Origin: an uncultured Coriobacteriaceae bacterium
GTDB lineage: Bacteria > Actinomycetota > Coriobacteriia > Coriobacteriales > Coriobacteriaceae
Assembly: GCA_944319885.1 (NCBI GenBank)
Contig: CALUFC010000011.1
Span: forward strand, 327 to 64,326
Length of the DNA: 64,000 nt
Direction: 5' to 3'
Position numbers and translations under genes: made by a program. Positions 1-64,000 of this stretch are shown here, in pieces. Positions within the stretch are counted from its first letter, which is position 1. Each line of letters begins with the position of its first letter. The notes under the pieces are model-generated. The model had not been told where the DNA came from. It ran no database searches and was given only the letters and a program-made list of their open reading frames with translations.

Positions 1-524
1 CCTGCGCCATGTTGAAGTCCGTGGATGCCGAGTACTGCATCATCGGTCACTCCGAGCGTCGCGACTACTTCCATGAGACCGACGAGGAGATCAACAAGAA
101 GGCGAAGGCCCTTATGGCAGCCGGCATCGTGCCGATCAGCTGCTGCGGCGAGTCTCTCGAGGTTCGTGAAGCTGGCAAGCACGTCGAGTTCGTGGTCGAT
201 CAGATCAAGAAGGATACCGAGGGCCTCGAGATCACCGATCCTGCCAAGTACGTCGTTGCCTACGAGCCCATCTGGGCCATCGGCACCGGCAAGACCGCTA
301 CGGCCGACGACGCCCAGGAGGTCTGCGGCGCCATTCGTGCAACCCTGACCGAGATCTTCGGCGAGGAGACCGCGCAGGGCATCCGCGTGCTGTACGGCGG
401 TTCCGCCAAGCCCGAGAACATCGCCGGCTTCCTGGAGAAGGAAGACGTTGACGGCGCGCTCGTGGGCGGCGCTTCGCTCGTCGCCGAGAGCTTCGCCGCC
501 ATGGTTGAGAAGGCGGCCGAGTAA
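1..524 (+). CDS. tpiA: Triosephosphate isomerase, C-terminal ~170 aa (5' end lies outside the window)
   Basis: The translation has TIM hallmarks ([23 protein letters not shown]). The frame is open back to position 1, and the stop overlaps the next gene start (TAATG). Confidence 0.92.
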
Positions 525-2089
525 TGGCTGAGAACAAGCGTCACCTTCCGGCGCTGCTCGTGATCATGGACGGCTTCGGTCTGGCGCCCGCCGGTGACAA
601 CAATGCCGTCTACAAGGCGAAGAAGCCGTTTCTCGACAAGCTGTGGAACGAGTATCCGCACACCACGCTCGGTGCTTCGGGCGAGGACGTGGGTCTTCCT
701 GACGGTCAGATGGGCAACTCCGAGGTGGGCCACCTGAACATCGGCGCCGGCCGCATCGTGTTCCAGGAGCTCTCCCGCATCAACAACGCCATCAAGGACG
801 GCTCGATCCAGGAGAATGACACGCTCGCCAAGGCGATGGACGACGTTGCCAAGCACGGCAAGACCCTGCACCTGCTCGGTCTTGTCTCCCCGGGCGGCGT
901 TCACTCCATGCAGCGCCATGGTGAGAACCTGGCGGCCCTCGCCGCTATGCACGGTGTCGAGAAGGTCCGTTTCCATTGCTTTATGGACGGTCGCGATGTC
1001 GATCCGCATTCCGGTGCCGGGTACATGCAGACCCTGAAGGAGAACTTGGAGGCGCTCTCCAAGTACACGGGCGTCGATGCACGTATCGCTACCGTGTCGG
1101 GTCGCTATTGGGCTATGGACCGCGATAACCGCTGGGAGCGCGTCGAGCAGGCCTATGACGTTATCACGCAGCCGTGCGAGACCGAGACCGATCCGGTTGA
1201 GGGCGTGCGCGCCTACTACGAGCACGACGAGCGCGGCGATGAGTTCGTCGTGCCGTTCGCCTGCCACAACGAGGGCGTGCACGATGGCGACGCGATGGTC
1301 TTCTTCAACTTCCGCCCCGATCGCGCCCGCGAGATGACGCGTGCGTTTACCGAGGAGAAGTTCGATGGCTTCGACCGCAAGGTTGCGCCCAAGCTCTCTC
1401 ACTTCGTTACCATGACGGAATACGACGAGACGTTCAAGAACGTCGAGGTGGCGTTCCCCAAGACGTTCCCCGAGAACGTGCTGGCCGACGTCATCGCGCA
1501 GAACGGGTTGAAGCAGCTCCATACCGCCGAGACCGAGAAGTACGCGCATGTGACGTTTTTCTTGAACGGCGGCATCGAGGAGCCCAAGGAGGGCGAGGAG
1601 CGCGTGCTCGTGTCCTCTCCGAAGGTTGCCACGTATGACCTGCAACCCGAGATGAGCGAGCCCGAGGTCACCGAGAAGCTTGTTGAGGCCATCAACGAAG
1701 ATCGCGCCGATTTCTACATCGTGAACTACGCGAACTGCGACATGGTGGGCCACACCGGCGTCTTCGATGCGGCGGTCAAGGCTGTCGAGGCCGTTGACGA
1801 TGGCCTCTCGAAGGTCATCCCCGCGATTCTCGCCAAGGGCGGCTTCGCGCTCATCACCGCCGACCATGGCAATGCCGACCATATGTATGACGAGGACGAG
1901 TCGGGCGAGAAGCATCCTTTCACCGCCCACACCACCAATCGTGTGCCGTTCATCGTCGTCGATGACAAGGCTAAGCTCACCGGTATCGAGGATGGTCGCC
2001 TGTCGGACATCGCGCCGACGATGCTTACGCTCGCCGGTCTCGAGCCGAGCCCCGAGATGACTGGTCGCGTGCTGGCCGTCGAGGAGTAG
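524..2089 (+). CDS. gpmI: 2,3-bisphosphoglycerate-independent phosphoglycerate mutase
   Basis: This 521-aa ORF carries iPGM motifs (LVIMDGFG, GNSEVGH, ADHGNAD). Position directly after tpiA fits a glycolytic cluster. Confidence 0.93.
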   Translation: MAENKRHLPALLVIMDGFGLAPAGDNNAVYKAKKPFLDKLWNEYPHTTLGASGEDVGLPDGQMGNSEVGHLNIGAGRIVFQELSRINNAIKDGSIQENDTLAKAMDDVAKHGKTLHLLGLVSPGGVHSMQRHGENLAALAAMHGVEKVRFHCFMDGRDVDPHSGAGYMQTLKENLEALSKYTGVDARIATVSGRYWAMDRDNRWERVEQAYDVITQPCETETDPVEGVRAYYEHDERGDEFVVPFACHNEGVHDGDAMVFFNFRPDRAREMTRAFTEEKFDGFDRKVAPKLSHFVTMTEYDETFKNVEVAFPKTFPENVLADVIAQNGLKQLHTAETEKYAHVTFFLNGGIEEPKEGEERVLVSSPKVATYDLQPEMSEPEVTEKLVEAINEDRADFYIVNYANCDMVGHTGVFDAAVKAVEAVDDGLSKVIPAILAKGGFALITADHGNADHMYDEDESGEKHPFTAHTTNRVPFIVVDDKAKLTGIEDGRLSDIAPTMLTLAGLEPSPEMTGRVLAVEE

Positions 2090-2123
2090 CAAGACCGGGA
2101 CACGTTAAAACTCGTCACCACGA

Positions 2124-2153
2124 GGCCCCCGACCGTCAGGTCGGGGGCCTTTG
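2124..2153 (+). terminator. Stem-loop terminator after gpmI
   Basis: Perfect hairpin ggcccccga-ccgtcagg-tcgggggcc followed by tttg. Confidence 0.6.
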
Positions 2154-2283
2154 CTCATTGGGGGGATATGTCAGGGCTTTGACAAGATGTTGTCTGCGCC
2201 TCTCATATCGGGCGTACCATGGGACGTGCGGGGGATTTGCTGCTTCCCGCTACGACGCATGCAGGTAGATCGGAGTGCGCGCC

Positions 2284-3507
2284 ATGCCAGATTATTGTGC
2301 CTTCTTGATGATGCTCATCTACCCTGCGATCTTTGCTGGTGCGTGTACCGCATGTCTGCTGAAGTATCGCGCTGAGCGGATTCAATCTGAGGAAGTGGGC
2401 ATGGGGAATCCCATGCGTCTTCTAGATGGGCTGCATCCAGCAACCGTGTGCGTGCTTGCCGGCCATCCTGATGTTGTCGATGATGGATGCAGATACGTGG
2501 TCCAGGTGTTTGATGGCGCGTTGGCAACCTTGCTTTCACTGGTTGAGCGCGGAATCGTACGGTGCTACCGGGGCGTTGAGCAAGAGCATGAGTCCCATGG
2601 GGAATTTGCTCGCGCAAACAACCGCTGGCAGCTGCTGAATCGAGATGTCGTGCATCACGGGCGCAAAGATTTCCTCTTGCGGTACAGAGGCATACGTGAG
2701 GACATGTGCGAACTCGATCGATTGGCTATCAACGTGTTCTTTCCCGATGGTTGCTCTGAAGTTGCATTCGACACCATACTTGCCCGCATCAAGCGGCGGC
2801 GCGACATGTCGCAGGAGCTTCGTGTCTTTCGCGGGCAGCTGGAAGAGGAGCTCAGGAGGGATGGCTTTACCAAGGCGCCGTTCAGTTGGGCAACAGCGCT
2901 GGGCGGTGTTCCATTCCGCATCCTTGTGGTCTGGTTGATTGCTTCGGTCATGATATGGGGTGTAAGCTACGGTGTCGACTCGCCCTGGACGATCGGCATA
3001 GCAGCGATGGTTGTGCTCACGCCCATTCCAGGGGTCTTGCTGCCGCTGAGGCCCATGCTCACGAAGCGCGGTTTTGAGATCGGGAGGACAGCGCTTGTTC
3101 TACGCGATACCATGCTCGCCGGCGCGCGCATCGAGCGACTCGAGCGCATGGGCGCGAGCGATGCCGAGGCGATCGCGCTTCACTATGCCGAGGGGTATGG
3201 AGAGAAGCCGCGCAAGAGTGCATATTTCATATGGCGTGCTAAGACGCAGGCATGGACATGGGCGTTACTCCTATCCGTGTGTGCCGGCGATCTTCGGTCT
3301 GGAGATGGTCCGCAGGGGTTCACACAGGCCTGTCGCAAGATCGGGGATGTTGCAGCGGCCGTTCCTGCCCGCATCGCGCAGGAGCAAGGGCTCGAGCGTG
3401 TTTTACCTTGGTATCGATGGGATGATGAAGAGGGCGGGGGAGTGCCGCCCGCTGCGGTGACGCTCCACGATGCGATGGTCAGCGCATGCGGCGACACCCG
3501 CTCGTAG
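2284..3507 (+). CDS. Membrane protein of unknown function (DUF2207-C-terminal-like features)
   Basis: ORF 2275..3507. The ATG at 2284 lies 8 nt after GGAG. There is an N-terminal TM helix and a cluster of TM helices mid-protein (ILVVWLIASVMIWGV, IGIAAMVVLTPIPGVLL). The family assignment is from recollection only. Confidence 0.5.
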   Translation: MPDYCAFLMMLIYPAIFAGACTACLLKYRAERIQSEEVGMGNPMRLLDGLHPATVCVLAGHPDVVDDGCRYVVQVFDGALATLLSLVERGIVRCYRGVEQEHESHGEFARANNRWQLLNRDVVHHGRKDFLLRYRGIREDMCELDRLAINVFFPDGCSEVAFDTILARIKRRRDMSQELRVFRGQLEEELRRDGFTKAPFSWATALGGVPFRILVVWLIASVMIWGVSYGVDSPWTIGIAAMVVLTPIPGVLLPLRPMLTKRGFEIGRTALVLRDTMLAGARIERLERMGASDAEAIALHYAEGYGEKPRKSAYFIWRAKTQAWTWALLLSVCAGDLRSGDGPQGFTQACRKIGDVAAAVPARIAQEQGLERVLPWYRWDDEEGGGVPPAAVTLHDAMVSACGDTRS

Positions 3508-3518
3508 GGGTTGGTTGG

Positions 3519-3584
3519 GGTTGGTTGGGGACGTGTTCCGTCCAACCCAGCCATGGGTCAGATGGAACACGTCCCCAACCAACC
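3519..3584 (+). terminator. Large perfect inverted repeat (21-bp arms, 24-nt loop with a nested small hairpin)
   Basis: ggttggttggggacgtgttcc (3519-3539) pairs with ggaacacgtccccaaccaacc (3564-3584). It sits 12 nt after the stop of the upstream ORF and has no T tract. Confidence 0.5.
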
Positions 3585-3663
3585 CCATCCAACATGGGCA
3601 ACTTGGTGGTGCGTTGTGGTATCATCTCGACCGTTCAACCTTATGTTCTAAAAGGAGAAAGCA

Positions 3664-3918
3664 ATGGGTCCCTTCCAGATTCTGCTTTTCGTTGTGTGGC
3701 TGGCTTCCACGCTTGCGCTCGTTGCCCTCGTGCTCATGCATTCGGGTAAGGGCACCGGCGTTTCCGACATGATCGCCAGCTCGCTGTACAACTCGAGCGC
3801 GGCAACGGGCGTGATGGAGAAGAACCTCGACCGCCTTACGGTGATCGTTGCCTGCGTGTTTGCCGCGTGCGTTGTACTTGCGATGTTCTTCTTCCCGCAG
3901 GGCATCGTTGGCATCTAA
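3664..3918 (+). CDS. secG: Preprotein translocase subunit SecG
   Basis: 84 aa with two TM helices flanking a Gly/Ser-rich loop (HSGKGTGVSDM), which is the typical SecG layout. RBS aaaggag lies upstream. Confidence 0.85.
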   Translation: MGPFQILLFVVWLASTLALVALVLMHSGKGTGVSDMIASSLYNSSAATGVMEKNLDRLTVIVACVFAACVVLAMFFFPQGIVGI

Positions 3919-3945
3919 GCGCCGCTCCCTCAGCGGGATCCGTAG

Positions 3946-3973
3946 CAGGGGCCGTTACTACGGCCCCTGTTTT
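3946..3973 (+). terminator. Rho-independent terminator after secG
   Basis: caggggccg-ttacta-cggcccctg followed by tttt. Confidence 0.65.
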
Positions 3974-4342
3974 GCGTGGCGATGCAGTGCGCTCTATGTA
4001 AGGAGCGCACGCATGATTGTTGCGGACGTGTAAACAATCCGTACTATTTTTGTTTTGAAATACCGCGCAACGTAGGGCAAACGGCTGCTTGGGCGCGGCG
4101 TGGAACGGGCGCGTACGCAGCGGTTATGCATAATTCGAACACATTTGATCGTGCGCTCCGGTGGCAAGGCAGCAAGTATTGGCATAGTTCATGCAAAATC
4201 AAGCGCTTTAGCGCAGTCAACTTGGGTTAAGGTAGTTCCCGACGCTGCGAGTGCCGGGACCATTCAGCCTAGGCTCCAGGCCTCGTATCGTCACATGGGC
4301 GGGCCGTACGGCCCGCGCAGGATCTGTACTAAGGAGGATGGA

Positions 4343-6034
4343 ATGGCTGAATTCCTGAACAAGCCGGTTTCTCGCCGCAACTTCGTCGGCGGAGCCTTGG
4401 CTACGGGTGTTCTTGCTGCGCTTGCTGGCTGCGGCCAGAAGGGTGGCACTGCGACCGCGGGCAGCGGTAGCGCCGCTGCTGGTGGCGCCGCTTCCGGTGG
4501 CACCCTTCGCTACTACATCAACAACCCCGTCTGCATCGACCCGTTCAATCTGCAGGAGGACCAGGGCACCCAGGTCGGCTTCCAGCTCTTTGACTCGCTG
4601 ACGCAGTACGACTTCGAGGCCGGCGAGCTCAAGTGCCTCGCTTGCGAGAGCTACGACGTCAACGAGGACGCCACCGAGTTCACCTTCCACCTCAAGGCCG
4701 CCAAGTTCCACGACGGCACCGACGTCAAGGCTGCCAACTGGAAGTACGGCTGGGAGCGTATCGTCAACCCCAACACCAACACCGATAGCCCCTCGGTGAT
4801 CGGTTATCACCTCGCCATGGTCGAGGGCTACGACGCGCTCGCCGCCGGCGAGGCCGAGGAGATGACGGGCATCACCTGCCCCGACGACTCCACCCTCGTC
4901 GTCAAGCTCTCCTACAGCTACGCCGACTTCCCTTATGTCGCCTCTCACCCGGCGCTTGCTCCTATCCCGGACTGCGCCAAGGAGATGAGCCAGGTCGACT
5001 TCGGTCTCGCTCCCGTGGGCAACGGCCCCTTCAAGATGGACGGCGAGTGGGTCGACGGCCAGTACATCAACATCGTTCGCTTTGATGATTACTACGGCGA
5101 GAAGGCCATTCTCGACGGCGTGAACTTCATGATCCAGAAGGACGTGGAGACCGCCTACAAGGAGTTCCAGGCTGGCAACCTCGACGTTTCCGACGTTCCC
5201 GTGGCCTCCCTCGCCTCCGCTGCCGAGCAGTATGGCACCTCTGAGGACGGCTACACCATCACCCCGGGCCACCAGTTCCTCAACGGCACCGAGCCCTCCA
5301 CGTATTACCTGACCTGCAACGTTGTTGACGGTCCGTTTACCGACGTGAACCTGCGTCACGCCGTGTCGCTCGCCATCAACCGTCAGGCCATCTGCGACAC
5401 CCTCTTCAATGGCTCCCGTACCCCGGCCGACAACATCGTCCCGCCCGGAATCGACGGCTACGAGGAGGGCGCGTGGGAGTACTCCCGCTACGACGTCGAT
5501 GCCGCCAAGGAGATCCTCGATCAGTACTATCCGGCCGACGCTGACGGCAACCGCAACCTCGAGCTGACCATCACCTCCAACCAGGATGGCGGCCACAAGG
5601 AGGTCATGGACTCCATCATCTCCGATCTCGCTGCGGTGGGCATCACCTGCGTTGCCGACACCCCCGACTGGGCCACGGTCCTCGACCGCTATCAGAAGCT
5701 CGACTACCAGTTCGGTCGTCTGGGCTGGGTCGCCGACTACCCGATTCTGGACAACTTCCTCTATCCGCTGTTCTACACCGGCAACGGTGACAACCGCGCC
5801 GGCTACAGCAACCCGGATGTCGACGAGAAGCTCATGGCTGCTCGCTCCACTGTTGACGACGCCGAGCGCAAGGCCGCGCTCCAGGCCGTCAACAAGGAGA
5901 TCGCCGAGGACATGCCGGTCATCCCGCTCATGTTCTACACGCACACCTGCGTGGGCGGCTCCAACGTGGCCACCATGTATCTCGACCCGCAGAAGAAGGC
6001 CGATCTCTCCAAGGCGCAGCTCGTCGAGGCTTAA
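4343..6034 (+). CDS. Peptide/nickel ABC transporter substrate-binding lipoprotein (family 5, OppA/DppA-like)
   Basis: This is the inner start of ORF 4100..6034, an ATG at 4343 preceded by aaggagga. The signal has an SRRNFV twin-arginine-like motif and a lipobox LAGC. Family-5 SBP sequence runs throughout. Confidence 0.85.
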   Translation: MAEFLNKPVSRRNFVGGALATGVLAALAGCGQKGGTATAGSGSAAAGGAASGGTLRYYINNPVCIDPFNLQEDQGTQVGFQLFDSLTQYDFEAGELKCLACESYDVNEDATEFTFHLKAAKFHDGTDVKAANWKYGWERIVNPNTNTDSPSVIGYHLAMVEGYDALAAGEAEEMTGITCPDDSTLVVKLSYSYADFPYVASHPALAPIPDCAKEMSQVDFGLAPVGNGPFKMDGEWVDGQYINIVRFDDYYGEKAILDGVNFMIQKDVETAYKEFQAGNLDVSDVPVASLASAAEQYGTSEDGYTITPGHQFLNGTEPSTYYLTCNVVDGPFTDVNLRHAVSLAINRQAICDTLFNGSRTPADNIVPPGIDGYEEGAWEYSRYDVDAAKEILDQYYPADADGNRNLELTITSNQDGGHKEVMDSIISDLAAVGITCVADTPDWATVLDRYQKLDYQFGRLGWVADYPILDNFLYPLFYTGNGDNRAGYSNPDVDEKLMAARSTVDDAERKAALQAVNKEIAEDMPVIPLMFYTHTCVGGSNVATMYLDPQKKADLSKAQLVEA

Positions 6035-6085
6035 GATTTTCGGTGAAATCTGCAGAGTAGTGCTAAACTAGCGGCTATGTCTGTG

Positions 6086-6120
6086 TAGGGCGCCTGTCCT
6101 TCCTGGGCAGGCGCCCTCTT
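6086..6120 (+). terminator. Intra-operon hairpin between binding-protein and permease genes (possible attenuator)
   Basis: 10-bp stem agggcgcctg / caggcgccct with an 11-nt loop, followed by cttt. Confidence 0.45.
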
Positions 6121-6148
6121 TATGTCTAGCCAAATAGGGGAGAGAATT

Positions 6149-7183
6149 ATGGGGAAATATATATTGAAGCGCGTGCTTCAATTCATCCCTGTCTTCATCG
6201 GCGTGACGATTATTCTGTTCGCCATGAAGGCAATTGTTCCCGGAGATCCTATTTCGATGATCACCGGTGGACGCTCCGTGCCCGAGCAGACGCGCCTTCA
6301 GCTCGAGGTCGAGAACAACATGATTTACGGCAACGAGAAGGGGCAACCCATCTACGACGAGAACGGTGAGACCATCCCCGTTCCCCTGTGGGAGCAGTAC
6401 TTCCGCTACATGAATGACCTGTTCCATGGTGATCTGGGTACGTCGTACTCCAAGAAGCGTCCGGTAACCGACATCTTTGCGGAGAAGTATCCCTACACCA
6501 TCCAGCTCGCCGCCTGCGCCATCTGTCTCGAGGCGATCATGGGTATCGGCGCGGGTCTCATTTCGGCCGTTAAGCGCTATTCCTTCTGGGACATCATGGT
6601 GACGCTCGTCACCTCCGTCCTCGTGGCGGTGCCGGCGTTTTGGCTCGGCATGATCTTACAGTTGATATTCGGTATCTGGCTGAAGGATCTCACCGGCGGG
6701 GCGTTCTCGATGCCCATCTCCGGTGCCGGCGGCCCCAACTCCCCCTATCAAGATTGGATGCACTACATCCTTCCGGCGTTCACGCTCGCAGCGGTCTCGA
6801 CCGCCTATACCGCGCGTATTATGCGCTCGCAGCTGCTGGACGTTCTCAATCAGGATTACATCCGCACGGCCAAGGCCAAGGGCTTGTCCCGTCGCTCCAT
6901 CATTGTGCACCATGCGCTCAAAAACGCGCTCATCCCGGTCGTCACCTACATCGGTATCGACTTCGGTGCCATGATGGCCGGCGCGATCCTCACCGAGACG
7001 GTCTTCAACTGGCCCGGCGTCGGCTCCGAGATCTACAAGGCGATCTCGGCGCGCGACTGGCCGCTCGTCATGGGCGGCGTCACGATCATCGTCGTCGTGG
7101 TCATGGTCGTGAACCTTATCGTCGATATCAGCTACGCCTTCCTTGATCCGCGCATCAGGCTTGGCAGCAAGAGCGAGAAATAA
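6149..7183 (+). CDS. Peptide ABC transporter permease (OppB/DppB type)
   Basis: BPD_transp_1-type permease with motifs YIRTAKAKGLS and HALKNALIPVVT. The ATG at 6149 follows ggggagag. Confidence 0.88.
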   Translation: MGKYILKRVLQFIPVFIGVTIILFAMKAIVPGDPISMITGGRSVPEQTRLQLEVENNMIYGNEKGQPIYDENGETIPVPLWEQYFRYMNDLFHGDLGTSYSKKRPVTDIFAEKYPYTIQLAACAICLEAIMGIGAGLISAVKRYSFWDIMVTLVTSVLVAVPAFWLGMILQLIFGIWLKDLTGGAFSMPISGAGGPNSPYQDWMHYILPAFTLAAVSTAYTARIMRSQLLDVLNQDYIRTAKAKGLSRRSIIVHHALKNALIPVVTYIGIDFGAMMAGAILTETVFNWPGVGSEIYKAISARDWPLVMGGVTIIVVVVMVVNLIVDISYAFLDPRIRLGSKSEK

Positions 7184-7194
7184 GGAGGCGCACT

Positions 7195-8157
7195 TTGAAG
7201 TACCCGGTTTCCAGCCAGGGCGCCGCTGCGGCAGCCGCCGCCGTGAACGCCGAGGCAACCAACTCAAGCAGCTCCGTCTCCGGCGCTGCGTCGCGCACCC
7301 TGTGGGGCGATGCCTGGAAGCGTCTGCGCCAGAACAAGCTGGCCATCATTGCCGCTATCTGGATTGTATTCGTTGCGATCGTTGCCCTTACGGCCGATCT
7401 GTGGGCCCAGCAGTGGCTCGGTTCTCCGACTGCCGCCGACACCACAGCCATGGCAACGTCCTCTCTGCTGCCGCCGTCGCTTGAGCATCCGTTCGGTACG
7501 GACGTCACGGGTCGCGACATCCTCGTGCGAGTCATCTACGGCGCCCGCATCTCGCTGACCATCGGCCTGCTCGCTACCGCGATCTCGACCGTCATCGGTC
7601 TTGTCATGGGCGCGCTTGCAGCCTACTATGGCGGCATCTTCGACACCATCATCATGCGTGCCGCCGACATCTTCCTCGCCTTCCCGTATGTGTTGTTCGT
7701 GCTCTGCCTCATCGCGGCGCTCGGCCAGTCCATCACGAATGTGTTCATCGCCATCGGCATCTTGGGGTGGCCTTCAATTGCACGCGTGTTTCGTTCTGCG
7801 ATCCTCTCCGTCAAGGAGAGCGACTACGTAGATGCCGCGCGCGCCATGGGCGCCTCCGATGCCCGTATCATCGCGCGTCACATCTTCCCCAATTCCGTTG
7901 CCTCCATCGTGGTGTACGCCACGATGAACATCGGCTCCGCCATTCTGACTGAGGCTTCCATCTCGTTCCTCGGCATGGGCGTCCAGCCGCCCAACCCCTC
8001 GTGGGGCATCATGATCCAGGACGGCCAAGCCTACCTCATGACGGCGCCTTGGCTCATGATCATGCCCGGTCTGGCAATTCTTTCGACCGTGCTCGCGTTC
8101 ACGCTGCTGGGTGACGGTCTGCGCGACGCGCTCGATGTCAAGATGAAGGATGCATAA
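7195..8157 (+). CDS. Peptide ABC transporter permease (OppC/DppC type)
   Basis: TTG start after taaggagg. OppC-like motifs are present (HPFGTDVTGRDIL, YVDAARAMGAS). Confidence 0.87.
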   Translation: MKYPVSSQGAAAAAAAVNAEATNSSSSVSGAASRTLWGDAWKRLRQNKLAIIAAIWIVFVAIVALTADLWAQQWLGSPTAADTTAMATSSLLPPSLEHPFGTDVTGRDILVRVIYGARISLTIGLLATAISTVIGLVMGALAAYYGGIFDTIIMRAADIFLAFPYVLFVLCLIAALGQSITNVFIAIGILGWPSIARVFRSAILSVKESDYVDAARAMGASDARIIARHIFPNSVASIVVYATMNIGSAILTEASISFLGMGVQPPNPSWGIMIQDGQAYLMTAPWLMIMPGLAILSTVLAFTLLGDGLRDALDVKMKDA

Positions 8158-9284
8158 TGGCGAAGAAGCATACGAATCATACCGATCTCAAGGAGAAGCC
8201 CATCCCAGAGGGACGCCATCTGCTCGAAGTCGATAACCTCAAGATGTTCTTCCACACTGAAGACGGTATCGTCCACGCGGTGAACGGTGTGTCCTACACG
8301 CTTGATCGCGGCGAGACCCTCGGCGTGGTGGGCGAGTCCGGTTCCGGCAAGTCCGTGACCGCGATGACCATCATGGGTCTCATTGATATGCCTCCGGGCA
8401 AGATCGAAGGCGGTCATGTGTACTACCGCGGTGAGTCGCTGCTCGACATGACCGAGGAGCAGATGCAGCACATTCGCGGTAACGACATCGCGATGATCTT
8501 CCAGGACCCCATGACGAGCTTGAATCCGGTCTACAAGATTGGTCACCAGGTGGGCGAGGGTCTGCGTCTGCACCGCGGCTACTCCAAGAAGGAGGCGCTG
8601 CAGCGCGCTACCGAGCTGCTCGATCTTGTGGGTATCCCCGAGCCCGAGAAGCGCGTGAACGAGTATCCGCATCAGTTCTCCGGCGGCATGCGTCAGCGCG
8701 CCATGATCGCCATGGCGCTTTCCTGCGACCCTGACATTCTTATCGCCGACGAACCCACCACTGCGCTCGATGTGACCATTCAGGCGCAGATCATCGAGCT
8801 CATGCAGGAGATGCAGGAGAAGAACGGCAACGCGATCATCATGATCACCCATGATCTGGGTGTTGTGGCAGATATGGCCGATAAGATCATGGTCATGTAT
8901 GCTGGTCGCCCAGTCGAGTTCGGCACCGCCGACGAGATCTTCTACGAGAGCCGCCATCCCTACACCTGGGGCCTCATCCGCTCCATTCCGGAGCAGGCGA
9001 TCGATGAGAAGAAGCCGCTTACGCCGATCCACGGCAATCCACCCTCGCTCGTGAACCTGCCGAAGGGTTGCCCGTTCGCTCCGCGCTGCCCGTATGCCGT
9101 CGATATCTGCCACGAGCAGGAGCCGGTGCATATCACCACTGAGACGGGGCATTACTCGGCATGCCATTTCGCCGACGATCCGGAGTTCTTGAAGTTCGCT
9201 CCCGACACGTCGCGTTCTCGCGGCAAGATTGCCACGGGTACGCCTGAAACGATCCAAACCAAGCCCACGGGAGGTGAGGCATAA
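8157..9284 (+). CDS. Peptide ABC transporter ATP-binding protein (OppD/DppD type)
   Basis: Walker A GESGSGKS, signature FSGGMRQR, Walker B ILIADEPT and an oligopeptide C-terminal Cys motif. TAATG overlap with the upstream gene. Confidence 0.9.
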
Positions 9285-9285
9285 C

Positions 9286-10314
<1,029 letters not shown>

Positions 10315-10333
10315 GCAGTGCTGAGCTCTGTGA

Positions 10334-10431
10334 GCGGCCTGGATATTCCTTTGGGTGTGGTCCTCGGGTCCTCACGGCGATGCCGTGAGGACCCCGCGGG
10401 AAACGTCCGTCGGAATATCCAGGCCGCTTTT
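10334..10431 (+). terminator. Compound stem-loop after the opp-like operon
   Basis: 16-bp outer stem gcggcctggatattcc / ggaatatccaggccgc encloses an inner hairpin gtcctcacgg..ccgtgaggac, then tttt. Confidence 0.55.
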
Positions 10432-10509
10432 GCGTTCTCGGCGATGATGCAGGTCCATGCGGATTCGGTCTATGCCGTTGGCGTGCGGTTAGGGTACCCT
10501 TGAGAACAG

Positions 10510-12222
10510 ATGGGGATCACAGAGCACTTCCGGAGGTTTTTCGTGGCACTACTGCGTTCAGATGCATATCTCAGCCGACGGGGTCTCATGAGCGGCATGC
10601 TCGCATTGTGCTTTGCGGCTGCGCTCGGCGGTTGCTCGAGGGGATCCCAGGGCACCAGCGCGGGGGAGAACATCGAGGGCCTGCTTCGCGTGGCGATGGG
10701 GCGCCCCGCTCATCTTGATCCGGCCTATGCGCGCGAAGCATCGGAGCTCGCCGTTGTCGCGCAGGTCTTCGAGCCGCTGTGCAGCTATGACTATGTCCAC
10801 GATATGCTCGTGTGCCGCGCTGCCGAAAGCTTCGAGATCTCAGATGATGCTCGACAGCTTACCTTCCATCTGCGCGAGGCAACCTTTCATAATGGAGACG
10901 CGGTGCGCGCCGCCGATTTCAGGCGTGCATGGGAGCGCATGCTCAATCCTGAGAGCAACGCGGTTGCCATGCATGGGGAAGCGCCCTATGCATACCGTTT
11001 AGCGCTCATCGAGGGGTACGAGGAGCTGCGTTCCGGAACCGCCTCATCGCTCGCGGGCGTATCGTGCCCCGACGATCGGACATTGGTCGTGCGCCTTGCC
11101 CGCCCCTATGCCGACTACGCCTACGTTCTTGCGCATCCGGCGCTGGCTCCGGTACCGCATGATGCGGATGAAGATCCGGAAACCTTCGATACGTATCCGG
11201 TGGGCAATGGCCCCTATGCGCTCGAAGGTCCGTGGTCGCCCAAGCGAACGGTGCTGCCGCTCACGGCGTACGAAGACTACGGGGCGGGCGAATCTGCGAT
11301 CCCGCGTCTGCGGTTTCTCGCGTATGACGACATCGCCGAAGCCTATGCCGATTTCCTGTCGGGCTCGGTGGATGTTTGTGCCTGTCCCGTCGATGAAGTG
11401 GAGAATGCACAGCGCCTGGGTGTTGCGGAGGACGGGCTCACGATGGGCGAGGGCGAGCGCCTGCTGGTGGACACGCAGCTCAGCTGCAGCTATCTCGTAT
11501 GCAACCTGACTGCCCCGCCGTTTGACAACGCCGATGTTCGCCGCGCGCTGAGCATGGCGATCGATCGAGAGGCGCTCTGCCGGACGGTATACCGCGATCT
11601 TGCCCTTCCTGCCGACGATATCGTCGCGCCGCATGTTCGCGGGTATCGTGCGGGCGCCTGGGCCGATACCGCCTATGACGCGCAGCGCGCTGCGGATTTG
11701 GTGGGTGCGCTTTATCCCGATGAGGCGAGCAAGCCGCATATCACGTGTTCGTACTACTCAAATGGCGGTCACAAAGGAGCGCTCGAGTTTATTGCGAAGG
11801 CGTGCCAGTCGCTGGGCTTTGAGTTCGAACTTGAAGAGCTCGATTTCGATGAGCTGCACGGGCGTTTGGCGCAGGGCGCGTTCCAGCTTGCCCGCCTCGA
11901 TGCGATTGCCGATGCGCCCGTGATGGACAGCGTGATCTTCCCGCTGTTCTCGAGTTCCTGTGTGGGAAGCACCAACTACAGCGGCTATGCCAACCCTGAG
12001 GTCGATACGTTGCTCGAGCAGGCGCGCGGCACGATTAATGTGGCGGATCGCACGGCCATGCTGCAAGAGGCCGATGACTTGGTGGCGCGCGAACTCCCCG
12101 TCATTCCGCTCACCTATGCGCAGCGCGTGGTCGCGGGCTCCGATCGCATCGAGCGCCTCGTTGTCGATCCGCATGGTATCGCGCAGGTAGAGGGCGGTGC
12201 GCTGGTCGACGAGGACGCGTAG
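10510..12222 (+). CDS. Second family-5 substrate-binding lipoprotein (orphan, no cognate permease adjacent)
   Basis: 570-aa ORF with lipobox LGGC and family-5 SBP similarity to the 4343..6034 product. The start could alternatively be the ATG at 10588. Confidence 0.78.
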   Translation: MGITEHFRRFFVALLRSDAYLSRRGLMSGMLALCFAAALGGCSRGSQGTSAGENIEGLLRVAMGRPAHLDPAYAREASELAVVAQVFEPLCSYDYVHDMLVCRAAESFEISDDARQLTFHLREATFHNGDAVRAADFRRAWERMLNPESNAVAMHGEAPYAYRLALIEGYEELRSGTASSLAGVSCPDDRTLVVRLARPYADYAYVLAHPALAPVPHDADEDPETFDTYPVGNGPYALEGPWSPKRTVLPLTAYEDYGAGESAIPRLRFLAYDDIAEAYADFLSGSVDVCACPVDEVENAQRLGVAEDGLTMGEGERLLVDTQLSCSYLVCNLTAPPFDNADVRRALSMAIDREALCRTVYRDLALPADDIVAPHVRGYRAGAWADTAYDAQRAADLVGALYPDEASKPHITCSYYSNGGHKGALEFIAKACQSLGFEFELEELDFDELHGRLAQGAFQLARLDAIADAPVMDSVIFPLFSSSCVGSTNYSGYANPEVDTLLEQARGTINVADRTAMLQEADDLVARELPVIPLTYAQRVVAGSDRIERLVVDPHGIAQVEGGALVDEDA

Positions 12223-12323
12223 AAGCGTGCTGGCAAGGGAACCCTGTTCGGTGCATCGAAACTTTCTCAAATTTCTTCTTGCGCTCGGGTAGGGTCTTGG
12301 GTATTATTCTTCTTGCTGCTTTT

Positions 12324-12413
12324 GTCGGAGTGGCGGAATTGGCAGACGCGCTAGCTTGAGGTGCTAGTGTCCTAACCACGGACATGCGGGTTCAAGTCCC
12401 GCCTCCGACACCA
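12324..12413 (+). tRNA. tRNA-Leu (anticodon GAG), CCA encoded
   Basis: Folded by hand: acceptor GTCGGAG/CTCCGAC, anticodon arm CTAGC-TTGAGGT-GCTAG, long variable arm, T-arm GCGGG-TTCAAGT-CCCGC. Confidence 0.9.
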
Positions 12414-12423
12414 TCGCATCCTA

Positions 12424-12446
12424 GGAGCCTCTTCGGAGGCTTTTTT
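12424..12446 (+). terminator. Terminator after tRNA-Leu
   Basis: agcctc-ttcg-gaggct followed by a T6 run. Confidence 0.7.
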
Positions 12447-12505
12447 CATGTCGATATGGGGTATACGGAACAACGTGTGGATTGTTCAGATGCGAAGGGG
12501 AGGCC

Positions 12506-14887
12506 ATGGAAGCTGCGAGCCGCGAGGAGCTAACCGACGCCTCACGCCTCGTGGAGCTCACGAGCGATGCTGTGGCGATATGCGGGCTCGATGGCACCAT
12601 AGGTCATGTGAACCAACGCTTGTGCGAGCTTATGGGGCGCGAGCGTCGTGAGATCGTAGGGGCCGACATCAAGGATCTGCTCTTCAGCGCTGCGTTCGAG
12701 CGGGCGCTCGACCATGAACTTCCGTTTCCGCTCGACGGGTCCGCATCGTCGCTCATGCTCAAGCTCTCAGATGGCTCGTTTGTTCCCGTCGAGGCACGGG
12801 CCATCTCGCTCACGTCGCATCGTGACGAGTTGCTGCGCGGCATCTTGAAGCGCCTGCATGCACGCGGGCGCGTGCTCGTGGTCATCCGGAGCCTCGAGGA
12901 GCAGTACGCACATGATCGTCAGATGCGACGTGTGCTCTCGGAGCTCCAGGCGGCAAATAAGCGCCTTTCGGGCACACTCTCGGTCATTATGGCAACGGTG
13001 GGTGCGAAAGACCTTCCCGAGCTTCTCAATTCCGTGCTCAACAAACTGGTGGACGCGCTCGATGCTGGCGGCAGCACGATCTACTTTTCCGAAAACGGCG
13101 GTTTCAAGCTCCGCGGCGTTTCGGAGAGCCTGCTGCACGACTACGTGCCCGAGTTCATTCCGCTCGGTGCGGGCGTTCCCACCTACGTGCTGCGCGAGGC
13201 ACGGCCGTGCCGGCTTTCGGTGACGATGCCGGGGGAAGATGCCGCCGCGGCATCGGGCAGGTTCTACGATATGGATCGTCGTCGCTCCCGCCCGGTGCGC
13301 GCCCACGAGATGCCGCCGTTCAAGACGCTCATCGCCGTGCCGGTGTTCTTTGGAACGCAGGTGCTCGGCGTCATCGAGGTGGGATGGAAGCGTCCCACCA
13401 TGCCGCGTCGCTTCGATGTGAACGTGATCGAGGTGGTGTGCGACTACCTCTCGATCGAGCTCGTGAGCCTCGTGTCTGCACTTCGCTCGCGTCGCGCGGC
13501 GGAGCTCAACCGCTCGCTCAACCATATGCGCGACACGATTTACGCGTTTGGAGACGATCGCAACACGGCATGGGCTGAGCTCACGCAGGAGGTGCGTCGC
13601 GTGCTGCGGTGCCACGTGTGCCCTGTGGCATACGATCGCGAACTGGGATGCTATGTGGTCGATTTCGAGGGCGGGAGCCAGGTTCCCTTGCCCGGCGATG
13701 TCGAGCGGCTGTTTTTCTCGGCTACCGCGCCGGCGGCGCGGCTCAACCCCGCCATGGAGGACTTCTTCGCCCAGCAGTCCGATATTGGCAGGTTGGAAGA
13801 GAACAGCCTGCGGTTTATTCGGCTCACGCGCGTCGATCAGCTCTCGCGCGCTGGCGAGTGGCTGCTTGCCCACGGTTTGCCCAACCAAGGCGTGTACTTC
13901 GATCTTTCATCTGGCGAAGGCGAGGAGGCGACGGCATCGGCATCAGATGCCGCGATCGTACCTGCCGGTCCGGCTGCAGCGGGGCCGCCGCAGAAGTTTC
14001 TGCTGCTGCGCGACAGCACGCAAGAGCCCATCGATGACATCGAATATGACTATCTGGTGCGCCTCGCACACGATTTCGAGCTGGTAACGCGCACGGCGCA
14101 GCGCAGCACCGAGGACCGCCGCATTGCTCAGACGCTGCAGATCGGCATGCGCAGCTCGCTCGAGCAGGTGCCCGGCATCACCTCGGACGCCCTCTATTCA
14201 TCGGCGACCCGCCAGGCGCTCGTGGGCGGTGATTTCTATACGCTCATGCGCTTGCCGGATGATCAGGCGGTCATGATCTTGGGCGACGTTTCCGGTAAGG
14301 GCATCGAGGCGGCGTCGATGTCGGCGCTCGTGAAGACGGCGCTTACGGCATATGCGTGGGAGGGCGCGAGCCCAGTGCATATGGTGCGCTCGCTCAACAG
14401 CATGCTTATGAGCTTCTCGCGCGTCGAGACGTTTGTCACCATGTTCGTGGCCAAGATCGATCTTAAAAGCGGGGAGGCCGCCTATTGCTCGGCGGGGCAC
14501 CCGCCGTCGCTGCTCGTGCATCATGCATCTGTTGCAGATGGCGGCGAGCATGCTGGGTACGAGATCGAATCGCTCAGCACGCAGTCGGGCGTGGTGGGTG
14601 CATTCGAGAGCATGCGCTTCGAGGGCGGCAGCTTCCGCTTTGCCGCCGGTGATGTGCTATTCATGTATACCGACGGCGCCATCGAGGCGCGTAGCCGCGA
14701 TGGCGAGTTCTTTGGCGAGCGCCGCCTGCGCGATCTGCTGCTCAACACCGCCGGTATGGACGTTCACGGTCTTTGCCAGCGCGTGCTTGGCGAGCTCGAT
14801 GATTTTACCGAATCGTCGCTCGAAGATGACATCGCGCTCGTTGCGCTGCGGTTCGATATCCCGAGGGCGGGTGATCATCGTGCGTGA
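12506..14887 (+). CDS. Sensor serine phosphatase with PAS + GAF-like + PP2C/SpoIIE domains (RsbU-like)
   Basis: The ATG at 12506 follows ggggagg. The N-terminal region is PAS-like and the centre is a GAF-like region. The C-terminal SpoIIE motifs are GGDFY, LGDVSGKGIEAA, CSAGHPP and LFMYTDG. Confidence 0.83.
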   Translation: MEAASREELTDASRLVELTSDAVAICGLDGTIGHVNQRLCELMGRERREIVGADIKDLLFSAAFERALDHELPFPLDGSASSLMLKLSDGSFVPVEARAISLTSHRDELLRGILKRLHARGRVLVVIRSLEEQYAHDRQMRRVLSELQAANKRLSGTLSVIMATVGAKDLPELLNSVLNKLVDALDAGGSTIYFSENGGFKLRGVSESLLHDYVPEFIPLGAGVPTYVLREARPCRLSVTMPGEDAAAASGRFYDMDRRRSRPVRAHEMPPFKTLIAVPVFFGTQVLGVIEVGWKRPTMPRRFDVNVIEVVCDYLSIELVSLVSALRSRRAAELNRSLNHMRDTIYAFGDDRNTAWAELTQEVRRVLRCHVCPVAYDRELGCYVVDFEGGSQVPLPGDVERLFFSATAPAARLNPAMEDFFAQQSDIGRLEENSLRFIRLTRVDQLSRAGEWLLAHGLPNQGVYFDLSSGEGEEATASASDAAIVPAGPAAAGPPQKFLLLRDSTQEPIDDIEYDYLVRLAHDFELVTRTAQRSTEDRRIAQTLQIGMRSSLEQVPGITSDALYSSATRQALVGGDFYTLMRLPDDQAVMILGDVSGKGIEAASMSALVKTALTAYAWEGASPVHMVRSLNSMLMSFSRVETFVTMFVAKIDLKSGEAAYCSAGHPPSLLVHHASVADGGEHAGYEIESLSTQSGVVGAFESMRFEGGSFRFAAGDVLFMYTDGAIEARSRDGEFFGERRLRDLLLNTAGMDVHGLCQRVLGELDDFTESSLEDDIALVALRFDIPRAGDHRA

Positions 14888-15602
14888 GTGGAACGACATC
14901 GCCGTCCTTGCGCCGTCGAGCGATATCGATATCGCGACGGTGCCTGCGCTGCGCGAGCAGGTCGACGATCTCATTGCGCGCGGTGTCAGGCGCATCATCA
15001 TCAATTGCCAAGGCGTTGGGTTCATCGATTCCACCGGGTTAGCGTTCTTATTGTCGCGAGCGCGCCGCCTCATGCAGGTCGAGGGTCTGCTGTCGCTGGT
15101 CAACGTGTCTGCAGCGGTTGGGCGCTTCCTGCAGATCGCTCAGCTCATCGATGTGCTTCATGTGAGCGCGGCGGATAAGCCGCCCGTTCCCATGCTCTCG
15201 CCCAACGAGGTGCCCCTGTGGAGCAAAAGCATCCCCATCCTTGCGGGTATCGAGCACCTTGCCCAGTATCGACATCGGGTGGTCGAGCTCATATCGGCGT
15301 TACCGCTTTCGAGCGATGCCGTGTTCGACATGGCGCTTGCGGCGGGGGAGGCACTCGGCAACGCATACGATCACGCCGGTGGTACGGGATGCATGATGAG
15401 CGTGCGTGCCTATCGCGATCGCGTGGTGATCGAGGTGAGCGATTCGGGTGCGGGATTCGAGATCGCCGATGACGAAACGCCGGAGGCGACCGAAGAGCGC
15501 GGCCGCGGCATCAAGCTCATGCGGATGCTCGTGGATAGCGCCGAGGTGAAGCGTCGTAAGGACGCGCAGGGCACGATCGTTCGATTGGTGAAGCTGATCT
15601 AA
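14871..15602 (+). CDS. STAS (anti-sigma antagonist) domain fused to an RsbW/SpoIIAB-type HATPase serine kinase domain
   Basis: GTG at 14871 or 14880 overlaps the stop of the upstream gene. STAS motif GVGFIDSTGLAFLL. Kinase N-box EALGNAYDH, G1 DSGAGF, G2 GRGIKLM. Confidence 0.78.
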   Translation: MIIVREWNDIAVLAPSSDIDIATVPALREQVDDLIARGVRRIIINCQGVGFIDSTGLAFLLSRARRLMQVEGLLSLVNVSAAVGRFLQIAQLIDVLHVSAADKPPVPMLSPNEVPLWSKSIPILAGIEHLAQYRHRVVELISALPLSSDAVFDMALAAGEALGNAYDHAGGTGCMMSVRAYRDRVVIEVSDSGAGFEIADDETPEATEERGRGIKLMRMLVDSAEVKRRKDAQGTIVRLVKLI

Positions 15603-15608
15603 CAAAAC

Positions 15609-15626
15609 GGGCGCCCGCAGGCGCCC
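15609..15626. terminator. GC hairpin between the STAS-kinase gene and tRNA-Cys
   Basis: gggcgcc-cgca-ggcgccc. Confidence 0.45.
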
Positions 15627-15637
15627 GATCGATGCAA

Positions 15638-15711
15638 TGGAGGCGACGCCCAGATTCGAACTGGGGGTAAAGGCTTTGCAGGCCTCTGCCTTACCACTTG
15701 GCCACGTCGCC
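15638..15711 (-). tRNA. tRNA-Cys (anticodon GCA), CCA encoded
   Basis: The reverse complement GGCGACGTGGCCAAGTGGTAAGGCAGAGGCCTGCAAAGCC...GGGCGTCGCCTCCA folds as a cloverleaf. Confidence 0.9.
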
Positions 15712-15753
15712 GATGAAAAAGGCCGAATTATAAATCCGGCCCTTGACATGCGA

Positions 15754-15829
15754 TGGAGCGGACAACGGGGCTCGAACCCGCGACCCCAACCTTGGCAAGG
15801 TTGTGCTCTACCAACTGAGCCATGTCCGC
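15754..15829 (-). tRNA. tRNA-Gly (anticodon GCC), CCA encoded
   Basis: The reverse complement GCGGACATGGCTCAGTTGGTAGAGCACAACCTTGCCAAGGTTG...GTTGTCCGCTCCA folds as a cloverleaf. Confidence 0.9.
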
Positions 15830-15968
15830 TTGCAGGCAAATAATATACGCGAGTTTTGGGCGGTGTGCAAGCATTGTTTTGAAAAAATTTGACGGGGTAA
15901 AATGTGTCAAACGCATCGATGCCAAAAATGCCGTATTGAGCTGCTCTTTTAATAGGTAGAGGATTCTC

Positions 15969-16883
15969 GTGCTTATTGTATCGCTATTCATATTGATCTC
16001 ATTTTTGCTTGTGCGCGCTCTCATTGGGGCCGTGCAGCGCTATCTCGAGAGCAGGGCGCGGGGAGCCGCATTCAAGCGCATGATCAAACAGGGGCGTATC
16101 GACGCAGGCGTCTACGACCAAGCGCGGTGGGGTGGCGCGAGCGGCACGTCTGAGAGGCGTTGGCTTTCTCGAGAGCAGCGCGCTGCCATTGCCCGGGCCC
16201 GCCTTGAGATGCGCGAAGACTTTCTGAGCGACAACGATCCGGGGTTCTATCAGTACGTCATCCTGTTTCTCGTCGCGTCGGTGCTGGGCCTGGTGATTGA
16301 AACCGCCTACACGTTTGTCATGTTCGGCGTGTTCGAGAGCAGGGTGGGGCTGGTTTGGGGTCCTTTTTCGCCGCTGTACGGTGTGGGTGCGGTGCTGCTC
16401 ACCATGGTGCTCTGGCCGCTGCGCAAAGAGCCGGCATGGAAGCTCTTTTTGCTCTCGGCGGTGCTTGGAGGTTCGCTCGAGCAGTTTGCCGGCTGGAGCT
16501 TGGAGCATTTTGCGCATGCGCAGTCGTGGACGTATCTAGGCTTGCCCGACCATATCACGCAATGGGTCGCGTGGCGCTTTCTCGTGGCGTGGGGGCTTCT
16601 CGGCGTCATCTGGTGCCGCGCCATCATGCCCGAGGCGATTTTTCGTATTGGCGAGCCCACCACGCGCCGTCAGATGGTCGTGGTATCGCTGCTTACAGTC
16701 TTCCTCGCGCTCGATATCGTGATGACGGTGGCGTGCTTTTGGCGGGCGGGACAGCGCCTCGAGGGCGTTCCGCCGCAGAATGCGCTCGAGCGCTATGTCG
16801 ACAATCATTTCGACGATGCATTCATGCGTGAGACGTTCGAGAACATGCGCGTGGGGGAGGATCTGGAGCCTGCCGATCGATAG
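15969..16883 (+). CDS. Multi-pass membrane protein (putative ABC-transporter type IV / CmpB-like family)
   Basis: GTG start after gtagagga. Several TM helices with a conserved-looking core, LVIETAYTF...GLVWGPFSPLYGVGAVLL. The family name is from recollection. Confidence 0.6.
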   Translation: MLIVSLFILISFLLVRALIGAVQRYLESRARGAAFKRMIKQGRIDAGVYDQARWGGASGTSERRWLSREQRAAIARARLEMREDFLSDNDPGFYQYVILFLVASVLGLVIETAYTFVMFGVFESRVGLVWGPFSPLYGVGAVLLTMVLWPLRKEPAWKLFLLSAVLGGSLEQFAGWSLEHFAHAQSWTYLGLPDHITQWVAWRFLVAWGLLGVIWCRAIMPEAIFRIGEPTTRRQMVVVSLLTVFLALDIVMTVACFWRAGQRLEGVPPQNALERYVDNHFDDAFMRETFENMRVGEDLEPADR

Positions 16884-17011
16884 GCGCCTTGGGTTTGAGC
16901 CGTCCGCGATTTCCGGAAGGTCGGTTGGCGGAAAATCGTTCGATTTTTTGCTTTACAGAAGCGGCTCGGTTCGGTATATTATCCCTTGCGCTTGCGAGCG
17001 CGTACATATTC

Positions 17012-17086
17012 GGGCGTTTAGCTCAGGGGGAGAGCGCTTCCCTGACACGGAAGAGGTCACAAGTTCAAATCTTGTAACGCCCACCA
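17012..17086 (+). tRNA. tRNA-Val (anticodon GAC), CCA encoded
   Basis: GGGCGTTTAGCTCAGGGGGAGAGCGCTTCCCTGACACGGAAG...AACGCCCACCA, cloverleaf folded by hand. Confidence 0.9.
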
Positions 17087-17686
17087 CAAAATACGAGGTC
17101 AACGGCTTAGGCGGTTGGCCTTTTTTCTTTGGTGAGCAAAACCTACCTAAACCTTGCTCAGGCGCGTGATTGCCCCGGCCGACGTCCATGGCCTCTTATA
17201 CAGCGGGACGAGGCGCGCCGTTGCCGCGCGCGGTTAGAGCGCGAGGCAAAAATGCACGCATTCAATGGTTTATCCCTGACCTCTAAAGTAGACCGTGAAA
17301 AACGCCACATGCGTCAAGCTAACTACCTGCATTGGTGCAAATCGCCTCTTTTAGCTATTTGGAAGGTGAGTGTCAAACCATTGAATGCCTGAAAAAAACG
17401 ATATCTGCTTCTGGTCTAAAGGAGGTATTCGCCCAAGAAACGTTGGGACGGATGCGGCACGAGGCGTATCCGCAAGTGCATAACGGCCAAGTGGGCATGC
17501 CTCGACGGGCATCTTGGCGGGCGGTTTTGACCCACGTTTGTTTTAGCTGTGCGCGCACAGAATACGGTCGTGTTTTCTCGATCGACAGCGTCGTTTTCGG
17601 GGCAGCGTGATAGCCTTAATTCGTCGTTGATGGATTCGATGGGAATGTTGCAGGAGTACAGGAAAGGGAATGCGGGTGGTGAGGTT

Positions 17687-18358
17687 ATGATCCAGGGCAA
17701 ACGGTTGCGGGGCTATGCTCAAGTCAATGGGAACATCGGCTGCCACATGGGCGCAGATGAGCTGACATCCGCCCTTTTCCGCGGCGGACCGGCAATCACC
17801 ATGACCGGGTTCCACGGGTTGGAGCTCGCGGATCTCGATGCTCGCGACGCAACGTTCAACCAGGTTGTCTTTCGCGATTGCACCTTCGATGGCGTCGACT
17901 TTTCACGCAGCGGCTTTACCGATGTCGTATTCGAAGGGTGCCGATTCCTCTCATGCATCATGGAGGCCTGCTGGCTCAATCGCGTCGATTTCCGTTCGTG
18001 CTCGGCACCAGGCATCTCGTTTGCCAAAGGGCGCTTCACCGGCGTGGCGATGGAGGACGCGCAGCTTCGGTATGCGAACTTCTCCGAGGTGAATATCAAG
18101 GGTCTGCGCATGCGCTCATGTTCGCTTGCTGAGAGCGCTTGGCGTGCCACCCGCTTGTCAGGTGTCGCGCTCGACCGATGCGACCTCTCCCGTGCCGAAG
18201 TCGCGCGCACGTCGCTGACGGGCATCGACCTTTCCTCGTGCGACATCGCGGGAATCGTTGTCTCGAGCGACTTTCGCGAGCTGCGCGGTTGCATCATCGC
18301 GCCGGAACAGGCGGCCGAACTCATCGGGTTGCTCGGCGTGCGCATCCGCGAGGACTAG
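17687..18358 (+). CDS. Pentapeptide-repeat protein
   Basis: The ATG at 17687 follows ggtggtgagg. Tandem A(D/N)LXX-type pentapeptide repeats run throughout (ADLDARDATFNQVVFRDCTFDGVDFSRSGF...). Confidence 0.75.
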   Translation: MIQGKRLRGYAQVNGNIGCHMGADELTSALFRGGPAITMTGFHGLELADLDARDATFNQVVFRDCTFDGVDFSRSGFTDVVFEGCRFLSCIMEACWLNRVDFRSCSAPGISFAKGRFTGVAMEDAQLRYANFSEVNIKGLRMRSCSLAESAWRATRLSGVALDRCDLSRAEVARTSLTGIDLSSCDIAGIVVSSDFRELRGCIIAPEQAAELIGLLGVRIRED

Positions 18359-18367
18359 GGGGGCGAC

Positions 18368-19204
18368 GTGAAGGTATCCGTGCTTCTGGAAAATGCAACG
18401 CCGTCGAGTCGATTCATCGCCCGCCACGGTCTGAGCCTTTTGCTTGATACAGATGCTGGCGAGCGCATCCTGTTTGACATGGGGCCCGACGCAAGCTTCT
18501 TGCAGAATGCCGCAACGCTCGGCATCGATATGGCCAGCGTCGACGTGGCGGTCATCTCCCACGGCCATGCCGATCATGGCGGCGGGCTCGGGGCGTTTCT
18601 AGAGGCGACGGACGATGCGGCACATCCCGCGCCGGTCTTTGTTCGCCAGGGAGCCTTTGCACATCATTTCTCGGGTACGAAGCGCCGGTATCGCGAGATT
18701 AGCTTGGATGCAGCGTACGCTGAAAGCGAGCGCGTGGTCGAGACGGGGCAACAATACATGATCGCGCCCGGCATCATGCTCTTCTCCGATGTCGAACGGC
18801 GCTATCCAGAGCCTGCTTCCAATGCTTGCCTGTTCGAGCTGGCAAATGGTTTACTGGTACCAGACGGTTTTGCCCACGAGCAAAGCCTGCTTATCATTGG
18901 GGGAGCGCGCAGCATACTGGTCTCCGGGTGCTCGCATGCGGGGATTCTCAATATCATCGAGCGTGCGGAGGAGCTTGCGGGCGGCCCGCTCGATGTGGTG
19001 ATTGCGGGATTTCATCTCATGAGCCCGAGCTCCGGAGTGGGTGAGGAGAACGAGGCGGTACGCCGCCTTGCCCGACAGCTTGCAGAAAAGCCAACGCAGT
19101 ACTACACGTTCCATTGCACGGGTGCGGATGCGTTTGGCATCTTACGCGATGAGCTGGGTGAGCGCGTGCGCTATCTTGCGACCGGCAGCGTCATCACGAT
19201 CTAG
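18368..19204 (+). CDS. MBL-fold metallo-hydrolase
   Basis: HxHxDH motif (ISHGHADHGGG). GTG start after gggggg. Confidence 0.75.
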   Translation: MKVSVLLENATPSSRFIARHGLSLLLDTDAGERILFDMGPDASFLQNAATLGIDMASVDVAVISHGHADHGGGLGAFLEATDDAAHPAPVFVRQGAFAHHFSGTKRRYREISLDAAYAESERVVETGQQYMIAPGIMLFSDVERRYPEPASNACLFELANGLLVPDGFAHEQSLLIIGGARSILVSGCSHAGILNIIERAEELAGGPLDVVIAGFHLMSPSSGVGEENEAVRRLARQLAEKPTQYYTFHCTGADAFGILRDELGERVRYLATGSVITI

Positions 19205-19222
19205 CGTTATCGCACATTTCTA

Positions 19223-20209
19223 CTAGCCCACAATCTCGTTGGATGCGCGCTCACCGCGCGAGAACGCGAGCAGCGCTTCGCAGGTGCTGCGCACCATATT
19301 CTCGACATCGCGCGCAGTGTAGAAGGCCATATGGGGTGAGACGATGACGTTGGGAAGCGCGTCGAGCACCGCGCGGTCGCGATGCGGCAGGATATCGCGC
19401 GACTTGTCGAGGTAGTAGAGCCCGGCTTCGTCTTCGATCGTGTCGAGCGCCGCGCCGCCCAGATGGCCCGACTCGAGCGCATCGATGAGCGCGACGGTGT
19501 CGACGAGCATACCGCGGGCCGCGTTGACGAGGATGGCCCCTTCGGGCATGAGCGCGAGCTCCCTCTCGCCGATTATGTGGCGGTTCTCGGGCAGGCCGGG
19601 GGCGTGCAGCGTTACCACATCGGATGCGGTGAGCAGCGTCTCAAGGCTGGTGTAACGGGCGTGCTCGCGCACCTCCGTTCGCTCGTGGGGATCGTAGGCG
19701 AGGATACGGCAGCCAAAGCCCGAGAGATAGCGCACCACGCAGCTACCGATGGCACCGGTACCAACCACGCCCACAGTGCATGATGAGAGATCGCGTCCGA
19801 TCTTGCCGGCAAGTGAGAAGTCCTGCACGGCAGCTTGCTTGAAGACGAACTTCGCCCGACGCAGCGCCATCAGGATGAGCATGATGGTGTAGTCTGCCAC
19901 GCCTTCGGGCGGGTAGACGGCGTGGGCGAGCCGCATGCCGAGGGAGCGCGCGTGTGCCACGTCGATATGATCGTAGCCAATTGAGCGCGTTGCGATCGCG
20001 CGGATGCCCAGCTCATGATAGGCATCGAGCAGCTCAGGCGTCATGGGATTGGTGATGATGCTGAGCGCGTCTGCCCCATGTGCTACGTGGGCATTTTCGA
20101 GCGTGGGGTACTCGTCGGTCCAGTCGTATGAGAAGCCGAGCCGTTGGCTCATCGCATCGAGATAGGGCAGCTCGTCATAGGGGCGCAGCGCGAACGCAAA
20201 GATCTTCAT
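19223..20209 (-). CDS. D-isomer-specific 2-hydroxyacid dehydrogenase (D-lactate dehydrogenase-like)
   Basis: Inner ATG at 20209 (MKIFAF...). NAD-binding motif GVVGTGAIG and catalytic-region motifs of the D-2-HADH family. Confidence 0.85.
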   Translation of the reverse strand: MKIFAFALRPYDELPYLDAMSQRLGFSYDWTDEYPTLENAHVAHGADALSIITNPMTPELLDAYHELGIRAIATRSIGYDHIDVAHARSLGMRLAHAVYPPEGVADYTIMLILMALRRAKFVFKQAAVQDFSLAGKIGRDLSSCTVGVVGTGAIGSCVVRYLSGFGCRILAYDPHERTEVREHARYTSLETLLTASDVVTLHAPGLPENRHIIGERELALMPEGAILVNAARGMLVDTVALIDALESGHLGGAALDTIEDEAGLYYLDKSRDILPHRDRAVLDALPNVIVSPHMAFYTARDVENMVRSTCEALLAFSRGERASNEIVG

Positions 20210-20271
20210 AGGTGAGGCACTGGTCCTCTCACGTCGATGGGTTTTGAGGTTTCGCCATGATAACAGGCAAG

Positions 20272-20622
20272 CTAGAAGTTCGCTCCGTTCCATCCGAAAT
20301 TGGGGGTGGAGCCGTAGGAGATGTATATGTGTGCGGGGTCGATTCCCAGCGTGCTCGCGACCACCGGTGTGATGAGTTCGGTCATGCGCTCCCATACCTC
20401 AGCTGCAATTTCGCTGCGCGCATAGACGCTGACCTCGATGAGCGCGCAGGGTTCGGCGTCGCTTCCCGCAAAATACATGGGCACCTTGTCATCGAACAGG
20501 CACATGAGCCATTGCTCGGACTTACCGGGCACCGTGGCGATGGCCTCGCCATAGGCGGCCTTGAGAGCCTCGCGATTTTCAGGGGAAATGGTGGTAGAGG
20601 TATGGGTCTTGATGACGGGCAT
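20272..20622 (-). CDS. Tautomerase-superfamily protein (MIF/phenylpyruvate tautomerase-like)
   Basis: The ATG at 20622 follows gaaaggag. The product starts MP..., where Pro-1 is the catalytic residue of the tautomerase superfamily. About 116 aa. Confidence 0.6.
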   Translation of the reverse strand: MPVIKTHTSTTISPENREALKAAYGEAIATVPGKSEQWLMCLFDDKVPMYFAGSDAEPCALIEVSVYARSEIAAEVWERMTELITPVVASTLGIDPAHIYISYGSTPNFGWNGANF

Positions 20623-20712
20623 ACGGGCTCCTTTCACGCGTGCCGATAGCTTCTAACGTTGTACCCAGTTGGGTCTGTCCGCGGCACGGTGCCTGTAGGT
20701 GCGCGGGCACAC

Positions 20713-21813
20713 CTAATTGCTCGCCTCAAGCAAAAGATAGATGCGCGGCTCGGTATGCTCGTCCCAATCCTCCTCGGTATCGGTGGAGTAGTAACAGTTG
20801 ACCTCTGCGCCGTCCACGATGCCGGCGTCATCGAGCTCGTAGTACTGCAAGCCTATGGATTCGTACATCGATCCCGCCAAAAACGCTTGCCGAAATGCCT
20901 CGGGAAGCGCGCCGTAGGTGAGCATGCCGTCTGCGCGCGCGGGAATGTCACGTGCGGCGAGGGGAGCATGCATGCGCGCGAGGTCCGCCTCGGTGCGGGC
21001 GAGGTTGTCTTCGAGGCTCGCGGCAGGATCGACGGCAAGCGTATAGCTCACCTCCACCACGGTGCCCGTGTTGTCGACGTCCACGCGCATATAGCTCCCG
21101 GTTTTCTCGCCGGTCGCATCGAGGATGTCGGCGGCGACGTAGTACCCAAGCTCGTCGTGTTTCTCGGTGGGGTCGATGCTGAAGGCGTCGAGCCCGGCAT
21201 CCTCGAGCGCCGAGGCGATGGCGCGGGTGGTTTGCGCTGCGGTCTCGGTCTCCTGCTCCATAATCGCCGTGCGCTGGATGAAGTGCGGCACATATGCGAG
21301 CGCGAGCACCATCAGCGACGTCGCGAGCGCGATGCGCCGTGCGCGTTTGGGGTTGGGTAGCGCGATGTCCAACGGCCTGGCAAGGCGTGCGGCCGCCGCG
21401 GCAAGCCCGTCGGAATCCTCCGGGTAGTCTCGCGCGCGTTGCGCGCCGCGGCGACGGCCGATTGCCGGGGCTTCTGCGTTGCTCGTATCGTCGTCCTGCC
21501 CGCCGCTCGTTACCCCTCGCTTTGCTTTTCGAGCTTTATACGCCGCAGACGACCACGTCTTTTTGTTGAGGTCGATGCGCGAGGCGAGGATGAGATAGGA
21601 GATGATAAACGTCCAGACGATGATGAGTGCGAGCATGATGGCTAGCCCGAAGATGTGCATGCCGGGATCATGAAATACCAGGTCATCGAGCATGGAGAGG
21701 AATATCCATTCGGCAGAGATAAGAATGATGTAGAACAGCCCATGCATTCCAAGCGACGGCAGCAGGTAGTACCACCGAATGAGAAGCCGCTCTCTGAGCG
21801 TGGTCGTGATCAC
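20713..21813 (-). CDS. Membrane-anchored protein of unknown function (367 aa)
   Basis: This is the C-terminal part of the 793-aa composite ORF. A GTG at 21813 lies 6 nt after GGGGAGGG. There are TM helices, a charged linker, and an acidic C-terminal domain. Confidence 0.55.
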   Translation of the reverse strand: MITTTLRERLLIRWYYLLPSLGMHGLFYIILISAEWIFLSMLDDLVFHDPGMHIFGLAIMLALIIVWTFIISYLILASRIDLNKKTWSSAAYKARKAKRGVTSGGQDDDTSNAEAPAIGRRRGAQRARDYPEDSDGLAAAAARLARPLDIALPNPKRARRIALATSLMVLALAYVPHFIQRTAIMEQETETAAQTTRAIASALEDAGLDAFSIDPTEKHDELGYYVAADILDATGEKTGSYMRVDVDNTGTVVEVSYTLAVDPAASLEDNLARTEADLARMHAPLAARDIPARADGMLTYGALPEAFRQAFLAGSMYESIGLQYYELDDAGIVDGAEVNCYYSTDTEEDWDEHTEPRIYLLLEASN

Positions 21814-21918
21814 AGGTATCCCTCCCCGATTTTGCAGCTGAATGGTATGTACCCAAAACGTGCGCGCCGCGCGATATACTGTTGCGCTTGTGAGGCAACG
21901 CGGCAAGGGGAGGGCTTC

Positions 21919-23091
21919 ATGCTCGCGAAGGTAAGGCGATATGTGGATGTGCGTGAGTTCATGCGCAAGGATCCCGTGCTCATGATCGCGCTTTCGCTTG
22001 CGTTGCTCTCGTGCATTGCCGTTCCGCCGGATGCGGGGTATCTGGATTATGTCGATGTGCGCACGCTCGGCATGTTGTTCAGCCTCATGGCGGTCATGGC
22101 GGGGCTCACGCGTGCCGGGGTGTTCAGCGCACTGTGCCGCCGTCTGCTCGCCATCGCCCGCGGTCCGCGGCGACTCTGCCTGACGTTGGTGCTGCTCGCG
22201 TTTTTCTCGAGCATGCTCATCACCAACGACGTCGCACTCGTTACCTTTGTGCCGCTTGCCCTGCTTGCGCTGCAGGCATTTCGATCCGAGCGGCTTACGT
22301 GCTTCACGGTGGTGCTCATGACCGTTGCGGCCAATCTCGGCAGTATGGCGACGCCCGTTGGGAATCCGCAGAACCTCTACCTCTATTCGGTGTCGCACAT
22401 GGCGCTCGGTGACTTTTTGTTGCTCATGCTGCCGTATGCGCTTGCGGCGCTCGTGCTGCTTGCCGTTGTGATCTGGGCGTGCGGGAAACCAAACGATGTA
22501 GCTGACGGTAGGGATACCGAGCGCCACGCCTCGCACGAAGATGTTCCGGCGGGCATGGCGACCCGCGGGATACTGCCGTGGCTTGCAGTGTTCGCGCTTG
22601 CCCTGTTGTCGGTCGCGCGCATGCTGCCATTCGAGGTTCCGGTGGCCGCGGCGGCTCTTGTGGGCGTCGCGTTCGACCGTGCGACACTGCGCCATGTTGA
22701 CTACGGATTGCTCATCACGTTCGTGGCGTTTTTCGTCTTTGTGGGCAACGTGGGGCGCATTGGTGCTGTGAGCGCCTTGATTGCCCAGATGGTGACGGGT
22801 CACGAGCTCATTGTTTCCGTGGCGGCCAGCCAGGTGCTCTCCAACGTACCGGCTGCGATTCTGCTTTCGGGTTTCACGGATGCTTGGCAGGCGCTTATCG
22901 TGGGCACGAACATCGGCGGGTTGGGGACACTCATCGCCTCGATGGCGAGTCTCATCTCCTATAAGCAGCTCGCGCTTGTGCTGCCGCATGCCAAAGGGCG
23001 CTACATGAAGCTCTTCACGGCGTGGAACATCGTGTTTCTGGTGGCGCTTGGTGTTTTGGCGGCGTTGCTTTCTATCGTTACGCTCCGATGA
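21919..23091 (+). CDS. ArsB/NhaD-superfamily anion permease (citrate-transporter-like)
   Basis: The ATG at 21919 follows aaggggaggg. About 10 TM helices. Motifs SSMLITNDVALVTFVP and GSMATPVGNPQNL are typical of this permease superfamily. Confidence 0.75.
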   Translation: MLAKVRRYVDVREFMRKDPVLMIALSLALLSCIAVPPDAGYLDYVDVRTLGMLFSLMAVMAGLTRAGVFSALCRRLLAIARGPRRLCLTLVLLAFFSSMLITNDVALVTFVPLALLALQAFRSERLTCFTVVLMTVAANLGSMATPVGNPQNLYLYSVSHMALGDFLLLMLPYALAALVLLAVVIWACGKPNDVADGRDTERHASHEDVPAGMATRGILPWLAVFALALLSVARMLPFEVPVAAAALVGVAFDRATLRHVDYGLLITFVAFFVFVGNVGRIGAVSALIAQMVTGHELIVSVAASQVLSNVPAAILLSGFTDAWQALIVGTNIGGLGTLIASMASLISYKQLALVLPHAKGRYMKLFTAWNIVFLVALGVLAALLSIVTLR

Positions 23092-23157
23092 CATTATCTT
23101 TGCAGGCGCCTTCTACCATGGAAAAGCGTCGTTATCGCTGTGTGGAAAGGTGACCTC

Positions 23158-23475
23158 ATGGGTAAGAAGGCAGAGGATTCGCAGGTTGTTCCGTATGGTA
23201 TCGACGCGGTGTGGGGCGCGTTGCTGAGCGGGCTGGCAAATTCGAAGTTCAAGATCGTCTCAACCGATGAGGCGGCGCACACCATGGAGATCAAAACGGG
23301 TATCAGCCTGCGTTCATGGGGTGAGAAGCTGCATGTTGAGCTGGCGTCCGAGGCCGAGGGGACGCGTGTCTCCATTCGCTCGGCGGCAAAGCTCGGCACC
23401 ACGTTGTTCGATTATGGCAAGAATGCCGAGAACGTTCGGAAGATCATTGAGATCATCCATGTGCAGCTTGGATAG
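23158..23475 (+). CDS. Small hypothetical protein (105 aa)
   Basis: ORF with an upstream gaaaggtga. No family recognised. Confidence 0.4.
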   Translation: MGKKAEDSQVVPYGIDAVWGALLSGLANSKFKIVSTDEAAHTMEIKTGISLRSWGEKLHVELASEAEGTRVSIRSAAKLGTTLFDYGKNAENVRKIIEIIHVQLG

Positions 23476-23512
23476 CCCAGCGGCTCCACGGTAATAGCGG
23501 GCGCGTCGGGAC

Positions 23513-24121
23513 TCATATCGGCATATCGTCGATGCCGGCAAATCCGGTTTGCCGCAGCGCTTCATACAGGACGATCGCGGCGGCGTTTGAGAGGTTGAGC
23601 GCGCTGATGCGGTAGCCGTTGGGGTCGATGAAGTTGCCGCAGATATCCTGCCGTTGTAGCGCGGCGTGCTCGGTATCCTCGCCGGCAGGCTCCTTCCATG
23701 CGTCGCGGTTGGCGAGCGACGCGCTGTCGGTGAGCATGGGGATACGCTCGCAGCTTGCGGGGTAGGCGGCGAGCAGTTCCTCGGGAAGGCCGGCGCTCTC
23801 CTTGCCGAGTACGAGAAAGTCACCGTCGCGATAGGCAGCTTCGGTATAGCGCCGGCGCGCCTTTTTCGTGAGCAGATGCAGGCGCTCGCCGGCATCATCT
23901 CCCGTGAGGTTGTTCTGCGCGAGAAAGTCGTCCCAGCCGTCGTACACGCGCACGTCGAGGTTGGGCCAGTAGCCCAGCCCCGCGCGATGGAGCGCACGAT
24001 CGTCGAGCGAGAACCCCAAGGGGCGGATGAGATGCAGGCGTGTGCCGGTGACCACGCAGGTACGGCCGATGTTGCCGGTGTTGGCGGGAATTTCGGGTTC
24101 GAGCAAAACGAGGTTGAACAC
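23513..24121 (-). CDS. trmL: tRNA (cytidine/uridine-2'-O)-methyltransferase TrmL-like (SpoU/TrmH family) with an internal insertion
   Basis: GTG start after aaggag. The N-terminus LLEPEIPANTGNIGRTC and the C-terminal motif SLNLSNAAAIVLYEALRQ are TrmL hallmarks. At 202 aa it is longer than the usual ~155-160. Confidence 0.78.
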   Translation of the reverse strand: MFNLVLLEPEIPANTGNIGRTCVVTGTRLHLIRPLGFSLDDRALHRAGLGYWPNLDVRVYDGWDDFLAQNNLTGDDAGERLHLLTKKARRRYTEAAYRDGDFLVLGKESAGLPEELLAAYPASCERIPMLTDSASLANRDAWKEPAGEDTEHAALQRQDICGNFIDPNGYRISALNLSNAAAIVLYEALRQTGFAGIDDMPI

Positions 24122-24250
24122 GATGGCTGCTCCTTGTCGCGTGAATCATCGGCGATGTCGATCATCTTACTGTACCACCTGCCTGCTATGATACGTGATA
24201 GAGTGTCATGTGGTTTACTTTTGAGAGGCGCAGAGCTCAGGGGAGGAGAC

Positions 24251-25354
24251 ATGGGAGTGCTTCATCAGGTTCATCGCCTGGGCGTTGTGCTCATCAACAC
24301 CGGATCGCCCGATGCTCCGACGCCCGAAGCGGTCCGCGCTTATCTCGAGACGTTTTTGATGGACGATCATATTCGACCGCTGCCCAAGCCGTTCTGGCGC
24401 GCGATACTCAACCATATGATCTTGCCCAAGCGCAGCGTCGCATCGGCAGAGAAGTACCGTTCAATCTGGACCGACGAGGGCTCTCCGCTGGTTGCTACAG
24501 GCAGTTCACTAGCTGCTAAGGTTGAGGTCTTGTTACAACAAGGGTGGGAAGCGTCTTCGTATTGCGTTCGAGACCTCGAGGGGCAGAAGGGTGTGACGGA
24601 CCCCTTTTCTTGTGTGGCGGGCGCTGCCCATGAAGTTTTGCCTCCGCTTGCTCGTCAAGCAATGCTTTATGGTTCGCCCTCGCTGCGCGATACGCTTGCC
24701 GAGCTTCGAGATGCGGGCTGCAGCGAGCTTGTGATCATCCCGCTGTATCCCCAGTCGGCGTTTTCCACAACTGCCGCGGCACTCGACGGCGCTTATCGCG
24801 CGCTCGACAAGTTGGACTGGTCGCCCCGTGTTCTCACCGTCGAGAGCTATGGCATGAATGTTGCCTATCTTGATGCCGTTGCGGCTTCGATTTCATCTGC
24901 TGGATACAACCCCGCTTCCGACTACCTATTGCTCTCGTTCCATGCCGTGCCGCTGCCCGACATTGACCGAGGCGATACCTATTCACAACAGGTTGGTGCT
25001 TCTTCGCAAGAGATAGCGCGGCGACTTGGCGCTGCCTCAGGCACATGGGGTATTGCCTATCAGTCGCCATTCGAGGATGGCCGGCGATGGACGGGGCCAT
25101 TTACCAAGCGAGTCATCGCTCAAGTTGCTCATGAGTCGACACGACGTCTTGTGGTGTGCTGCCCTGGTTTCTCGGTTGACTGCCTTGAGACGCTCTACGA
25201 CGTCGAGCAGGTTTTCCGAGGGTTGTTCCTCGAGGCGCGTGGAAGCCAACTTGGCGATGACTTTCTTTATGTTCCCTGTCTGGACGACGCAGACGAGCAC
25301 GCTCGTATGTTGGCACACGTGGTAACCACCTCGCTTGCGCGCGATGACGAATAG
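24251..25354 (+). CDS. hemH: Ferrochelatase (HemH/CpfC)
   Basis: The ATG at 24251 follows gggaggag. Ferrochelatase motifs are present: VLINTGSPD, LIIPLYPQS, LLSFHAVP, CPGFSVDCLETL. Confidence 0.8.
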   Translation: MGVLHQVHRLGVVLINTGSPDAPTPEAVRAYLETFLMDDHIRPLPKPFWRAILNHMILPKRSVASAEKYRSIWTDEGSPLVATGSSLAAKVEVLLQQGWEASSYCVRDLEGQKGVTDPFSCVAGAAHEVLPPLARQAMLYGSPSLRDTLAELRDAGCSELVIIPLYPQSAFSTTAAALDGAYRALDKLDWSPRVLTVESYGMNVAYLDAVAASISSAGYNPASDYLLLSFHAVPLPDIDRGDTYSQQVGASSQEIARRLGAASGTWGIAYQSPFEDGRRWTGPFTKRVIAQVAHESTRRLVVCCPGFSVDCLETLYDVEQVFRGLFLEARGSQLGDDFLYVPCLDDADEHARMLAHVVTTSLARDDE

Positions 25355-25531
25355 CGCAGATCCGGTTGCTGCGAATACGAGTTTGCCATAACGGCTTGTT
25401 CCGCAGCCTTGAAAGCATACTTCGAGATGAACAAAAGATAGATAAAGCTAACTTTTTGCGTCGCAACACTGTTCTTTCTGATAAGTTAAATGCGGTTAAC
25501 AAAGTTGTAGGTAGCCTACCAAGGAACCGGC

Positions 25532-26195
25532 ATGGAACGTCCCATATCGCAAGGTGAGCTTGAGGCTTCTGTTGTTCGGCTGTGCGCGCCCGTGCTGCTC
25601 GGCGCCAAGCCGGGAAATCTCTTTACGTTCTGCGGGTGCTTTGCGCTTGATTGCCCCGACTGCCTCGATGAAGCTTGTCGGGTCTCGGCGACAAAAGCAG
25701 GGGAGCAGCGTCGGATATCGGTGCGCCGCGCCCGCCTGAGGGAAATCGTTTCCAAACTTGATGTACGACTTTCTCCCCATGGCGCGCGGTGCCGTGTTCT
25801 TGCATGGCGCCCTTTTGGAGCGCTTGTATATGTGTTTCGCCCCGTGCTTGTAGCGCGCCATCTGAGTGATAGCTCGGTGGCGCAAGATCTGGTCGACCTG
25901 GGATACCCCCGCGGAGTAACGAGGCATCTTGCAGGGCTGCACGTCCGTAGAGCACGTTATGCACCTGCTGAAAAAAAGAGCGCTTGGAGGGGTTTCTCTC
26001 TCGTCTCGTTGCGCGATTTGAAGAACAGGCTGTTCCACACGAGATTGGCTATTTCTTAGGGTATCCCGCTTCGGACGTACGCGGTTTTATCGAGCACGGG
26101 GGTCGCGACTTCTTATGCTGCGGCTGTTGGAAGGTATATGCCGATGTCCGAGGAGCGCAGCGCCGGTTTGCACGATACAAGCGCTGCACCCGGCG
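25532..26195 (+). pseudogene. DUF3793-like gene disrupted by a frameshift at an A7 run, with the 3' end lost
   Basis: The N-terminal 148 codons are in one frame. The conserved C-terminal motif (PHEIGYFLGYPASDVRGFIEHGG..CCGCWKVY) continues in a different frame immediately after the A7 run at 25971-25977. Confidence 0.6.
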
Positions 26196-26530
26196 CTGGT
26201 GCCGAAGCCGAGGTCATTGCCTGCAGCGATTTCTCGGCATCCGACCTCGATGCATACGGTGCCTTTGCCTTCGGGTGCCCTGCAATGGGTTTCGAGGAGT
26301 TGGAAAGCGACGAGTTCGAGCCCATGTGGGATGATGTCGAGGCCGAGCTTCCGGGACGCAAGGTCGCACTTTTTGGCAGCTACGATTGGGCGGATGGGGA
26401 ATGGATGGATCTGTGGCGTGAGCGCGCCGAGTCGGCGGGCATCACCGTTGCGGACGCCGTAATTGCGAAAGATTATCCCGATGAGGCTGCTTCGGTTGAT
26501 TGCAAAGCGCTCGGGGCTGCGCTGGCGTAG
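26138..26530 (+). pseudogene. Short-chain flavodoxin lacking its N-terminal FMN phosphate-binding loop
   Basis: It aligns by eye to clostridial flavodoxin from about residue 26 onward (GCPAMG, SDEFEP, KVALFGSYDWADGEWM). The WSGTGNTE-type loop is absent. Confidence 0.6.
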
Positions 26531-26577
26531 AGGCCTAAGGCGGTCAGGCAATCATTTATCTAGCCTACTCAGATGAC

Positions 26578-26610
26578 AGCGCCCTGCAGGGAACGTGCCC
26601 GCAGGGCGCT
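26578..26610 (+). terminator. Hairpin after the flavodoxin remnant
   Basis: agcgccctgc ... gcagggcgct, 10-bp stem, no T tract. Confidence 0.4.
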
Positions 26611-26850
26611 CCATCCTCATACAACCTGGGAGGCGAGCGACCGCACGGTCTCCTCGTAGCCGCCGCCCGATTGGTAACGTGCCGACCGCCATGTCTGCTG
26701 GGCACCCCGCTCGATTTCCAACAGCGCAACTTGGATGGAAGATCTTGTTCCGCAGCTCAGATGGCCTGTAAATCACTTTATACTGCGTCTTGGACGCCCC
26801 TCGGCTATGTTCGGGATGTCAGAGAGGTTGCGAGGGATGAGGAAGCGCGC

Positions 26851-26941
26851 ATGGACGTCGGTAACCAGATCAGGGAGCGGCGGCAGCGGCTCGGACTCTC
26901 CCAGGAGGAGCTCGCGCAGAGGCTCTACGTGAGCCGCGTCA
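26851..26941 (+). pseudogene. 5' fragment (30 codons) of an XRE-HTH regulator gene, paralog of 49669..50253
   Basis: MDVGNQIRERRQRLGLSQEELAQRLYVSRV matches MDIGNQIRERRQRLGLSQDELAQKLYVSRV. The homology stops abruptly at 26941, where a microsatellite begins. Confidence 0.65.
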
Positions 26942-26972
26942 TGAATCTGAATCTGAATCTGAATCTGAATCT
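26942..26972. repeat. Hexanucleotide microsatellite (TGAATC/GAATCT) x5
   Basis: Direct reading: atgaatctgaatctgaatctgaatctgaatcta. Confidence 0.97.
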
Positions 26973-26993
26973 ACCCCGATTCCGTTTACACCC

Positions 26994-27194
26994 CTACGCC
27001 GCATTCAGGGCGGCGCCATCCCGACGCCTCGCCTCGAACTCCGCCGGGCTGAGGTCCCCCAGCGCCGAGCGGATCCTGACCCTGTTGTAGAAAGCCTCGA
27101 TGCACTCGGAGATCTCGAGCGATGCCTGCCCGCGCGTCTCGAAGGTTCTCGCGTGCACGCACTCGGCCTCGATGAGGCCCCATGAGCGACTCCA
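26994..27194 (-). mobile_element. IS3-family transposase (OrfB, rve domain) C-terminal remnant, about 66 codons
   Basis: The minus-strand translation is WGLIEAECVHARTFETRGQASLEISECIEAFYNRVRIRSALGDLSPAEFEARRRDGAALNAA*. The FYNxxRxxSALGxxSPxxFE tail is typical of IS3-family OrfB. No upstream part of the transposase is present. Confidence 0.7.
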
Positions 27195-27807
27195 TGTAGC
27201 GCGTCATGAAGTCCATGCCGCGCCCGCCCATCATGTAGAACATGCAGGCGAGGGATATGACGACGGAGGCGAGGCAGGCGAGGCCGAGCCGCCAGTCGAA
27301 GACGAAGAACAGCACCAGCATGCCCAAGATCATGGCGATGCTGCCCGCCGTGTCCGGGAGCTTGTGGGCGAGGAGCCCCTCGGTCTCGGCGGCGCAGCCG
27401 TCCACGACGCGGCGCAGCGCCCCGCTCGCGTGCGTGTCGAAGTAGCCGAGGCTCGCGTGCATGAGGTGGTCCGTGGTGCGCTTGCGCATGTTGGACGCGC
27501 AGCGGAAGGCCGCGAGGTGCGTGCACATGAGGCCGGCGAAGTAGATGAGGATGCTCGCGGCCGCAAGGCCGAACGCCCACCAGCCGTACGCGGCGATCCC
27601 CGTGGCCGCGCCCCAGTCGGGGGCCACGGCGATGAGGTCGCGCGCCACGAGCCAGATGCAGACGTACGGGCCGAAGCTCACGAGCATCGAGACGGCCGAG
27701 AGCGCGCAGCCCAGATAGGTGAGCATGCGCCGCTCTCCGGCGAAGCCGAGCAGCTGTGTCAAGGGATTCGGCGTTTTGCCCGCGCTCGTCCCGGAAGAGG
27801 ATGCCAT
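27195..27807 (-). pseudogene. N-terminal transmembrane-domain fragment of an ABC exporter (MsbA-type), truncated by the IS remnant
   Basis: The ATG at 27807 follows ggagg. There are about 200 aa of TM helices of the ABC exporter type (LLGFAGERRMLTYLGCALSAV...). No nucleotide-binding domain follows. The junction position is approximate (27195-27215). Confidence 0.6.
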
Positions 27808-28281
27808 AGGGAAGCCTCCAATCGCTTGTACGGATATCTCCGCTACCGCATCATTCAAGTAACCTATGGCTAACTATTGGAGCGGAGATTGGGACAAATT
27901 CGAAACAGCTCGTTTTTGCATGTGATCGAGGACCTGTATCTGCCGCAGGTGGAGCAGTTCGGCATAGCGCTCAAATGCCGCGGCGCCGCGCTTGCGGGAG
28001 GCGTTTCGAACGAGCGCGTAGATGCTCGGGTAGTGGTATGTCCGTTGGGGCGCGCGGGCGCGGTGGTCTCGCATCGCATCCGCATCAAGCGCGACATTCG
28101 CTTCGAGGAACGAGGCGTGCCAGGGCTCTGCGCGAGCACGCTTTCTGCTGACAGCCTGGCGCTCTGTTCGGTGGTACAGCCCAGAGATCCACATGAGACG
28201 GGAAACGTTGCTGTTTTTGGCCAGGATCGCTATGAACGGTGTTACCCGCTGCGCTCGCTAAGTCCCCTCTTCGGCGGAGCG

Positions 28282-28728
28282 ATGCTTAATGAGCGGCGTC
28301 TGGCCGCGGGTGCCGATGCCGTGGCGACGCTTGCGATTGGCTGGTATGCGGAGCGCGAGCGAGCCGAACGGGCGGCGGGCACGCTCGCGCAGGCGTGGCT
28401 TGTTCGCGCAGCGCGTCGTCTGGTGGTACAGCACTTGGACGAGGACCTCTCGCTCGACCGCATTGCTCGCGACCTTTTGGTCAGCCGCACGCGGCTCTGA
28501 GCGGCGTTTCGTCGCGAGACGGGGGAGGGCCTGGGCTCTTTTGTCAGACGCGTGCGCATGGAACGCACGGCGTATCTGCTTGAGGACGATGTCATGAGCG
28601 TGGGCGAGATCGCTGCGGCTGTTGGCTATCAGCGCGCCTCAAGCTTCACCGTTGCGTTTGAACGCTGTGTTGGCTGCTCGCTGCAGCATTGGCGCAAGCG
28701 CGTGCTCGAAGCGCGAGCCGCTACATGA
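28282..28728 (+). pseudogene. AraC-family HTH regulator with an in-frame TGA at 28498-28500
   Basis: The two HTH units read LSLDRIARDLLVSRTRL-TGA-AAFRRETGEGLGSFVRRVRMERTAYLLEDDVMSVGEIAAAVGYQRASSFTVAFERCVG in a single frame. The N-terminal boundary is uncertain, as the frame stays open back to 27877. Confidence 0.6.
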
Positions 28729-30949
28729 TATGCGTCGACTCGAGTGCATGCTCCACGCGCTCGTTCAACCGCGCCGCGCGTTTGCGCAGGGCGAGTCCAA
28801 GCACGAGCGTCGGTACGAGATAGCTGGCAAGCAGGGCGAGCTCGATCCAGAAGTCGTTGCCGTAGAGGCCAAACATGGCGGCGCGCATGGCGCCCTCGGC
28901 ATGTACGAACGGAAGCCAAGGGTAGATAGCTTGGAACGGCGTCGGCAGCATTTGAGGTGGGAACGTGCCGCCCGCGCCCGCTACCTGCATCACCATGAGG
29001 ATCACGGCGACCGCTTTTCCCACATCGCCGAAGGTGGCGGCAAGCGCGAAGATGATGTTCACGAACACGATCGAGGTAGCGCAGCCGGCAAGTAAAAAGA
29101 GCGCGGGGTGTACGCATTGGACGCCGAGATACCATAGGTCGCCCGCGCAGATGATGAGCGCCTGCGCGATGCCGAGCATGCAGAAGAACGCAAGCCTGCC
29201 CAGGTACGCTTGACGTTCGTTGCAGCCTGTCTCAGCGAGCGCGCGCGTGCTCGGGGTGGTTTTGACCAGCGCTGCGAGCACCACGCCGCCAATCCAGATC
29301 GAAAGGACCGTGTAAAACGGTGCCATGGCCGAGCCGTTGTTTTCGACAGGGAAGACGGCATGGCGATCCATCTCGACCGGCTGGGACACGAACGCGCCGA
29401 GCGCATTGGGGGTTGCAGCGAGGATGGCGCGCACCTCATCCATGTTGGAGGACGCAAGCGCCTCGTCGAGCTGCGTTTGCAGGTCTGAGAGCCGCGTGGC
29501 GCCGCCCTCAAGATCGTCGGCAGTCGCGGCGAGGGTTGATGCCGCGTCGGAGAGCTGGGTGCGCGCTCCGGTGATGACCTGGTTGGCGGCAGACATGGCG
29601 CTATCGGCGTCATCGAGCAGCGCGTCGATGTTCTCGGCGGCGCTGTCGATATCGTTTGCGAGATTCGTGAGGGTGCCCTTGAGCGAGGTGTCGTAGGTGC
29701 TCCGCGCGTCCTCGAGGTTCGTTGCCGCGGTGTCGACCATGCTGGCGAGCTGCGAACGGGCGTCTTCGGCATCGGTTGCGGCCTGTGCAAGGTCGCCAAT
29801 TGTTGTTTCGAGTCCGGTCGAAAGGTCCGTGAGCTCGGTGAGTATCGCTTCGATGCGGGTGTTCACGTTCTCAAGAGCGGTCCGTTCGGCGTGGACCGCC
29901 GCATAGGCCGGGGAATCCGCGGGGAGCGTTTGCTCGCGCTGTTCCAGCGCGGCTGCCTTATCCTCGAGTGCGGTCGAAACCTCCTCGAGTGTCGTGATGT
30001 ACTGGTCGATATCGCCTTTTGCTTCGCTGAGGGCATCCGAGAGATCGCTCGACTGAGCGCTTATGGTGTCAATGGCGCCGTCGATCGCCTGGCGCACCTC
30101 ATCGAGGTCATCAGATCCTGTTTGAAGCGCCGCATCGACGCCGGCGAGCGCGTCGTCGATGGTGCTGTCGAGGTCTGCGAGGCTCTCAGCGCTGTCGCGC
30201 AGATCGCTCGTCACGGTGCTGTTTGCAGTGAGGCCTCCTTCAAGCGCACCGGTACCGGTGCCGAGCAGCGCTTGCGAGGTGTCGATGATACCGGAGAAGG
30301 AGCGTGCCGTCCCGGATGCGTCGGTAAGGGTCTGGCTTGATCCTGCGAGCGCGTCATCGAGCTTCGCGGCCGCTTGCGCCAGCTGGTCATCGTCCATGAA
30401 AGAGGCGAGCTCGGCGAGGGCGCCGGCACCAACATCGGTAACGGCTTCAGAGAAGCTCCGGTCGATGTCGCGCTCCACGGCACTCGCCGCTTTGTTCGTG
30501 ACGATTTGCGCGATGGCATTCTCCTTCTGGTTTTGATAGAACGCGACCTGGGCTTGCTGCGGCGTGTCGCTCAGTGTGCTGAGCAAACAGGAGGAGAAGT
30601 TCTCGGGAATGATAACCGCGGCGTAATATGTGCCCGCGCGCACCCCTTCGAGCGCCTCTTCGCGCGAGGCGGCAACGTAGCCGATGGAATCCGAGCGCAT
30701 GAGGTTGGCGACAACGCGGTCGCCGAGGTTGAGCGCAACGGGTACGAGCTCGCTGGAATATCCCGCATCTTCGTTTGCCACGGCGATGTTGAGCGCGTCC
30801 GTGTTGCCATACGGGTCCCAGCTGCCCGCGATATTAAACCATGCGTAGAACGAGGGTACCACCATGATGCCCACGAGCACCACGATACCGATGGCGCTTG
30901 CCAGGGCATGGCGTGCGTCGCGACGGATGAGATCGACGATGTGCTTCAT
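28721..30949 (-). CDS. YhgE/Pip-domain membrane protein (743 aa), downstream paralog
   Basis: Inner ATG at 30949 (MKHIVDLIRRD...). The N-terminal TM + FYAWFNIAGSWDPYGNT motif, a long Ala/Asp/Leu/Ser-rich helical extracellular region and a C-terminal ABC-2-like TM bundle are all typical of YhgE/Pip. Confidence 0.8.
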   Translation of the reverse strand: MKHIVDLIRRDARHALASAIGIVVLVGIMVVPSFYAWFNIAGSWDPYGNTDALNIAVANEDAGYSSELVPVALNLGDRVVANLMRSDSIGYVAASREEALEGVRAGTYYAAVIIPENFSSCLLSTLSDTPQQAQVAFYQNQKENAIAQIVTNKAASAVERDIDRSFSEAVTDVGAGALAELASFMDDDQLAQAAAKLDDALAGSSQTLTDASGTARSFSGIIDTSQALLGTGTGALEGGLTANSTVTSDLRDSAESLADLDSTIDDALAGVDAALQTGSDDLDEVRQAIDGAIDTISAQSSDLSDALSEAKGDIDQYITTLEEVSTALEDKAAALEQREQTLPADSPAYAAVHAERTALENVNTRIEAILTELTDLSTGLETTIGDLAQAATDAEDARSQLASMVDTAATNLEDARSTYDTSLKGTLTNLANDIDSAAENIDALLDDADSAMSAANQVITGARTQLSDAASTLAATADDLEGGATRLSDLQTQLDEALASSNMDEVRAILAATPNALGAFVSQPVEMDRHAVFPVENNGSAMAPFYTVLSIWIGGVVLAALVKTTPSTRALAETGCNERQAYLGRLAFFCMLGIAQALIICAGDLWYLGVQCVHPALFLLAGCATSIVFVNIIFALAATFGDVGKAVAVILMVMQVAGAGGTFPPQMLPTPFQAIYPWLPFVHAEGAMRAAMFGLYGNDFWIELALLASYLVPTLVLGLALRKRAARLNERVEHALESTHIM

Positions 30950-30953
30950 AAGA

Positions 30954-33446
30954 TCACGCCCTTTCGGCGGAAACGGCAGCATGCTTGCCGCGAGCGTTGG
31001 CGGCATGAGCGCCTCGAGCGCGTTCATGCAGGTATTCCACGACGATGAGGTAGGTGCAGGTGCCCACGAGCGATGCGATCCACAGGATAAGCAGCGGCAG
31101 CTTCGCCGGCAGGATGAACAGGAGCGCCAACAGCGCGAGCGGTACGCCGGCGAGCACGGCAAGACCGCGTCGCACGAGGCGGGGGTAGGCGCGCTCGAAG
31201 CGCGTGGCGCGTGCGGGGTCGGCGAAGAGCGTTCCCGCGGCGAGGTGCTCTCCGGCGTGGATATGCTCCGAGACCATCAGGTCGGTGCGGGCGAGCGTAT
31301 GGTCGAACAGCGTGTTGATAGCCAGCAGCCGCTTGCGTGCACCCAAGCCGATGGCGAGCGCGGGCACGCAGAACATGAGGAGCGTCAGCAGGTTCGTGAG
31401 ATAGTAATCGCCATAGAATCCGGCGACGGCTTCGCGCATGGCATCGATGCCGTATGTGAAAGGCAGCCATGGATGGAGCGCTTGGAAGAAGCCCGGCATC
31501 ATCTCGATGGGGTAGGTGCCCGCAGCTCCCGGGATCTGTAGCACCACGAGCAGCACGCCGAGTGCCTTGCCGATATGTTTGAATGCCACGGCAAGGGAGT
31601 ACACGACGAGGACGTACGTGAGCGATGCCGCCATACCGGCGACGATGAAGGCGGCGGGCGAGACGCATTGCACGCCCAGCACCAGATCGCCTGTGCAGCA
31701 GATGATGGCCTGTGCTTGGCCGAGCACGGCAAGCAGCATCCAACGTCCCAGATACGCCTGCCAAGGGCGCACGCGGCCCATGCCCTCGGTGTCGACTTCC
31801 AGCTTGTAGATGGTGACGAGTACGAAGCCGCCCACCCAGAGCGCCAGGTTGGTGTAGAACGGGGCAACACCCGAGCCGTAGTTCGCGACGGGAAAGACCG
31901 CCTGCATCGCCACATCAACCGGCGATGCAAGATGCTCGCCTAGGCGCTTGGGATCGAGCTGGACGAGGTCTTGCAGCGCGCGCATCGCCTGCGAGCTTTG
32001 CAGCGCGTCGACATCGCCTGCCAGCGTGCCGATGCGTTCGCTGGCCGCTGAGAGGGTTGCTGAGACGTCATCGATGGTCGTCTCGGTTTGTCCGAGCACA
32101 TCATCGAGCTGTTGGAGCAGGGAGCTCGCCTGGTCTGCCGCGGGGGCGAGCGCTCCGAGCGATCCTGTTGCCTGGCCGCCCATCTCGGCGAAGGTGTCCA
32201 GCGCGCTCGATACGCCCGGCAGCGCCGAGCTGGAAAGTTGGCCCTCGAGGCCGGTGAGGCTTGAAGAGCCGTTTTGAATCGCATCGGCGACCGAGGTGGT
32301 GAGCCCGCGTGTGGTGTCGGATGCTGCCTTGATGTCGTCCGAAAGCTGTTGGAGGCGATCGAGATGTTCCTGCTGGGCCTTAAGGAGCTTCTCGAGGGCG
32401 TCGATTTGGTCGCCGAGGCCTGCGTTGTCGCCGGACGACGTCTCACCGCCTTGGTTCATGCTCTTGAGTGAGGTAAGCATGTCTTCCATCGTGGCGTTGA
32501 GAGCTTTGACCTGCGCGATCGTGCCGTCGAGCTTTCCTTGCGCCCAGCCCACGTCTCCCGCCAGCGCACCGATATCGTATGCAGCGGTCGACGAGATGCC
32601 GGCGATCTCGCCCGCGCCCGCGCTCATCGCTTGGGTGAGCTGGCCAGCGAGCGTCTGTGCGCCTGTGCGGGCTGTCGCGAGCTCGTCGAGCGCGCCGTCA
32701 AGCGTCTGCGCAAGACTCGTGGTTTGGTCTCCCATATCGGCAAGGGAGGTGCGGGCGCTGCTGATGGCGGCGCGGGATGTCGCGATGGTGTCGTCCATGT
32801 CGGCCAGCGATGTCACGAGCTCTGAGAGCGATGAGCTCGTATCGTGCAGGGTCTGGGCGGCGCTTGCCCCGGCCGCGACCGCGCCGTTGTGCGTTTGCGC
32901 CGCCGCTCCCGAGAGCTTCTCGGCCGCTATCTCGCCCACCGTGCGCGTGAACTCCTCCGAGATCTGGCTTTCGAGCTCGGTCGCGCCGGTGTCGGTCACC
33001 TTGGGCGCGATGGCATTGGCCTTCTCGTTCACGTAGTAGGCGATCTTTGCCGGTTCCGCCTTGCCGTCGAGTACGCCGGCAAGTGTTGCCGTGAAGTCGC
33101 GAGGGATGATGAACGCCGCATAGCTGCGCCCCGACTCCACGTCTTCGCGCGCCGCATCCTCCGAATCCGCGAATGTCCACGCAAGCTGATGGTTTTCCTC
33201 CAAGCGTTCGCGTACGAGCTCGCCGGCGTTCATCTGCCCCATGCCGGGGATCTCGGCGCCCTCGTCTTCGATGACAACGCTAACCGGCACGGTGGCGGTA
33301 TTGGCGTAAGGATCCCAGTTGGCAAGGATGTTGATCCAGGCATAGAGTGAGGGGATGAGGCACACGCCGATCATGATGATGACGGCGGCGGGGTTGTGCA
33401 GGATGCGATTGAGATCCCGGATGAAGATGCGCGCAGCGGTACCCAT
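30954..33446 (-). CDS. YhgE/Pip-domain membrane protein (830 aa), upstream paralog
   Basis: The ATG at 33446 is preceded by ggaagg. It has the same architecture (LYAWINILANWDPYANT). Its stop lies 4 nt from the start of the downstream paralog. Confidence 0.8.
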   Translation of the reverse strand: MGTAARIFIRDLNRILHNPAAVIIMIGVCLIPSLYAWINILANWDPYANTATVPVSVVIEDEGAEIPGMGQMNAGELVRERLEENHQLAWTFADSEDAAREDVESGRSYAAFIIPRDFTATLAGVLDGKAEPAKIAYYVNEKANAIAPKVTDTGATELESQISEEFTRTVGEIAAEKLSGAAAQTHNGAVAAGASAAQTLHDTSSSLSELVTSLADMDDTIATSRAAISSARTSLADMGDQTTSLAQTLDGALDELATARTGAQTLAGQLTQAMSAGAGEIAGISSTAAYDIGALAGDVGWAQGKLDGTIAQVKALNATMEDMLTSLKSMNQGGETSSGDNAGLGDQIDALEKLLKAQQEHLDRLQQLSDDIKAASDTTRGLTTSVADAIQNGSSSLTGLEGQLSSSALPGVSSALDTFAEMGGQATGSLGALAPAADQASSLLQQLDDVLGQTETTIDDVSATLSAASERIGTLAGDVDALQSSQAMRALQDLVQLDPKRLGEHLASPVDVAMQAVFPVANYGSGVAPFYTNLALWVGGFVLVTIYKLEVDTEGMGRVRPWQAYLGRWMLLAVLGQAQAIICCTGDLVLGVQCVSPAAFIVAGMAASLTYVLVVYSLAVAFKHIGKALGVLLVVLQIPGAAGTYPIEMMPGFFQALHPWLPFTYGIDAMREAVAGFYGDYYLTNLLTLLMFCVPALAIGLGARKRLLAINTLFDHTLARTDLMVSEHIHAGEHLAAGTLFADPARATRFERAYPRLVRRGLAVLAGVPLALLALLFILPAKLPLLILWIASLVGTCTYLIVVEYLHERARGAHAANARGKHAAVSAERA

Positions 33447-33468
33447 GCTGACCTTCCGATTCGTATCT

Positions 33469-33485
33469 GTTGACAATATGTCAAC
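33469..33485. promoter_or_regulatory. Inverted repeat GTTGACA-ata-TGTCAAC in the divergent yhgE / pip intergenic region
   Basis: 7-bp perfect arms, each containing the TTGACA hexamer, 23 nt upstream of the yhgE-like start. Confidence 0.4.
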
Positions 33486-33674
33486 CGGTCAGTATCTCCC
33501 ATGGAGCGCACGGGCATGCATACTTCAGCGAATCTTAAGAAAATCGCGAGCGATTCGTAAGCAACGCGCATGGGCATGCCGCGTTTTCATGCCAGGCTGC
33601 CATCGCGGCTTGCATGCAAGGCGAAGCGGGTAAGCTGGAGGATATCGGGTCAGCACGAACGCGAAGGAGTTGCC

Positions 33675-34568
33675 ATGGCGCGCATCACCGAAACCTATGT
33701 CGACTATGCTGGATTCAAGACCTACTGCAAGACCTTCACGCCCGATGAGCCCGTGGCGGGCAAGAAACCGCTGCTGGTGCTGCACGGTGGGCCGGGTATG
33801 TGTCACAACTACCTGCTCACCTATGGTCAGCTTGCCGATCGCGCGGGTCGCACCGTTGTCTTCTACGATCAGATTGGGTGCGGCAAGAGTGCCATTCCGC
33901 ATCAGGAAGACGAGTTCTACACCTACGAGCTGTGGATGGATGAGTTCTATGCGGTGCGCGAAGCACTGGGGCTCGACGACATCCACCTGTTCGGCAACTC
34001 ATGGGGCGGTATGCTGGGCTTGCTTTGCATGATGAAAGACGACGCCGGCGTGCGGTCGTTCGTGATCAACAGCTCGCCGGTCTACATTGACACCTGGCTC
34101 TCCGAGGCGCGTCGGCTCATCCAATATCTGCCTGCCGAGATGCAGGATGCACTCATGGAGGCGGAGCGCACCGGTGATTACACGACGCCTGCTGCTGCGG
34201 CGGCGGCCGACGAGTACTACAAGCGGCATGTGGTCGGCCTCTACGAGCGCGACTATCCTCAGGACGTGCTGGATTCCAATGCCGGTACCGGAGAGTGCTA
34301 CATGGTCATGCAGGGTGCGAGCGAGTTTGTCTGCACCGGCAAGATGAAGGATTGGGATATCCGCGAGGGCGTGAAGGGCATCCGCGTGCCGTGCATGGCG
34401 CTTTCCGGAACCGACGACGAGGGCACGCCCTACACCATCAAAGAGGGCGTTGACCTCATCCCGGGCTGCGAATGGACGCTCATCCAGGGCGCACCGCATA
34501 TGGCGAACCTCACGCATCCGGACGCCTGCCTCGATGCCGTCGAGCGCTTCATCAGTCGATTTGAGTAA
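33675..34568 (+). CDS. pip: Proline iminopeptidase (alpha/beta hydrolase)
   Basis: The ATG at 33675 follows gaaggag. Motifs LVLHGGPG and the nucleophile elbow GNSWGG. Confidence 0.85.
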   Translation: MARITETYVDYAGFKTYCKTFTPDEPVAGKKPLLVLHGGPGMCHNYLLTYGQLADRAGRTVVFYDQIGCGKSAIPHQEDEFYTYELWMDEFYAVREALGLDDIHLFGNSWGGMLGLLCMMKDDAGVRSFVINSSPVYIDTWLSEARRLIQYLPAEMQDALMEAERTGDYTTPAAAAAADEYYKRHVVGLYERDYPQDVLDSNAGTGECYMVMQGASEFVCTGKMKDWDIREGVKGIRVPCMALSGTDDEGTPYTIKEGVDLIPGCEWTLIQGAPHMANLTHPDACLDAVERFISRFE

Positions 34569-34640
34569 CATGGTGTGAACGTGGGCGATGCGGGCGCTCG
34601 TGATGGGTGCCCGCTTTCGCTGGGATACCGGAGAGATGGG

Positions 34641-35468
34641 ATGGGTATGCTCGATGCCAACATGCTGCAGGCACTTACGTGGGCCGCGCTTGGCTGCGGC
34701 TTCACGTGGCTTATGACGACAGCGGGCTCGGCCGTGGTGCTTCTCACTCGTCCCGATGCACGGGGAGATGCGCTCGCCAACCGCATCTTTCTGGGCTTCG
34801 CGGCCGGCGTGATGGTTGCGGCGAGCGTGTGGTCGCTGCTCAACCCCGCGATCGAGCAGGCGGAGGAGCTGGGGCAGATTGGCTGGATTCCCGCAGCGGG
34901 TGGATTTCTGTTAGGCGTGGCGTTCCTGATTGCGCTCGATACGCTGCTGCCTCATCTGCATGCCGACGCTCAAGATCCCGAGGGCATGCCCAGCAGCTGG
35001 AAGCGAACGACGCTGCTTGTCTCGGCGGTGACGCTCCACAACATTCCCGAGGGCATGAGCGTGGGGCTCCTTTTTGCGATGGCCTCGCAGACGCCGGGGG
35101 CGGCGGGCGAGTCGTATCTTGGGATGGCGTTTGCGCTCGCGCTCGGCATCGGGCTTCAGAACGCTCCCGAGGGCGCGGCGGTCTCGTTGCCGCTGCGACG
35201 CGAGGGATTCAGCCGTGCCAAGGCCTTCGCGGTGGGAAGCCTTTCGGGCATCGTCGAGCCCATTTTTGGCATCTTGGTGGTGCTCGTGAGCGGATGGATC
35301 GCTCCCTACATGCCATGGCTGCTCTCGTTTGCCGCGGGCGCGATGGTCTACGTGGTGGTCGAGGAGCTCATTCCCGAGGCTCATCTAGGTGAACATTCCA
35401 ATGTGGGCACGCTCGGCGTTATCGCGGGCTTCGTGGTGATGATGGTGCTCGATGTCGCGCTCGGATAG
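34641..35468 (+). CDS. ZIP-family divalent metal transporter (ZupT-like)
   Basis: TM-rich sequence with the HNIPEG and LQNAPEG signatures of ZIP transporters. The start choice is uncertain (34575 or 34641). Confidence 0.8.
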   Translation: MGMLDANMLQALTWAALGCGFTWLMTTAGSAVVLLTRPDARGDALANRIFLGFAAGVMVAASVWSLLNPAIEQAEELGQIGWIPAAGGFLLGVAFLIALDTLLPHLHADAQDPEGMPSSWKRTTLLVSAVTLHNIPEGMSVGLLFAMASQTPGAAGESYLGMAFALALGIGLQNAPEGAAVSLPLRREGFSRAKAFAVGSLSGIVEPIFGILVVLVSGWIAPYMPWLLSFAAGAMVYVVVEELIPEAHLGEHSNVGTLGVIAGFVVMMVLDVALG

Positions 35469-35508
35469 GTGCGATGGGCGTTGCGCTGCGGTGATGGGGG
35501 TATGCACG

Positions 35509-36591
35509 ATGCGGGGCGATTTCTTGAGCAGGCTGCCGCTCGCCCAGAGCGCCGTTGATTATGACGTGGAGCGGCGCAGTGAGGAGGGACTCATCGACCG
35601 GCTGCTCGATGATCCGGTGACGCGCGTCATGCTCGTGCACGAGGGCCTTGTGGCGGTTTCCAAGCAAGCGGCTGGTCGTGTGCCGGTGGCGCTCGATTGC
35701 GTTGCCGATCCGGCTGCCCCGCGCCCTGACGCCGAGCCGCCAGCAGAAACGATGACGCTTGCCTTGCTGGCAGCGCGCGATCTTCGCGATGCGGCGCGCT
35801 GTCGTGGATGCCTTTTCATCTATCTGGGCATCGACCGGGCGTGCGCGCCGGCGGTGCCGTATCTTGCGCTCGACATCACGCGGGCGCTCGATGCGCAGCT
35901 ACAGGGCGGGATGGGTGCCGATAGCGAGCTCGACGCGCAACAGCCGCCGCTCTTCCAGCGTCTGCTTGCGGCGTATGAATGGGTCGAGCTTCGCTCGTTC
36001 GCGCCATGCGCCTCGGTGCGTGATGCCGGACTTGCTACGAGCGCGGTTGCGGTGAGTATGTGGCACCACAGCCAGCGGTACTGCCCTGCATGCGGCTCGC
36101 CGGTGCGCCCCGCGCTTGCTGGATGGGCGCAGACCTGCACCAACCCCGAAGATGCGGATCGCCTGCTGTTTCCGCGAATTGAGCCGGCGGTCATTACCTC
36201 GATTATCGATGGACGCGAGCGCATCGTGCTGCAGCACAACACGGCGTGGCGCGACCGCTTTTACTCGGTTTCGGCGGGATTTGTCGAGGCGGGGGAGAGC
36301 TTGGAGCACGCCGTGCGACGAGAGGCGATGGAGGAGGTGGGAATCCCGCTTGGCGAGGTGCACTATCTGGGCTCGCAAGCGTGGCCGTTTCCCTCGTCGG
36401 TCATGCTGGGATTTACCGCGCGCGCAGTGAGCGACGAGATTCGCGTTGACCATGAGGAGGTTGCTGCTGCTCGATGGTTCAGCCGCGATGAGCTGGCCCG
36501 AGCGGTCGAAACCGGCGAGGTCATGCTGCCGGGTCGCGCGTCGATCGCGCGACATCTCATCGAGCATTGGTATGGCGGTCCGTTGGGTTGA
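35509..36591 (+). CDS. nudC: NAD(H) pyrophosphatase NudC-like Nudix hydrolase
   Basis: Zinc-ribbon Cys motif CPACGSP...C followed by a Nudix box (GFVEAGESLEHAVRREAMEEVG). The start is uncertain. Confidence 0.78.
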   Translation: MRGDFLSRLPLAQSAVDYDVERRSEEGLIDRLLDDPVTRVMLVHEGLVAVSKQAAGRVPVALDCVADPAAPRPDAEPPAETMTLALLAARDLRDAARCRGCLFIYLGIDRACAPAVPYLALDITRALDAQLQGGMGADSELDAQQPPLFQRLLAAYEWVELRSFAPCASVRDAGLATSAVAVSMWHHSQRYCPACGSPVRPALAGWAQTCTNPEDADRLLFPRIEPAVITSIIDGRERIVLQHNTAWRDRFYSVSAGFVEAGESLEHAVRREAMEEVGIPLGEVHYLGSQAWPFPSSVMLGFTARAVSDEIRVDHEEVAAARWFSRDELARAVETGEVMLPGRASIARHLIEHWYGGPLG

Positions 36592-36718
36592 GGTGGCTCA
36601 GGTTGTTGCACGCGCGACGGTTTGCCGGGCATGTGGGGCGCCCGCTCCGCGATGTCGGACATGCGGATTCGGCTGCGGCGGCTGCGGTAAGGTGCGACCA
36701 GGCTGCGAGGGAATACAA

Positions 36719-37009
36719 CTAGCGGCGCATGTAGAGCAGCGGGTAGGGACGGCCTTCCTCGTCGAGGTCCGTGCGCCGGTAGGTTGAGAACCCCATGTGT
36801 TCGTAGAAGCCCACGGCACCCGGATTCTGCTCGTTCACCGTGAGCTCGGTTACGCCGAGGTGTTCGATGCCGTAGGTGAGGACTATCTCCGCTTCTGTGA
36901 GAAACGCATGCGTAGCGCGTACGGAACGCTTCCATACAGAGACGAGGCATTCCGCAAGTTGTGGCGTACGGGCATCTGCCGATACGAGCTTTATCGTCTC
37001 ATCTGCCAT
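36719..37009 (-). pseudogene. YjaB-like GNAT acetyltransferase with an in-frame internal deletion of the acetyl-CoA-binding core
   Basis: 97 aa. The N-terminal part (VWKRSVRATHAFLTEAEI) joins directly to the C-terminal part (TVNEQNPGAVGFYEHMGF...GRPYPLLYM). About 50 aa, including the R/QxxGxG/A loop, are missing compared with E. coli YjaB as I recall it. Confidence 0.55.
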
Positions 37010-37361
37010 GGGGGGCCACCCCTTATCGGTCTCGTGGATGCTCGTCGATGTGGTCGCGAAGCATGGACGAGACACCATCATGGATCATGCGCTCTTAGCG
37101 TATCGTGTGCTCGGCGAATCTCCCGCTTGCTGGGGTGTTCAATCAGTAGGTTAGCACCGGGGCGGCACTCGATGGTGGCTGTGCACGATGAAGCCTGCGA
37201 TGCCGAGATAGCGCGCTTCTGGCGTCAGCTCTGCATGCTGGAGCTGCGCATATAGAGCACCTGAGCGGCAAAGAGGCCCAGGAGCTCGTGTAGGCACGTG
37301 GGTAAAGCGGTTTGATGTAAACGCATGCGGGTGGTGCCACGGCGCGCTCGCGCGCTACCTA

Positions 37362-38291
37362 TTATGCGGGGACCAGCTGCCCGATGGCGCTTGCCGCGTC
37401 CGCATCGATGAGGATGGAGCGTTCGGCGATCTGCGTGGGCGCGAATGCCTCACCGGGATTCATGCACGCGTAGGTGGCACGTGGGTTTTCTGCCGTCATG
37501 CGCCAGAACGGAAACTTGATGATGACCGGGGTGTTGCCGCCCACGCCGATTTCCAGATAGAGCACACGGTCGCCCCCGTGCCGAGCAAGGAAGTTTTGAC
37601 AGCGCGCTGCGGCGGCATGCCAGCCCTCGTCCTCCACGAAGGTGTCGTCCGAGCGCAGGTTCATGGCCATGGGCTTGCTGCAGACGGGGCAATGGGGGAT
37701 GAGCGATGAGGGGATGAAGCGCGCGGGCGCGCGGCCATCCGCAGGCTCCCGCAGGGTGCCGTCCGCGTCGATGCGCCACCCTTGCGCCTCGACCATCTGG
37801 CGCACGACTGCGAAATTGTCGTAGGTTGTGGCATGACAGGGCTCGCTGCACTGCCAGAGGCCGTAGTCTCCTTGGGTGTAGAAGAGGCGCTGTCTGTCGA
37901 AGCCGGCGCGCTGGAAGCAGTGGTCCACGTTGGTGGTGAGGACGAAGTAGTCTTTGCGTACCACGAGTGCGTGCAGCTGCTCATACAGGTCGCTCGGTAC
38001 CGGCGCGTACCGGTTGATCCAGATGTAGCGGCTCCAGTACGCCCAACGCTCCTCTTCAGAGGAGAAGGGGAAAAACCCGCCAGCGTACATGTTGGTAAAA
38101 CCGTGGCGTGCAGCGAAGTCGCCGAAGTAGCGCCGGAAGCGCTCGCCGGCGTAGGTGAGGCCCGCCGCGGTGGAGAGTCCCGCGCCCGCGCCGATGACCA
38201 TCGCGTCGCACGAGGTGAGCGCGTGCTCAAGACGTGCGAGCTCGGTTGAGGAGTTCCTGGTAGACGCACTCGTCACGGTCAGAGAAGACAT
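37362..38291 (-). CDS. SIR2-family protein resembling macrodomain-linked class-M sirtuins (SirTM, ADP-ribosyltransferase type)
   Basis: GAGAGLS NAD-binding motif, TTNVDH, YTQGDY, and a Cys4 zinc ribbon (CSEPC...CPVC). It overlaps the upstream macro gene by 65 nt. An alternative GTG start is at 38276. Confidence 0.72.
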   Translation of the reverse strand: MSSLTVTSASTRNSSTELARLEHALTSCDAMVIGAGAGLSTAAGLTYAGERFRRYFGDFAARHGFTNMYAGGFFPFSSEEERWAYWSRYIWINRYAPVPSDLYEQLHALVVRKDYFVLTTNVDHCFQRAGFDRQRLFYTQGDYGLWQCSEPCHATTYDNFAVVRQMVEAQGWRIDADGTLREPADGRAPARFIPSSLIPHCPVCSKPMAMNLRSDDTFVEDEGWHAAAARCQNFLARHGGDRVLYLEIGVGGNTPVIIKFPFWRMTAENPRATYACMNPGEAFAPTQIAERSILIDADAASAIGQLVPA

Positions 38292-39051
38292 CGAAGACCA
38301 CCTTCAGTTGGGAATCGGTGCGGGTGAGGTGCGCGCGGACGGTGTCCACGGCGATGCGGGCGGCCTCTTCTTGCGGGAAGCCGAAGAGCCCGGTGGAGAT
38401 GCAGCAGAACACGAGCGTGCCCAGGCCGCGGCGCGTTGCTTCGGTAAGGCACGAGCGGTAGCAGCTGGCGAGCAGCTTGCGGTCGCGCGGGATCGCCGTG
38501 CCGTCACGCACGATGGGCCCCACGGTATGGAAGACGTAGCGGGCGGGCAGATTGAACGCGGGTGTAACCTTGACCTGGCCCGTTGGTTCCTCGTTCCCCT
38601 GTGCGCGCATGAGCTCGGCGCACGCGAGACGGAGCTCAATGCCGGCGTAGGTGTGGATTGCGTTGTCGATGCAGTGGTGCCCGGGGACGAAGCAGCCGAG
38701 CATCTGGCTGTTCGCGGCGTTCACGATGGCATCCGCTGCGAGGAGCGTGATGTCGCCGCGCCAGAGTGCGATGCGTGAGCCTGCGGGGTCTGCCGCGTCC
38801 GCGGGTTCAAGGTGCGCGGCGTCGACGGCGCCGCCTCGCTCGACGAGGCGCTCTGCGAGGTAGGCGTCCTGCGCGGCGAGCACCTCGTGCGTCACGGGCG
38901 CGGGCGGCCGAACATTCATGAGCGCGCGCAGGAGGGCGCGTTGGCCCTCGGCATCTTCCGGTGTCACGATCTTTCCGCCGTCTGCGCGTTCGGCAAGCAG
39001 CGCATCAATGAGATATCGCCTGCGGTCGTCCTGGGTCATCGCGTCTTCCAT
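38227..39051 (-). CDS. Macrodomain protein-ADP-ribose hydrolase with N-terminal helical extension
   Basis: Macro motifs GDITLLAADAIVNAAN, GCIDNAIH-like HHCIDNAIHTYAG and CCISTGLFGFP. About 270 aa, as in SirTM-associated macro proteins. An alternative ATG is at 39039. Confidence 0.85.
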   Translation of the reverse strand: MEDAMTQDDRRRYLIDALLAERADGGKIVTPEDAEGQRALLRALMNVRPPAPVTHEVLAAQDAYLAERLVERGGAVDAAHLEPADAADPAGSRIALWRGDITLLAADAIVNAANSQMLGCFVPGHHCIDNAIHTYAGIELRLACAELMRAQGNEEPTGQVKVTPAFNLPARYVFHTVGPIVRDGTAIPRDRKLLASCYRSCLTEATRRGLGTLVFCCISTGLFGFPQEEAARIAVDTVRAHLTRTDSQLKVVFDVFSDRDECVYQELLNRARTS

Positions 39052-39075
39052 TCACCGTAGTCGATCGGGCTTTTC

Positions 39076-40008
39076 TTACAGGAGCGTGGGCTGCAGGCGG
39101 CGGAGCGGCTTCTGCGCACCCTGGGTCATCGTGTCCTCGGGGCGCAGGTGGTCCAAAAGCAAGGGCGACTCAGGGTCGTGCTGCGTGCGGTAGTTCTCGA
39201 GCGCGCGTTCGGGATCCTTGTTAGCGTAGCAGTAGCGGCAGCCGTTTGGGCAGGAGTCATACGCGCCGATGTCGCGGCTCTCGATGCAGCCGCAGCCGGC
39301 GCGCTGACCCTTGTGCTTGCGCGGCGCGAAGGAGATGCCGTTGGCGGCGCCCAGGATGTCGAGCGTGGTGCAGCCGCTCGGGTGGATGCCGTAGGCGCTC
39401 CAGTCGCCATTGGAGCCGCAGGTCTGGAGCCAGATTCCGTGCTCGGCGGCGATGGTGCCCATGCCGCGGGCGAGCCGGTCCATGTCTTCGGGGCCGATGG
39501 GGGAGAGCTCGGGCATATTGAACCGCAGCTTCTTGTAGAGCTCCACGAAGGAGAAGATGCAGCGGTCAACATGGCCGGCCAGGCGGCCGCACAGATGGTC
39601 GAACGTTGCCAGGTGGCGCTCCACCGTGTAGGTGGGCGTGAGCAGCACCGGGTCATAGCGCCAGGCGATGCGCCGCGCACCCACGATTCTCTCGAGATCA
39701 TAAAGGGTTTCTACGGAGTCCTCGACGTTGGGGACGCGCGGTTCGATGTCCTGCCCGTAGGCGGTGATGGTGTAGTTGAAATAGGTGTTGAAGCGGTTCG
39801 TGATCTCGTGCAGGCGCGGCAGGATGGGCGCATAGTTCTTGGAGCAGAAGATCACGACGTCAACTACGTCCGGCGTGAGCTCGTAGCGCGTCACCTTGGT
39901 GGGGAAGAGCGGGTTTCTTGCCAGCGCGAACCCTTCTTCGAAGCGCCTGAGCAGCCAGGGCGTGTACCACTGCACGGTGTCTGTGCGTGCGCCGGTGTTG
40001 ATGATCAT
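39076..40008 (-). CDS. DUF1848-family protein (Cys-rich, radical-SAM/photolyase-like fold suspected)
   Basis: 310 aa. The ATG at 40008 follows ggggagg. The N-terminus MIINTGARTDTVQWYTPWL and the C-terminal Cys cluster CGCIESRDIGAYDSCPNGCRYCYA match my recollection of DUF1848. Confidence 0.75.
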   Translation of the reverse strand: MIINTGARTDTVQWYTPWLLRRFEEGFALARNPLFPTKVTRYELTPDVVDVVIFCSKNYAPILPRLHEITNRFNTYFNYTITAYGQDIEPRVPNVEDSVETLYDLERIVGARRIAWRYDPVLLTPTYTVERHLATFDHLCGRLAGHVDRCIFSFVELYKKLRFNMPELSPIGPEDMDRLARGMGTIAAEHGIWLQTCGSNGDWSAYGIHPSGCTTLDILGAANGISFAPRKHKGQRAGCGCIESRDIGAYDSCPNGCRYCYANKDPERALENYRTQHDPESPLLLDHLRPEDTMTQGAQKPLRRLQPTLL

Positions 40009-40024
40009 ACCGCCTCCCCATATA

Positions 40025-40038
40025 CGAACAAACGTTCT
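40025..40038. promoter_or_regulatory. Candidate LexA SOS (Cheo) box CGAACAAACGTTCT
   Basis: It matches GAAC-N4-GTTC, and 13 of 14 positions of the Gram-positive consensus CGAACRNRYGTTYC. It lies between AT-rich TATA-like hexamers, 17-30 nt upstream of the DUF1848 start. Confidence 0.45.
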
Positions 40039-40135
40039 TATATATCATAGCGCGAGGGCCGTGCCGCTTCAAACGAAGGGGCGGAGCTTCACGCCTCACC
40101 CCCCTCGGCTCAATCTGCGGCATCTTCTGCTTTGG

Positions 40136-40441
40136 CTACTTGCTTACCACCGAGACGCGCTCGCACACGTGCTCGCCGCTCTCGATGAGGTCAACGATCG
40201 CGATAGCGTAGTCGGCATAGCTCACGGTGGACTCACCGGCTGCATTCAGGGTGAGCTCCTCGCCGGCGAGCGTGTTCTCCGCGGTGAGGTCGAGCGCGTC
40301 CTTCACGAGCGCGTTTTGCGCCTCGGTCTTGTTCTCTTCGCGCACGATGGCGGTGACGTCGAGGCCACGCTCGACGGCCTCCTTCACGACGAGCTGTCCC
40401 ACGCGACCGTTCGCGGCGACGACGGCGATCTTCTTAGCCAT
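40136..40441 (-). pseudogene. NAD(P)H-binding (NmrA/atypical SDR) protein with a large in-frame internal deletion
   Basis: 101 aa. The Rossmann start KIAVVAANGRVGQLVVKEAVERGLDVTAIVR joins to a C-terminal tail STVSYADYAIAIVDLIESGEH..RVSVV. Typical family members are about 210 aa. Confidence 0.5.
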
Positions 40442-40556
40442 GATGGCTCCTATCTGCCCGCGGGCTTTCACGTGTCCGCAGGCGTAGCGTTGTTTGTTCC
40501 GGCGTTCTCTCTGCCGGCATCGTTATCGTCGCGCCTGGCCCTCACATGAGAAAGTA

Positions 40557-40570
40557 AGCACAATTTTGTG
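40557..40570. promoter_or_regulatory. Palindrome GCACAA-tt-TTGTGC in the divergent SDR / HxlR intergenic region
   Basis: 6-bp perfect arms flanked by repeated GTAAG words. Candidate HxlR operator. Confidence 0.35.
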
Positions 40571-40693
40571 CGGTAAGTACCTGTGGGTAAGTAATGGTTT
40601 ATACCTGCTCGAATAATTGTGTGCATACTGTGGCAGGCACGGGCAGCGGTATGCTGTTCCCGATGGAACGACAGAAGAGGAAGGTGAATCGCT

Positions 40694-41047
40694 GTGCTGG
40701 AGAACCGTCAGGCGTCCCCGGATGCGGAGCGCGAGTGGCCGGCGTGCCCGGTCGAGACCACGCTCGCGCTCATCGGTGACAAGTGGAAGCCGCTCATCCT
40801 GCGCGACCTGCTCGAAGGCACAAAGCGTTTCGGCGAGCTGCAACGCAGCGTCGGCCATGTGTCGCAGAAGGTGCTCACAGGCCAGCTGCGCGCCATGGAG
40901 GCGGACGGTCTGGTGCATCGTGAGGTCTATGCCGAGGTGCCGCCTCGCGTAGAGCACTCGCTCACGCCGCTTGGACAGAGCCTCAAGCCTGTTATCGATG
41001 CGCTCAAGACCTGGGGCGAGCATTTCAAGGCGGGCCAGGCACAATAA
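40694..41047 (+). CDS. HxlR-family winged-helix transcriptional regulator
   Basis: GTG start after ggaaggtg. Motifs CPVETTLALIGDKWKPLILRDL and RFGELQRS..ISQKVLTxQLRxME-like. Confidence 0.85.
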   Translation: MLENRQASPDAEREWPACPVETTLALIGDKWKPLILRDLLEGTKRFGELQRSVGHVSQKVLTGQLRAMEADGLVHREVYAEVPPRVEHSLTPLGQSLKPVIDALKTWGEHFKAGQAQ

Positions 41048-41153
41048 GCGTGGGGTATACGGTCCGTAGGTAGCATGAAGCTCGCATGCTCGGCATACTA
41101 TAGCAGGCAACCGAAAGACAGCGTTGTGTACGCGCTTCGACCGAAGGAGTTCT

Positions 41154-41765
41154 ATGGCCGCCTACATTACCGCCGAGACCATTAAGATTCTGCGCGATGA
41201 ACGGGGCCTCACGCAACGCGCCCTTGCTGAGGCGATAGGTGTAACGGACAAGGCGATCTCCAAATGGGAATCGGGACGCGGGCTTCCCGACATATCGCTT
41301 GTTGAACCGCTTGCGTCGGCGCTGGGCGTCTCGGTTGCCGAGCTTCTCACCGGCGACGTGCGTCAGAATGCCAATCGGGCGGGAAATCCTTTGCGTGCGA
41401 AGTTTTACGTGTGCCCCATCTGCGGCAACGTGGTCTATGCCCTCGGCGATGGCGCGTTTTCGTGTTGCGGCGTGCGCTTGCTGCCCCTAGAGGTGGAGCA
41501 ATCCGACGAGAACCACGGTATCGCCATCGAGCGCGTAGAGGATGAGTGGCACATCACGCTCGACCATTCCATGACGAAAGACCACTTCATAACGTTCATC
41601 GCCTATGTTGCTCCGGATGGCGTCACAATCAAGAAGCTCTATCCCGAGCAGGAACCGGAAACGCGCTTCCGGATGGGGATGTCGGGTGCCATCTATGCTT
41701 GCTGCAACCGGCACGGCCTTTTCCGCGTGCCCACACCAAAACGTTCGCTGAGCGCACGTCTCTAA
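41154..41765 (+). CDS. XRE-HTH domain fused to a complete desulfoferrodoxin-type superoxide reductase (HTH-Dx-SOR)
   Basis: The ATG at 41154 follows gaaggag. HTH region LTQRALAEAIGVTDKAISKWESG. Centre I Cys CPICG...SCCG. Centre II ligands are all present (ENHGI, LDHSMTKDH, CCNRHG). Confidence 0.75.
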   Translation: MAAYITAETIKILRDERGLTQRALAEAIGVTDKAISKWESGRGLPDISLVEPLASALGVSVAELLTGDVRQNANRAGNPLRAKFYVCPICGNVVYALGDGAFSCCGVRLLPLEVEQSDENHGIAIERVEDEWHITLDHSMTKDHFITFIAYVAPDGVTIKKLYPEQEPETRFRMGMSGAIYACCNRHGLFRVPTPKRSLSARL

Positions 41766-41969
41766 GGGGCCGTAGCCGCTGCACGCCTTCTACCTGCGCT
41801 TTGCAACCATAGGGCGCCTTGCGGTTGCTGAGATTTCCCTCAATTGCGCACCGCCGGTTGGTAGAATGGCGGTGCGCGCCACCCTAGACTTTTTGGTGCC
41901 GGCAGAATCGATACGAACATCCGAAGCGCCGCGTTGCTGCGTTTTCGGGTTTGACAGAGAGGCACCGCT

Positions 41970-43031
41970 ATGAGTTTCCGCGACAACCTTCAACACCTGC
42001 GCGCCGAGCGCAATATGACCCAGGAGCAGCTTGCCATGCTGCTGGGCGTATCCCGCCAAAGTGTTACCAAGTGGGAAGCCGAGCGGGCGATGCCCGAGCT
42101 CGACAAGCTTCTTAAGATGTGCCAGATCTTCGACTGCACGCTCGACGACCTTGTAACGGGCGATCTTGCCGCGCGTCCGGCTGTCTCGGCAGATGCCGGC
42201 GAAGAAGCGGGGCCTCACGCGGTGCCGCGAATTCCTGCGGGTCCGCCGCAGGACATCTGCGGGTACGAGGAGCACCAGCTCATGATGGCATGGAAGGTCC
42301 CCACGGGCGTCGCCGCGATTCTTTTGGGCATCGCCATTGGCCTGCTCTTCGAGGGCTCGGTCATGCTGGCGTCTTGGAACGGGCGCGACGGCCTCTTCGT
42401 AATCATCGTGCTTGTGGGTATCCTTGCTGGTCTCGCGTTCCTCGTGCCCGCGGGAATGGATCACGCGGCGTTTCAGAAAGCTCATCCGTTTATTGAGGAT
42501 TTCTACACAGACGAGGATCGCGATGCCGCGCGCAAAACGTTCTCGGTGTCGCTTATCGCCGGCATCGCCTTCATTTTCACAGGCATCGGTGCGTTGCTCA
42601 TGCTTGAGGAGACGGCAGAACACTGGGGCCTGTTCTTCTTGATGCTCTTCATCGCCTTGGGCGTGTGGTGGATCATCCGCGGCGGCATGCTGCTCGGTCG
42701 CACGAACGTGGCGGAATATAACAAGAGCGTTGGCGAGGACCTCGAGGTCGAGGAGATCATGAACCTTGCGCTTGATGAAGCGCGGCGCGACGCCCTGCTC
42801 GCGGTGAAGCGCCGTGATAACAAGCTCGGCGCGATCTGCGGCGTCATCATGATTGTTGCCACCATCGTGGGGCTGGGACTGTTGTTTGCCCCCGTGCTGA
42901 CGTCATCGAACCCGGATGCATTCGAACCGCTGGGGACATCTGCCACCTGGTTCTGGGTCGCGTGGCCTGTGGGTGGCATGATCTGCGGCATCGTGGCGCT
43001 CATCTGGGAGGCGTTCGGGCGCGGCGAGTAG
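41970..43031 (+). CDS. Membrane-anchored XRE-HTH protein (353 aa)
   Basis: N-terminal HTH MTQEQLAMLLGVSRQSVTKWEAERAMPELDKLL, followed by a linker and about six TM helices. Confidence 0.75.
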   Translation: MSFRDNLQHLRAERNMTQEQLAMLLGVSRQSVTKWEAERAMPELDKLLKMCQIFDCTLDDLVTGDLAARPAVSADAGEEAGPHAVPRIPAGPPQDICGYEEHQLMMAWKVPTGVAAILLGIAIGLLFEGSVMLASWNGRDGLFVIIVLVGILAGLAFLVPAGMDHAAFQKAHPFIEDFYTDEDRDAARKTFSVSLIAGIAFIFTGIGALLMLEETAEHWGLFFLMLFIALGVWWIIRGGMLLGRTNVAEYNKSVGEDLEVEEIMNLALDEARRDALLAVKRRDNKLGAICGVIMIVATIVGLGLLFAPVLTSSNPDAFEPLGTSATWFWVAWPVGGMICGIVALIWEAFGRGE

Positions 43032-43119
43032 TGCGTTCACAGCCGTTTCTTCTGACGAACAATCCTCTTTACGTTACACGCTATGTAATGTACTATAGCT
43101 TGTAAAAAAAGGAGGGCCC

Positions 43120-43689
43120 ATGGCAGCACGCGAGATTGACATCACAACCCGTAAGCAGCTGGATATCTACATGAATCCCCAGCGCCAACGTCTCTTGCAC
43201 GAGATGCAGCTCATCGTGCGCCCCGCAACCTGCAAGGAGCTTGCAGACATCATGGGCATCTCCGCCTCTTCCGTTACGCATCACATGAAAAAGCTTGAGG
43301 AGTTGGGGCTGGTCGAGCTCGACCATACGGAGGCCATACGCGGTATCACCGCGCGGTATTGGCGAGCTGTTCCCGTGCAGGTGAATCTGCGTATGAGTGA
43401 TGGGGACGATCTGAGGGAGGAGAAGGAGCTCGTTGTCGACTACCTGAACCAGCGCGTGTTCGAAGGGCTGCGCGCCTACGTCTCCTCCGGTGCTGCGGCG
43501 CGCGACGAGCAGCTCGGGCGTGCGTGTGGCGAGTTGCGCGCTGGCGTCGTCTACCTCACCGAGGACGATGCGCGGGCGTTTCGGCAGATGGTCGATGAGT
43601 TTATCGCCGCGCACGAAGTGCCTGCAGACGGTGCCGTGCCGTGGGAGGTCAGCATCGGGTGCTATCCGCACCGAAGCGAATCGGTATAA
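43120..43689 (+). CDS. ArsR-type winged-HTH regulator with C-terminal extension
   Basis: RBS aaggaggg. HTH region ATCKELADIMGISASSVTHHMKKLEELGLVEL. Confidence 0.7.
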   Translation: MAAREIDITTRKQLDIYMNPQRQRLLHEMQLIVRPATCKELADIMGISASSVTHHMKKLEELGLVELDHTEAIRGITARYWRAVPVQVNLRMSDGDDLREEKELVVDYLNQRVFEGLRAYVSSGAAARDEQLGRACGELRAGVVYLTEDDARAFRQMVDEFIAAHEVPADGAVPWEVSIGCYPHRSESV

Positions 43690-43750
43690 CGTTCTTTGCT
43701 GGACAGTCGAATAGCTCTGCACAAGCCCGTTGCGAAGGGATGGTGTCGCC

Positions 43751-45016
43751 ATGCCCATAATCCGAACGAACGATCATGGTCGGGCTGCTCCCGGTTCGAT
43801 TCTTCCCGCGAGCCACGCGCTGGTGTTTTTGACTATGCACGTTGCAAACGGTCTCGCGGTTCCGGTGCTCTCGCTCATGCTGATCGCGCGTGGCGCCTCG
43901 GCCGAAACGCTGCCGCTTTCGGTGGGTATCACTCTGGCTGTCACGTGCGCGTTCGAGGTGCCGAGCGGCCTTGTGTCAGACGCTCTGGGCAGGCGCGCGG
44001 TCTTCGTGTGCGCCATGGCGCTTCATGCGGGGGCGTATGTCGCCCTGCTGATGGGCATGGGGTTCGCAGGCGTGCTAGCATCAAGCGTGTTGCGTGGTCT
44101 CGCCCTTGCAGCGCGTACGGGGTCGCTCGAGGCCATCGAGATCGATCGCGTGATGGACACGAGTCCCGAGGGGCATGCACGACTCGCCGCGCTGGATGCC
44201 TTGAACGGGCGCTTCGCGCTGCTGGAGACGGTGGGCACCGCTGCGGGAGGGTTGTTCGGCGGTATGCTCGCCGCGCTTGACGGCAGCTACACCATGCTGA
44301 TCGTCGCGGTGGTTCTTCTTTCTTCGGTATCGCTGGTGGGTGCTCTGGCGATCTTTCCACGAGATGCGCCGCGTTCGAATGCTGGAGCGCGCGCGAGCTT
44401 GCGCGACGAGCTGGAGGCTATTGTCGCCATGGTGAGGCGATCTGACAACGTTCGGCTTGTGCTCGCATGCTCGATATCAGCGGGTATCGCCATGGTGGCG
44501 CTCGAGACGTACTGGCAGCTTGATTTGCTGGTGCTTTTGGGCGGTTCATGCGAGTGGATGCTAGGCATCGTCAGCTGTCTCGGCATGGCGGCTGCCTCGG
44601 CAGGAAGCGCTTGCGCCATGCGCGGCGGCTTTGCCGCGCATGCCTTCGGAGGAAACGGGAGGCGCATGTTCTATATCTTGCTGCAGGGGGCGATGGTCGT
44701 TGTGCTTGCCGTGTTATCGCTTGCCGCGACACCAGGCTTATTCACCGTGCTCTATGCGCTGATGTATCTCGTACTGGGTGCGCGCAGCGTTGTCGAGCAG
44801 ACATTGCTGCACAACGCAGTCCCCTCTTCGGAGCGATCGGGCATGGCGTCGGTTCAGTCGGTTGCCATCCGTGGCGGGGGCGTGTTCTCCTCGGTCGCAG
44901 GCAGTGCGCTTGTGCCGGTCATCGGCCTGAACGGGGTATGGATAGCGCTTGCGGCGATTGCCGTGGCGCCGGCAGCCCCGGCGATTCTTCGCATCCGTAC
45001 GGCTGTCCGCCGATAG
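43751..45016 (+). CDS. MFS transporter
   Basis: About 12 TM helices with an MFS loop motif GLVSDALGRR. It follows the ArsR-like gene. Confidence 0.8.
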   Translation: MPIIRTNDHGRAAPGSILPASHALVFLTMHVANGLAVPVLSLMLIARGASAETLPLSVGITLAVTCAFEVPSGLVSDALGRRAVFVCAMALHAGAYVALLMGMGFAGVLASSVLRGLALAARTGSLEAIEIDRVMDTSPEGHARLAALDALNGRFALLETVGTAAGGLFGGMLAALDGSYTMLIVAVVLLSSVSLVGALAIFPRDAPRSNAGARASLRDELEAIVAMVRRSDNVRLVLACSISAGIAMVALETYWQLDLLVLLGGSCEWMLGIVSCLGMAAASAGSACAMRGGFAAHAFGGNGRRMFYILLQGAMVVVLAVLSLAATPGLFTVLYALMYLVLGARSVVEQTLLHNAVPSSERSGMASVQSVAIRGGGVFSSVAGSALVPVIGLNGVWIALAAIAVAPAAPAILRIRTAVRR

Positions 45017-45059
45017 GAAGGGAGATGCCGGGGCTTGCATGGGGCTGCGGAAGCTTCTT

Positions 45060-45785
45060 CTACAGCTCGCGCCGTTCGTAGAGTTTGAGCGAGATGGCGG
45101 CGGAGACGCCGAGGAAGATGGCTGCCACGCAGAGGGAGACGGCAAGGCTTACGGTCACGCCGAGGGGCGTTTCGATGAAGGCGAAGATGTTTCGGATGGT
45201 ATCGGCGATACCGGCGAAGTTATCGAGGCCGCCGGTGGCACCCAGGATGACCATGGGGCAGATGAACAGGCACACGGAGATCATGGGGATCCATTGCGTT
45301 GCTTTGGTCTGGCCGAAGCGGAAGTAGATCGGTTCCTCGAGTGCGGCAACGCCCGAGCCAACAATGGCGCACAGCGCGCAGGAGAATACCATGGCTTGCA
45401 CGTTATCCGCAGAAAAGCCAAGCGCCATCTTGAGGTCGGCGGGCAGCGGCAATGCGCCGGCGATCAGCGAGAGCGCGAGCGCACCGATGAGGCCCGCTGC
45501 CATGCCGATGAGCCCGAGCGTGGCGATGACGCCGTATCGACCGAGTACGATATCGCGACGGCTCAGGGGCATGGTGAGACGGTAGGTGCCCCAGTTGTTC
45601 TGCTCATCGTAGGCTGAGGTGGCGAGCGCTCCCATGATGAAGTACATGCAGGTGAGTACGCCGGGCGCCCCCGTAAGGCTCTGCATGCCGAGGCATGTGC
45701 ATGCGGCAACAAAGATACCCAGGCCAAAAAGCTGGCGAACGTAATCGCGAATAATGGTCATCTCAACGAGGTATGCGCGCTTCAT
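45060..45785 (-). CDS. ABC-2 type transporter permease (cassette A)
   Basis: 241 aa with six TM helices. Paralog of 57531..58256 and 58329..59054. Its start abuts the ATPase stop. Confidence 0.75.
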   Translation of the reverse strand: MKRAYLVEMTIIRDYVRQLFGLGIFVAACTCLGMQSLTGAPGVLTCMYFIMGALATSAYDEQNNWGTYRLTMPLSRRDIVLGRYGVIATLGLIGMAAGLIGALALSLIAGALPLPADLKMALGFSADNVQAMVFSCALCAIVGSGVAALEEPIYFRFGQTKATQWIPMISVCLFICPMVILGATGGLDNFAGIADTIRNIFAFIETPLGVTVSLAVSLCVAAIFLGVSAAISLKLYERREL

Positions 45786-46709
45786 TTATCGCACACCGCC
45801 TTTCAGGGTCAGAGCCATGTAGTCATCGATGGTCATGCGGTCAACGGGGATGTGGGGGAATTGTCGGGCAAATGCGAAGCGATCGAGGACAAGCACGTCG
45901 ATACCGTAGTCGTGCTTGTGGTAGCGCAGCTCGCGCTCGGGGATGAGTCCCGATGCGGCGACTGCCTCAAATTCAGCCACGCGGCAGCGGGCGATGCCCA
46001 TCTCGTCGGTGATTTCATCTTTGGCGAGGTCGAAGACGATGCGGCCGTTCTCAATCCCGAGCACCCGATCGGCGATCTTCTCCAAATCGCTTGTGATGTG
46101 GCTGCTCATGAGAACCGCGCGTCCGGGCTCCGCTACGAATTCACGCAGCCTATCGAGAATCTCATCGCGCGCCATGGGATCGAGACCCGCCGTGGCCTCG
46201 TCGAGTACGAGCAGGCGTGCGCCATGGGAGAGCGCGCATGCAAGGCTGAGCTTCATGCCCATGCCGCGTGAGAGGTCTTTGACCTGCTTGTTGCCGGAAA
46301 GTCCAAACTCGCGCACGAGCTTGTCGAACGTGTGCTGCTCCCATTGGTCGAACGCGCGAGCATGCACGCGGCCCACGTCGGCAACGCGCAGATGCCCCGG
46401 CATCGATACGGTGTCAAAAACGACGCTGATGTGCTCTTTAATGCGCGCCCCCGCTGCGGTGTGGGCGAGGTCGCGCACGCCTGCGCCCAGAATGCGCGCG
46501 CTGCCGTCATCGAGTTCGATGACGCCTAGAAGCGCCTTGATGGTAGTGGACTTGCCGGCTCCGTTTTGGCCGACGAAGCCCACGATCTCGCCTTCGGCAA
46601 CGGTAAGGTCGAGGTGGTCGAGTGAAAATCCCTCGTAGTGCTTGGTGAGCCCGTGCGCATCGATGAGAAGCTCGCTGGTGCTCGTGGTATCAGATGCCAT
46701 GGCTTGCAT
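45786..46709 (-). CDS. ABC transporter ATP-binding protein (cassette A)
   Basis: Walker A GQNGAGKST, signature LSRGMGMKLSLA, Walker B LLVLDEATAGLD. Confidence 0.88.
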   Translation of the reverse strand: MQAMASDTTSTSELLIDAHGLTKHYEGFSLDHLDLTVAEGEIVGFVGQNGAGKSTTIKALLGVIELDDGSARILGAGVRDLAHTAAGARIKEHISVVFDTVSMPGHLRVADVGRVHARAFDQWEQHTFDKLVREFGLSGNKQVKDLSRGMGMKLSLACALSHGARLLVLDEATAGLDPMARDEILDRLREFVAEPGRAVLMSSHITSDLEKIADRVLGIENGRIVFDLAKDEITDEMGIARCRVAEFEAVAASGLIPERELRYHKHDYGIDVLVLDRFAFARQFPHIPVDRMTIDDYMALTLKGGVR

Positions 46710-46772
46710 GGTCGACGTCCTTTCTGTCTTCCTCCGCGTCGCCGCTCGTGACGTGCGGGCACGGTTTCTTGG

Positions 46773-47141
46773 TCATTCCAATTCGAGCGCGAACATCTCG
46801 GCAAGCTCGTCGTTCGTGAGGCCCATGGCGCGACCGCTTTCGATGGCGCGAGCCATGTGCGCCTCCACCTGGCGGAGCTGCTCCTCGCGGATGAGCTCGG
46901 CGTTGCCACCGGCTACGAAGCTGCCCTTGCCCTGCACCGTCTCGATGAGGCCGGCGGACTCGAGATCCGCATAGGCGCGCTTGGTGGTGATGGCGCTCAC
47001 GCGCAGGCTGTTGGCGAGCGCGCGGATGCTCGGAAGCTGCTCACCCTCAGCGAGGGTGCCGGTCACGATGGCGGCCTTGATCTGCTCGACGATCTGCTCG
47101 TAGATGGGTTTGCCGCTTGAGGTCGAGATGATGATGTCCAA
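46773..47141 (-). CDS. YtrA-subfamily GntR transcriptional regulator (cassette A)
   Basis: TTG start at 47141 after aaagga. 122 aa. Motifs KPIYEQIVEQIKAAI and LPSIRALANSLRVSAITTKRAY. Confidence 0.85.
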   Translation of the reverse strand: MDIIISTSSGKPIYEQIVEQIKAAIVTGTLAEGEQLPSIRALANSLRVSAITTKRAYADLESAGLIETVQGKGSFVAGGNAELIREEQLRQVEAHMARAIESGRAMGLTNDELAEMFALELE

Positions 47142-47261
47142 ATTGGTATCCTTTCTTTTTGCCCCCTTCGGGCGTCCCCGTAGGGGAGTGCCGCCGCAGG
47201 GCGTCCCCCTTGGCGGCGCGGGGAGCGTCGGACGTCTACGACCCCTCCCGCCGGGCATAGT

Positions 47262-47309
47262 GTATATACCCGATAGCTACAGTATATACTCACCTATACA
47301 CAGTGCAAG
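47262..47309 (-). promoter_or_regulatory. 48-nt promoter/operator block identical to 60484-60531, containing two GTATATAC palindromes
   Basis: gtatatacccgatagctacagtatatactcacctatacacagtgcaag occurs at both loci, about 120 nt upstream of each GntR TTG start. Confidence 0.55.
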
Positions 47310-47432
47310 AGGAAGATCGAATCTTTTAGGTAGTTGAAGAGAAGATTTGCCCGCAACTTCTTCCCGGCAACGAGAAGATGTTCTGTGACAATGTGGGGCG
47401 GGAGATTATGCAGCCACCAATGGAGATGACGC

Positions 47433-47939
47433 ATGCTTGCGGTTCGTACGCTCTATATAGATGGCGACGCCTGTCCGGTCACGCGGGAGGCGCTCGCCTG
47501 CGCGCGGCGCGCCCGCGTACCGGTTGTCATCGTGGGCAACACCACGCAGAATCTCGCGCGGCGCATCCGTCGCGATGACCCGCGTGATGTCGAGCACGCC
47601 CGCGGACGTGATGCGACGCACGCGGGCTTCTGGATCGAGCTGCTCGACGTCTCCGTGGGAGCCGACAGTGCCGATTTCGCCATCGTTGAGCGCTTGCGGC
47701 CGGGTGATGTGGTGGTTACGCAGGATATTGGCCTTGCGAGCATGGTGCTCGGGCGTGGCGCGGCGGCGATCGGTGTGCGCGGGCGCGTTTATTCCCAAGC
47801 GACGATCGACATGGATCTCTTCATCCGCCACGAGGAGAAGAAGGTGCGCCGTGCGGGCGGCCGCACGCGCGGTCCCGCGGCGTTCACCGAGGAAGATCGC
47901 GAGCGCTTCACACGCAATCTCGCCGAACTCTTGCGATAG
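47433..47939 (+). CDS. YaiI/YqxD-family protein (DUF188)
   Basis: The motifs YIDGDACPV and VVTQDIGLA are typical of UPF0178/DUF188. Confidence 0.78.
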   Translation: MLAVRTLYIDGDACPVTREALACARRARVPVVIVGNTTQNLARRIRRDDPRDVEHARGRDATHAGFWIELLDVSVGADSADFAIVERLRPGDVVVTQDIGLASMVLGRGAAAIGVRGRVYSQATIDMDLFIRHEEKKVRRAGGRTRGPAAFTEEDRERFTRNLAELLR

Positions 47940-47966
47940 CGGTAGCTCGGCGGAGCGCTGATTGCG

Positions 47967-48380
47967 TTAGACGTGCTCGTCGCTTGAGTTCATCAGCAAG
48001 ACGAGGGCGACGCATGCAAGGCCGATGCCCAAAAGGCCGAGTGCGTTTCTCGGCTCCACGTTATCCATGATGGTGAGCGCGGTGACGCCAACGCCCATGG
48101 CGAGCGCGACGGCCTTGAGGACAAGCTCGACGAGTGCAGGTGCCTGAGCTCCTGCCGGCTCCTCTTGGGCTGCCGTTTTCACCTCAAGCAGTTCGTCAAC
48201 GGAGGTGCCGAGCACCTCGGCGAGCTTCGGCAACGAGGCCACATCTGGGAACGAGAGGTCGCGTTCCCATTTTGATACCGCCTTATCGGTAACGCCCATG
48301 TGACGGGCAAGATCGAGTTGCGTCATGCCCTTTGCCTTGCGAAGGGCGGAGATAGTGGCACCGAAGGTCTGCTTGGTCAT
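47967..48380 (-). CDS. Membrane-anchored XRE-HTH protein (137 aa)
   Basis: The ATG at 48380 follows gaaagga. HTH region MTQLDLARHMGVTDKAVSKWERDLSFPD, with two C-terminal TM helices. Confidence 0.75.
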   Translation of the reverse strand: MTKQTFGATISALRKAKGMTQLDLARHMGVTDKAVSKWERDLSFPDVASLPKLAEVLGTSVDELLEVKTAAQEEPAGAQAPALVELVLKAVALAMGVGVTALTIMDNVEPRNALGLLGIGLACVALVLLMNSSDEHV

Positions 48381-48611
48381 GATCGTCCTTTCGTTGGCCT
48401 GCATTCGATGCGTTCATCGTGCCGCGCAGGGGCCGTGCGCTCAACCGACCGCCAGTTGAGTTCTCTCGACCGTTGGTAGAGTTGCAGTTTACGGCATATG
48501 AGCGTGCTGTTTGCCACAATGGCATCAGTCTAAACGGATGACTTCATATGTGCGGCGGCATGATTGGGCATCGAGTGCCGGACGATTGTTCAACATGGGG
48601 CACGGACTGCA

Positions 48612-49025
48612 TCAGCGTCGGCTATCACGGAAGTGCCGCAGCCCCCACCCGCAGGCGAAGCCGATCGCGCCAGGTGCGAGACCCATGAGGAATGCCGCGA
48701 GATCGACAGGCGCGATGTTTGCGATGCCTAGGGCGGAAGACAGGCTGAACGTGAGCAGCAGGGCGGCAACGTAGAGGAGCGCGCCGACAAGCGGTGCGAG
48801 GAAGCGCGCCCTTCCAAGTTCCTTTCGCCAACCTGCCAGTGTGCAGATGATAGCAGATGCGCTGGGAAGCGCTACATAGTATACGAGCAGCGTGTAAGCG
48901 AAAATACCACTGCCGGAAAACGGCATGCCCAGCCAAAACCAGAGGATGCATGCCAGCAAAAGAAGTAGGTAGATGGGGGCGGTGATCGATAGAGCCCTTC
49001 CGGCGCGCTCAACCAACATGCGCAT
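48612..49025 (-). CDS. Small multi-pass membrane protein, unknown function
   Basis: Four predicted TM helices. ATG at 49025, 9 nt after gggag (the ORF track uses a GTG at 49034). Confidence 0.45.
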   Translation of the reverse strand: MRMLVERAGRALSITAPIYLLLLLACILWFWLGMPFSGSGIFAYTLLVYYVALPSASAIICTLAGWRKELGRARFLAPLVGALLYVAALLLTFSLSSALGIANIAPVDLAAFLMGLAPGAIGFACGWGLRHFRDSRR

Positions 49026-49050
49026 TCCTGACACCTCCCGAAGAACGTAT

Positions 49051-49287
49051 CTAGGTTGATAATACCCTGTTTAAGCTGTGGTCCCCGTCTTTATAAGTGG
49101 GGGGGGGCAGGGTATCGTCCGCATTGTCGAGGTGTGAAGAGTTCTCCAGAGGCGGCTGCGCTGACTCGCCCAGCTCGAAGGCTGTCTGCATGTCATAAAA
49201 CGGTTGGAGAATCATTTCGATGTGCGGATGTGGTGGTGTGGTGACGGCTTTGAAGCCCGTTTCTGTGCAAGAATTGCGGTAGTGCAC
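49051..49287 (-). CDS. Hypothetical 78-aa ORF containing a C9 (PPP) homopolymer
   Basis: ORF only, with no family recognised. It ends 17-26 nt before the next minus-strand gene. Confidence 0.2.
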   Translation of the reverse strand: MHYRNSCTETGFKAVTTPPHPHIEMILQPFYDMQTAFELGESAQPPLENSSHLDNADDTLPPPTYKDGDHSLNRVLST

Positions 49288-49668
49288 GCCTTAATTTAAG
49301 TATGCATTTTCACAGCAAGAATATGCATATAAAACCGCAGGATTTGGACTTCAATATCAACTCTATGACACTCTTTTTCCAACTTGGTCGTGCACTACCG
49401 TAAATTTGACACATATATCGCTTGGGCTGGTGGCACGAACCGGCCTGAGATGCTCGACGCACTGCATAATCCTTGGAGGAGCCCTGCATTCGTACGGTCG
49501 ATTGTGTGCGGGGTCGCCTGCTCGATATGGGTTTTGAGGTGCAGCGGTTATTATAGAATTACAAAAGTAGCAGGTCAGACAGCTTGTAAACCACTTTATA
49601 CGGCATCTCGGGCGCCCCTCGGCTACGTTAGAGTCGTAAGAGAGCTTGCGAGGGATGGGGAAGCACGC

Positions 49669-50253
49669 ATGGACATCGGCAACCAGATCAGGGAGCGGCG
49701 GCAGCGGCTCGGGCTCTCGCAGGACGAGCTGGCGCAGAAGCTCTACGTGAGCCGCGTCACGGTGAGCCACTGGGAGACTGGCAGGACCCTGCCCGACGTC
49801 CAGAGCATGCTCCTGCTCGCGAACCTCTTCGGCACCACGATCGACGAGCTGGTGAGGGGAGACGTGGACGAGATGCGCGAGATGGTCGAGAAGAACGAGC
49901 GGCGGACGAGGGCCTTCGCGATGGCGCTGGGGGCAGTGGAGCTCGCTGTCATCGCCGTGCTTGCCATCACGGCGGTGGTGGGACGTGCGTATCTGGAACT
50001 GGTGCTGCGTCTGCTGCTCGCAGTGCTGGTAGTGGCAGCGGCCATCGTCGCCTCTGTCGCGCGGCATCAGGAGGGCGGGCGTGACGCCAAGAGCGCTGCC
50101 GAGCTTTTGGGGGCGGCGTCGGGCGATCCCGCGAAGGCGGCACAGGAGAGCACCTCCGCCAACGTTCTGCGGGTGGTGCTTCAGGTCTTCGTGGGGCTTG
50201 CCGTGGGCATTGGCGTGCTTGTGCTGGGTGGTTTGCTGCTCGACGTACGGTAG
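49669..50253 (+). CDS. Membrane-anchored XRE-HTH protein (194 aa), possibly truncated by an in-frame TAG
   Basis: HTH region LSQDELAQKLYVSRVTVSHWETGRTLPD, then TM helices. The same reading frame stays open after the TAG at 50251 and encodes further hydrophobic helices. Confidence 0.72.
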   Translation: MDIGNQIRERRQRLGLSQDELAQKLYVSRVTVSHWETGRTLPDVQSMLLLANLFGTTIDELVRGDVDEMREMVEKNERRTRAFAMALGAVELAVIAVLAITAVVGRAYLELVLRLLLAVLVVAAAIVASVARHQEGGRDAKSAAELLGAASGDPAKAAQESTSANVLRVVLQVFVGLAVGIGVLVLGGLLLDVR

Positions 50254-50298
50254 TTCATTGGGCTCGCGGCGGCCGTTGGCGTCGTTGTCGCGCTGGCG

Positions 50299-50493
50299 GT
50301 GGCGCGGATGCTGAGCCGCTATGCGCGCCCCATATGGACGGCCGCCGTCCTGCCGGCGCTCTGGGTCGTGGGCGCCATCGCCCTCGGCACCGCGACGGGC
50401 GGCCTTGGCTCACCGCGCGGCTGGATTGCAGTGGCGGGTGGCGCCATTTCGCTGCTCGCGTTCTGGGCGATCGGACAGAGCCGCCGCAGGTAG
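50299..50493 (+). CDS. Small 2-TM ORF, in frame with and directly after the preceding gene
   Basis: GTG start in the ORF track. Hydrophobic sequence begins right after the upstream TAG (FIGLAAAVGVVVALAV...). Confidence 0.3.
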   Translation: MARMLSRYARPIWTAAVLPALWVVGAIALGTATGGLGSPRGWIAVAGGAISLLAFWAIGQSRRR

Positions 50494-50535
50494 GCGCGAG
50501 GCGCCCCGTCGCCCCGCGCCATGGCGGCCTGTGCC

Positions 50536-50832
50536 CTACCGGACCCCCTCGTAATGCGTCCACATGCGAACGACCTTGACCGTTCCCTGAAACTGCGCGC
50601 CGTCAACGGTGACGGGTGCGGCATCGACGGTGTAGACAAAACGATGCTGCAGGGAGATGCGGCGCGAATAGAGCCCTTCGAGGCTGCCAACAAGGCCCTC
50701 AAAGGCAGGAGGCGTTGCAAACGGGTTGGCGCGCACGACCTCAACGAGCTGTTTGCCCTTTTTCTCCAATCCTGCCGCCTTGAGCTTTTTTGCATCTTTG
50801 GCTGCCTGTTTGGTGAAGACGACGTACCACAT
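50536..50832 (-). CDS. yoeB: Txe/YoeB-family type II toxin (mRNA interferase)
   Basis: ATG at 50832, 2 nt after the antitoxin stop. Motifs LYSRRISLQHRFVY and a C-terminal RMWTHYE. Confidence 0.8.
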   Translation of the reverse strand: MWYVVFTKQAAKDAKKLKAAGLEKKGKQLVEVVRANPFATPPAFEGLVGSLEGLYSRRISLQHRFVYTVDAAPVTVDGAQFQGTVKVVRMWTHYEGVR

Positions 50833-50834
50833 GC

Positions 50835-51086
50835 TCACCACTCCAGGGAGCTCTCGTCAACGCATTCCTCGATGGGGGCATCGCGGCCGTCGATGAGCGA
50901 CTGCGCCATGCCGGGAATGCCCATGAGGTAGAGGGTCTCCTCGATGGCGGCCCACTCGTCCTCGCCCACGAGTACCGCCCCCTTGCCCTTGGTGTTGGTG
51001 ATGGCGATGGGCGCGCAGTTCTCGTTGGTCTGGGCGATGATGTTGTAGAGATCCTTGCGCAGAGCGGTCGCGCTGATTGAGGTCAT
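50835..51086 (-). CDS. yefM: Phd/YefM-family type II antitoxin
   Basis: 83 aa. Motifs SATALRKDLYNII and EDEWAAIEETLYLM are typical of Phd/YefM. Confidence 0.85.
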   Translation of the reverse strand: MTSISATALRKDLYNIIAQTNENCAPIAITNTKGKGAVLVGEDEWAAIEETLYLMGIPGMAQSLIDGRDAPIEECVDESSLEW

Positions 51087-51097
51087 AACTGCTCCTA

Positions 51098-51145
51098 ACG
51101 TACGCTGTTACGTACGTTGATTTTAGCGTACGCAACAGCGTACGT
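51098..51145. promoter_or_regulatory. Candidate YefM-YoeB operator: 19-bp inverted repeat (18/19) carrying four CGTACG hexamers
   Basis: acgtacgctgttacgtacg (51098-51116) pairs with cgtacgcaacagcgtacgt (51127-51145), immediately upstream of the yefM RBS aggag. Confidence 0.5.
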
Positions 51146-51445
51146 CAATCAAACGTGAGTTGGAACGGGCGCGTCCCGCGCCTATCTAAATACGCATATT
51201 CCGCGAGCAACCGAGCTTGGGCGCTTCCCGTTGTAGGTGCGTCGTGGGGCGGAACCGTCCCTAGCTCGGATAGGCCGCCGGGCGCCCCAAGGGAGCCTCC
51301 CGCGGGGCGCCCTCTCGTTTACGTGCATCCATGGGTTTCGTCGTGGGTAGAATCGCCCCAAATATCCCCTCCTGAGGAGGCACGCATGACGACAGGCCTC
51401 TAGCCGATGACGCCAGACGCTTTCGCTATCGGATGGAGGACAGCT

Positions 51446-52561
51446 ATGTCGAAAATCAGGGAGATGCTGCCCGGTGAGTACGGGCTGCTGGACGAGTTTC
51501 TGTACCAGGCGATCCACACCGATCCGGGCGAGCCGCGCTCGCCGCGCGCCGCGCTCGCGGACCCGTCGCTGCGCGCCTACGTTGAGGGCTTCGGCCGCGC
51601 CGGCGACGTCGCTGTCTGCGCCGAGGAGGACGGCGGGGTCGTGGGGGCCGCGTGGGCGCGTCTCATGCGCGGCTACGGTTTCGCGGGGGACGGCGTGCCG
51701 GAGCTCGCCGTTTCCGTCCTGCCGGGCCATCGCGGCCGCGGGTTGGGGACCGCGCTGATCTCCGCCCTCGTCGAGCGGTGCTCAGAGCTCGGCTATCCGG
51801 CGCTGTCGCTCTCGGTCCAGCGCTCCAACCCCGCCGCGCGCCTCTACGAGCGGTTCGGCTTCCGGGAGGTCTCCGGCGACGACAGGGAGGCCGTGATGAC
51901 GCTCCCGCTTGGCGGACGTGACGAGGAATCCCGCGGGGAAGCCCCCTTCGAGCAGGCGCGCGCAGCGGCCCTGCGGGTGCTGACCGCCCCCGGTCTTGCC
52001 GGGAGGGTCTATCTACAGGGAGGGCTTGTGCCCTGGGTCGCCTTCGGGCGCGACTCCGGGCGGCCCCACGGCGACGTGGACGTCTCGGTGCGCTTGGTCG
52101 ACATGCCAACCGTGCGCGCCTGGCTCGCCACCAAGGGCCTGTACAACTCCGCGCTCGACTCGCTCAACCTGGGATGCAACGAGAGCCGTGGCGACTTCGG
52201 CGTCCACGCGCTCATCGACGGTGTGCTCGTGAGCTTCTGCCCGTTCCGCTTCGAGGGCTGCAATCTTCGCCAGCGCAATGCCGCGCTCGCGGCGACTGAC
52301 GGCTTCGACGCCCTGCTTGAGGCAGTCGTCCCCGGCGTTGCGGAGCGTGACTTATTCAAGATGCGCGTGCTGCCGGACGGCACTGTTGTCGGTTGCGCCA
52401 CGCTCGAGTCCGTCCGCGCCGCCAAGGTCGCGAGCGGGCGCGAGAAGGACGCACACGACGTCGCCGAGATCGACCGCATCGGCTTCGACCCCGCACGCTA
52501 CGCTCGCGTGGCCGCCGCCTACGCTGTCATGAGCATCGAGTGCATCGCCCACGAGGAGTAG
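51446..52561 (+). CDS. GNAT acetyltransferase fused to a nucleotidyltransferase-fold domain (Lnu/ANT(2'')/AbiEii-like)
   Basis: The ATG at 51446 follows ggatggagga. GNAT core LPGHRGRGLGTALISAL...LYERFGF. The C-terminal half has GG-x11-R-x-HGDVDVSV and a distal REKDAHDV motif. Confidence 0.7.
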   Translation: MSKIREMLPGEYGLLDEFLYQAIHTDPGEPRSPRAALADPSLRAYVEGFGRAGDVAVCAEEDGGVVGAAWARLMRGYGFAGDGVPELAVSVLPGHRGRGLGTALISALVERCSELGYPALSLSVQRSNPAARLYERFGFREVSGDDREAVMTLPLGGRDEESRGEAPFEQARAAALRVLTAPGLAGRVYLQGGLVPWVAFGRDSGRPHGDVDVSVRLVDMPTVRAWLATKGLYNSALDSLNLGCNESRGDFGVHALIDGVLVSFCPFRFEGCNLRQRNAALAATDGFDALLEAVVPGVAERDLFKMRVLPDGTVVGCATLESVRAAKVASGREKDAHDVAEIDRIGFDPARYARVAAAYAVMSIECIAHEE

Positions 52562-52608
52562 CGCGATTAAATGCTCCAAGGGCAGCAACACCATCAGAGC
52601 AGTCGTTT

Positions 52609-52647
52609 CAAGGGCGTTCGGCATTCGTTCGATGCTGAACGCCCTTG
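52609..52647. terminator. Bidirectional hairpin between convergent genes
   Basis: 11-bp stem caagggcgttc / gaacgcccttg. Confidence 0.5.
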
Positions 52648-52667
52648 GTTGGGATCACTCGCAGCAA

Positions 52668-53045
52668 CTACGTCAGCTCAAGCCCTTTATCATCGCAATA
52701 TGCACGGCACGATGAGAGGAGTTCATCGAAGTCTCTCGATATGACTTCCCAAAGAATCTCGCGGTCGACCTCCCCGTAGGCGTGGGCGAGGCGGTTTCTC
52801 ACGCCGGCGGCTCCTTTCGTATCAAACCCGTAAGCGCGGGAGACCTCGTCGCTGATTCTTCCGGCCTCCTCTGTCACGCGAAGCACTCGATTGATGATGC
52901 CTTCGGAAATAAGGTCCTCTTCGGTGGAGGCGGGGGACAGAAACCGCTCGCGCGTGAATGCAAGTTCGCTCATTTGCCTCTGAGTCTGAGTGACCACATC
53001 GAATATCTCCTGTATCCTACCGAGGTCGTTCGGCTTCGCGCTCAT
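52668..53045 (-). CDS. hepT: HepT-like (DUF86) RNase toxin
   Basis: Rx4HxY motif (RNRLAHAYGEVD). 125 aa. It overlaps the upstream NTase gene by 29 nt. Confidence 0.8.
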   Translation of the reverse strand: MSAKPNDLGRIQEIFDVVTQTQRQMSELAFTRERFLSPASTEEDLISEGIINRVLRVTEEAGRISDEVSRAYGFDTKGAAGVRNRLAHAYGEVDREILWEVISRDFDELLSSCRAYCDDKGLELT

Positions 53046-53583
53046 AGATCAGCTCCTTATCTCGCTCGATGGCCTCCCGAAGGGCGGTGTTCTTTATCGT
53101 TTTGGCAGTCACCACATCGGCGGAGCGGCCTGTGAGCTGCTCGACCTGCTTGGAGAAGTGCTCGAGGTCACGAAGGTTGAACGCGTGAGACGCGTCAATA
53201 TCAAGACGGATGTCAACGTCGCTGTTTTCGGAGTGTGTGCCCCGCGCGAACGAGCCGAAGAGGTAGGCACGCTCGATGGCGGGAAAGCGCGAGCATACCT
53301 CTCGTATCTTGTTGGTAACGAGCTGCTTGTCGTTGGCGATGCCTTGCTGTCCTTGGATAAGTCGGAGCGTCTCGGATACCTTCTGCTCTATGCGCGCGAG
53401 GGCGCCATCCTCTGTCTTGCATCTCTCAGATTCAATGCCTTTATTCAAGAAATGGAGAAACGCATCGGTTTTGCTCAAGCGGTGTTCGGAGGCAAACTGT
53501 TCGACTGCGTTTACGAGCTCGGACGGGAGTCGCAGTGAGACGGCGGTTCTTGGTGTTCGTGCTGATGCAGCTTGCATACCCAT
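53017..53583 (-). CDS. mntA: MntA-type minimal nucleotidyltransferase antitoxin with an N-terminal RHH/CopG-like extension
   Basis: The ATG at 53583 follows ggaggtgg. NTase motif GSFARGTHSENSDVDIRLD. The N-terminus VSLRLPSELVNAVEQFASEHRLSKTDAFLHFL looks ribbon-helix-helix. Confidence 0.8.
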   Translation of the reverse strand: MGMQAASARTPRTAVSLRLPSELVNAVEQFASEHRLSKTDAFLHFLNKGIESERCKTEDGALARIEQKVSETLRLIQGQQGIANDKQLVTNKIREVCSRFPAIERAYLFGSFARGTHSENSDVDIRLDIDASHAFNLRDLEHFSKQVEQLTGRSADVVTAKTIKNTALREAIERDKELIYEREAERPR

Positions 53584-53758
53584 GTTCCACCTCCAATATG
53601 TATGACAATTGTAACACACATGAATGCGGCAATCGTATCAGCTTCGATCTAATCGAAACATGGTGGTTCGACAGATGTGATTTCTGGCATTACGAGCATA
53701 TGGCAACCACCTGTGCCGCTATCGATTCGATTGCGGCGCCGGTTGGGCAAGAGCCGGC

Positions 53759-54145
53759 CTACCTCACGAAGAGGCCTCCGTTGATTACCCCGTAGGCCAC
53801 CACCAGGGCGAAGAGCGCCAGGACGACGCAGCCGACGACGAGGAACGCCCGCCAGGCCCTGAGCGCAGCCTCCTTGCCCCGCTCGACGTCGGAGTAGATC
53901 GACGAGATCTGCTTCTCTGACTCGTTGAGGGCGCGCACGTCGCCCACGTCGACGCCCCTCACGAGCTCGTCGAGGCTCATCTCGTAGTAGTCCGACAGCA
54001 GGACGAGCCTCTGGAAGTCGGGGTAGGACTGCCCGAGCTCCCACTTCGACACCGTCTGCCTCGAGACGCCGAGCTCGTAGCCGAGCTGCTCCTGCGAGAG
54101 CCCCTTCTTCCTCCTGAGGTCGGCGAGCCGTTCGTTGAAGTTCAT
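53759..54145 (-). CDS. Membrane-anchored XRE-HTH protein (128 aa)
   Basis: The ATG at 54145 follows gaaagga. HTH region LSQEQLGYELGVSRQTVSKWELGQSYPD, with one C-terminal TM helix. Confidence 0.75.
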   Translation of the reverse strand: MNFNERLADLRRKKGLSQEQLGYELGVSRQTVSKWELGQSYPDFQRLVLLSDYYEMSLDELVRGVDVGDVRALNESEKQISSIYSDVERGKEAALRAWRAFLVVGCVVLALFALVVAYGVINGGLFVR

Positions 54146-54281
54146 GGTCGTTCCTTTCGGTCGGTTCTGCAGTCCGCACCGCGTGGGTGCAAGACCATGG
54201 AACCGCGCCGCGGGCCCTGGCGCCACCAACGACGGTTGGCGATCCGTCAACCAAAGGCGGCATTGGGCGAGGTTGCGGCGG

Positions 54282-54668
54282 CTAGGGTGCGGACACAGGG
54301 CGCCCGGTCTCGATGAACGCGATCAGCTCCTCGAGGTCGTCGAAGTCGTCGTAGTCGCCCATGATGCCCTCGCGGTGGTAGACGACCCCCGCGGCCTCGT
54401 TCCGCTCGAGGCAGTCCAGGAGGCGCCCCTCGCCGAACCTGCGCGCGAACTCGCCGAAGGCGCGCGCCTTGAGCTGGGCGCCCGCCATGGCGTCGCAGCC
54501 GCTCAGGCACTCGTAGCAGTGGGCGAGCCCCCGCCCCGTCGAGCACGACCTCACCTCGCAGGTGGCGGCGTCCGGGCAGGACTCGGACTCGCAGCCGTCG
54601 CACCCGTCGTTCTCCGAGCACAGGCAGCAGGCGAGCCCGCACCGCGCGATCCCCAGCTCTCTCCTCAT
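54282..54668 (-). CDS. DUF3795-like Cys-rich protein
   Basis: The ATG at 54668 follows aaggggg. Cys-rich N-terminus CGLACCLCSENDGCDGCESESC...CEVRSC...CYEC. Confidence 0.6.
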   Translation of the reverse strand: MRRELGIARCGLACCLCSENDGCDGCESESCPDAATCEVRSCSTGRGLAHCYECLSGCDAMAGAQLKARAFGEFARRFGEGRLLDCLERNEAAGVVYHREGIMGDYDDFDDLEELIAFIETGRPVSAP

Positions 54669-54738
54669 GAGGACCCCCTTGTTAACGAACGTATGTTCCT
54701 GTACCATGATGCTACCACAAGCGAGGACGGAGGCCACG

Positions 54739-55449
54739 ATGGCGTACGACTTCAAGAGGGAGTTCCGCGACCTGTACCAGCCCAAGATGGCCCCGGCGCT
54801 CGTCGACGTTCCGGCGATGACCTTCGCCGCCGTCGCCGGCGCGGGGGACCCCAACGTGGAGGGGGGCGCCTACAAGCGCGCGCTCGGGCTCCTGTACGCC
54901 TTCTCCTACACGGCCAAGATGTCGAAGATGGGAGACTGGCAGCCCGAGGGCTACTTCGACTACGTGGTGCCGCCGCTCGAGGGCCTGTGGTGGGGCGGAG
55001 AGGGCGCGTTCGACGGGACGGGCGTCGACGACAAGGCGGCCCTCTCGTGGGTGTCGCTCATCCGCCAGCCCGACTTCGTGACGCCCGGGACCCTCCCCGC
55101 GATTCGCGAGATGGCTGCCGAGAAGAAGCCCGACCTGGCAGACGCCCTCGAGTCGGGCGAGCTCCGCCTCGTGCGGTTCTCGGAAGGGCGCTGCGCGCAG
55201 TCCATGCACAAGGGGCCCTACGACGAGGAGGGTGCCACGATCTCGAAGCTCGCCGCCTTCGTCGGTGCGCAGGGCCTTCGCCTCGACATCGGCGAGGCGG
55301 GGGGCTCGCGCCCGAGCGACGTCCTCGGCGCGCTCGACTGCGACGGCGGCGTCCCCTCCGTCCGCCTCCACCACGAGATCTACCTGGGCGACCCCAGGCG
55401 CACGAAGCCCGAGAGCCTCAGGACCGTCATCCGGCACCCGGTCGCTTAG
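54739..55449 (+). CDS. GyrI-like small-molecule-binding domain protein
   Basis: The ATG at 54739 follows gacggagg. The N-terminus YDFKREFRDLYQPK and the motifs RQPDFVT, SMHKGPYD and HEIYLGDPRRT are typical of this family. Confidence 0.72.
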   Translation: MAYDFKREFRDLYQPKMAPALVDVPAMTFAAVAGAGDPNVEGGAYKRALGLLYAFSYTAKMSKMGDWQPEGYFDYVVPPLEGLWWGGEGAFDGTGVDDKAALSWVSLIRQPDFVTPGTLPAIREMAAEKKPDLADALESGELRLVRFSEGRCAQSMHKGPYDEEGATISKLAAFVGAQGLRLDIGEAGGSRPSDVLGALDCDGGVPSVRLHHEIYLGDPRRTKPESLRTVIRHPVA

Positions 55450-55457
55450 GGACGACC

Positions 55458-55841
55458 ATGGACCTCTCGCGCATAGACGCCCGCCTGCTCTCGCGCCCCG
55501 GCGCAACCAAGGCCCTCCACGAGAAGTGGGGCTGGATGGTGTACTGGGTGGGCGGCAGGCAGTTCGCCTGCGAGTTCGTCGCTTCTCCCGACGCCAGGCC
55601 GCCCTACGCGGGGCGCCATCTGCTCTCGCTCAAGTGCGACTCCGACCGCATCCTGGAGCTGCGCGCGGAGCATCCGGGCGCGGTTCTTCCCGGCTACTAC
55701 TCCGACGGGCGCACGTGGGTCTCCGTCGACCTGGACGCCAACCTTCCCGAGGGGCTCGTGCTCGACCTGTGCGACATGAGCTACGACCTCGTCTTCTCCA
55801 AGCTGCCCAAGCGAGTCCAGCGGGAGCTCGCGGGCGCGTAG
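55458..55841 (+). CDS. MmcQ/YjbR-family DNA-binding protein
   Basis: 127 aa. The motifs FACE..SLKCD and YYSDGRTWVSVDLD resemble YjbR-family sequences. Confidence 0.7.
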   Translation: MDLSRIDARLLSRPGATKALHEKWGWMVYWVGGRQFACEFVASPDARPPYAGRHLLSLKCDSDRILELRAEHPGAVLPGYYSDGRTWVSVDLDANLPEGLVLDLCDMSYDLVFSKLPKRVQRELAGA

Positions 55842-55843
55842 CG

Positions 55844-56344
55844 TTACCCCGCGAGCGCGCGCAGCGAGTCGGCTGCCGCTCGCGACGTGATGTGGAGCCT
55901 GAGGCCGATGGGGCTCACCTCGAGCTCCACGACGGGCGATCCCTCGTAGGTGGTGACCTCGAGCACCTTGACCTCGTCGAGGTCGTCGGCGCTCTGCCCG
56001 AGCTTCTGCGTCTCCGGCTGCCACAGCTCGAAGGCGTACTCCGCGTCGGCGTCCGGCTCCGCGGCCAGGCCGTTCTCGTCGGAGAGCGGGTCGAAGGCGC
56101 CCTCGATCTGGTCCTGGTCGGTCAGCTCGCGCACGACCTCGCCGGTCTGGGCGTCCCTCACGACGAGGCGGGAGACCTTGCCCCAATCGACGTTCGAGAG
56201 CGTGTCGGCGAGCTCCTGCGCCTGCGAGGCGAAGTCCTCCGCCTGGTCGGCGACGTCGTCGAGGCCGGGCAGGCCGAAGCATCCCGCGAGGGGCAGCGAA
56301 ATAGTGGCGGCGAGCAGGGCGGCGATGGCGGTGCGTGCTCTCAT
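55844..56344 (-). CDS. Acidic secreted lipoprotein, unknown function
   Basis: The ATG at 56344 follows gagaggag. Signal peptide with lipobox LPLAGC. Confidence 0.6.
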   Translation of the reverse strand: MRARTAIAALLAATISLPLAGCFGLPGLDDVADQAEDFASQAQELADTLSNVDWGKVSRLVVRDAQTGEVVRELTDQDQIEGAFDPLSDENGLAAEPDADAEYAFELWQPETQKLGQSADDLDEVKVLEVTTYEGSPVVELEVSPIGLRLHITSRAAADSLRALAG

Positions 56345-56426
56345 TGGTCTCCTCTCGATTCGGCTCCCGCCCATTCTACCCCGGGGCCTCCCGGGCGGGT
56401 GGGGACTCCTTCCGCCCGGGAGGTCC

Positions 56427-57152
56427 CTACCTCGCGGCCTCCCGGCGCCTCACGGCGGCGTAGGCTGCCGCGCCGGCGCCGACGAGGGCGACGGTGGCGA
56501 CGAGCGTGGCCCCGGCGGCGACCCAGTCGCCCTGCGAGGCGAACCCCGCGGCGAGCGTCGAGGTCACGACCGAGGGGACGCGCCCGACCGTGGCGATGGC
56601 CGCGATGCGCCACCAGCGGCAGTCGGTGAGCCCTGCGACGTAGGTGAGGACGTCCTTGGGGGTGCCGGGGATGAGGAACACGACGAGCATCAGGAGCTCG
56701 AAGCGCGCGGAGTCGCGCAGCCACGAGACGCCCTCCAGCTGCTCGGCCGAGAAGAACGCGCGCACGGCGCGCATGCCGAGCGCCCTCACGAGGGCCGTCA
56801 CGGCGAGCGTGCCCACCAGCCCGCCCGCCAGGCACACGGCCGTGCCCTCCCAGAAGCCGAAGAGGTAGCCCGCCGCGAGCTCGACCGGCTCGCCGGGGAG
56901 CACCGCGACGACGATCTGGGCGACGACGAGCGCCCCCATGGCCGCGGGCGCGAGCGGCCCCTGGGCGTCAACCCAGGCGCGCACCGCGTCCCCGTCCGTG
57001 AAGAACGCCCACAGGCCGGGCCCCCAGTAGAGCGCCGCCGCGACCAGCAGGGCCGCCGCCGCGACCAGCAGGGCCGCCGCCGCGACGCAGCCCTCCGCCT
57101 CGAGCGCCCTTCCGCCCGTCCCGCGCTCCCCTTCCGTTTCCTCGCCCGCCAT
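56427..57152 (-). CDS. TVP38/TMEM64 (DedA-related) family membrane protein
   Basis: The ATG at 57152 follows caggagg. The motifs LPGEPVELAAGYLFG and IPGTPKDVLTYVAGLT are typical of the family. Confidence 0.75.
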   Translation of the reverse strand: MAGEETEGERGTGGRALEAEGCVAAAALLVAAAALLVAAALYWGPGLWAFFTDGDAVRAWVDAQGPLAPAAMGALVVAQIVVAVLPGEPVELAAGYLFGFWEGTAVCLAGGLVGTLAVTALVRALGMRAVRAFFSAEQLEGVSWLRDSARFELLMLVVFLIPGTPKDVLTYVAGLTDCRWWRIAAIATVGRVPSVVTSTLAAGFASQGDWVAAGATLVATVALVGAGAAAYAAVRRREAAR

Positions 57153-57430
57153 GTCCGCGCCCTCCTGTCGGTCTTTCCGTCCTGGTGCCATTATGACTGG
57201 GGGGGGGTTCCGGGCAACCGTCGGCCCTCGTCGGTAACGGCCCCCGCGGGATCTCTCTCGCGAGGGCCGTCTTGTCCGGTCGGGACTCGTGGGGATTGTC
57301 TTTTGGGTCCCTGCCGGATCGACTGGGTCGCCCCCCAGATAAATCGAGCTCTCCGCTGCATGACAAGATGGACGCACCCTAGGCTCGCTGGCGGCCAGGC
57401 CCTCAAGAGCCCTCAAAAGGGCGCATGTCG

Positions 57431-57523
57431 TCAGTCCCTGTCTCGCCAGCGCCGGATGAGGTAGTTGCGCACCGGCACTGCCACGATAATCAATCCGATT
57501 ACGAAGAGCACCGTGAGGTCCAT
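57431..57523 (-). CDS. Possible 30-aa single-TM micro-protein (MDLTVLFVIGLIIVAVPVRNYLIRRWRDRD)
   Basis: Found by hand; it is below the ORF-track length cut-off. The ATG lies 8 nt downstream of the ABC-2 permease stop. There is no counterpart in cassette A. Confidence 0.25.
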   Translation of the reverse strand: MDLTVLFVIGLIIVAVPVRNYLIRRWRDRD

Positions 57524-57530
57524 CCCGCCC

Positions 57531-58256
57531 CTAGAACTCGCGCGTCTTGTAGAGCTTGAGGGAGAGTGCGGCAGAGAGAGCGAGAGAGCCGGCCGAGAGC
57601 GCGAGCAGCCCGATGAGGCACCCCGCCGCGCCCGCAGGTGACCAGACGAGGCTCAGGGCTCCTGCGAGGCCCTCGGCCGTGAGCGTGCTCTCGTCGATCA
57701 TGCCGCTCCCGCCCGCAACGATGATGGGGCAGAGAAGCACGAAGAGGGGCACGAGCGGCAGGTACTGCGTCGTCCTCGTGTTGCCAAAGCGGAAGAAGAG
57801 CGGGACCTCCACGGCCGCGCAGAGCGACCCGACGGCAAAGAGCGCTCCCGCGGAGAGGCACATGCCTAGCAGGGCGTCCCCGGAGAGCGCCAGGGCGGAC
57901 GAGAGCTCTCCCGGCAGCGGGATGAAGAGCGCGACCGCCCCGAGGGCGACCGCCGCCGCCAATCCGAGGGCCAGTCCGCCGAGCCCGAGTGTCGCGATGG
58001 CGCCGTAGCGGGCGAGCACCACGTCACGACGGGAAAGCGGCATCGTGAGACGAAGGCGCTCCCAGCCATTCAGGTCATCGAAGGAGTTTGTCCCGGACAC
58101 GCCGAGCAGGAGGTACATCATCGCAAGGAGGCCTGGTGCCATCACGGAGGTCTGCATGCCCAGGCTCACGCACACGGCGACAAAGAGCCCGAGGCCGAGG
58201 AGCGCCCGCGCGTAGTCGCGAAGGACGGTCATGTCAACGAGGTAGGCGCGCAGCAT
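57531..58256 (-). CDS. ABC-2 type transporter permease (cassette B, second copy)
   Basis: 241 aa. Paralog of 45060..45785 (MLRAYLVDMTVLRDYARAL vs MKRAYLVEMTIIRDYVRQL). Confidence 0.75.
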   Translation of the reverse strand: MLRAYLVDMTVLRDYARALLGLGLFVAVCVSLGMQTSVMAPGLLAMMYLLLGVSGTNSFDDLNGWERLRLTMPLSRRDVVLARYGAIATLGLGGLALGLAAAVALGAVALFIPLPGELSSALALSGDALLGMCLSAGALFAVGSLCAAVEVPLFFRFGNTRTTQYLPLVPLFVLLCPIIVAGGSGMIDESTLTAEGLAGALSLVWSPAGAAGCLIGLLALSAGSLALSAALSLKLYKTREF

Positions 58257-58328
58257 CTTCGTGTTCCAATCCCTTGGTGGGGCGCCGCGGGAGGGGGCGT
58301 CGCGGCGCCCGGTTTTCCGCTCTTCTCG

Positions 58329-59054
58329 CTAGAGCTCGCGGGTCTCGTAGAGGCGCAGGGAGAGCGCGGCGGAGACGGCTAGGATGACGGCGGAGGCCGC
58401 CACCATGACCGCGCACCCAACGGCCAGGCCCTCGGGTGTCTCGATGTAGGCGAGCAGGGACGCGATCTGTTCGAGGCCCGGCAGCGCCCCGTCGAGAAGG
58501 CCGCTGTTGCCGAGAAAGACCACCGGCAGCACGAAGAGCAAGACGATGATCGTGGGGAGGAGCTGCGTGGCCTTGGTCTGGCCGAGGCGGAAGTAGATCG
58601 GCGTCACGACGGAGGCCACGGTGGCGCCGATGAGCAGGCAGAACGTCGTGGCGAAAGCCATCGCGGAGAGCGTGCCGGCGTCAAGGGCGAGGGCCTGGGA
58701 GAGCTCGCCGGGGAGCTCCACCGCGGAGGCCACGGCGCTGATCGCGAACGCGGCGAGCAGGCCGACCGCCATGCCGCCCAGGCCCAGCGTCACAATGGCG
58801 CCGTAGCGGCCGAGCACCACGTCCCGGCGGGAGAGCGGCAGCGTCAGGCGGAAGCGGCCCCAGTCGTTCTGCTCGTCGTAGGCGGCCGCGCCCATCGCGC
58901 CCATCATGAAGAACATGCAGGTGATGATCGAGGGGGCGGCGAGGACGGTCTGCATCCCGCAGCCCACGAGCACCGCCACGAGGAAGCCGAGGGCCAATAG
59001 CTGCCTGCCGTAGTCGCGGAAGATGGTGAGCTCGATGAGGTATGCGCGCTTCAT
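58329..59054 (-). CDS. ABC-2 type transporter permease (cassette B, first copy)
   Basis: Inner ATG at 59054 (MKRAYLIELTIFRDYGRQL), with a TAATG overlap with the ATPase stop. Confidence 0.75.
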   Translation of the reverse strand: MKRAYLIELTIFRDYGRQLLALGFLVAVLVGCGMQTVLAAPSIITCMFFMMGAMGAAAYDEQNDWGRFRLTLPLSRRDVVLGRYGAIVTLGLGGMAVGLLAAFAISAVASAVELPGELSQALALDAGTLSAMAFATTFCLLIGATVASVVTPIYFRLGQTKATQLLPTIIVLLFVLPVVFLGNSGLLDGALPGLEQIASLLAYIETPEGLAVGCAVMVAASAVILAVSAALSLRLYETREL

Positions 59055-59956
59055 TATCGGACACCGCCCTTCAGGGTGAGAGACATGTAGTCGTCGATGG
59101 TCATGCGGTCGCACGGGATGTCGGGGAACATCTCGGCGAAGGCGAATCGGTCGGGGACGAGCACGTCGATGCCGTAGTCGTGGCGGAGGTAGCGGAGCTC
59201 GGAGTCGGGGACCATGCCGGAGGAGGCGATCCTCTCGAGATCGGCCACGCGGCACCGGGCGACGCCAGCCGAGTCGGTTATGGCGTCCTTCTCGAGGTCG
59301 AAGACGATGCGGCCGGCGTCGATGCAGACGATGCGGTCCGCGATGCGCTCGAGGTCGCTCGTGATGTGGCTGCTCATGAGGATGGCGTGCCCCGGCTGGG
59401 CCACGAAGTCGCGCAGACGCTCGAGCGCCTCGTCGCGCGCCATCGGGTCGAGCCCCGCGGTGGCCTCGTCGAGGATGAGGACCTGCGGGTCGTGCGCGAG
59501 CGCGCAGGCGAGGCTGAGCTTCATGCCCATGCCGCGCGAGAGGTCCTTCACGGCCTTCTTGGGGTCGAGCCCGAGGTCGCGGGTGAGCTGCGAGAAGCGG
59601 TGCGCGTCCCAGGAGGCGAAGGCGCTCGCGTAGATGCGCCCGACGTCTGCCACCCTGAGGTGCCCGGGCAGCGAGACGGTGTCGAAGACGACGCCTACGC
59701 GCTCCTTCGTCGCCGCGCCTGACGCGCGGGTGAGCTCGTCGCTCGGGGTGCCGAGGACGCTCCCCTCGCCGCCGTCGACCCGGATGAGGCCGAGGAGCGC
59801 CTTGATGGTGGTGGACTTGCCGGCGCCGTTCTGGCCGACGAACCCCACTACCTCGCCCTCGTTCACGGCGAGGTTCACCCCCTCGAGGGAGAAGCCGTCG
59901 TAGTGCTTGGTGAGCCCGCGGGCCTCGATGAGAGCCGCGCTCGAGCCTTTGGTCAT
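59054..59956 (-). CDS. ABC transporter ATP-binding protein (cassette B)
   Basis: Walker A GQNGAGKST, signature LSRGMGMKLSLA, Walker B VLILDEATAGLD. About 70 percent identical by eye to 45786..46709. The start at ATG 59956 is preferred over GTG 59965. Confidence 0.88.
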   Translation of the reverse strand: MTKGSSAALIEARGLTKHYDGFSLEGVNLAVNEGEVVGFVGQNGAGKSTTIKALLGLIRVDGGEGSVLGTPSDELTRASGAATKERVGVVFDTVSLPGHLRVADVGRIYASAFASWDAHRFSQLTRDLGLDPKKAVKDLSRGMGMKLSLACALAHDPQVLILDEATAGLDPMARDEALERLRDFVAQPGHAILMSSHITSDLERIADRIVCIDAGRIVFDLEKDAITDSAGVARCRVADLERIASSGMVPDSELRYLRHDYGIDVLVPDRFAFAEMFPDIPCDRMTIDDYMSLTLKGGVR

Positions 59957-59993
59957 GATATTCACGTCCCTTCTTGCGCGCCCGTCGCGGGCG

Positions 59994-60362
59994 CTACTCC
60001 AGTACCAGGGCGAGCATCTCGGTGAGCTCGTCGTCGGTGAGGCCGACCGAGCGGCCCTTCTCGACCGCCCTCGCCATGAGGCCCTCGACCTCCCTCATCT
60101 GCTCCTCGCGGATGAGCTCGGCGTTCCCGCCGGCGACGAAGCTCCCCTTGCCCTGCACCGTCTCGATGAGCCCCGTTGCCTCCAGGTCCGCGTAGGCGCG
60201 CTTGGTGGTTATGGCGCTCACGCGCAGGCTGTTGGCCAGCGCCCTGATCGAGGGGAGCTGCTCGCCCTCGGCCAGCTCGCCCTTGACGATCGCGGCCTTG
60301 ATCTGGTCCGTGATCTGCTCGTAGATGGGCTTGCCGCTCGAGTTCGAGATGATGATGTCCAA
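59994..60362 (-). CDS. YtrA-subfamily GntR transcriptional regulator (cassette B)
   Basis: TTG start at 60362, as in cassette A. The HTH region is almost identical to 46773..47141. Confidence 0.85.
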   Translation of the reverse strand: MDIIISNSSGKPIYEQITDQIKAAIVKGELAEGEQLPSIRALANSLRVSAITTKRAYADLEATGLIETVQGKGSFVAGGNAELIREEQMREVEGLMARAVEKGRSVGLTDDELTEMLALVLE

Positions 60363-60483
60363 GTTCCGATCCTTCCTGCTCGCCCCTCGGGCGTCCCCTC
60401 GGGGGGTTGCCGCCGCGGGGCGTCCCCCTCGGCGGCGCGGGGCGGCGGCGGACGTCTTCGCGCCTCCCCGTCGGGTATATACC

Positions 60484-60531
60484 GTATATACCCGATAGCT
60501 ACAGTATATACTCACCTATACACAGTGCAAG
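60484..60531 (-). promoter_or_regulatory. Second copy of the identical 48-nt promoter/operator block
   Basis: The same 48-mer as 47262-47309. Confidence 0.55.
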
Positions 60532-60651
60532 GGAAATTACCGACTTTTTCGAATCGCGGCCCCGGGACGGCCCTCAGCTGGGAAGCTAACCGTAAGCTAA
60601 CGCCCGCGCGGTATGGTTCCCGCGGGGTCGGACGAGAGAGGGGTGGCGGCC

Positions 60652-61347
60652 ATGGCGGAGAGGGTGCTCGTGGTCGAGGACGAGCCAGACGTTCTGGACG
60701 CGCTCGTGCAGCTGCTCGCGCACGCGGGCTACGAGGCGCGCGGGGAGGCGGACGGGCTCGCGGGCCTCCGCGCGTTCCAGGCGGCGCTCGGGGCTGAGCC
60801 CTTCGACCTCGTCATGCTGGACGTGATGATGCCCAAGATCGACGGCTTCACGCTCTGCGAGGCGATCAGGTCCTCCTCCGACGTCCCCGTCATGGTCCTC
60901 ACCGCCCTCGACGGGGAGGACGACCAGCTTCGCGCCTTCTCCCTGCTCGTCGACGACTTCGTCCCCAAGCCCTTCTCCCTGCCCGTGGTCCTCGAGCGGG
61001 TCCGCGCGCTGCTGAGGAGGTCCGCCCCCGGGCGCGGTGGGGAGGCGGGGGTCGTCGCCTGGCGCGACGTCGTCCTCGACCCCGCCTCGCGCGAGGCCGT
61101 GCGGGCCGGCGTGCCCGTGGGGCTCACCAGGACCGAGTTCGACGTCCTCCTCGCCCTCATGTCGCGGCCGGGCAGGGTGCTCTCCCGCGCCGAGCTCGCC
61201 TCCGCGGGCGGGCAGGCCGACCCCGCCGACCCCACCGCCGGCGAGTCGGCCGTGAAGCTCCACGTCATGAACATCCGCCGCAAGCTCGGGGCCGACGTCG
61301 TCGAGACCGTGAGGGGGGTGGGCTACCGTGTGCCGCGCGATCGCTAG
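60652..61347 (+). CDS. OmpR-family response regulator
   Basis: Receiver domain (VLVVEDEPD, DLVMLDVMMPKIDG, KPF) plus a winged-helix output domain (LTRTEFDVLLALM...GVGYRV). Confidence 0.88.
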   Translation: MAERVLVVEDEPDVLDALVQLLAHAGYEARGEADGLAGLRAFQAALGAEPFDLVMLDVMMPKIDGFTLCEAIRSSSDVPVMVLTALDGEDDQLRAFSLLVDDFVPKPFSLPVVLERVRALLRRSAPGRGGEAGVVAWRDVVLDPASREAVRAGVPVGLTRTEFDVLLALMSRPGRVLSRAELASAGGQADPADPTAGESAVKLHVMNIRRKLGADVVETVRGVGYRVPRDR

Positions 61348-62701
61348 CAGCCTCTCCGCGAAGGTGTTCCTGCTCACGGCGGCGCTCCTCGCCGTCGGGT
61401 GCCTCGCCCTCTACGTCGCCGTGGCCCTCGCGCTGCCGGGCGGCTACCGCGCCCTCTCCGCCGCCCGCGCCGAGGAGGCCGCCGCCGCGCTCGCCGCCGA
61501 GCTCTCCGGGGCCGACGCCGGGGAGGCGGCGGGCATCGTCGAGCGCTTCGCCGCCGAGAACGGGGCGGCGGTGACGCTCTCCGGCGGGCCCGGCGCCGCG
61601 CCCGCCGGGGAGGGGGCGCCGGAGGGCTCCGCCTACACCGTCTCCGTCGCCGTCGAGCTCGCGGACGGCTCGAGCGAGCTGCTCACCATCACCGACTCCT
61701 CGGGGTCGCTCGGGATCATCGCCGACGCGCTCCTGCGCCTCTTCCCGGCCGCCGCGGCCCTCATCCTCGCGGTCTCCGCTGCGGGCGCGTGGGTCTGCGC
61801 CCGCCTCGTGGCGCGCCCCGTCGTCGAGATCGCGGACGTCTCCGAGCGCCTGTCGCGCCTCGACATGACGTGGTCCTGCGACGAGCGGCGCGCGGACGAG
61901 GTGGGCGTGCTCGCGCGCAGCCTCAACGCCATGGCGGCGCGCCTCGAGCGCACCATCGGCGAGCTCAGGGGCGCCAACGAGCGCCTGCGCTCCGAGGCCG
62001 AGGAGGCCACCGCCCGGGAGCGGGAGCGCCGCGACTTCCTGGCGGCGGCGTCCCACGAGCTCAAGACCCCGCTCGCCGCGGCGCGGGCGCAGGTTGAGGG
62101 GATGATGCTCGGCATCGGCGACTTCGCAGACCACGGCGCCCACCTGCCCAGGGCGCTCGCGGCCCTCGACCGCATGGACGCCCTCGTGCGCGAGATGCTC
62201 GCGGCGGCGCGGGCCGAGTCCGCCCCTGCCGCGGCCCCCGAGGCCCTCGACGCCCGCGAGGTCGCGGCCTCGGCGGTGGCGGCGTCGCGGGAGCTCGCCT
62301 CCTCGCGCGGCGTGGAGCTCGCGCTGCTCCCCGGCGCGCCCTGCCCGGTGGTGGCCGAGCGCGCGCAGCTCGAGCTGGCCGTCTCCAACGCCGTCTCCAA
62401 CGCCGCCCGCCACGCCCTGCCCGGGACCCGCGCGACCGTCTCGCTCGAGGGCGGGCGCTTGCGCGTGGAGAACCGCTGCGAGCCGCTGCCGCCTGAGGCC
62501 GTGGCCCGGCTCACCGAGCCCTTCTTCCGCGCGGACGCCTCGCGCTCGCGCGACGGCGGGGGCTCCGGGCTGGGTCTCCACCTCGCAGCGCGGGCCCTCG
62601 ACCGCCTGGGGGCGCCGCTCTCGATCTCCTGCGAGGGAGGGGCCTTCGCCTTCGAGGCCGACCTCTCCGGCCTCGCGGCGCCCGCGCGAACGGAAGGCTA
62701 A
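61328..62701 (+). CDS. Sensor histidine kinase
   Basis: Two TM helices, a HAMP-like region, H-box FLAAASHELKTPL, N-box NAVSNAARHA, G-box GGSGLGL. It overlaps the RR gene by 20 nt. Confidence 0.85.
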   Translation: MCRAIASSLSAKVFLLTAALLAVGCLALYVAVALALPGGYRALSAARAEEAAAALAAELSGADAGEAAGIVERFAAENGAAVTLSGGPGAAPAGEGAPEGSAYTVSVAVELADGSSELLTITDSSGSLGIIADALLRLFPAAAALILAVSAAGAWVCARLVARPVVEIADVSERLSRLDMTWSCDERRADEVGVLARSLNAMAARLERTIGELRGANERLRSEAEEATARERERRDFLAAASHELKTPLAAARAQVEGMMLGIGDFADHGAHLPRALAALDRMDALVREMLAAARAESAPAAAPEALDAREVAASAVAASRELASSRGVELALLPGAPCPVVAERAQLELAVSNAVSNAARHALPGTRATVSLEGGRLRVENRCEPLPPEAVARLTEPFFRADASRSRDGGGSGLGLHLAARALDRLGAPLSISCEGGAFAFEADLSGLAAPARTEG

Positions 62702-62791
62702 CCGAACGAGGACCGCGCGCGAACGGGTGCGCGCCACCATCGGGGTCGCACGGGCGGCCCCGGCCGCCGAACCCGACGGAAAGGTGGCACC

Positions 62792-64000
62792 ATGCCGTTT
62801 CCCAGACGCGCGCTCCTCTACCTCGCGCGCAAGAGGGGCAAGACCCTCACGCTCCTCGCACTGCTCTTCGTCGTCGCAGCCCTCGCCCTCACGAGCTGGT
62901 CGATTCGCGGCGCCGCCCAGACGGCGCAGCTGAACGTCCGGCAGGCGCTCGGCGGCACGTTCACCGTAGAGCCCGACTCCTCCAACATGTCCAACTGGGG
63001 CAGCTCGAGCGTGGGCTCGGGCTCGCAGATAACGTTCCAGGGCGATCCGCTCACGGCTGACTTCGTGCGCGAGGTCGTTGAGGGGGTAGACGGCGTGCGC
63101 GGCGGCTCCGGCAGCGTGTCCAACGTCCTCATCCCCGAGACGACGGACGGGTCTGCGGCCCTCGAGCTCGTGGAGGGCGCCGACGGGGACTCGTCGCTCG
63201 CCGCGGCCTACGCGGGCGACGACTTCGGGCGCACGGTGCAGTTCTACGCCGTGAGCGACAGCGCCTTCGACTCCTACTTCGCCAACGGCTACCTGCGCCT
63301 CGTCGACGGCGAGCCCGTCACCGAGGACTCCGGCGACGGCGTGCTCGTGAGCCGGGAGTTCGCCGAGAAGAACGGGCTTGCCGTCGGCGACGAGTTCAGC
63401 GTGCGCCGCGCGACCGTCCACGCGCAGATGGCCGGCATCGACGTGGAGGACACCCGCACGCGGGTGCGCGTCGCCGGCGTCTTCGAGCCCACGGCCAAGT
63501 CGCAGGCCGATCTCGCCAGCTGGTCGATGGACAACGCCATCTTCGGCACCATCTCCACGCTCGACCACGCCCGCGAGGGCACCGCCGAGCAGGGCTACGA
63601 CCGCGTGACCTTCCAGGTGGACGACCCCGCCGAGCTCGGGCGCATCACCGGGGAGGTCGAGGGGCTCGACGCCCTCGCGGGCAAGGGCTACCTCGTCTCG
63701 GCCGACACCTCCGACGTGGACGCCGTGAGCGCCCCGCTCGAGAACATGGACCGCCTCGTGACCGCGCTCGCGGCGGCGTCGGTGGCCGTGGGAGCCGTGG
63801 TCCTCTACCTCGTGCTCTCCGGGCGCGTGCGCGACCGCCTGCACGAGAGCGGCGTGCTGCTCTCGCTCGGGCTCAGCCGCGCCTCGGTGGTGGGCCAGTA
63901 CCTCTGCGAGGTGCTGCTTGTCGCGGCGGTCGCCTTCGCCCTCGCCGTGCCGGCGAGCTCGCTCGCGGCGCGCACGATGGGGGACGCCCTCCTGGGCTCG
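62792..64000 (+). CDS. FtsX/MacB-type ABC transporter permease, 5' part (runs off the window)
   Basis: I translated this by hand. The frame is open from the ATG at 62792 (after ggaaaggtgg) to 64000. It has an N-terminal TM helix, a large extracytoplasmic domain, then an FtsX-type motif RxRLHESGVLLSLGLSR. It is absent from the ORF track because it has no stop in the window. Confidence 0.75.
   Translation, partial: MPFPRRALLYLARKRGKTLTLLALLFVVAALALTSWSIRGAAQTAQLNVRQALGGTFTVEPDSSNMSNWGSSSVGSGSQITFQGDPLTADFVREVVEGVDGVRGGSGSVSNVLIPETTDGSAALELVEGADGDSSLAAAYAGDDFGRTVQFYAVSDSAFDSYFANGYLRLVDGEPVTEDSGDGVLVSREFAEKNGLAVGDEFSVRRATVHAQMAGIDVEDTRTRVRVAGVFEPTAKSQADLASWSMDNAIFGTISTLDHAREGTAEQGYDRVTFQVDDPAELGRITGEVEGLDALAGKGYLVSADTSDVDAVSAPLENMDRLVTALAAASVAVGAVVLYLVLSGRVRDRLHESGVLLSLGLSRASVVGQYLCEVLLVAAVAFALAVPASSLAARTMGDALLGS

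Follow-up and report, generated by a model that had tools for sequence, protein, structure and literature searches.

A probable mosaic operon in an Olsenella species places a LexA-box DUF1848 cassette ahead of an HxlR-associated Zn-Macro/SirTM pair

The DUF1848, macrodomain and sirtuin genes described here probably form a species-specific mosaic operon put together from two originally separate stress modules, a reading to which we assign a probability of roughly 0.6. The operon is contained in a 64,000-nucleotide stretch (the window) of contig CALUFC010000011.1 from an uncultured Coriobacteriaceae bacterium and is probably under dual control by HxlR and LexA, with the binding of both regulators predicted. 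The initial annotation had proposed a candidate module of the three genes, possibly wired to the SOS response. An evolved module of this kind was not supported: the box and the promoter are those of DUF1848, and the locus shows marks of recent rearrangement. At the sequence level, these marks are a cassette that has changed its position while staying 90% identical and an ancestral NmrA-like gene shortened by an in-frame deletion.

All three genes are encoded on the minus strand, with DUF1848 at 39076-40008 (310 aa ORF), the macrodomain gene (Macro, of the Zn-Macro type) at 38227-39051 (274 aa ORF) and the sirtuin gene (SirTM) at 37362-38291 (309 aa ORF). The ORF coordinates confirm the tight packing described initially, namely a gap of 24 nt between DUF1848 and Macro (39052-39075) and an overlap of 65 nt between Macro and the sirtuin. 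With the second ATG (39039) as the start of Macro, the point at which homology to its relatives sets in, the gap widens to 36 nt. For L007, a contig of the same species, one gene caller picked a 279-aa sirtuin form without overlap. The long sirtuin start has an AAGGTGG ribosome-binding site 6 nt upstream and is supported by an invariant M1 and a conserved N-terminus among 18 homologues as well as by Macro/SirTM overlaps of 28-61 nt in 69 other loci.

Profile matches, structure-chain matches and individual residues upheld the family assignments of all three proteins. For the sirtuin, the Pfam search gave no match; it aligns with SpySirTM (5A3A, E 3.5e-65) and with none of the canonical sirtuin chains of the PDB at E<=1. 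Its catalytic site contains Q140-G141 instead of HG together with N121 and R213, residues whose catalytic roles are described in PMC4518038, and the zinc cysteines are present at positions 148, 152, 201 and 204. By these features it belongs to class M (SirTM), and we predict it to be an NAD+-dependent protein mono-ADP-ribosyltransferase acting as the writer of the pair. Macro matches PF01661, the protein-ADP-ribose hydrolase model NF003163 (333 bits against a cutoff of 272) and structure 5KIV (E 2e-73, alignment starting at residue 5). It carries the motifs NAAN at 111, Cx4HxC (CFVPGHHC) at 120 and Dx3H (DNAIH) at 129, as defined for Zn-Macro proteins in PMC11490716, and is a predicted protein-ADP-ribose hydrolase of the zinc-dependent eraser type. 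Both ORFs are intact and keep every catalytic and zinc-binding residue.

The closest known system is the reversible ADP-ribosylation pair SirTM/Zn-Macro, described by Rack et al. 2015 (PMC4518038) and Ariza et al. 2024 (PMC11490716), with SpySirTM 5A3A and SauMacro 5KIV/8RSL as structures. The window shares with it the QG in place of HG, the catalytic Asn and Arg and the Cys4 zinc site of the sirtuin, the NAAN motif, Cx4HxC zinc loop, Dx3H motif and N-terminal extension of Macro, and a gene order in which Macro comes first and overlaps SirTM. In contrast to the known operons, it lacks GcvH-L, LplA2, OYE and LLM and adds a divergent HxlR gene, a deleted NmrA-like gene and DUF1848 with a LexA operator. 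The absence of GcvH-L and LplA2 had been noted before and was borne out, as tblastn for GcvH returned only hits with E>=7.5 and no GCV_H or LplA family member was present among the genes called within about 6 kb on either side of DUF1848. The 'minimal' or lone SirTM/Zn-Macro operons (MorMacro; Enterococcus faecalis, Treponema pedis; PMC11490716) are likewise without lipoylation genes, and the passages of that paper on lone pairs state their targets as unknown. When compared to these operons, the pair in the window and most pairs of its gut relatives are not truly alone but are accompanied by HxlR and a small redox protein encoded upstream, a context unmentioned in the operon and gene-context passages of PMC4518038 and PMC11490716.

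The HxlR-family regulator (40694..41047, plus strand; PF01638, E 3.8e-33) is divergent from the operon, and its closest NCBIfam similarity, below cutoff, is to the redox transcription factor RrpB. A divergent HxlR gene is found upstream of Macro-SirTM in L001-L006 and in the Olsenella loci L014 and L015, and among 80 SirTM metagenome loci 39 contain one. The SirTM relatives closest to the window, at 78% and 69% identity, have HxlR divergent to NmrA (212 aa)-Macro-SirTM, and these loci contain neither DUF1848 nor a GAAC-N4-GTTC box. The HxlR/NmrA intergenic core (40540..40610, minus strand) contains the near-palindromes GTTACC-N4-GGTAC and GCAC-N6-GTGC, and about 45 nt of it are almost invariant among the window, L001, L003, L014 and L015 while the flanks diverge. 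This core is the probable ancestral promoter and operator, here termed P1, and HxlR is predicted to be the conserved regulator of an ancestral NmrA-like-Zn-Macro-SirTM operon. The NmrA-like (NAD_binding_10) gene itself is reduced to a remnant (40136..40471, minus strand) of 101-111 aa versus 212 aa in the relatives, with a Pfam match limited to profile positions 2-61 of 184. According to blastn and blastp, residues ~1-59 of the full-length L001 protein are joined directly to ~164-212, with about 333 nt missing in frame from the interior of the gene at a short microhomology. Neither the divergent HxlR gene nor the NmrA remnant, the two elements by which the conserved operon is defined, had been noticed in the initial annotation. 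Among 59 SirTM loci, the gene directly upstream of Zn-Macro encodes a PNPOx-ferredoxin protein in 36 and DUF1848 in one; in Coriobacteriia, an NmrA-like protein accompanies the pair upstream.

A single sigma-70-like site was found in the interval 36600-41200, and it precedes DUF1848. This promoter, P2 (40044..40072, minus strand), is composed of a -35 hexamer TTGAAG, a 17-nt spacer and a -10 hexamer TATGAT and is located inside a segment whose counterpart upstream of DUF1848 in L015 shares 90% identity. The LexA-type SOS box GAACGTTTGTTC (40026..40037, minus strand, given in operon orientation) is a perfect palindrome that follows the -10 hexamer after 6 nt and is separated from the DUF1848 start codon by another 17 nt, and it matches the actinobacterial LexA consensus tCGAAC-N4-GNNCGa of Streptomyces venezuelae (PMC9380542). 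A count over the window alone gives no significance (2 matches versus 0.78 expected; 21 of 100 shuffles give >=2), the second match preceding a GyrI-like gene. The significance of the box comes instead from its conservation upstream of DUF1848 orthologues. Equivalent boxes precede DUF1848 in L009-L013, and the 18 Coriobacteriia loci compared have 7 perfect boxes and 4 with one mismatch upstream of the gene; over the 181 kb of these loci, 7 of the 11 perfect boxes lie <=200 nt upstream of DUF1848, when about 0.2 would be expected. At least four distinct genomic settings in Coriobacteriia, among them lone and SRAP-linked genes, have the box directly before DUF1848. It is absent from SirTM loci without DUF1848 and from all 23 loci in which DUF1848 sits behind MarR (Firmicutes, Spirochaetes and others). 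Judged by this distribution, the box and P2 belong to DUF1848 alone, and the box noticed at the outset stands as a conserved regulatory element of DUF1848 orthologues to which LexA is predicted to bind. As in the Gram-positive and actinobacterial LexA (SOS) regulon with its Cheo-type GAAC-N4-GTTC boxes, the palindrome is perfect, occupies the -10/+1 region and is conserved before orthologues. Further likenesses are the SRAP (SOS response-associated peptidase family) genes that adjoin DUF1848 in L009, L010 and L016 and the radical SAM protein among the LexA targets of S. venezuelae (PMC9380542, Table 1). Our literature search found no publication naming DUF1848 as an SOS gene. On the coding strand, nothing resembling a terminator was detected from P2 to the SirTM stop codon. 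A weak hairpin between the NmrA remnant and P2, which could cut the downstream genes off from P1, is not significant (z-score -0.87).

DUF1848 (PF08902, E 1.6e-91) is rich in cysteines, with a C-terminal radical-SAM-type motif C253-x3-C257-x-Y-C260 and additional residues C197, C213, C239 and C241, and these cysteines are invariant among 52 diverse homologues. Members of the family often end in a QLSLF clamp-binding-like motif. The closest resemblance is to the SPL/SplB-like DNA-repair enzymes of the radical SAM type and to TIGR04470, the family of 'radical SAM mobile pair protein B', as the DUF1848 signature Y-x-x-C-x-H-G-C-x-Y-C-Y-A-N nearly equals NPYVGCTHGCKYCYAS of the neighbouring protein and an 18-aa stretch aligns with that family (hhalign 92.8%). 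Unlike in SPL/SplB-like radical SAM enzymes, the motif is C-terminal (residues 247-264) and not N-terminal. The Radical_SAM model of Pfam does not match DUF1848, profile similarity does not extend beyond the motif even after circular permutation, and a search for a solved structural relative gave none. In other phyla the gene occurs in MarR-DUF1848-radical SAM-Fpg-EndoIII-like operons; among 80 DUF1848 loci, MarR is present in 24, TIGR04470 in 21, Fpg in 19 and EndoIII-like genes in 10. DUF1848 and the TIGR04470 protein are often adjacent in one operon, and their distribution across phyla is sporadic and mobile-looking. DUF1848 is a probable Fe-S enzyme of the radical-SAM type with a predicted role in DNA repair.

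The loci of Olsenella uli (L014) and Olsenella sp. An290 (L015) show the order DUF1848-> <-HxlR NmrA->Macro->SirTM, in which DUF1848 lies outside the operon and is convergent with HxlR. Between the window and these two loci, identity amounts to 90% for the DUF1848 cassette together with the region upstream of it, but to only 74-75% for Macro-SirTM. A GNAT-like ORF of the window (36719..37081, minus strand; weak PF13673 match) is a marker of the rearrangement. Over the 164 nt at its 3' end it shares homology with the stretch that immediately precedes the DUF1848 cassette in O. uli, and in blastn window positions 36882-36719 match L014 4757-4920 (83%) and L015 3376-3539 (85%). The NudC-type NAD+ diphosphatase gene (35452..36591, plus strand; NF001299, 221 bits versus a cutoff of 158) is convergent at 771 nt from the sirtuin stop, in agreement with the 0.8 kb reported initially. 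A relation to the module, which the initial annotation had left undecided, found no support, as such proximity is not seen in the relatives examined: no NUDIX gene is present in the SirTM neighbourhoods of L001 and L003-L006, and blastn of the NudC region detected no homology in L014 or L015. It probably lies outside the module.

We considered whether the three genes could instead be a genuine functional module with DUF1848 as client, that is substrate or partner, of SirTM/Zn-Macro, a possibility that we regard as rather unlikely. In Staphylococcus, the slot immediately upstream of Zn-Macro is occupied by GcvH-L. According to the client reading, the gene in this slot encodes a protein regulated by the pair, be it GcvH-L (Staphylococcus, Streptococcus), a PNPOx-ferredoxin or NmrA-like protein (gut anaerobes) or DUF1848 here, where the NmrA-like gene would have been inactivated and DUF1848 put in its place. 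The slot proteins are mostly cofactor-bearing redox proteins, and the unknown targets of lone pairs noted in the passages of PMC11490716 leave room for such clients. DUF1848 operons elsewhere encode oxidised-base repair enzymes (Fpg, EndoIII-like), and therefore both modules could answer oxidative stress. DUF1848 lies directly upstream of Zn-Macro also in L179 and L180, without SirTM, and in the Ruminococcus-like contig L166, where DUF1848-Macro-SirTM (DUF1848 40% identical, 12-nt gap, 56-nt overlap) arose independently. It is near a Zn-Macro/SirTM pair in 5 of 80 DUF1848 loci (L014, L015, L021, L027, L067), against about 0.25 expected by our own estimate, which assumes a flank of ~8 kb per 2.5-Mb genome and one pair in every genome. 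Such proximity is rare but above chance and, together with L166, L179 and L180, hints at selection for linkage. Since the upstream slot, the independent L166 arrangement and the above-chance proximity coincide, a substrate or partner relationship is conceivable; if the client swap were true, an oxygen-sensitive Fe-S repair enzyme would be under reversible ADP-ribosylation in DNA-damage or oxidative stress. The co-occurrence is thus seen as proximity, but the three-gene order itself proved rare: just one of the 59 SirTM loci has the genes adjacent on the same strand, and not one of the 80 DUF1848 loci at species level does. Outside L166, the complete order on one strand was seen only in L007 and L008, contigs of the window's own species. 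Moreover, sampling of six Ruminococcus relatives of the L166 DUF1848 gave five lone genes, both other Olsenella species hold the gene outside the operon, and the neighbouring pairs in L067 and L027 look decayed, since SirTM is split in the former and inverted relative to Macro in the latter. The equation of upstream slot with substrate is also extrapolated from a single characterised case.

Decay at the locus itself would make the juxtaposition neutral, with the NmrA-like partner destroyed, Macro-SirTM not meaningfully expressed from the LexA promoter and the pair heading for loss in this species. The internal deletion of the ancestral partner gene, the decayed pairs adjoining DUF1848 in L067 and L027 and the far greater divergence of Macro-SirTM than of DUF1848 from the other Olsenella copies are in line with this, but the intact catalytic and zinc-binding residues of both proteins, the recurrence of the arrangement with intact ORFs in two or more of the species' metagenome contigs (L007, L008) and a 24-36-nt gap too short for a terminator, with none detected, make it improbable. 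SIR2 domains are common in defence systems, and an anti-phage system in which DUF1848 served as effector alongside a NADase or transferase of the SIR2 family would fit the DUF1848 match to the PADLOC model RTasDUF1848 (E 4.9e-32). That model describes an accessory of DRT/UG25 reverse-transcriptase systems (PMC9226505), however, and no reverse transcriptase is nearby, SirTM and Zn-Macro have no PADLOC match, SirTM is a characterised protein-ADP-ribosylating class with a dedicated eraser, and the neighbourhoods are made up of regulators and of genes for redox functions or repair rather than being defence islands. We consider a defence function highly improbable.

The mosaic operon that we favour would have arisen as follows. 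Ancestral at the site would be an HxlR-regulated small redox-type protein (NmrA-like here) followed by Zn-Macro and SirTM, in which SirTM would mono-ADP-ribosylate a protein target with NAD+, Zn-Macro would take the modification off and the 65-nt overlap would couple their translation. The second module would be a single-gene cassette of DUF1848 with its own promoter and LexA operator, encoding most likely an SOS-induced radical-SAM-type Fe-S enzyme that works on damaged DNA. In the window's Olsenella species, this cassette would have shifted from just outside the module, beyond HxlR as in other Olsenella, into the NmrA/Macro junction, and the NmrA-like gene would additionally have lost its ~333 nt. 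Macro and SirTM would now be read through from the LexA-controlled P2 and probably still from the HxlR-controlled P1. Levels of the ADP-ribosylation pair would then go up not only upon DNA damage but also under electrophile or oxidant stress, and this co-control would be a recent by-product of the rearrangement rather than an evolved DUF1848-SirTM partnership.

The three minus-strand ORFs of the operon lie where the initial annotation had placed them, with a 24-nt gap between DUF1848 (39076–40008, 310 aa) and Macro (38227–39051, 274 aa) and a 65-nt overlap between Macro and the SirTM gene (37362–38291, 309 aa), to which Macro is immediately 5′. Its assignment of the three products to DUF1848, a macrodomain hydrolase and a class M-like sirtuin was likewise borne out. 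In phmmer searches of the PDB the sirtuin matched Streptococcus pyogenes SirTM (5A3A) with an E-value of 3.5e-65, and all matches at E ≤ 1 were SirTM-type chains, namely 5A3A and the fungal Macro-SirTM fusion 8RSN; no canonical sirtuin chain was retrieved at this threshold. The protein gave no Pfam SIR2 match, and the NCBIfam deacylase models scored only 17–19 bits against cutoffs of 243–305. According to passages of PMC4518038, class M is defined by a glutamine replacing the catalytic histidine of the HG motif, and ADP-ribosylation by SirTM requires the equivalents of Asn118 and Arg192. The window sirtuin has QG for HG, as its T-Q140-G141-D-Y-G pairs with I-Q-G-E-Y-G of the S. pyogenes protein, and it harbors N121 (TTNVD) and R213 (NLRSDD), both invariant across 18 homologues, as well as the zinc cysteines 148, 152, 201 and 204. 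Judged by these features, it appears closer to SirTMs than to sirtuins of classes I–IV and U. The long, overlapping SirTM start is favored because an AAGGTGG ribosome-binding site precedes it by 6 nt, M1 is invariant in homologues and Macro lies directly upstream of and overlaps SirTM in 69 of 80 related loci (overlaps of 28–61 nt). Two database 'SirTM' proteins of 463–510 aa (P0121 and P0123) were ruled out as fusions since they contain internal duplications of SirTM sequence, which are probably assembly or gene-calling artefacts.

The macrodomain protein matches Pfam Macro with an E-value of 3e-36 and the NCBIfam model NF003163 for protein-ADP-ribose hydrolases at 333 bits (cutoff 272). Its N-terminal three-helix-bundle extension is evident from the alignment with Staphylococcus aureus Zn-Macro (5KIV, E 2e-73), which runs from residue 5, from the full-length NF003163 match and from the Pfam domain, which begins only at residue 110. 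As described in part of PMC11490716, Zn-Macro proteins are characterized by a Cx4HxC zinc loop instead of the Gly-rich catalytic loop, by NAAN and by Dx3H; the window protein contains all of these zinc-type motifs, with NAAN at 111, CFVPGHHC at 120 and DNAIH at 129. The DUF1848 protein covers positions 1–262 of the 262 positions of PF08902 (E 1.6e-91). In the extended SirTM operon the pair is flanked by GcvH-L and LplA2, whereas the window pair lacks both, as had been noted initially: the gene table contains no GcvH-L, LplA2, OYE or LLM-type extended-operon gene within ~6 kb, and tblastn with an approximate E. coli GcvH query detected no GcvH in the window. PADLOC assigned DUF1848 to its model RTasDUF1848, reflecting one contextual mention in which UG25 reverse transcriptases are linked to certain DUF1848 proteins (PMC9226505). 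An anti-phage defence system was nevertheless rejected, since DUF1848 alone matched PADLOC, with no match for Macro or SirTM and no reverse transcriptase.

The three-gene picture of the initial annotation overlooked two further genes just upstream, a divergent HxlR-family regulator (40694–41047, Pfam) and an NmrA-like ORF (40136–40471, 111 aa). The latter is a remnant whose match to the NAD_binding_10/NmrA profile is limited to the first 60 positions and which aligns in two pieces, residues ~1–59 being joined to ~164–212 of the full-length protein by an in-frame deletion of ~333 nt at a short microhomology. The loci of the nearest SirTM homologues, P0125 (78% identity) and P0131 from Enorma (69%), contain HxlR divergent from an intact NmrA-like gene (212–214 aa), followed by Macro and SirTM, without DUF1848. 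A Ruminococcaceae relative has HxlR divergent from a peptide/radical-SAM gene, an ADH gene, Macro and SirTM. The HxlR/NmrA intergenic core is near-invariant in the window and four relatives, so the old promoter/operator appears to be intact; the window has thus kept HxlR and this core, but retains the redox gene of the slot before Macro only as a deleted remnant. The neighboring ORF beside HxlR (41124–41765) shows an unusual pairing, with an XRE-type HTH at the N-terminus and weak desulfoferrodoxin-like matches at the C-terminus.

A SirTM-centred scan of metagenome contigs yielded 80 loci, 39 of which carry a divergent HxlR gene, and 59 loci had enough sequence upstream of Macro to analyze the preceding gene. 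In 36 of these 59 (within L094–L173, e.g. L104 and L113) the slot directly before Macro is occupied by a protein of ~200 aa in which a PNPOx_N FMN-binding domain is fused to a 2x[4Fe-4S] ferredoxin. Divergent HxlR, PNPOx-ferredoxin protein, Zn-Macro and SirTM is the commonest order among the gut-metagenome SirTM loci. The passages on SirTM in PMC11490716 and PMC4518038 contain no mention of this PNPOx-ferredoxin/HxlR context. From its position, the PNPOx-ferredoxin protein is a candidate substrate or partner of SirTM. DUF1848 fills the slot in a single one of the 59 loci (L166).

The comparison of the position of the DUF1848 cassette in the window and in its Olsenella relatives, which is headed by REARRANGEMENT, indicates that the cassette has probably been relocated. 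The window derives from an Olsenella species, and its DUF1848 is 92–94% identical to the proteins of O. uli An820 and Olsenella sp. An290, in both of which DUF1848 faces HxlR convergently while NmrA, Macro and SirTM follow in the direction of DUF1848. This arrangement places DUF1848 outside the module in both genomes. In blastn comparisons, the DUF1848 cassette with its promoter region (window 40072–39077) is 90% identical to both relatives; Macro-SirTM of the window is only 74–75% identical to them and 78% to L001, a locus of a SirTM relative. A GNAT-like gene adjoins DUF1848 upstream in O. uli with its 3′ part, and this part is found in the window downstream of SirTM (36882–36719, blastn). 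The same-strand order DUF1848-Macro-SirTM occurs in none of the 80 species-level DUF1848 loci and was seen only in metagenome contigs of the window's own species (L007 and L008). A 19-nt direct repeat (39030–39048 and 39120–39138; GAAGACGCGATGACCCAGG and GAGGACACGATGACCCAGG on the coding strand, 17 of 19 positions identical) ties the 3′ end of DUF1848 to the start of Macro, and may be due to chance or have been left by the recombination event that brought both genes together. Apart from it, the search for repeats flanking a mobile cassette returned only short matches, which are probably due to chance.

The relocated cassette carries the sole sigma-70-like promoter between 36.6 and 41.2 kb (TTGAAG, 17 nt, TATGAT), located upstream of DUF1848, and the LexA-type box GAACGTTTGTTC (GAAC-N4-GTTC, 40026–40037) begins 6 nt after its −10 hexamer. 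Two perfect boxes were found in the window against 0.78 expected, a count that by itself is not significant. Placed over the promoter, the box at 40026–40037 fits the actinobacterial LexA consensus tCGAAC-N4-GNNCGa, the respective regulon of which takes in a radical SAM protein (PMC9380542). DUF1848 homologues with 75–77% identity are encoded either as lone genes or ahead of a gene of the SOS response-associated peptidase family (SRAP), and in both settings CGAAC-N4-GTTCG is located just past a −10-like hexamer, the remaining upstream sequence being unrelated. Among 18 Coriobacteriia loci (181 kb in total), 11 have a box before DUF1848, either perfect (7) or with one mismatch (4), and 7 of the 11 perfect boxes present lie ≤200 nt before this gene. 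No GAAC-N4-GTTC box was found in SirTM loci without DUF1848. On this pattern of conservation, the box belongs to DUF1848. The box to which the initial annotation had tentatively attached SOS control is therefore real and conserved before DUF1848 orthologues, but the data do not support an evolved three-gene module wired to SOS. SOS control is also not universal in the DUF1848 family, as the box is absent before all 23 MarR-led DUF1848 operons of other phyla.

The only other perfect box of the window (54687–54698) lies between divergent genes, flanked on the plus strand by a gene with a GyrI-like domain (start ~54739) and on the minus strand by a Cys-rich ORF without a Pfam match (start ~54668). 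In E. coli, sbmC/gyrI belongs to the SOS genes, and from its location this box is a possible second SOS target. Across the final 10 kb of the window (54001–64000), the G+C content climbs from ~0.60 to 0.68–0.78.

Our literature search turned up no functional study of DUF1848/PF08902, a family of ~3,800 representatives at 50% clustering, or of the 'radical SAM mobile pair' proteins. Seven cysteines are invariant in the family, three of which form a C-terminal C-x3-C-x-Y-C. The corresponding C253-PNG-C257-R-Y-C260 of the window protein is invariant in 52 homologues and conforms to the radical SAM motif CX3CX(aromatic)C. Using hhalign, an 18-residue stretch around it aligned with the N-terminal motif of TIGR04470, the radical SAM family encoded nearby, with a probability of 92.8%; similarity to radical SAM proteins beyond these 18 residues was not detected by hhalign, nor did DUF1848 match PF04055 (Radical_SAM) or an NCBIfam model. 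A circularly permuted SPL-type radical SAM enzyme was rejected, as permuted sequences gained no hhalign score beyond the 18-residue motif. The AlphaFold model (pLDDT 81) displays an alternating beta/alpha fold, for which Foldseek returned only weak TIM-barrel-like PDB neighbours (E ≥ 5.8e-3, TM ~0.3), so that no fold was assigned.

For the genomic context of the family we used a 15-sequence alignment for the locus scan, the 52-sequence alignment being too diverse. The 80 loci obtained encode DUF1848 proteins with 61–94% identity from Coriobacteriia, Clostridia, Spirochaetes, Gastranaerophilales, Alphaproteobacteria and one Methanomassiliicoccales archaeon, which indicates horizontal spread. 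Same-strand neighbours are MarR (24 loci), Fpg (19), an EndoIII-like HhH-GPD glycosylase (10) and a nitroreductase (7), and 21 of the 80 loci have a radical SAM neighbour classed as a TIGR04470 equivalog ('radical SAM mobile pair protein B'). These genes form a conserved operon in the order MarR, (nitroreductase), DUF1848, radical SAM TIGR04470, Fpg and EndoIII-like glycosylase, which recurs in Clostridia, Spirochaetes and a Methanomassiliicoccales MAG at 61–70% DUF1848 identity (L022–L060, L076, L086 and others). Its composition and distribution suggest a horizontally mobile DNA-repair cassette. The canonical beta-clamp-binding pentapeptide is of the QLSLF type. Among 115 diverse DUF1848 proteins (within P0241–P0390), 38 have a C-terminus that fits the strict pattern Q-[LIMVF]-x-[LIMF]-[FL] (e.g. 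QLSLF, QLNLF, QISLF) and 59 one that fits a looser clamp-like motif; the window protein ends in ...RRLQPTLL with the degenerate form QPTLL (39076–39100). Taken together, the cysteine motif, the repair-gene neighbours, the predicted LexA control in Coriobacteriia and the clamp-like tails indicate that DUF1848 is probably an Fe-S enzyme acting on damaged DNA, predicted to be of the radical SAM type.

Both operators could act on the window operon. P1 would be the HxlR-type operator, ancestral at this locus, through which electrophile or oxidant stress would act, and P2 would be a LexA operator that arrived together with DUF1848. When DNA damage leads to LexA cleavage, DUF1848 is predicted to be induced, and Zn-Macro and SirTM along with it by read-through. 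Read-through is expected because the coding strand from P2 to the SirTM stop contains no terminator-like site and the junctions measure 24–36 nt and −65 nt. A hairpin located between the NmrA remnant and P2 was discarded as a candidate intrinsic terminator (z-score −0.87, not called as a terminator). SirTM would then mono-ADP-ribosylate some protein, and Zn-Macro would remove the modification.

With a probability of roughly 0.6, we consider this operon a mosaic peculiar to one species, into which an SOS gene was relocated, and not an evolved damage-inducible ADP-ribosylation module. The gene identities and the conserved box on which the module of the initial annotation was built hold true, but an evolved three-gene SOS module is not supported, as the same-strand order was absent from the 80 species-level DUF1848 loci and the cassette has probably been relocated. 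A different and rather unlikely explanation is that SirTM and Zn-Macro are modular regulators with a client encoded directly upstream of Zn-Macro, the window representing a client swap to DUF1848. Known or candidate occupants of this slot comprise GcvH-L, the PNPOx-ferredoxin protein, NmrA-like proteins and, rarely, DUF1848. The swap would gain from L166, a low-GC Ruminococcus-like contig in which DUF1848 is followed after a 12-nt gap by Zn-Macro and, with a 56-nt overlap, by SirTM. Its DUF1848 is 40% identical to that of the window and ends in QLTLF. L166 represents an independent origin of the operon. In the related lineage L179/L180, DUF1848 precedes Zn-Macro without SirTM (4942–6774), and in five other sampled relatives of the L166 lineage DUF1848 is alone in unrelated contexts. 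Facing the L179/L180 Zn-Macro from the other strand is a second macrodomain protein, which has 341 aa and is distinct from it, and nitroreductase and FMN-reductase genes are close by.

Macro/SirTM lies within 5 kb of DUF1848 in five of the 80 DUF1848 loci (L014, L015, L021, L027 and L067) against ~0.25 cases expected by chance, our own estimate that assumes ~8 kb of flanking sequence in a 2.5-Mb genome and one pair in every genome. The link is hence rare but above chance. The pair of L021 is at the locus edge, SirTM of L027 (1–1700) is inverted relative to Macro, and the pair of L067 (Gemmiger, 449–1315) is divergent with SirTM split into two ORFs. Those of L027 and L067 look damaged, although the split in L067 could stem from an error in MAG assembly. 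A response to oxidative stress is plausible for both modules, because Fpg and EndoIII-like glycosylases repair oxidised bases and HxlR as well as flavin and Fe-S proteins accompany SirTM. Such a shared role could explain their proximity by shared islands or shared selection. DUF1848 may still be an occasional client of the SirTM/Zn-Macro pair. If true, the swap would place a clamp-associated, SOS-induced Fe-S repair enzyme under reversible ADP-ribosylation and link bacterial DNA-damage signalling to protein ADP-ribosylation.

Under the mosaic reading, gene rearrangement in one Olsenella species has probably placed a SirTM pair under the control of the SOS response. To our knowledge, GcvH-L is the sole known SirTM substrate. 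The targets and roles of the remaining SirTM/Zn-Macro systems are stated to be unknown in part of PMC11490716. Of wider interest are the HxlR/PNPOx-ferredoxin setting in which most gut SirTM pairs occur and the predicted role of DUF1848 in DNA repair. In gut anaerobes, the products of the genes that immediately precede Zn-Macro become concrete candidate targets of SirTM, with HxlR as the likely regulator, and DUF1848, a family with thousands of members, receives its first coherent functional prediction as a radical-SAM-type Fe-S enzyme of DNA-damage repair.
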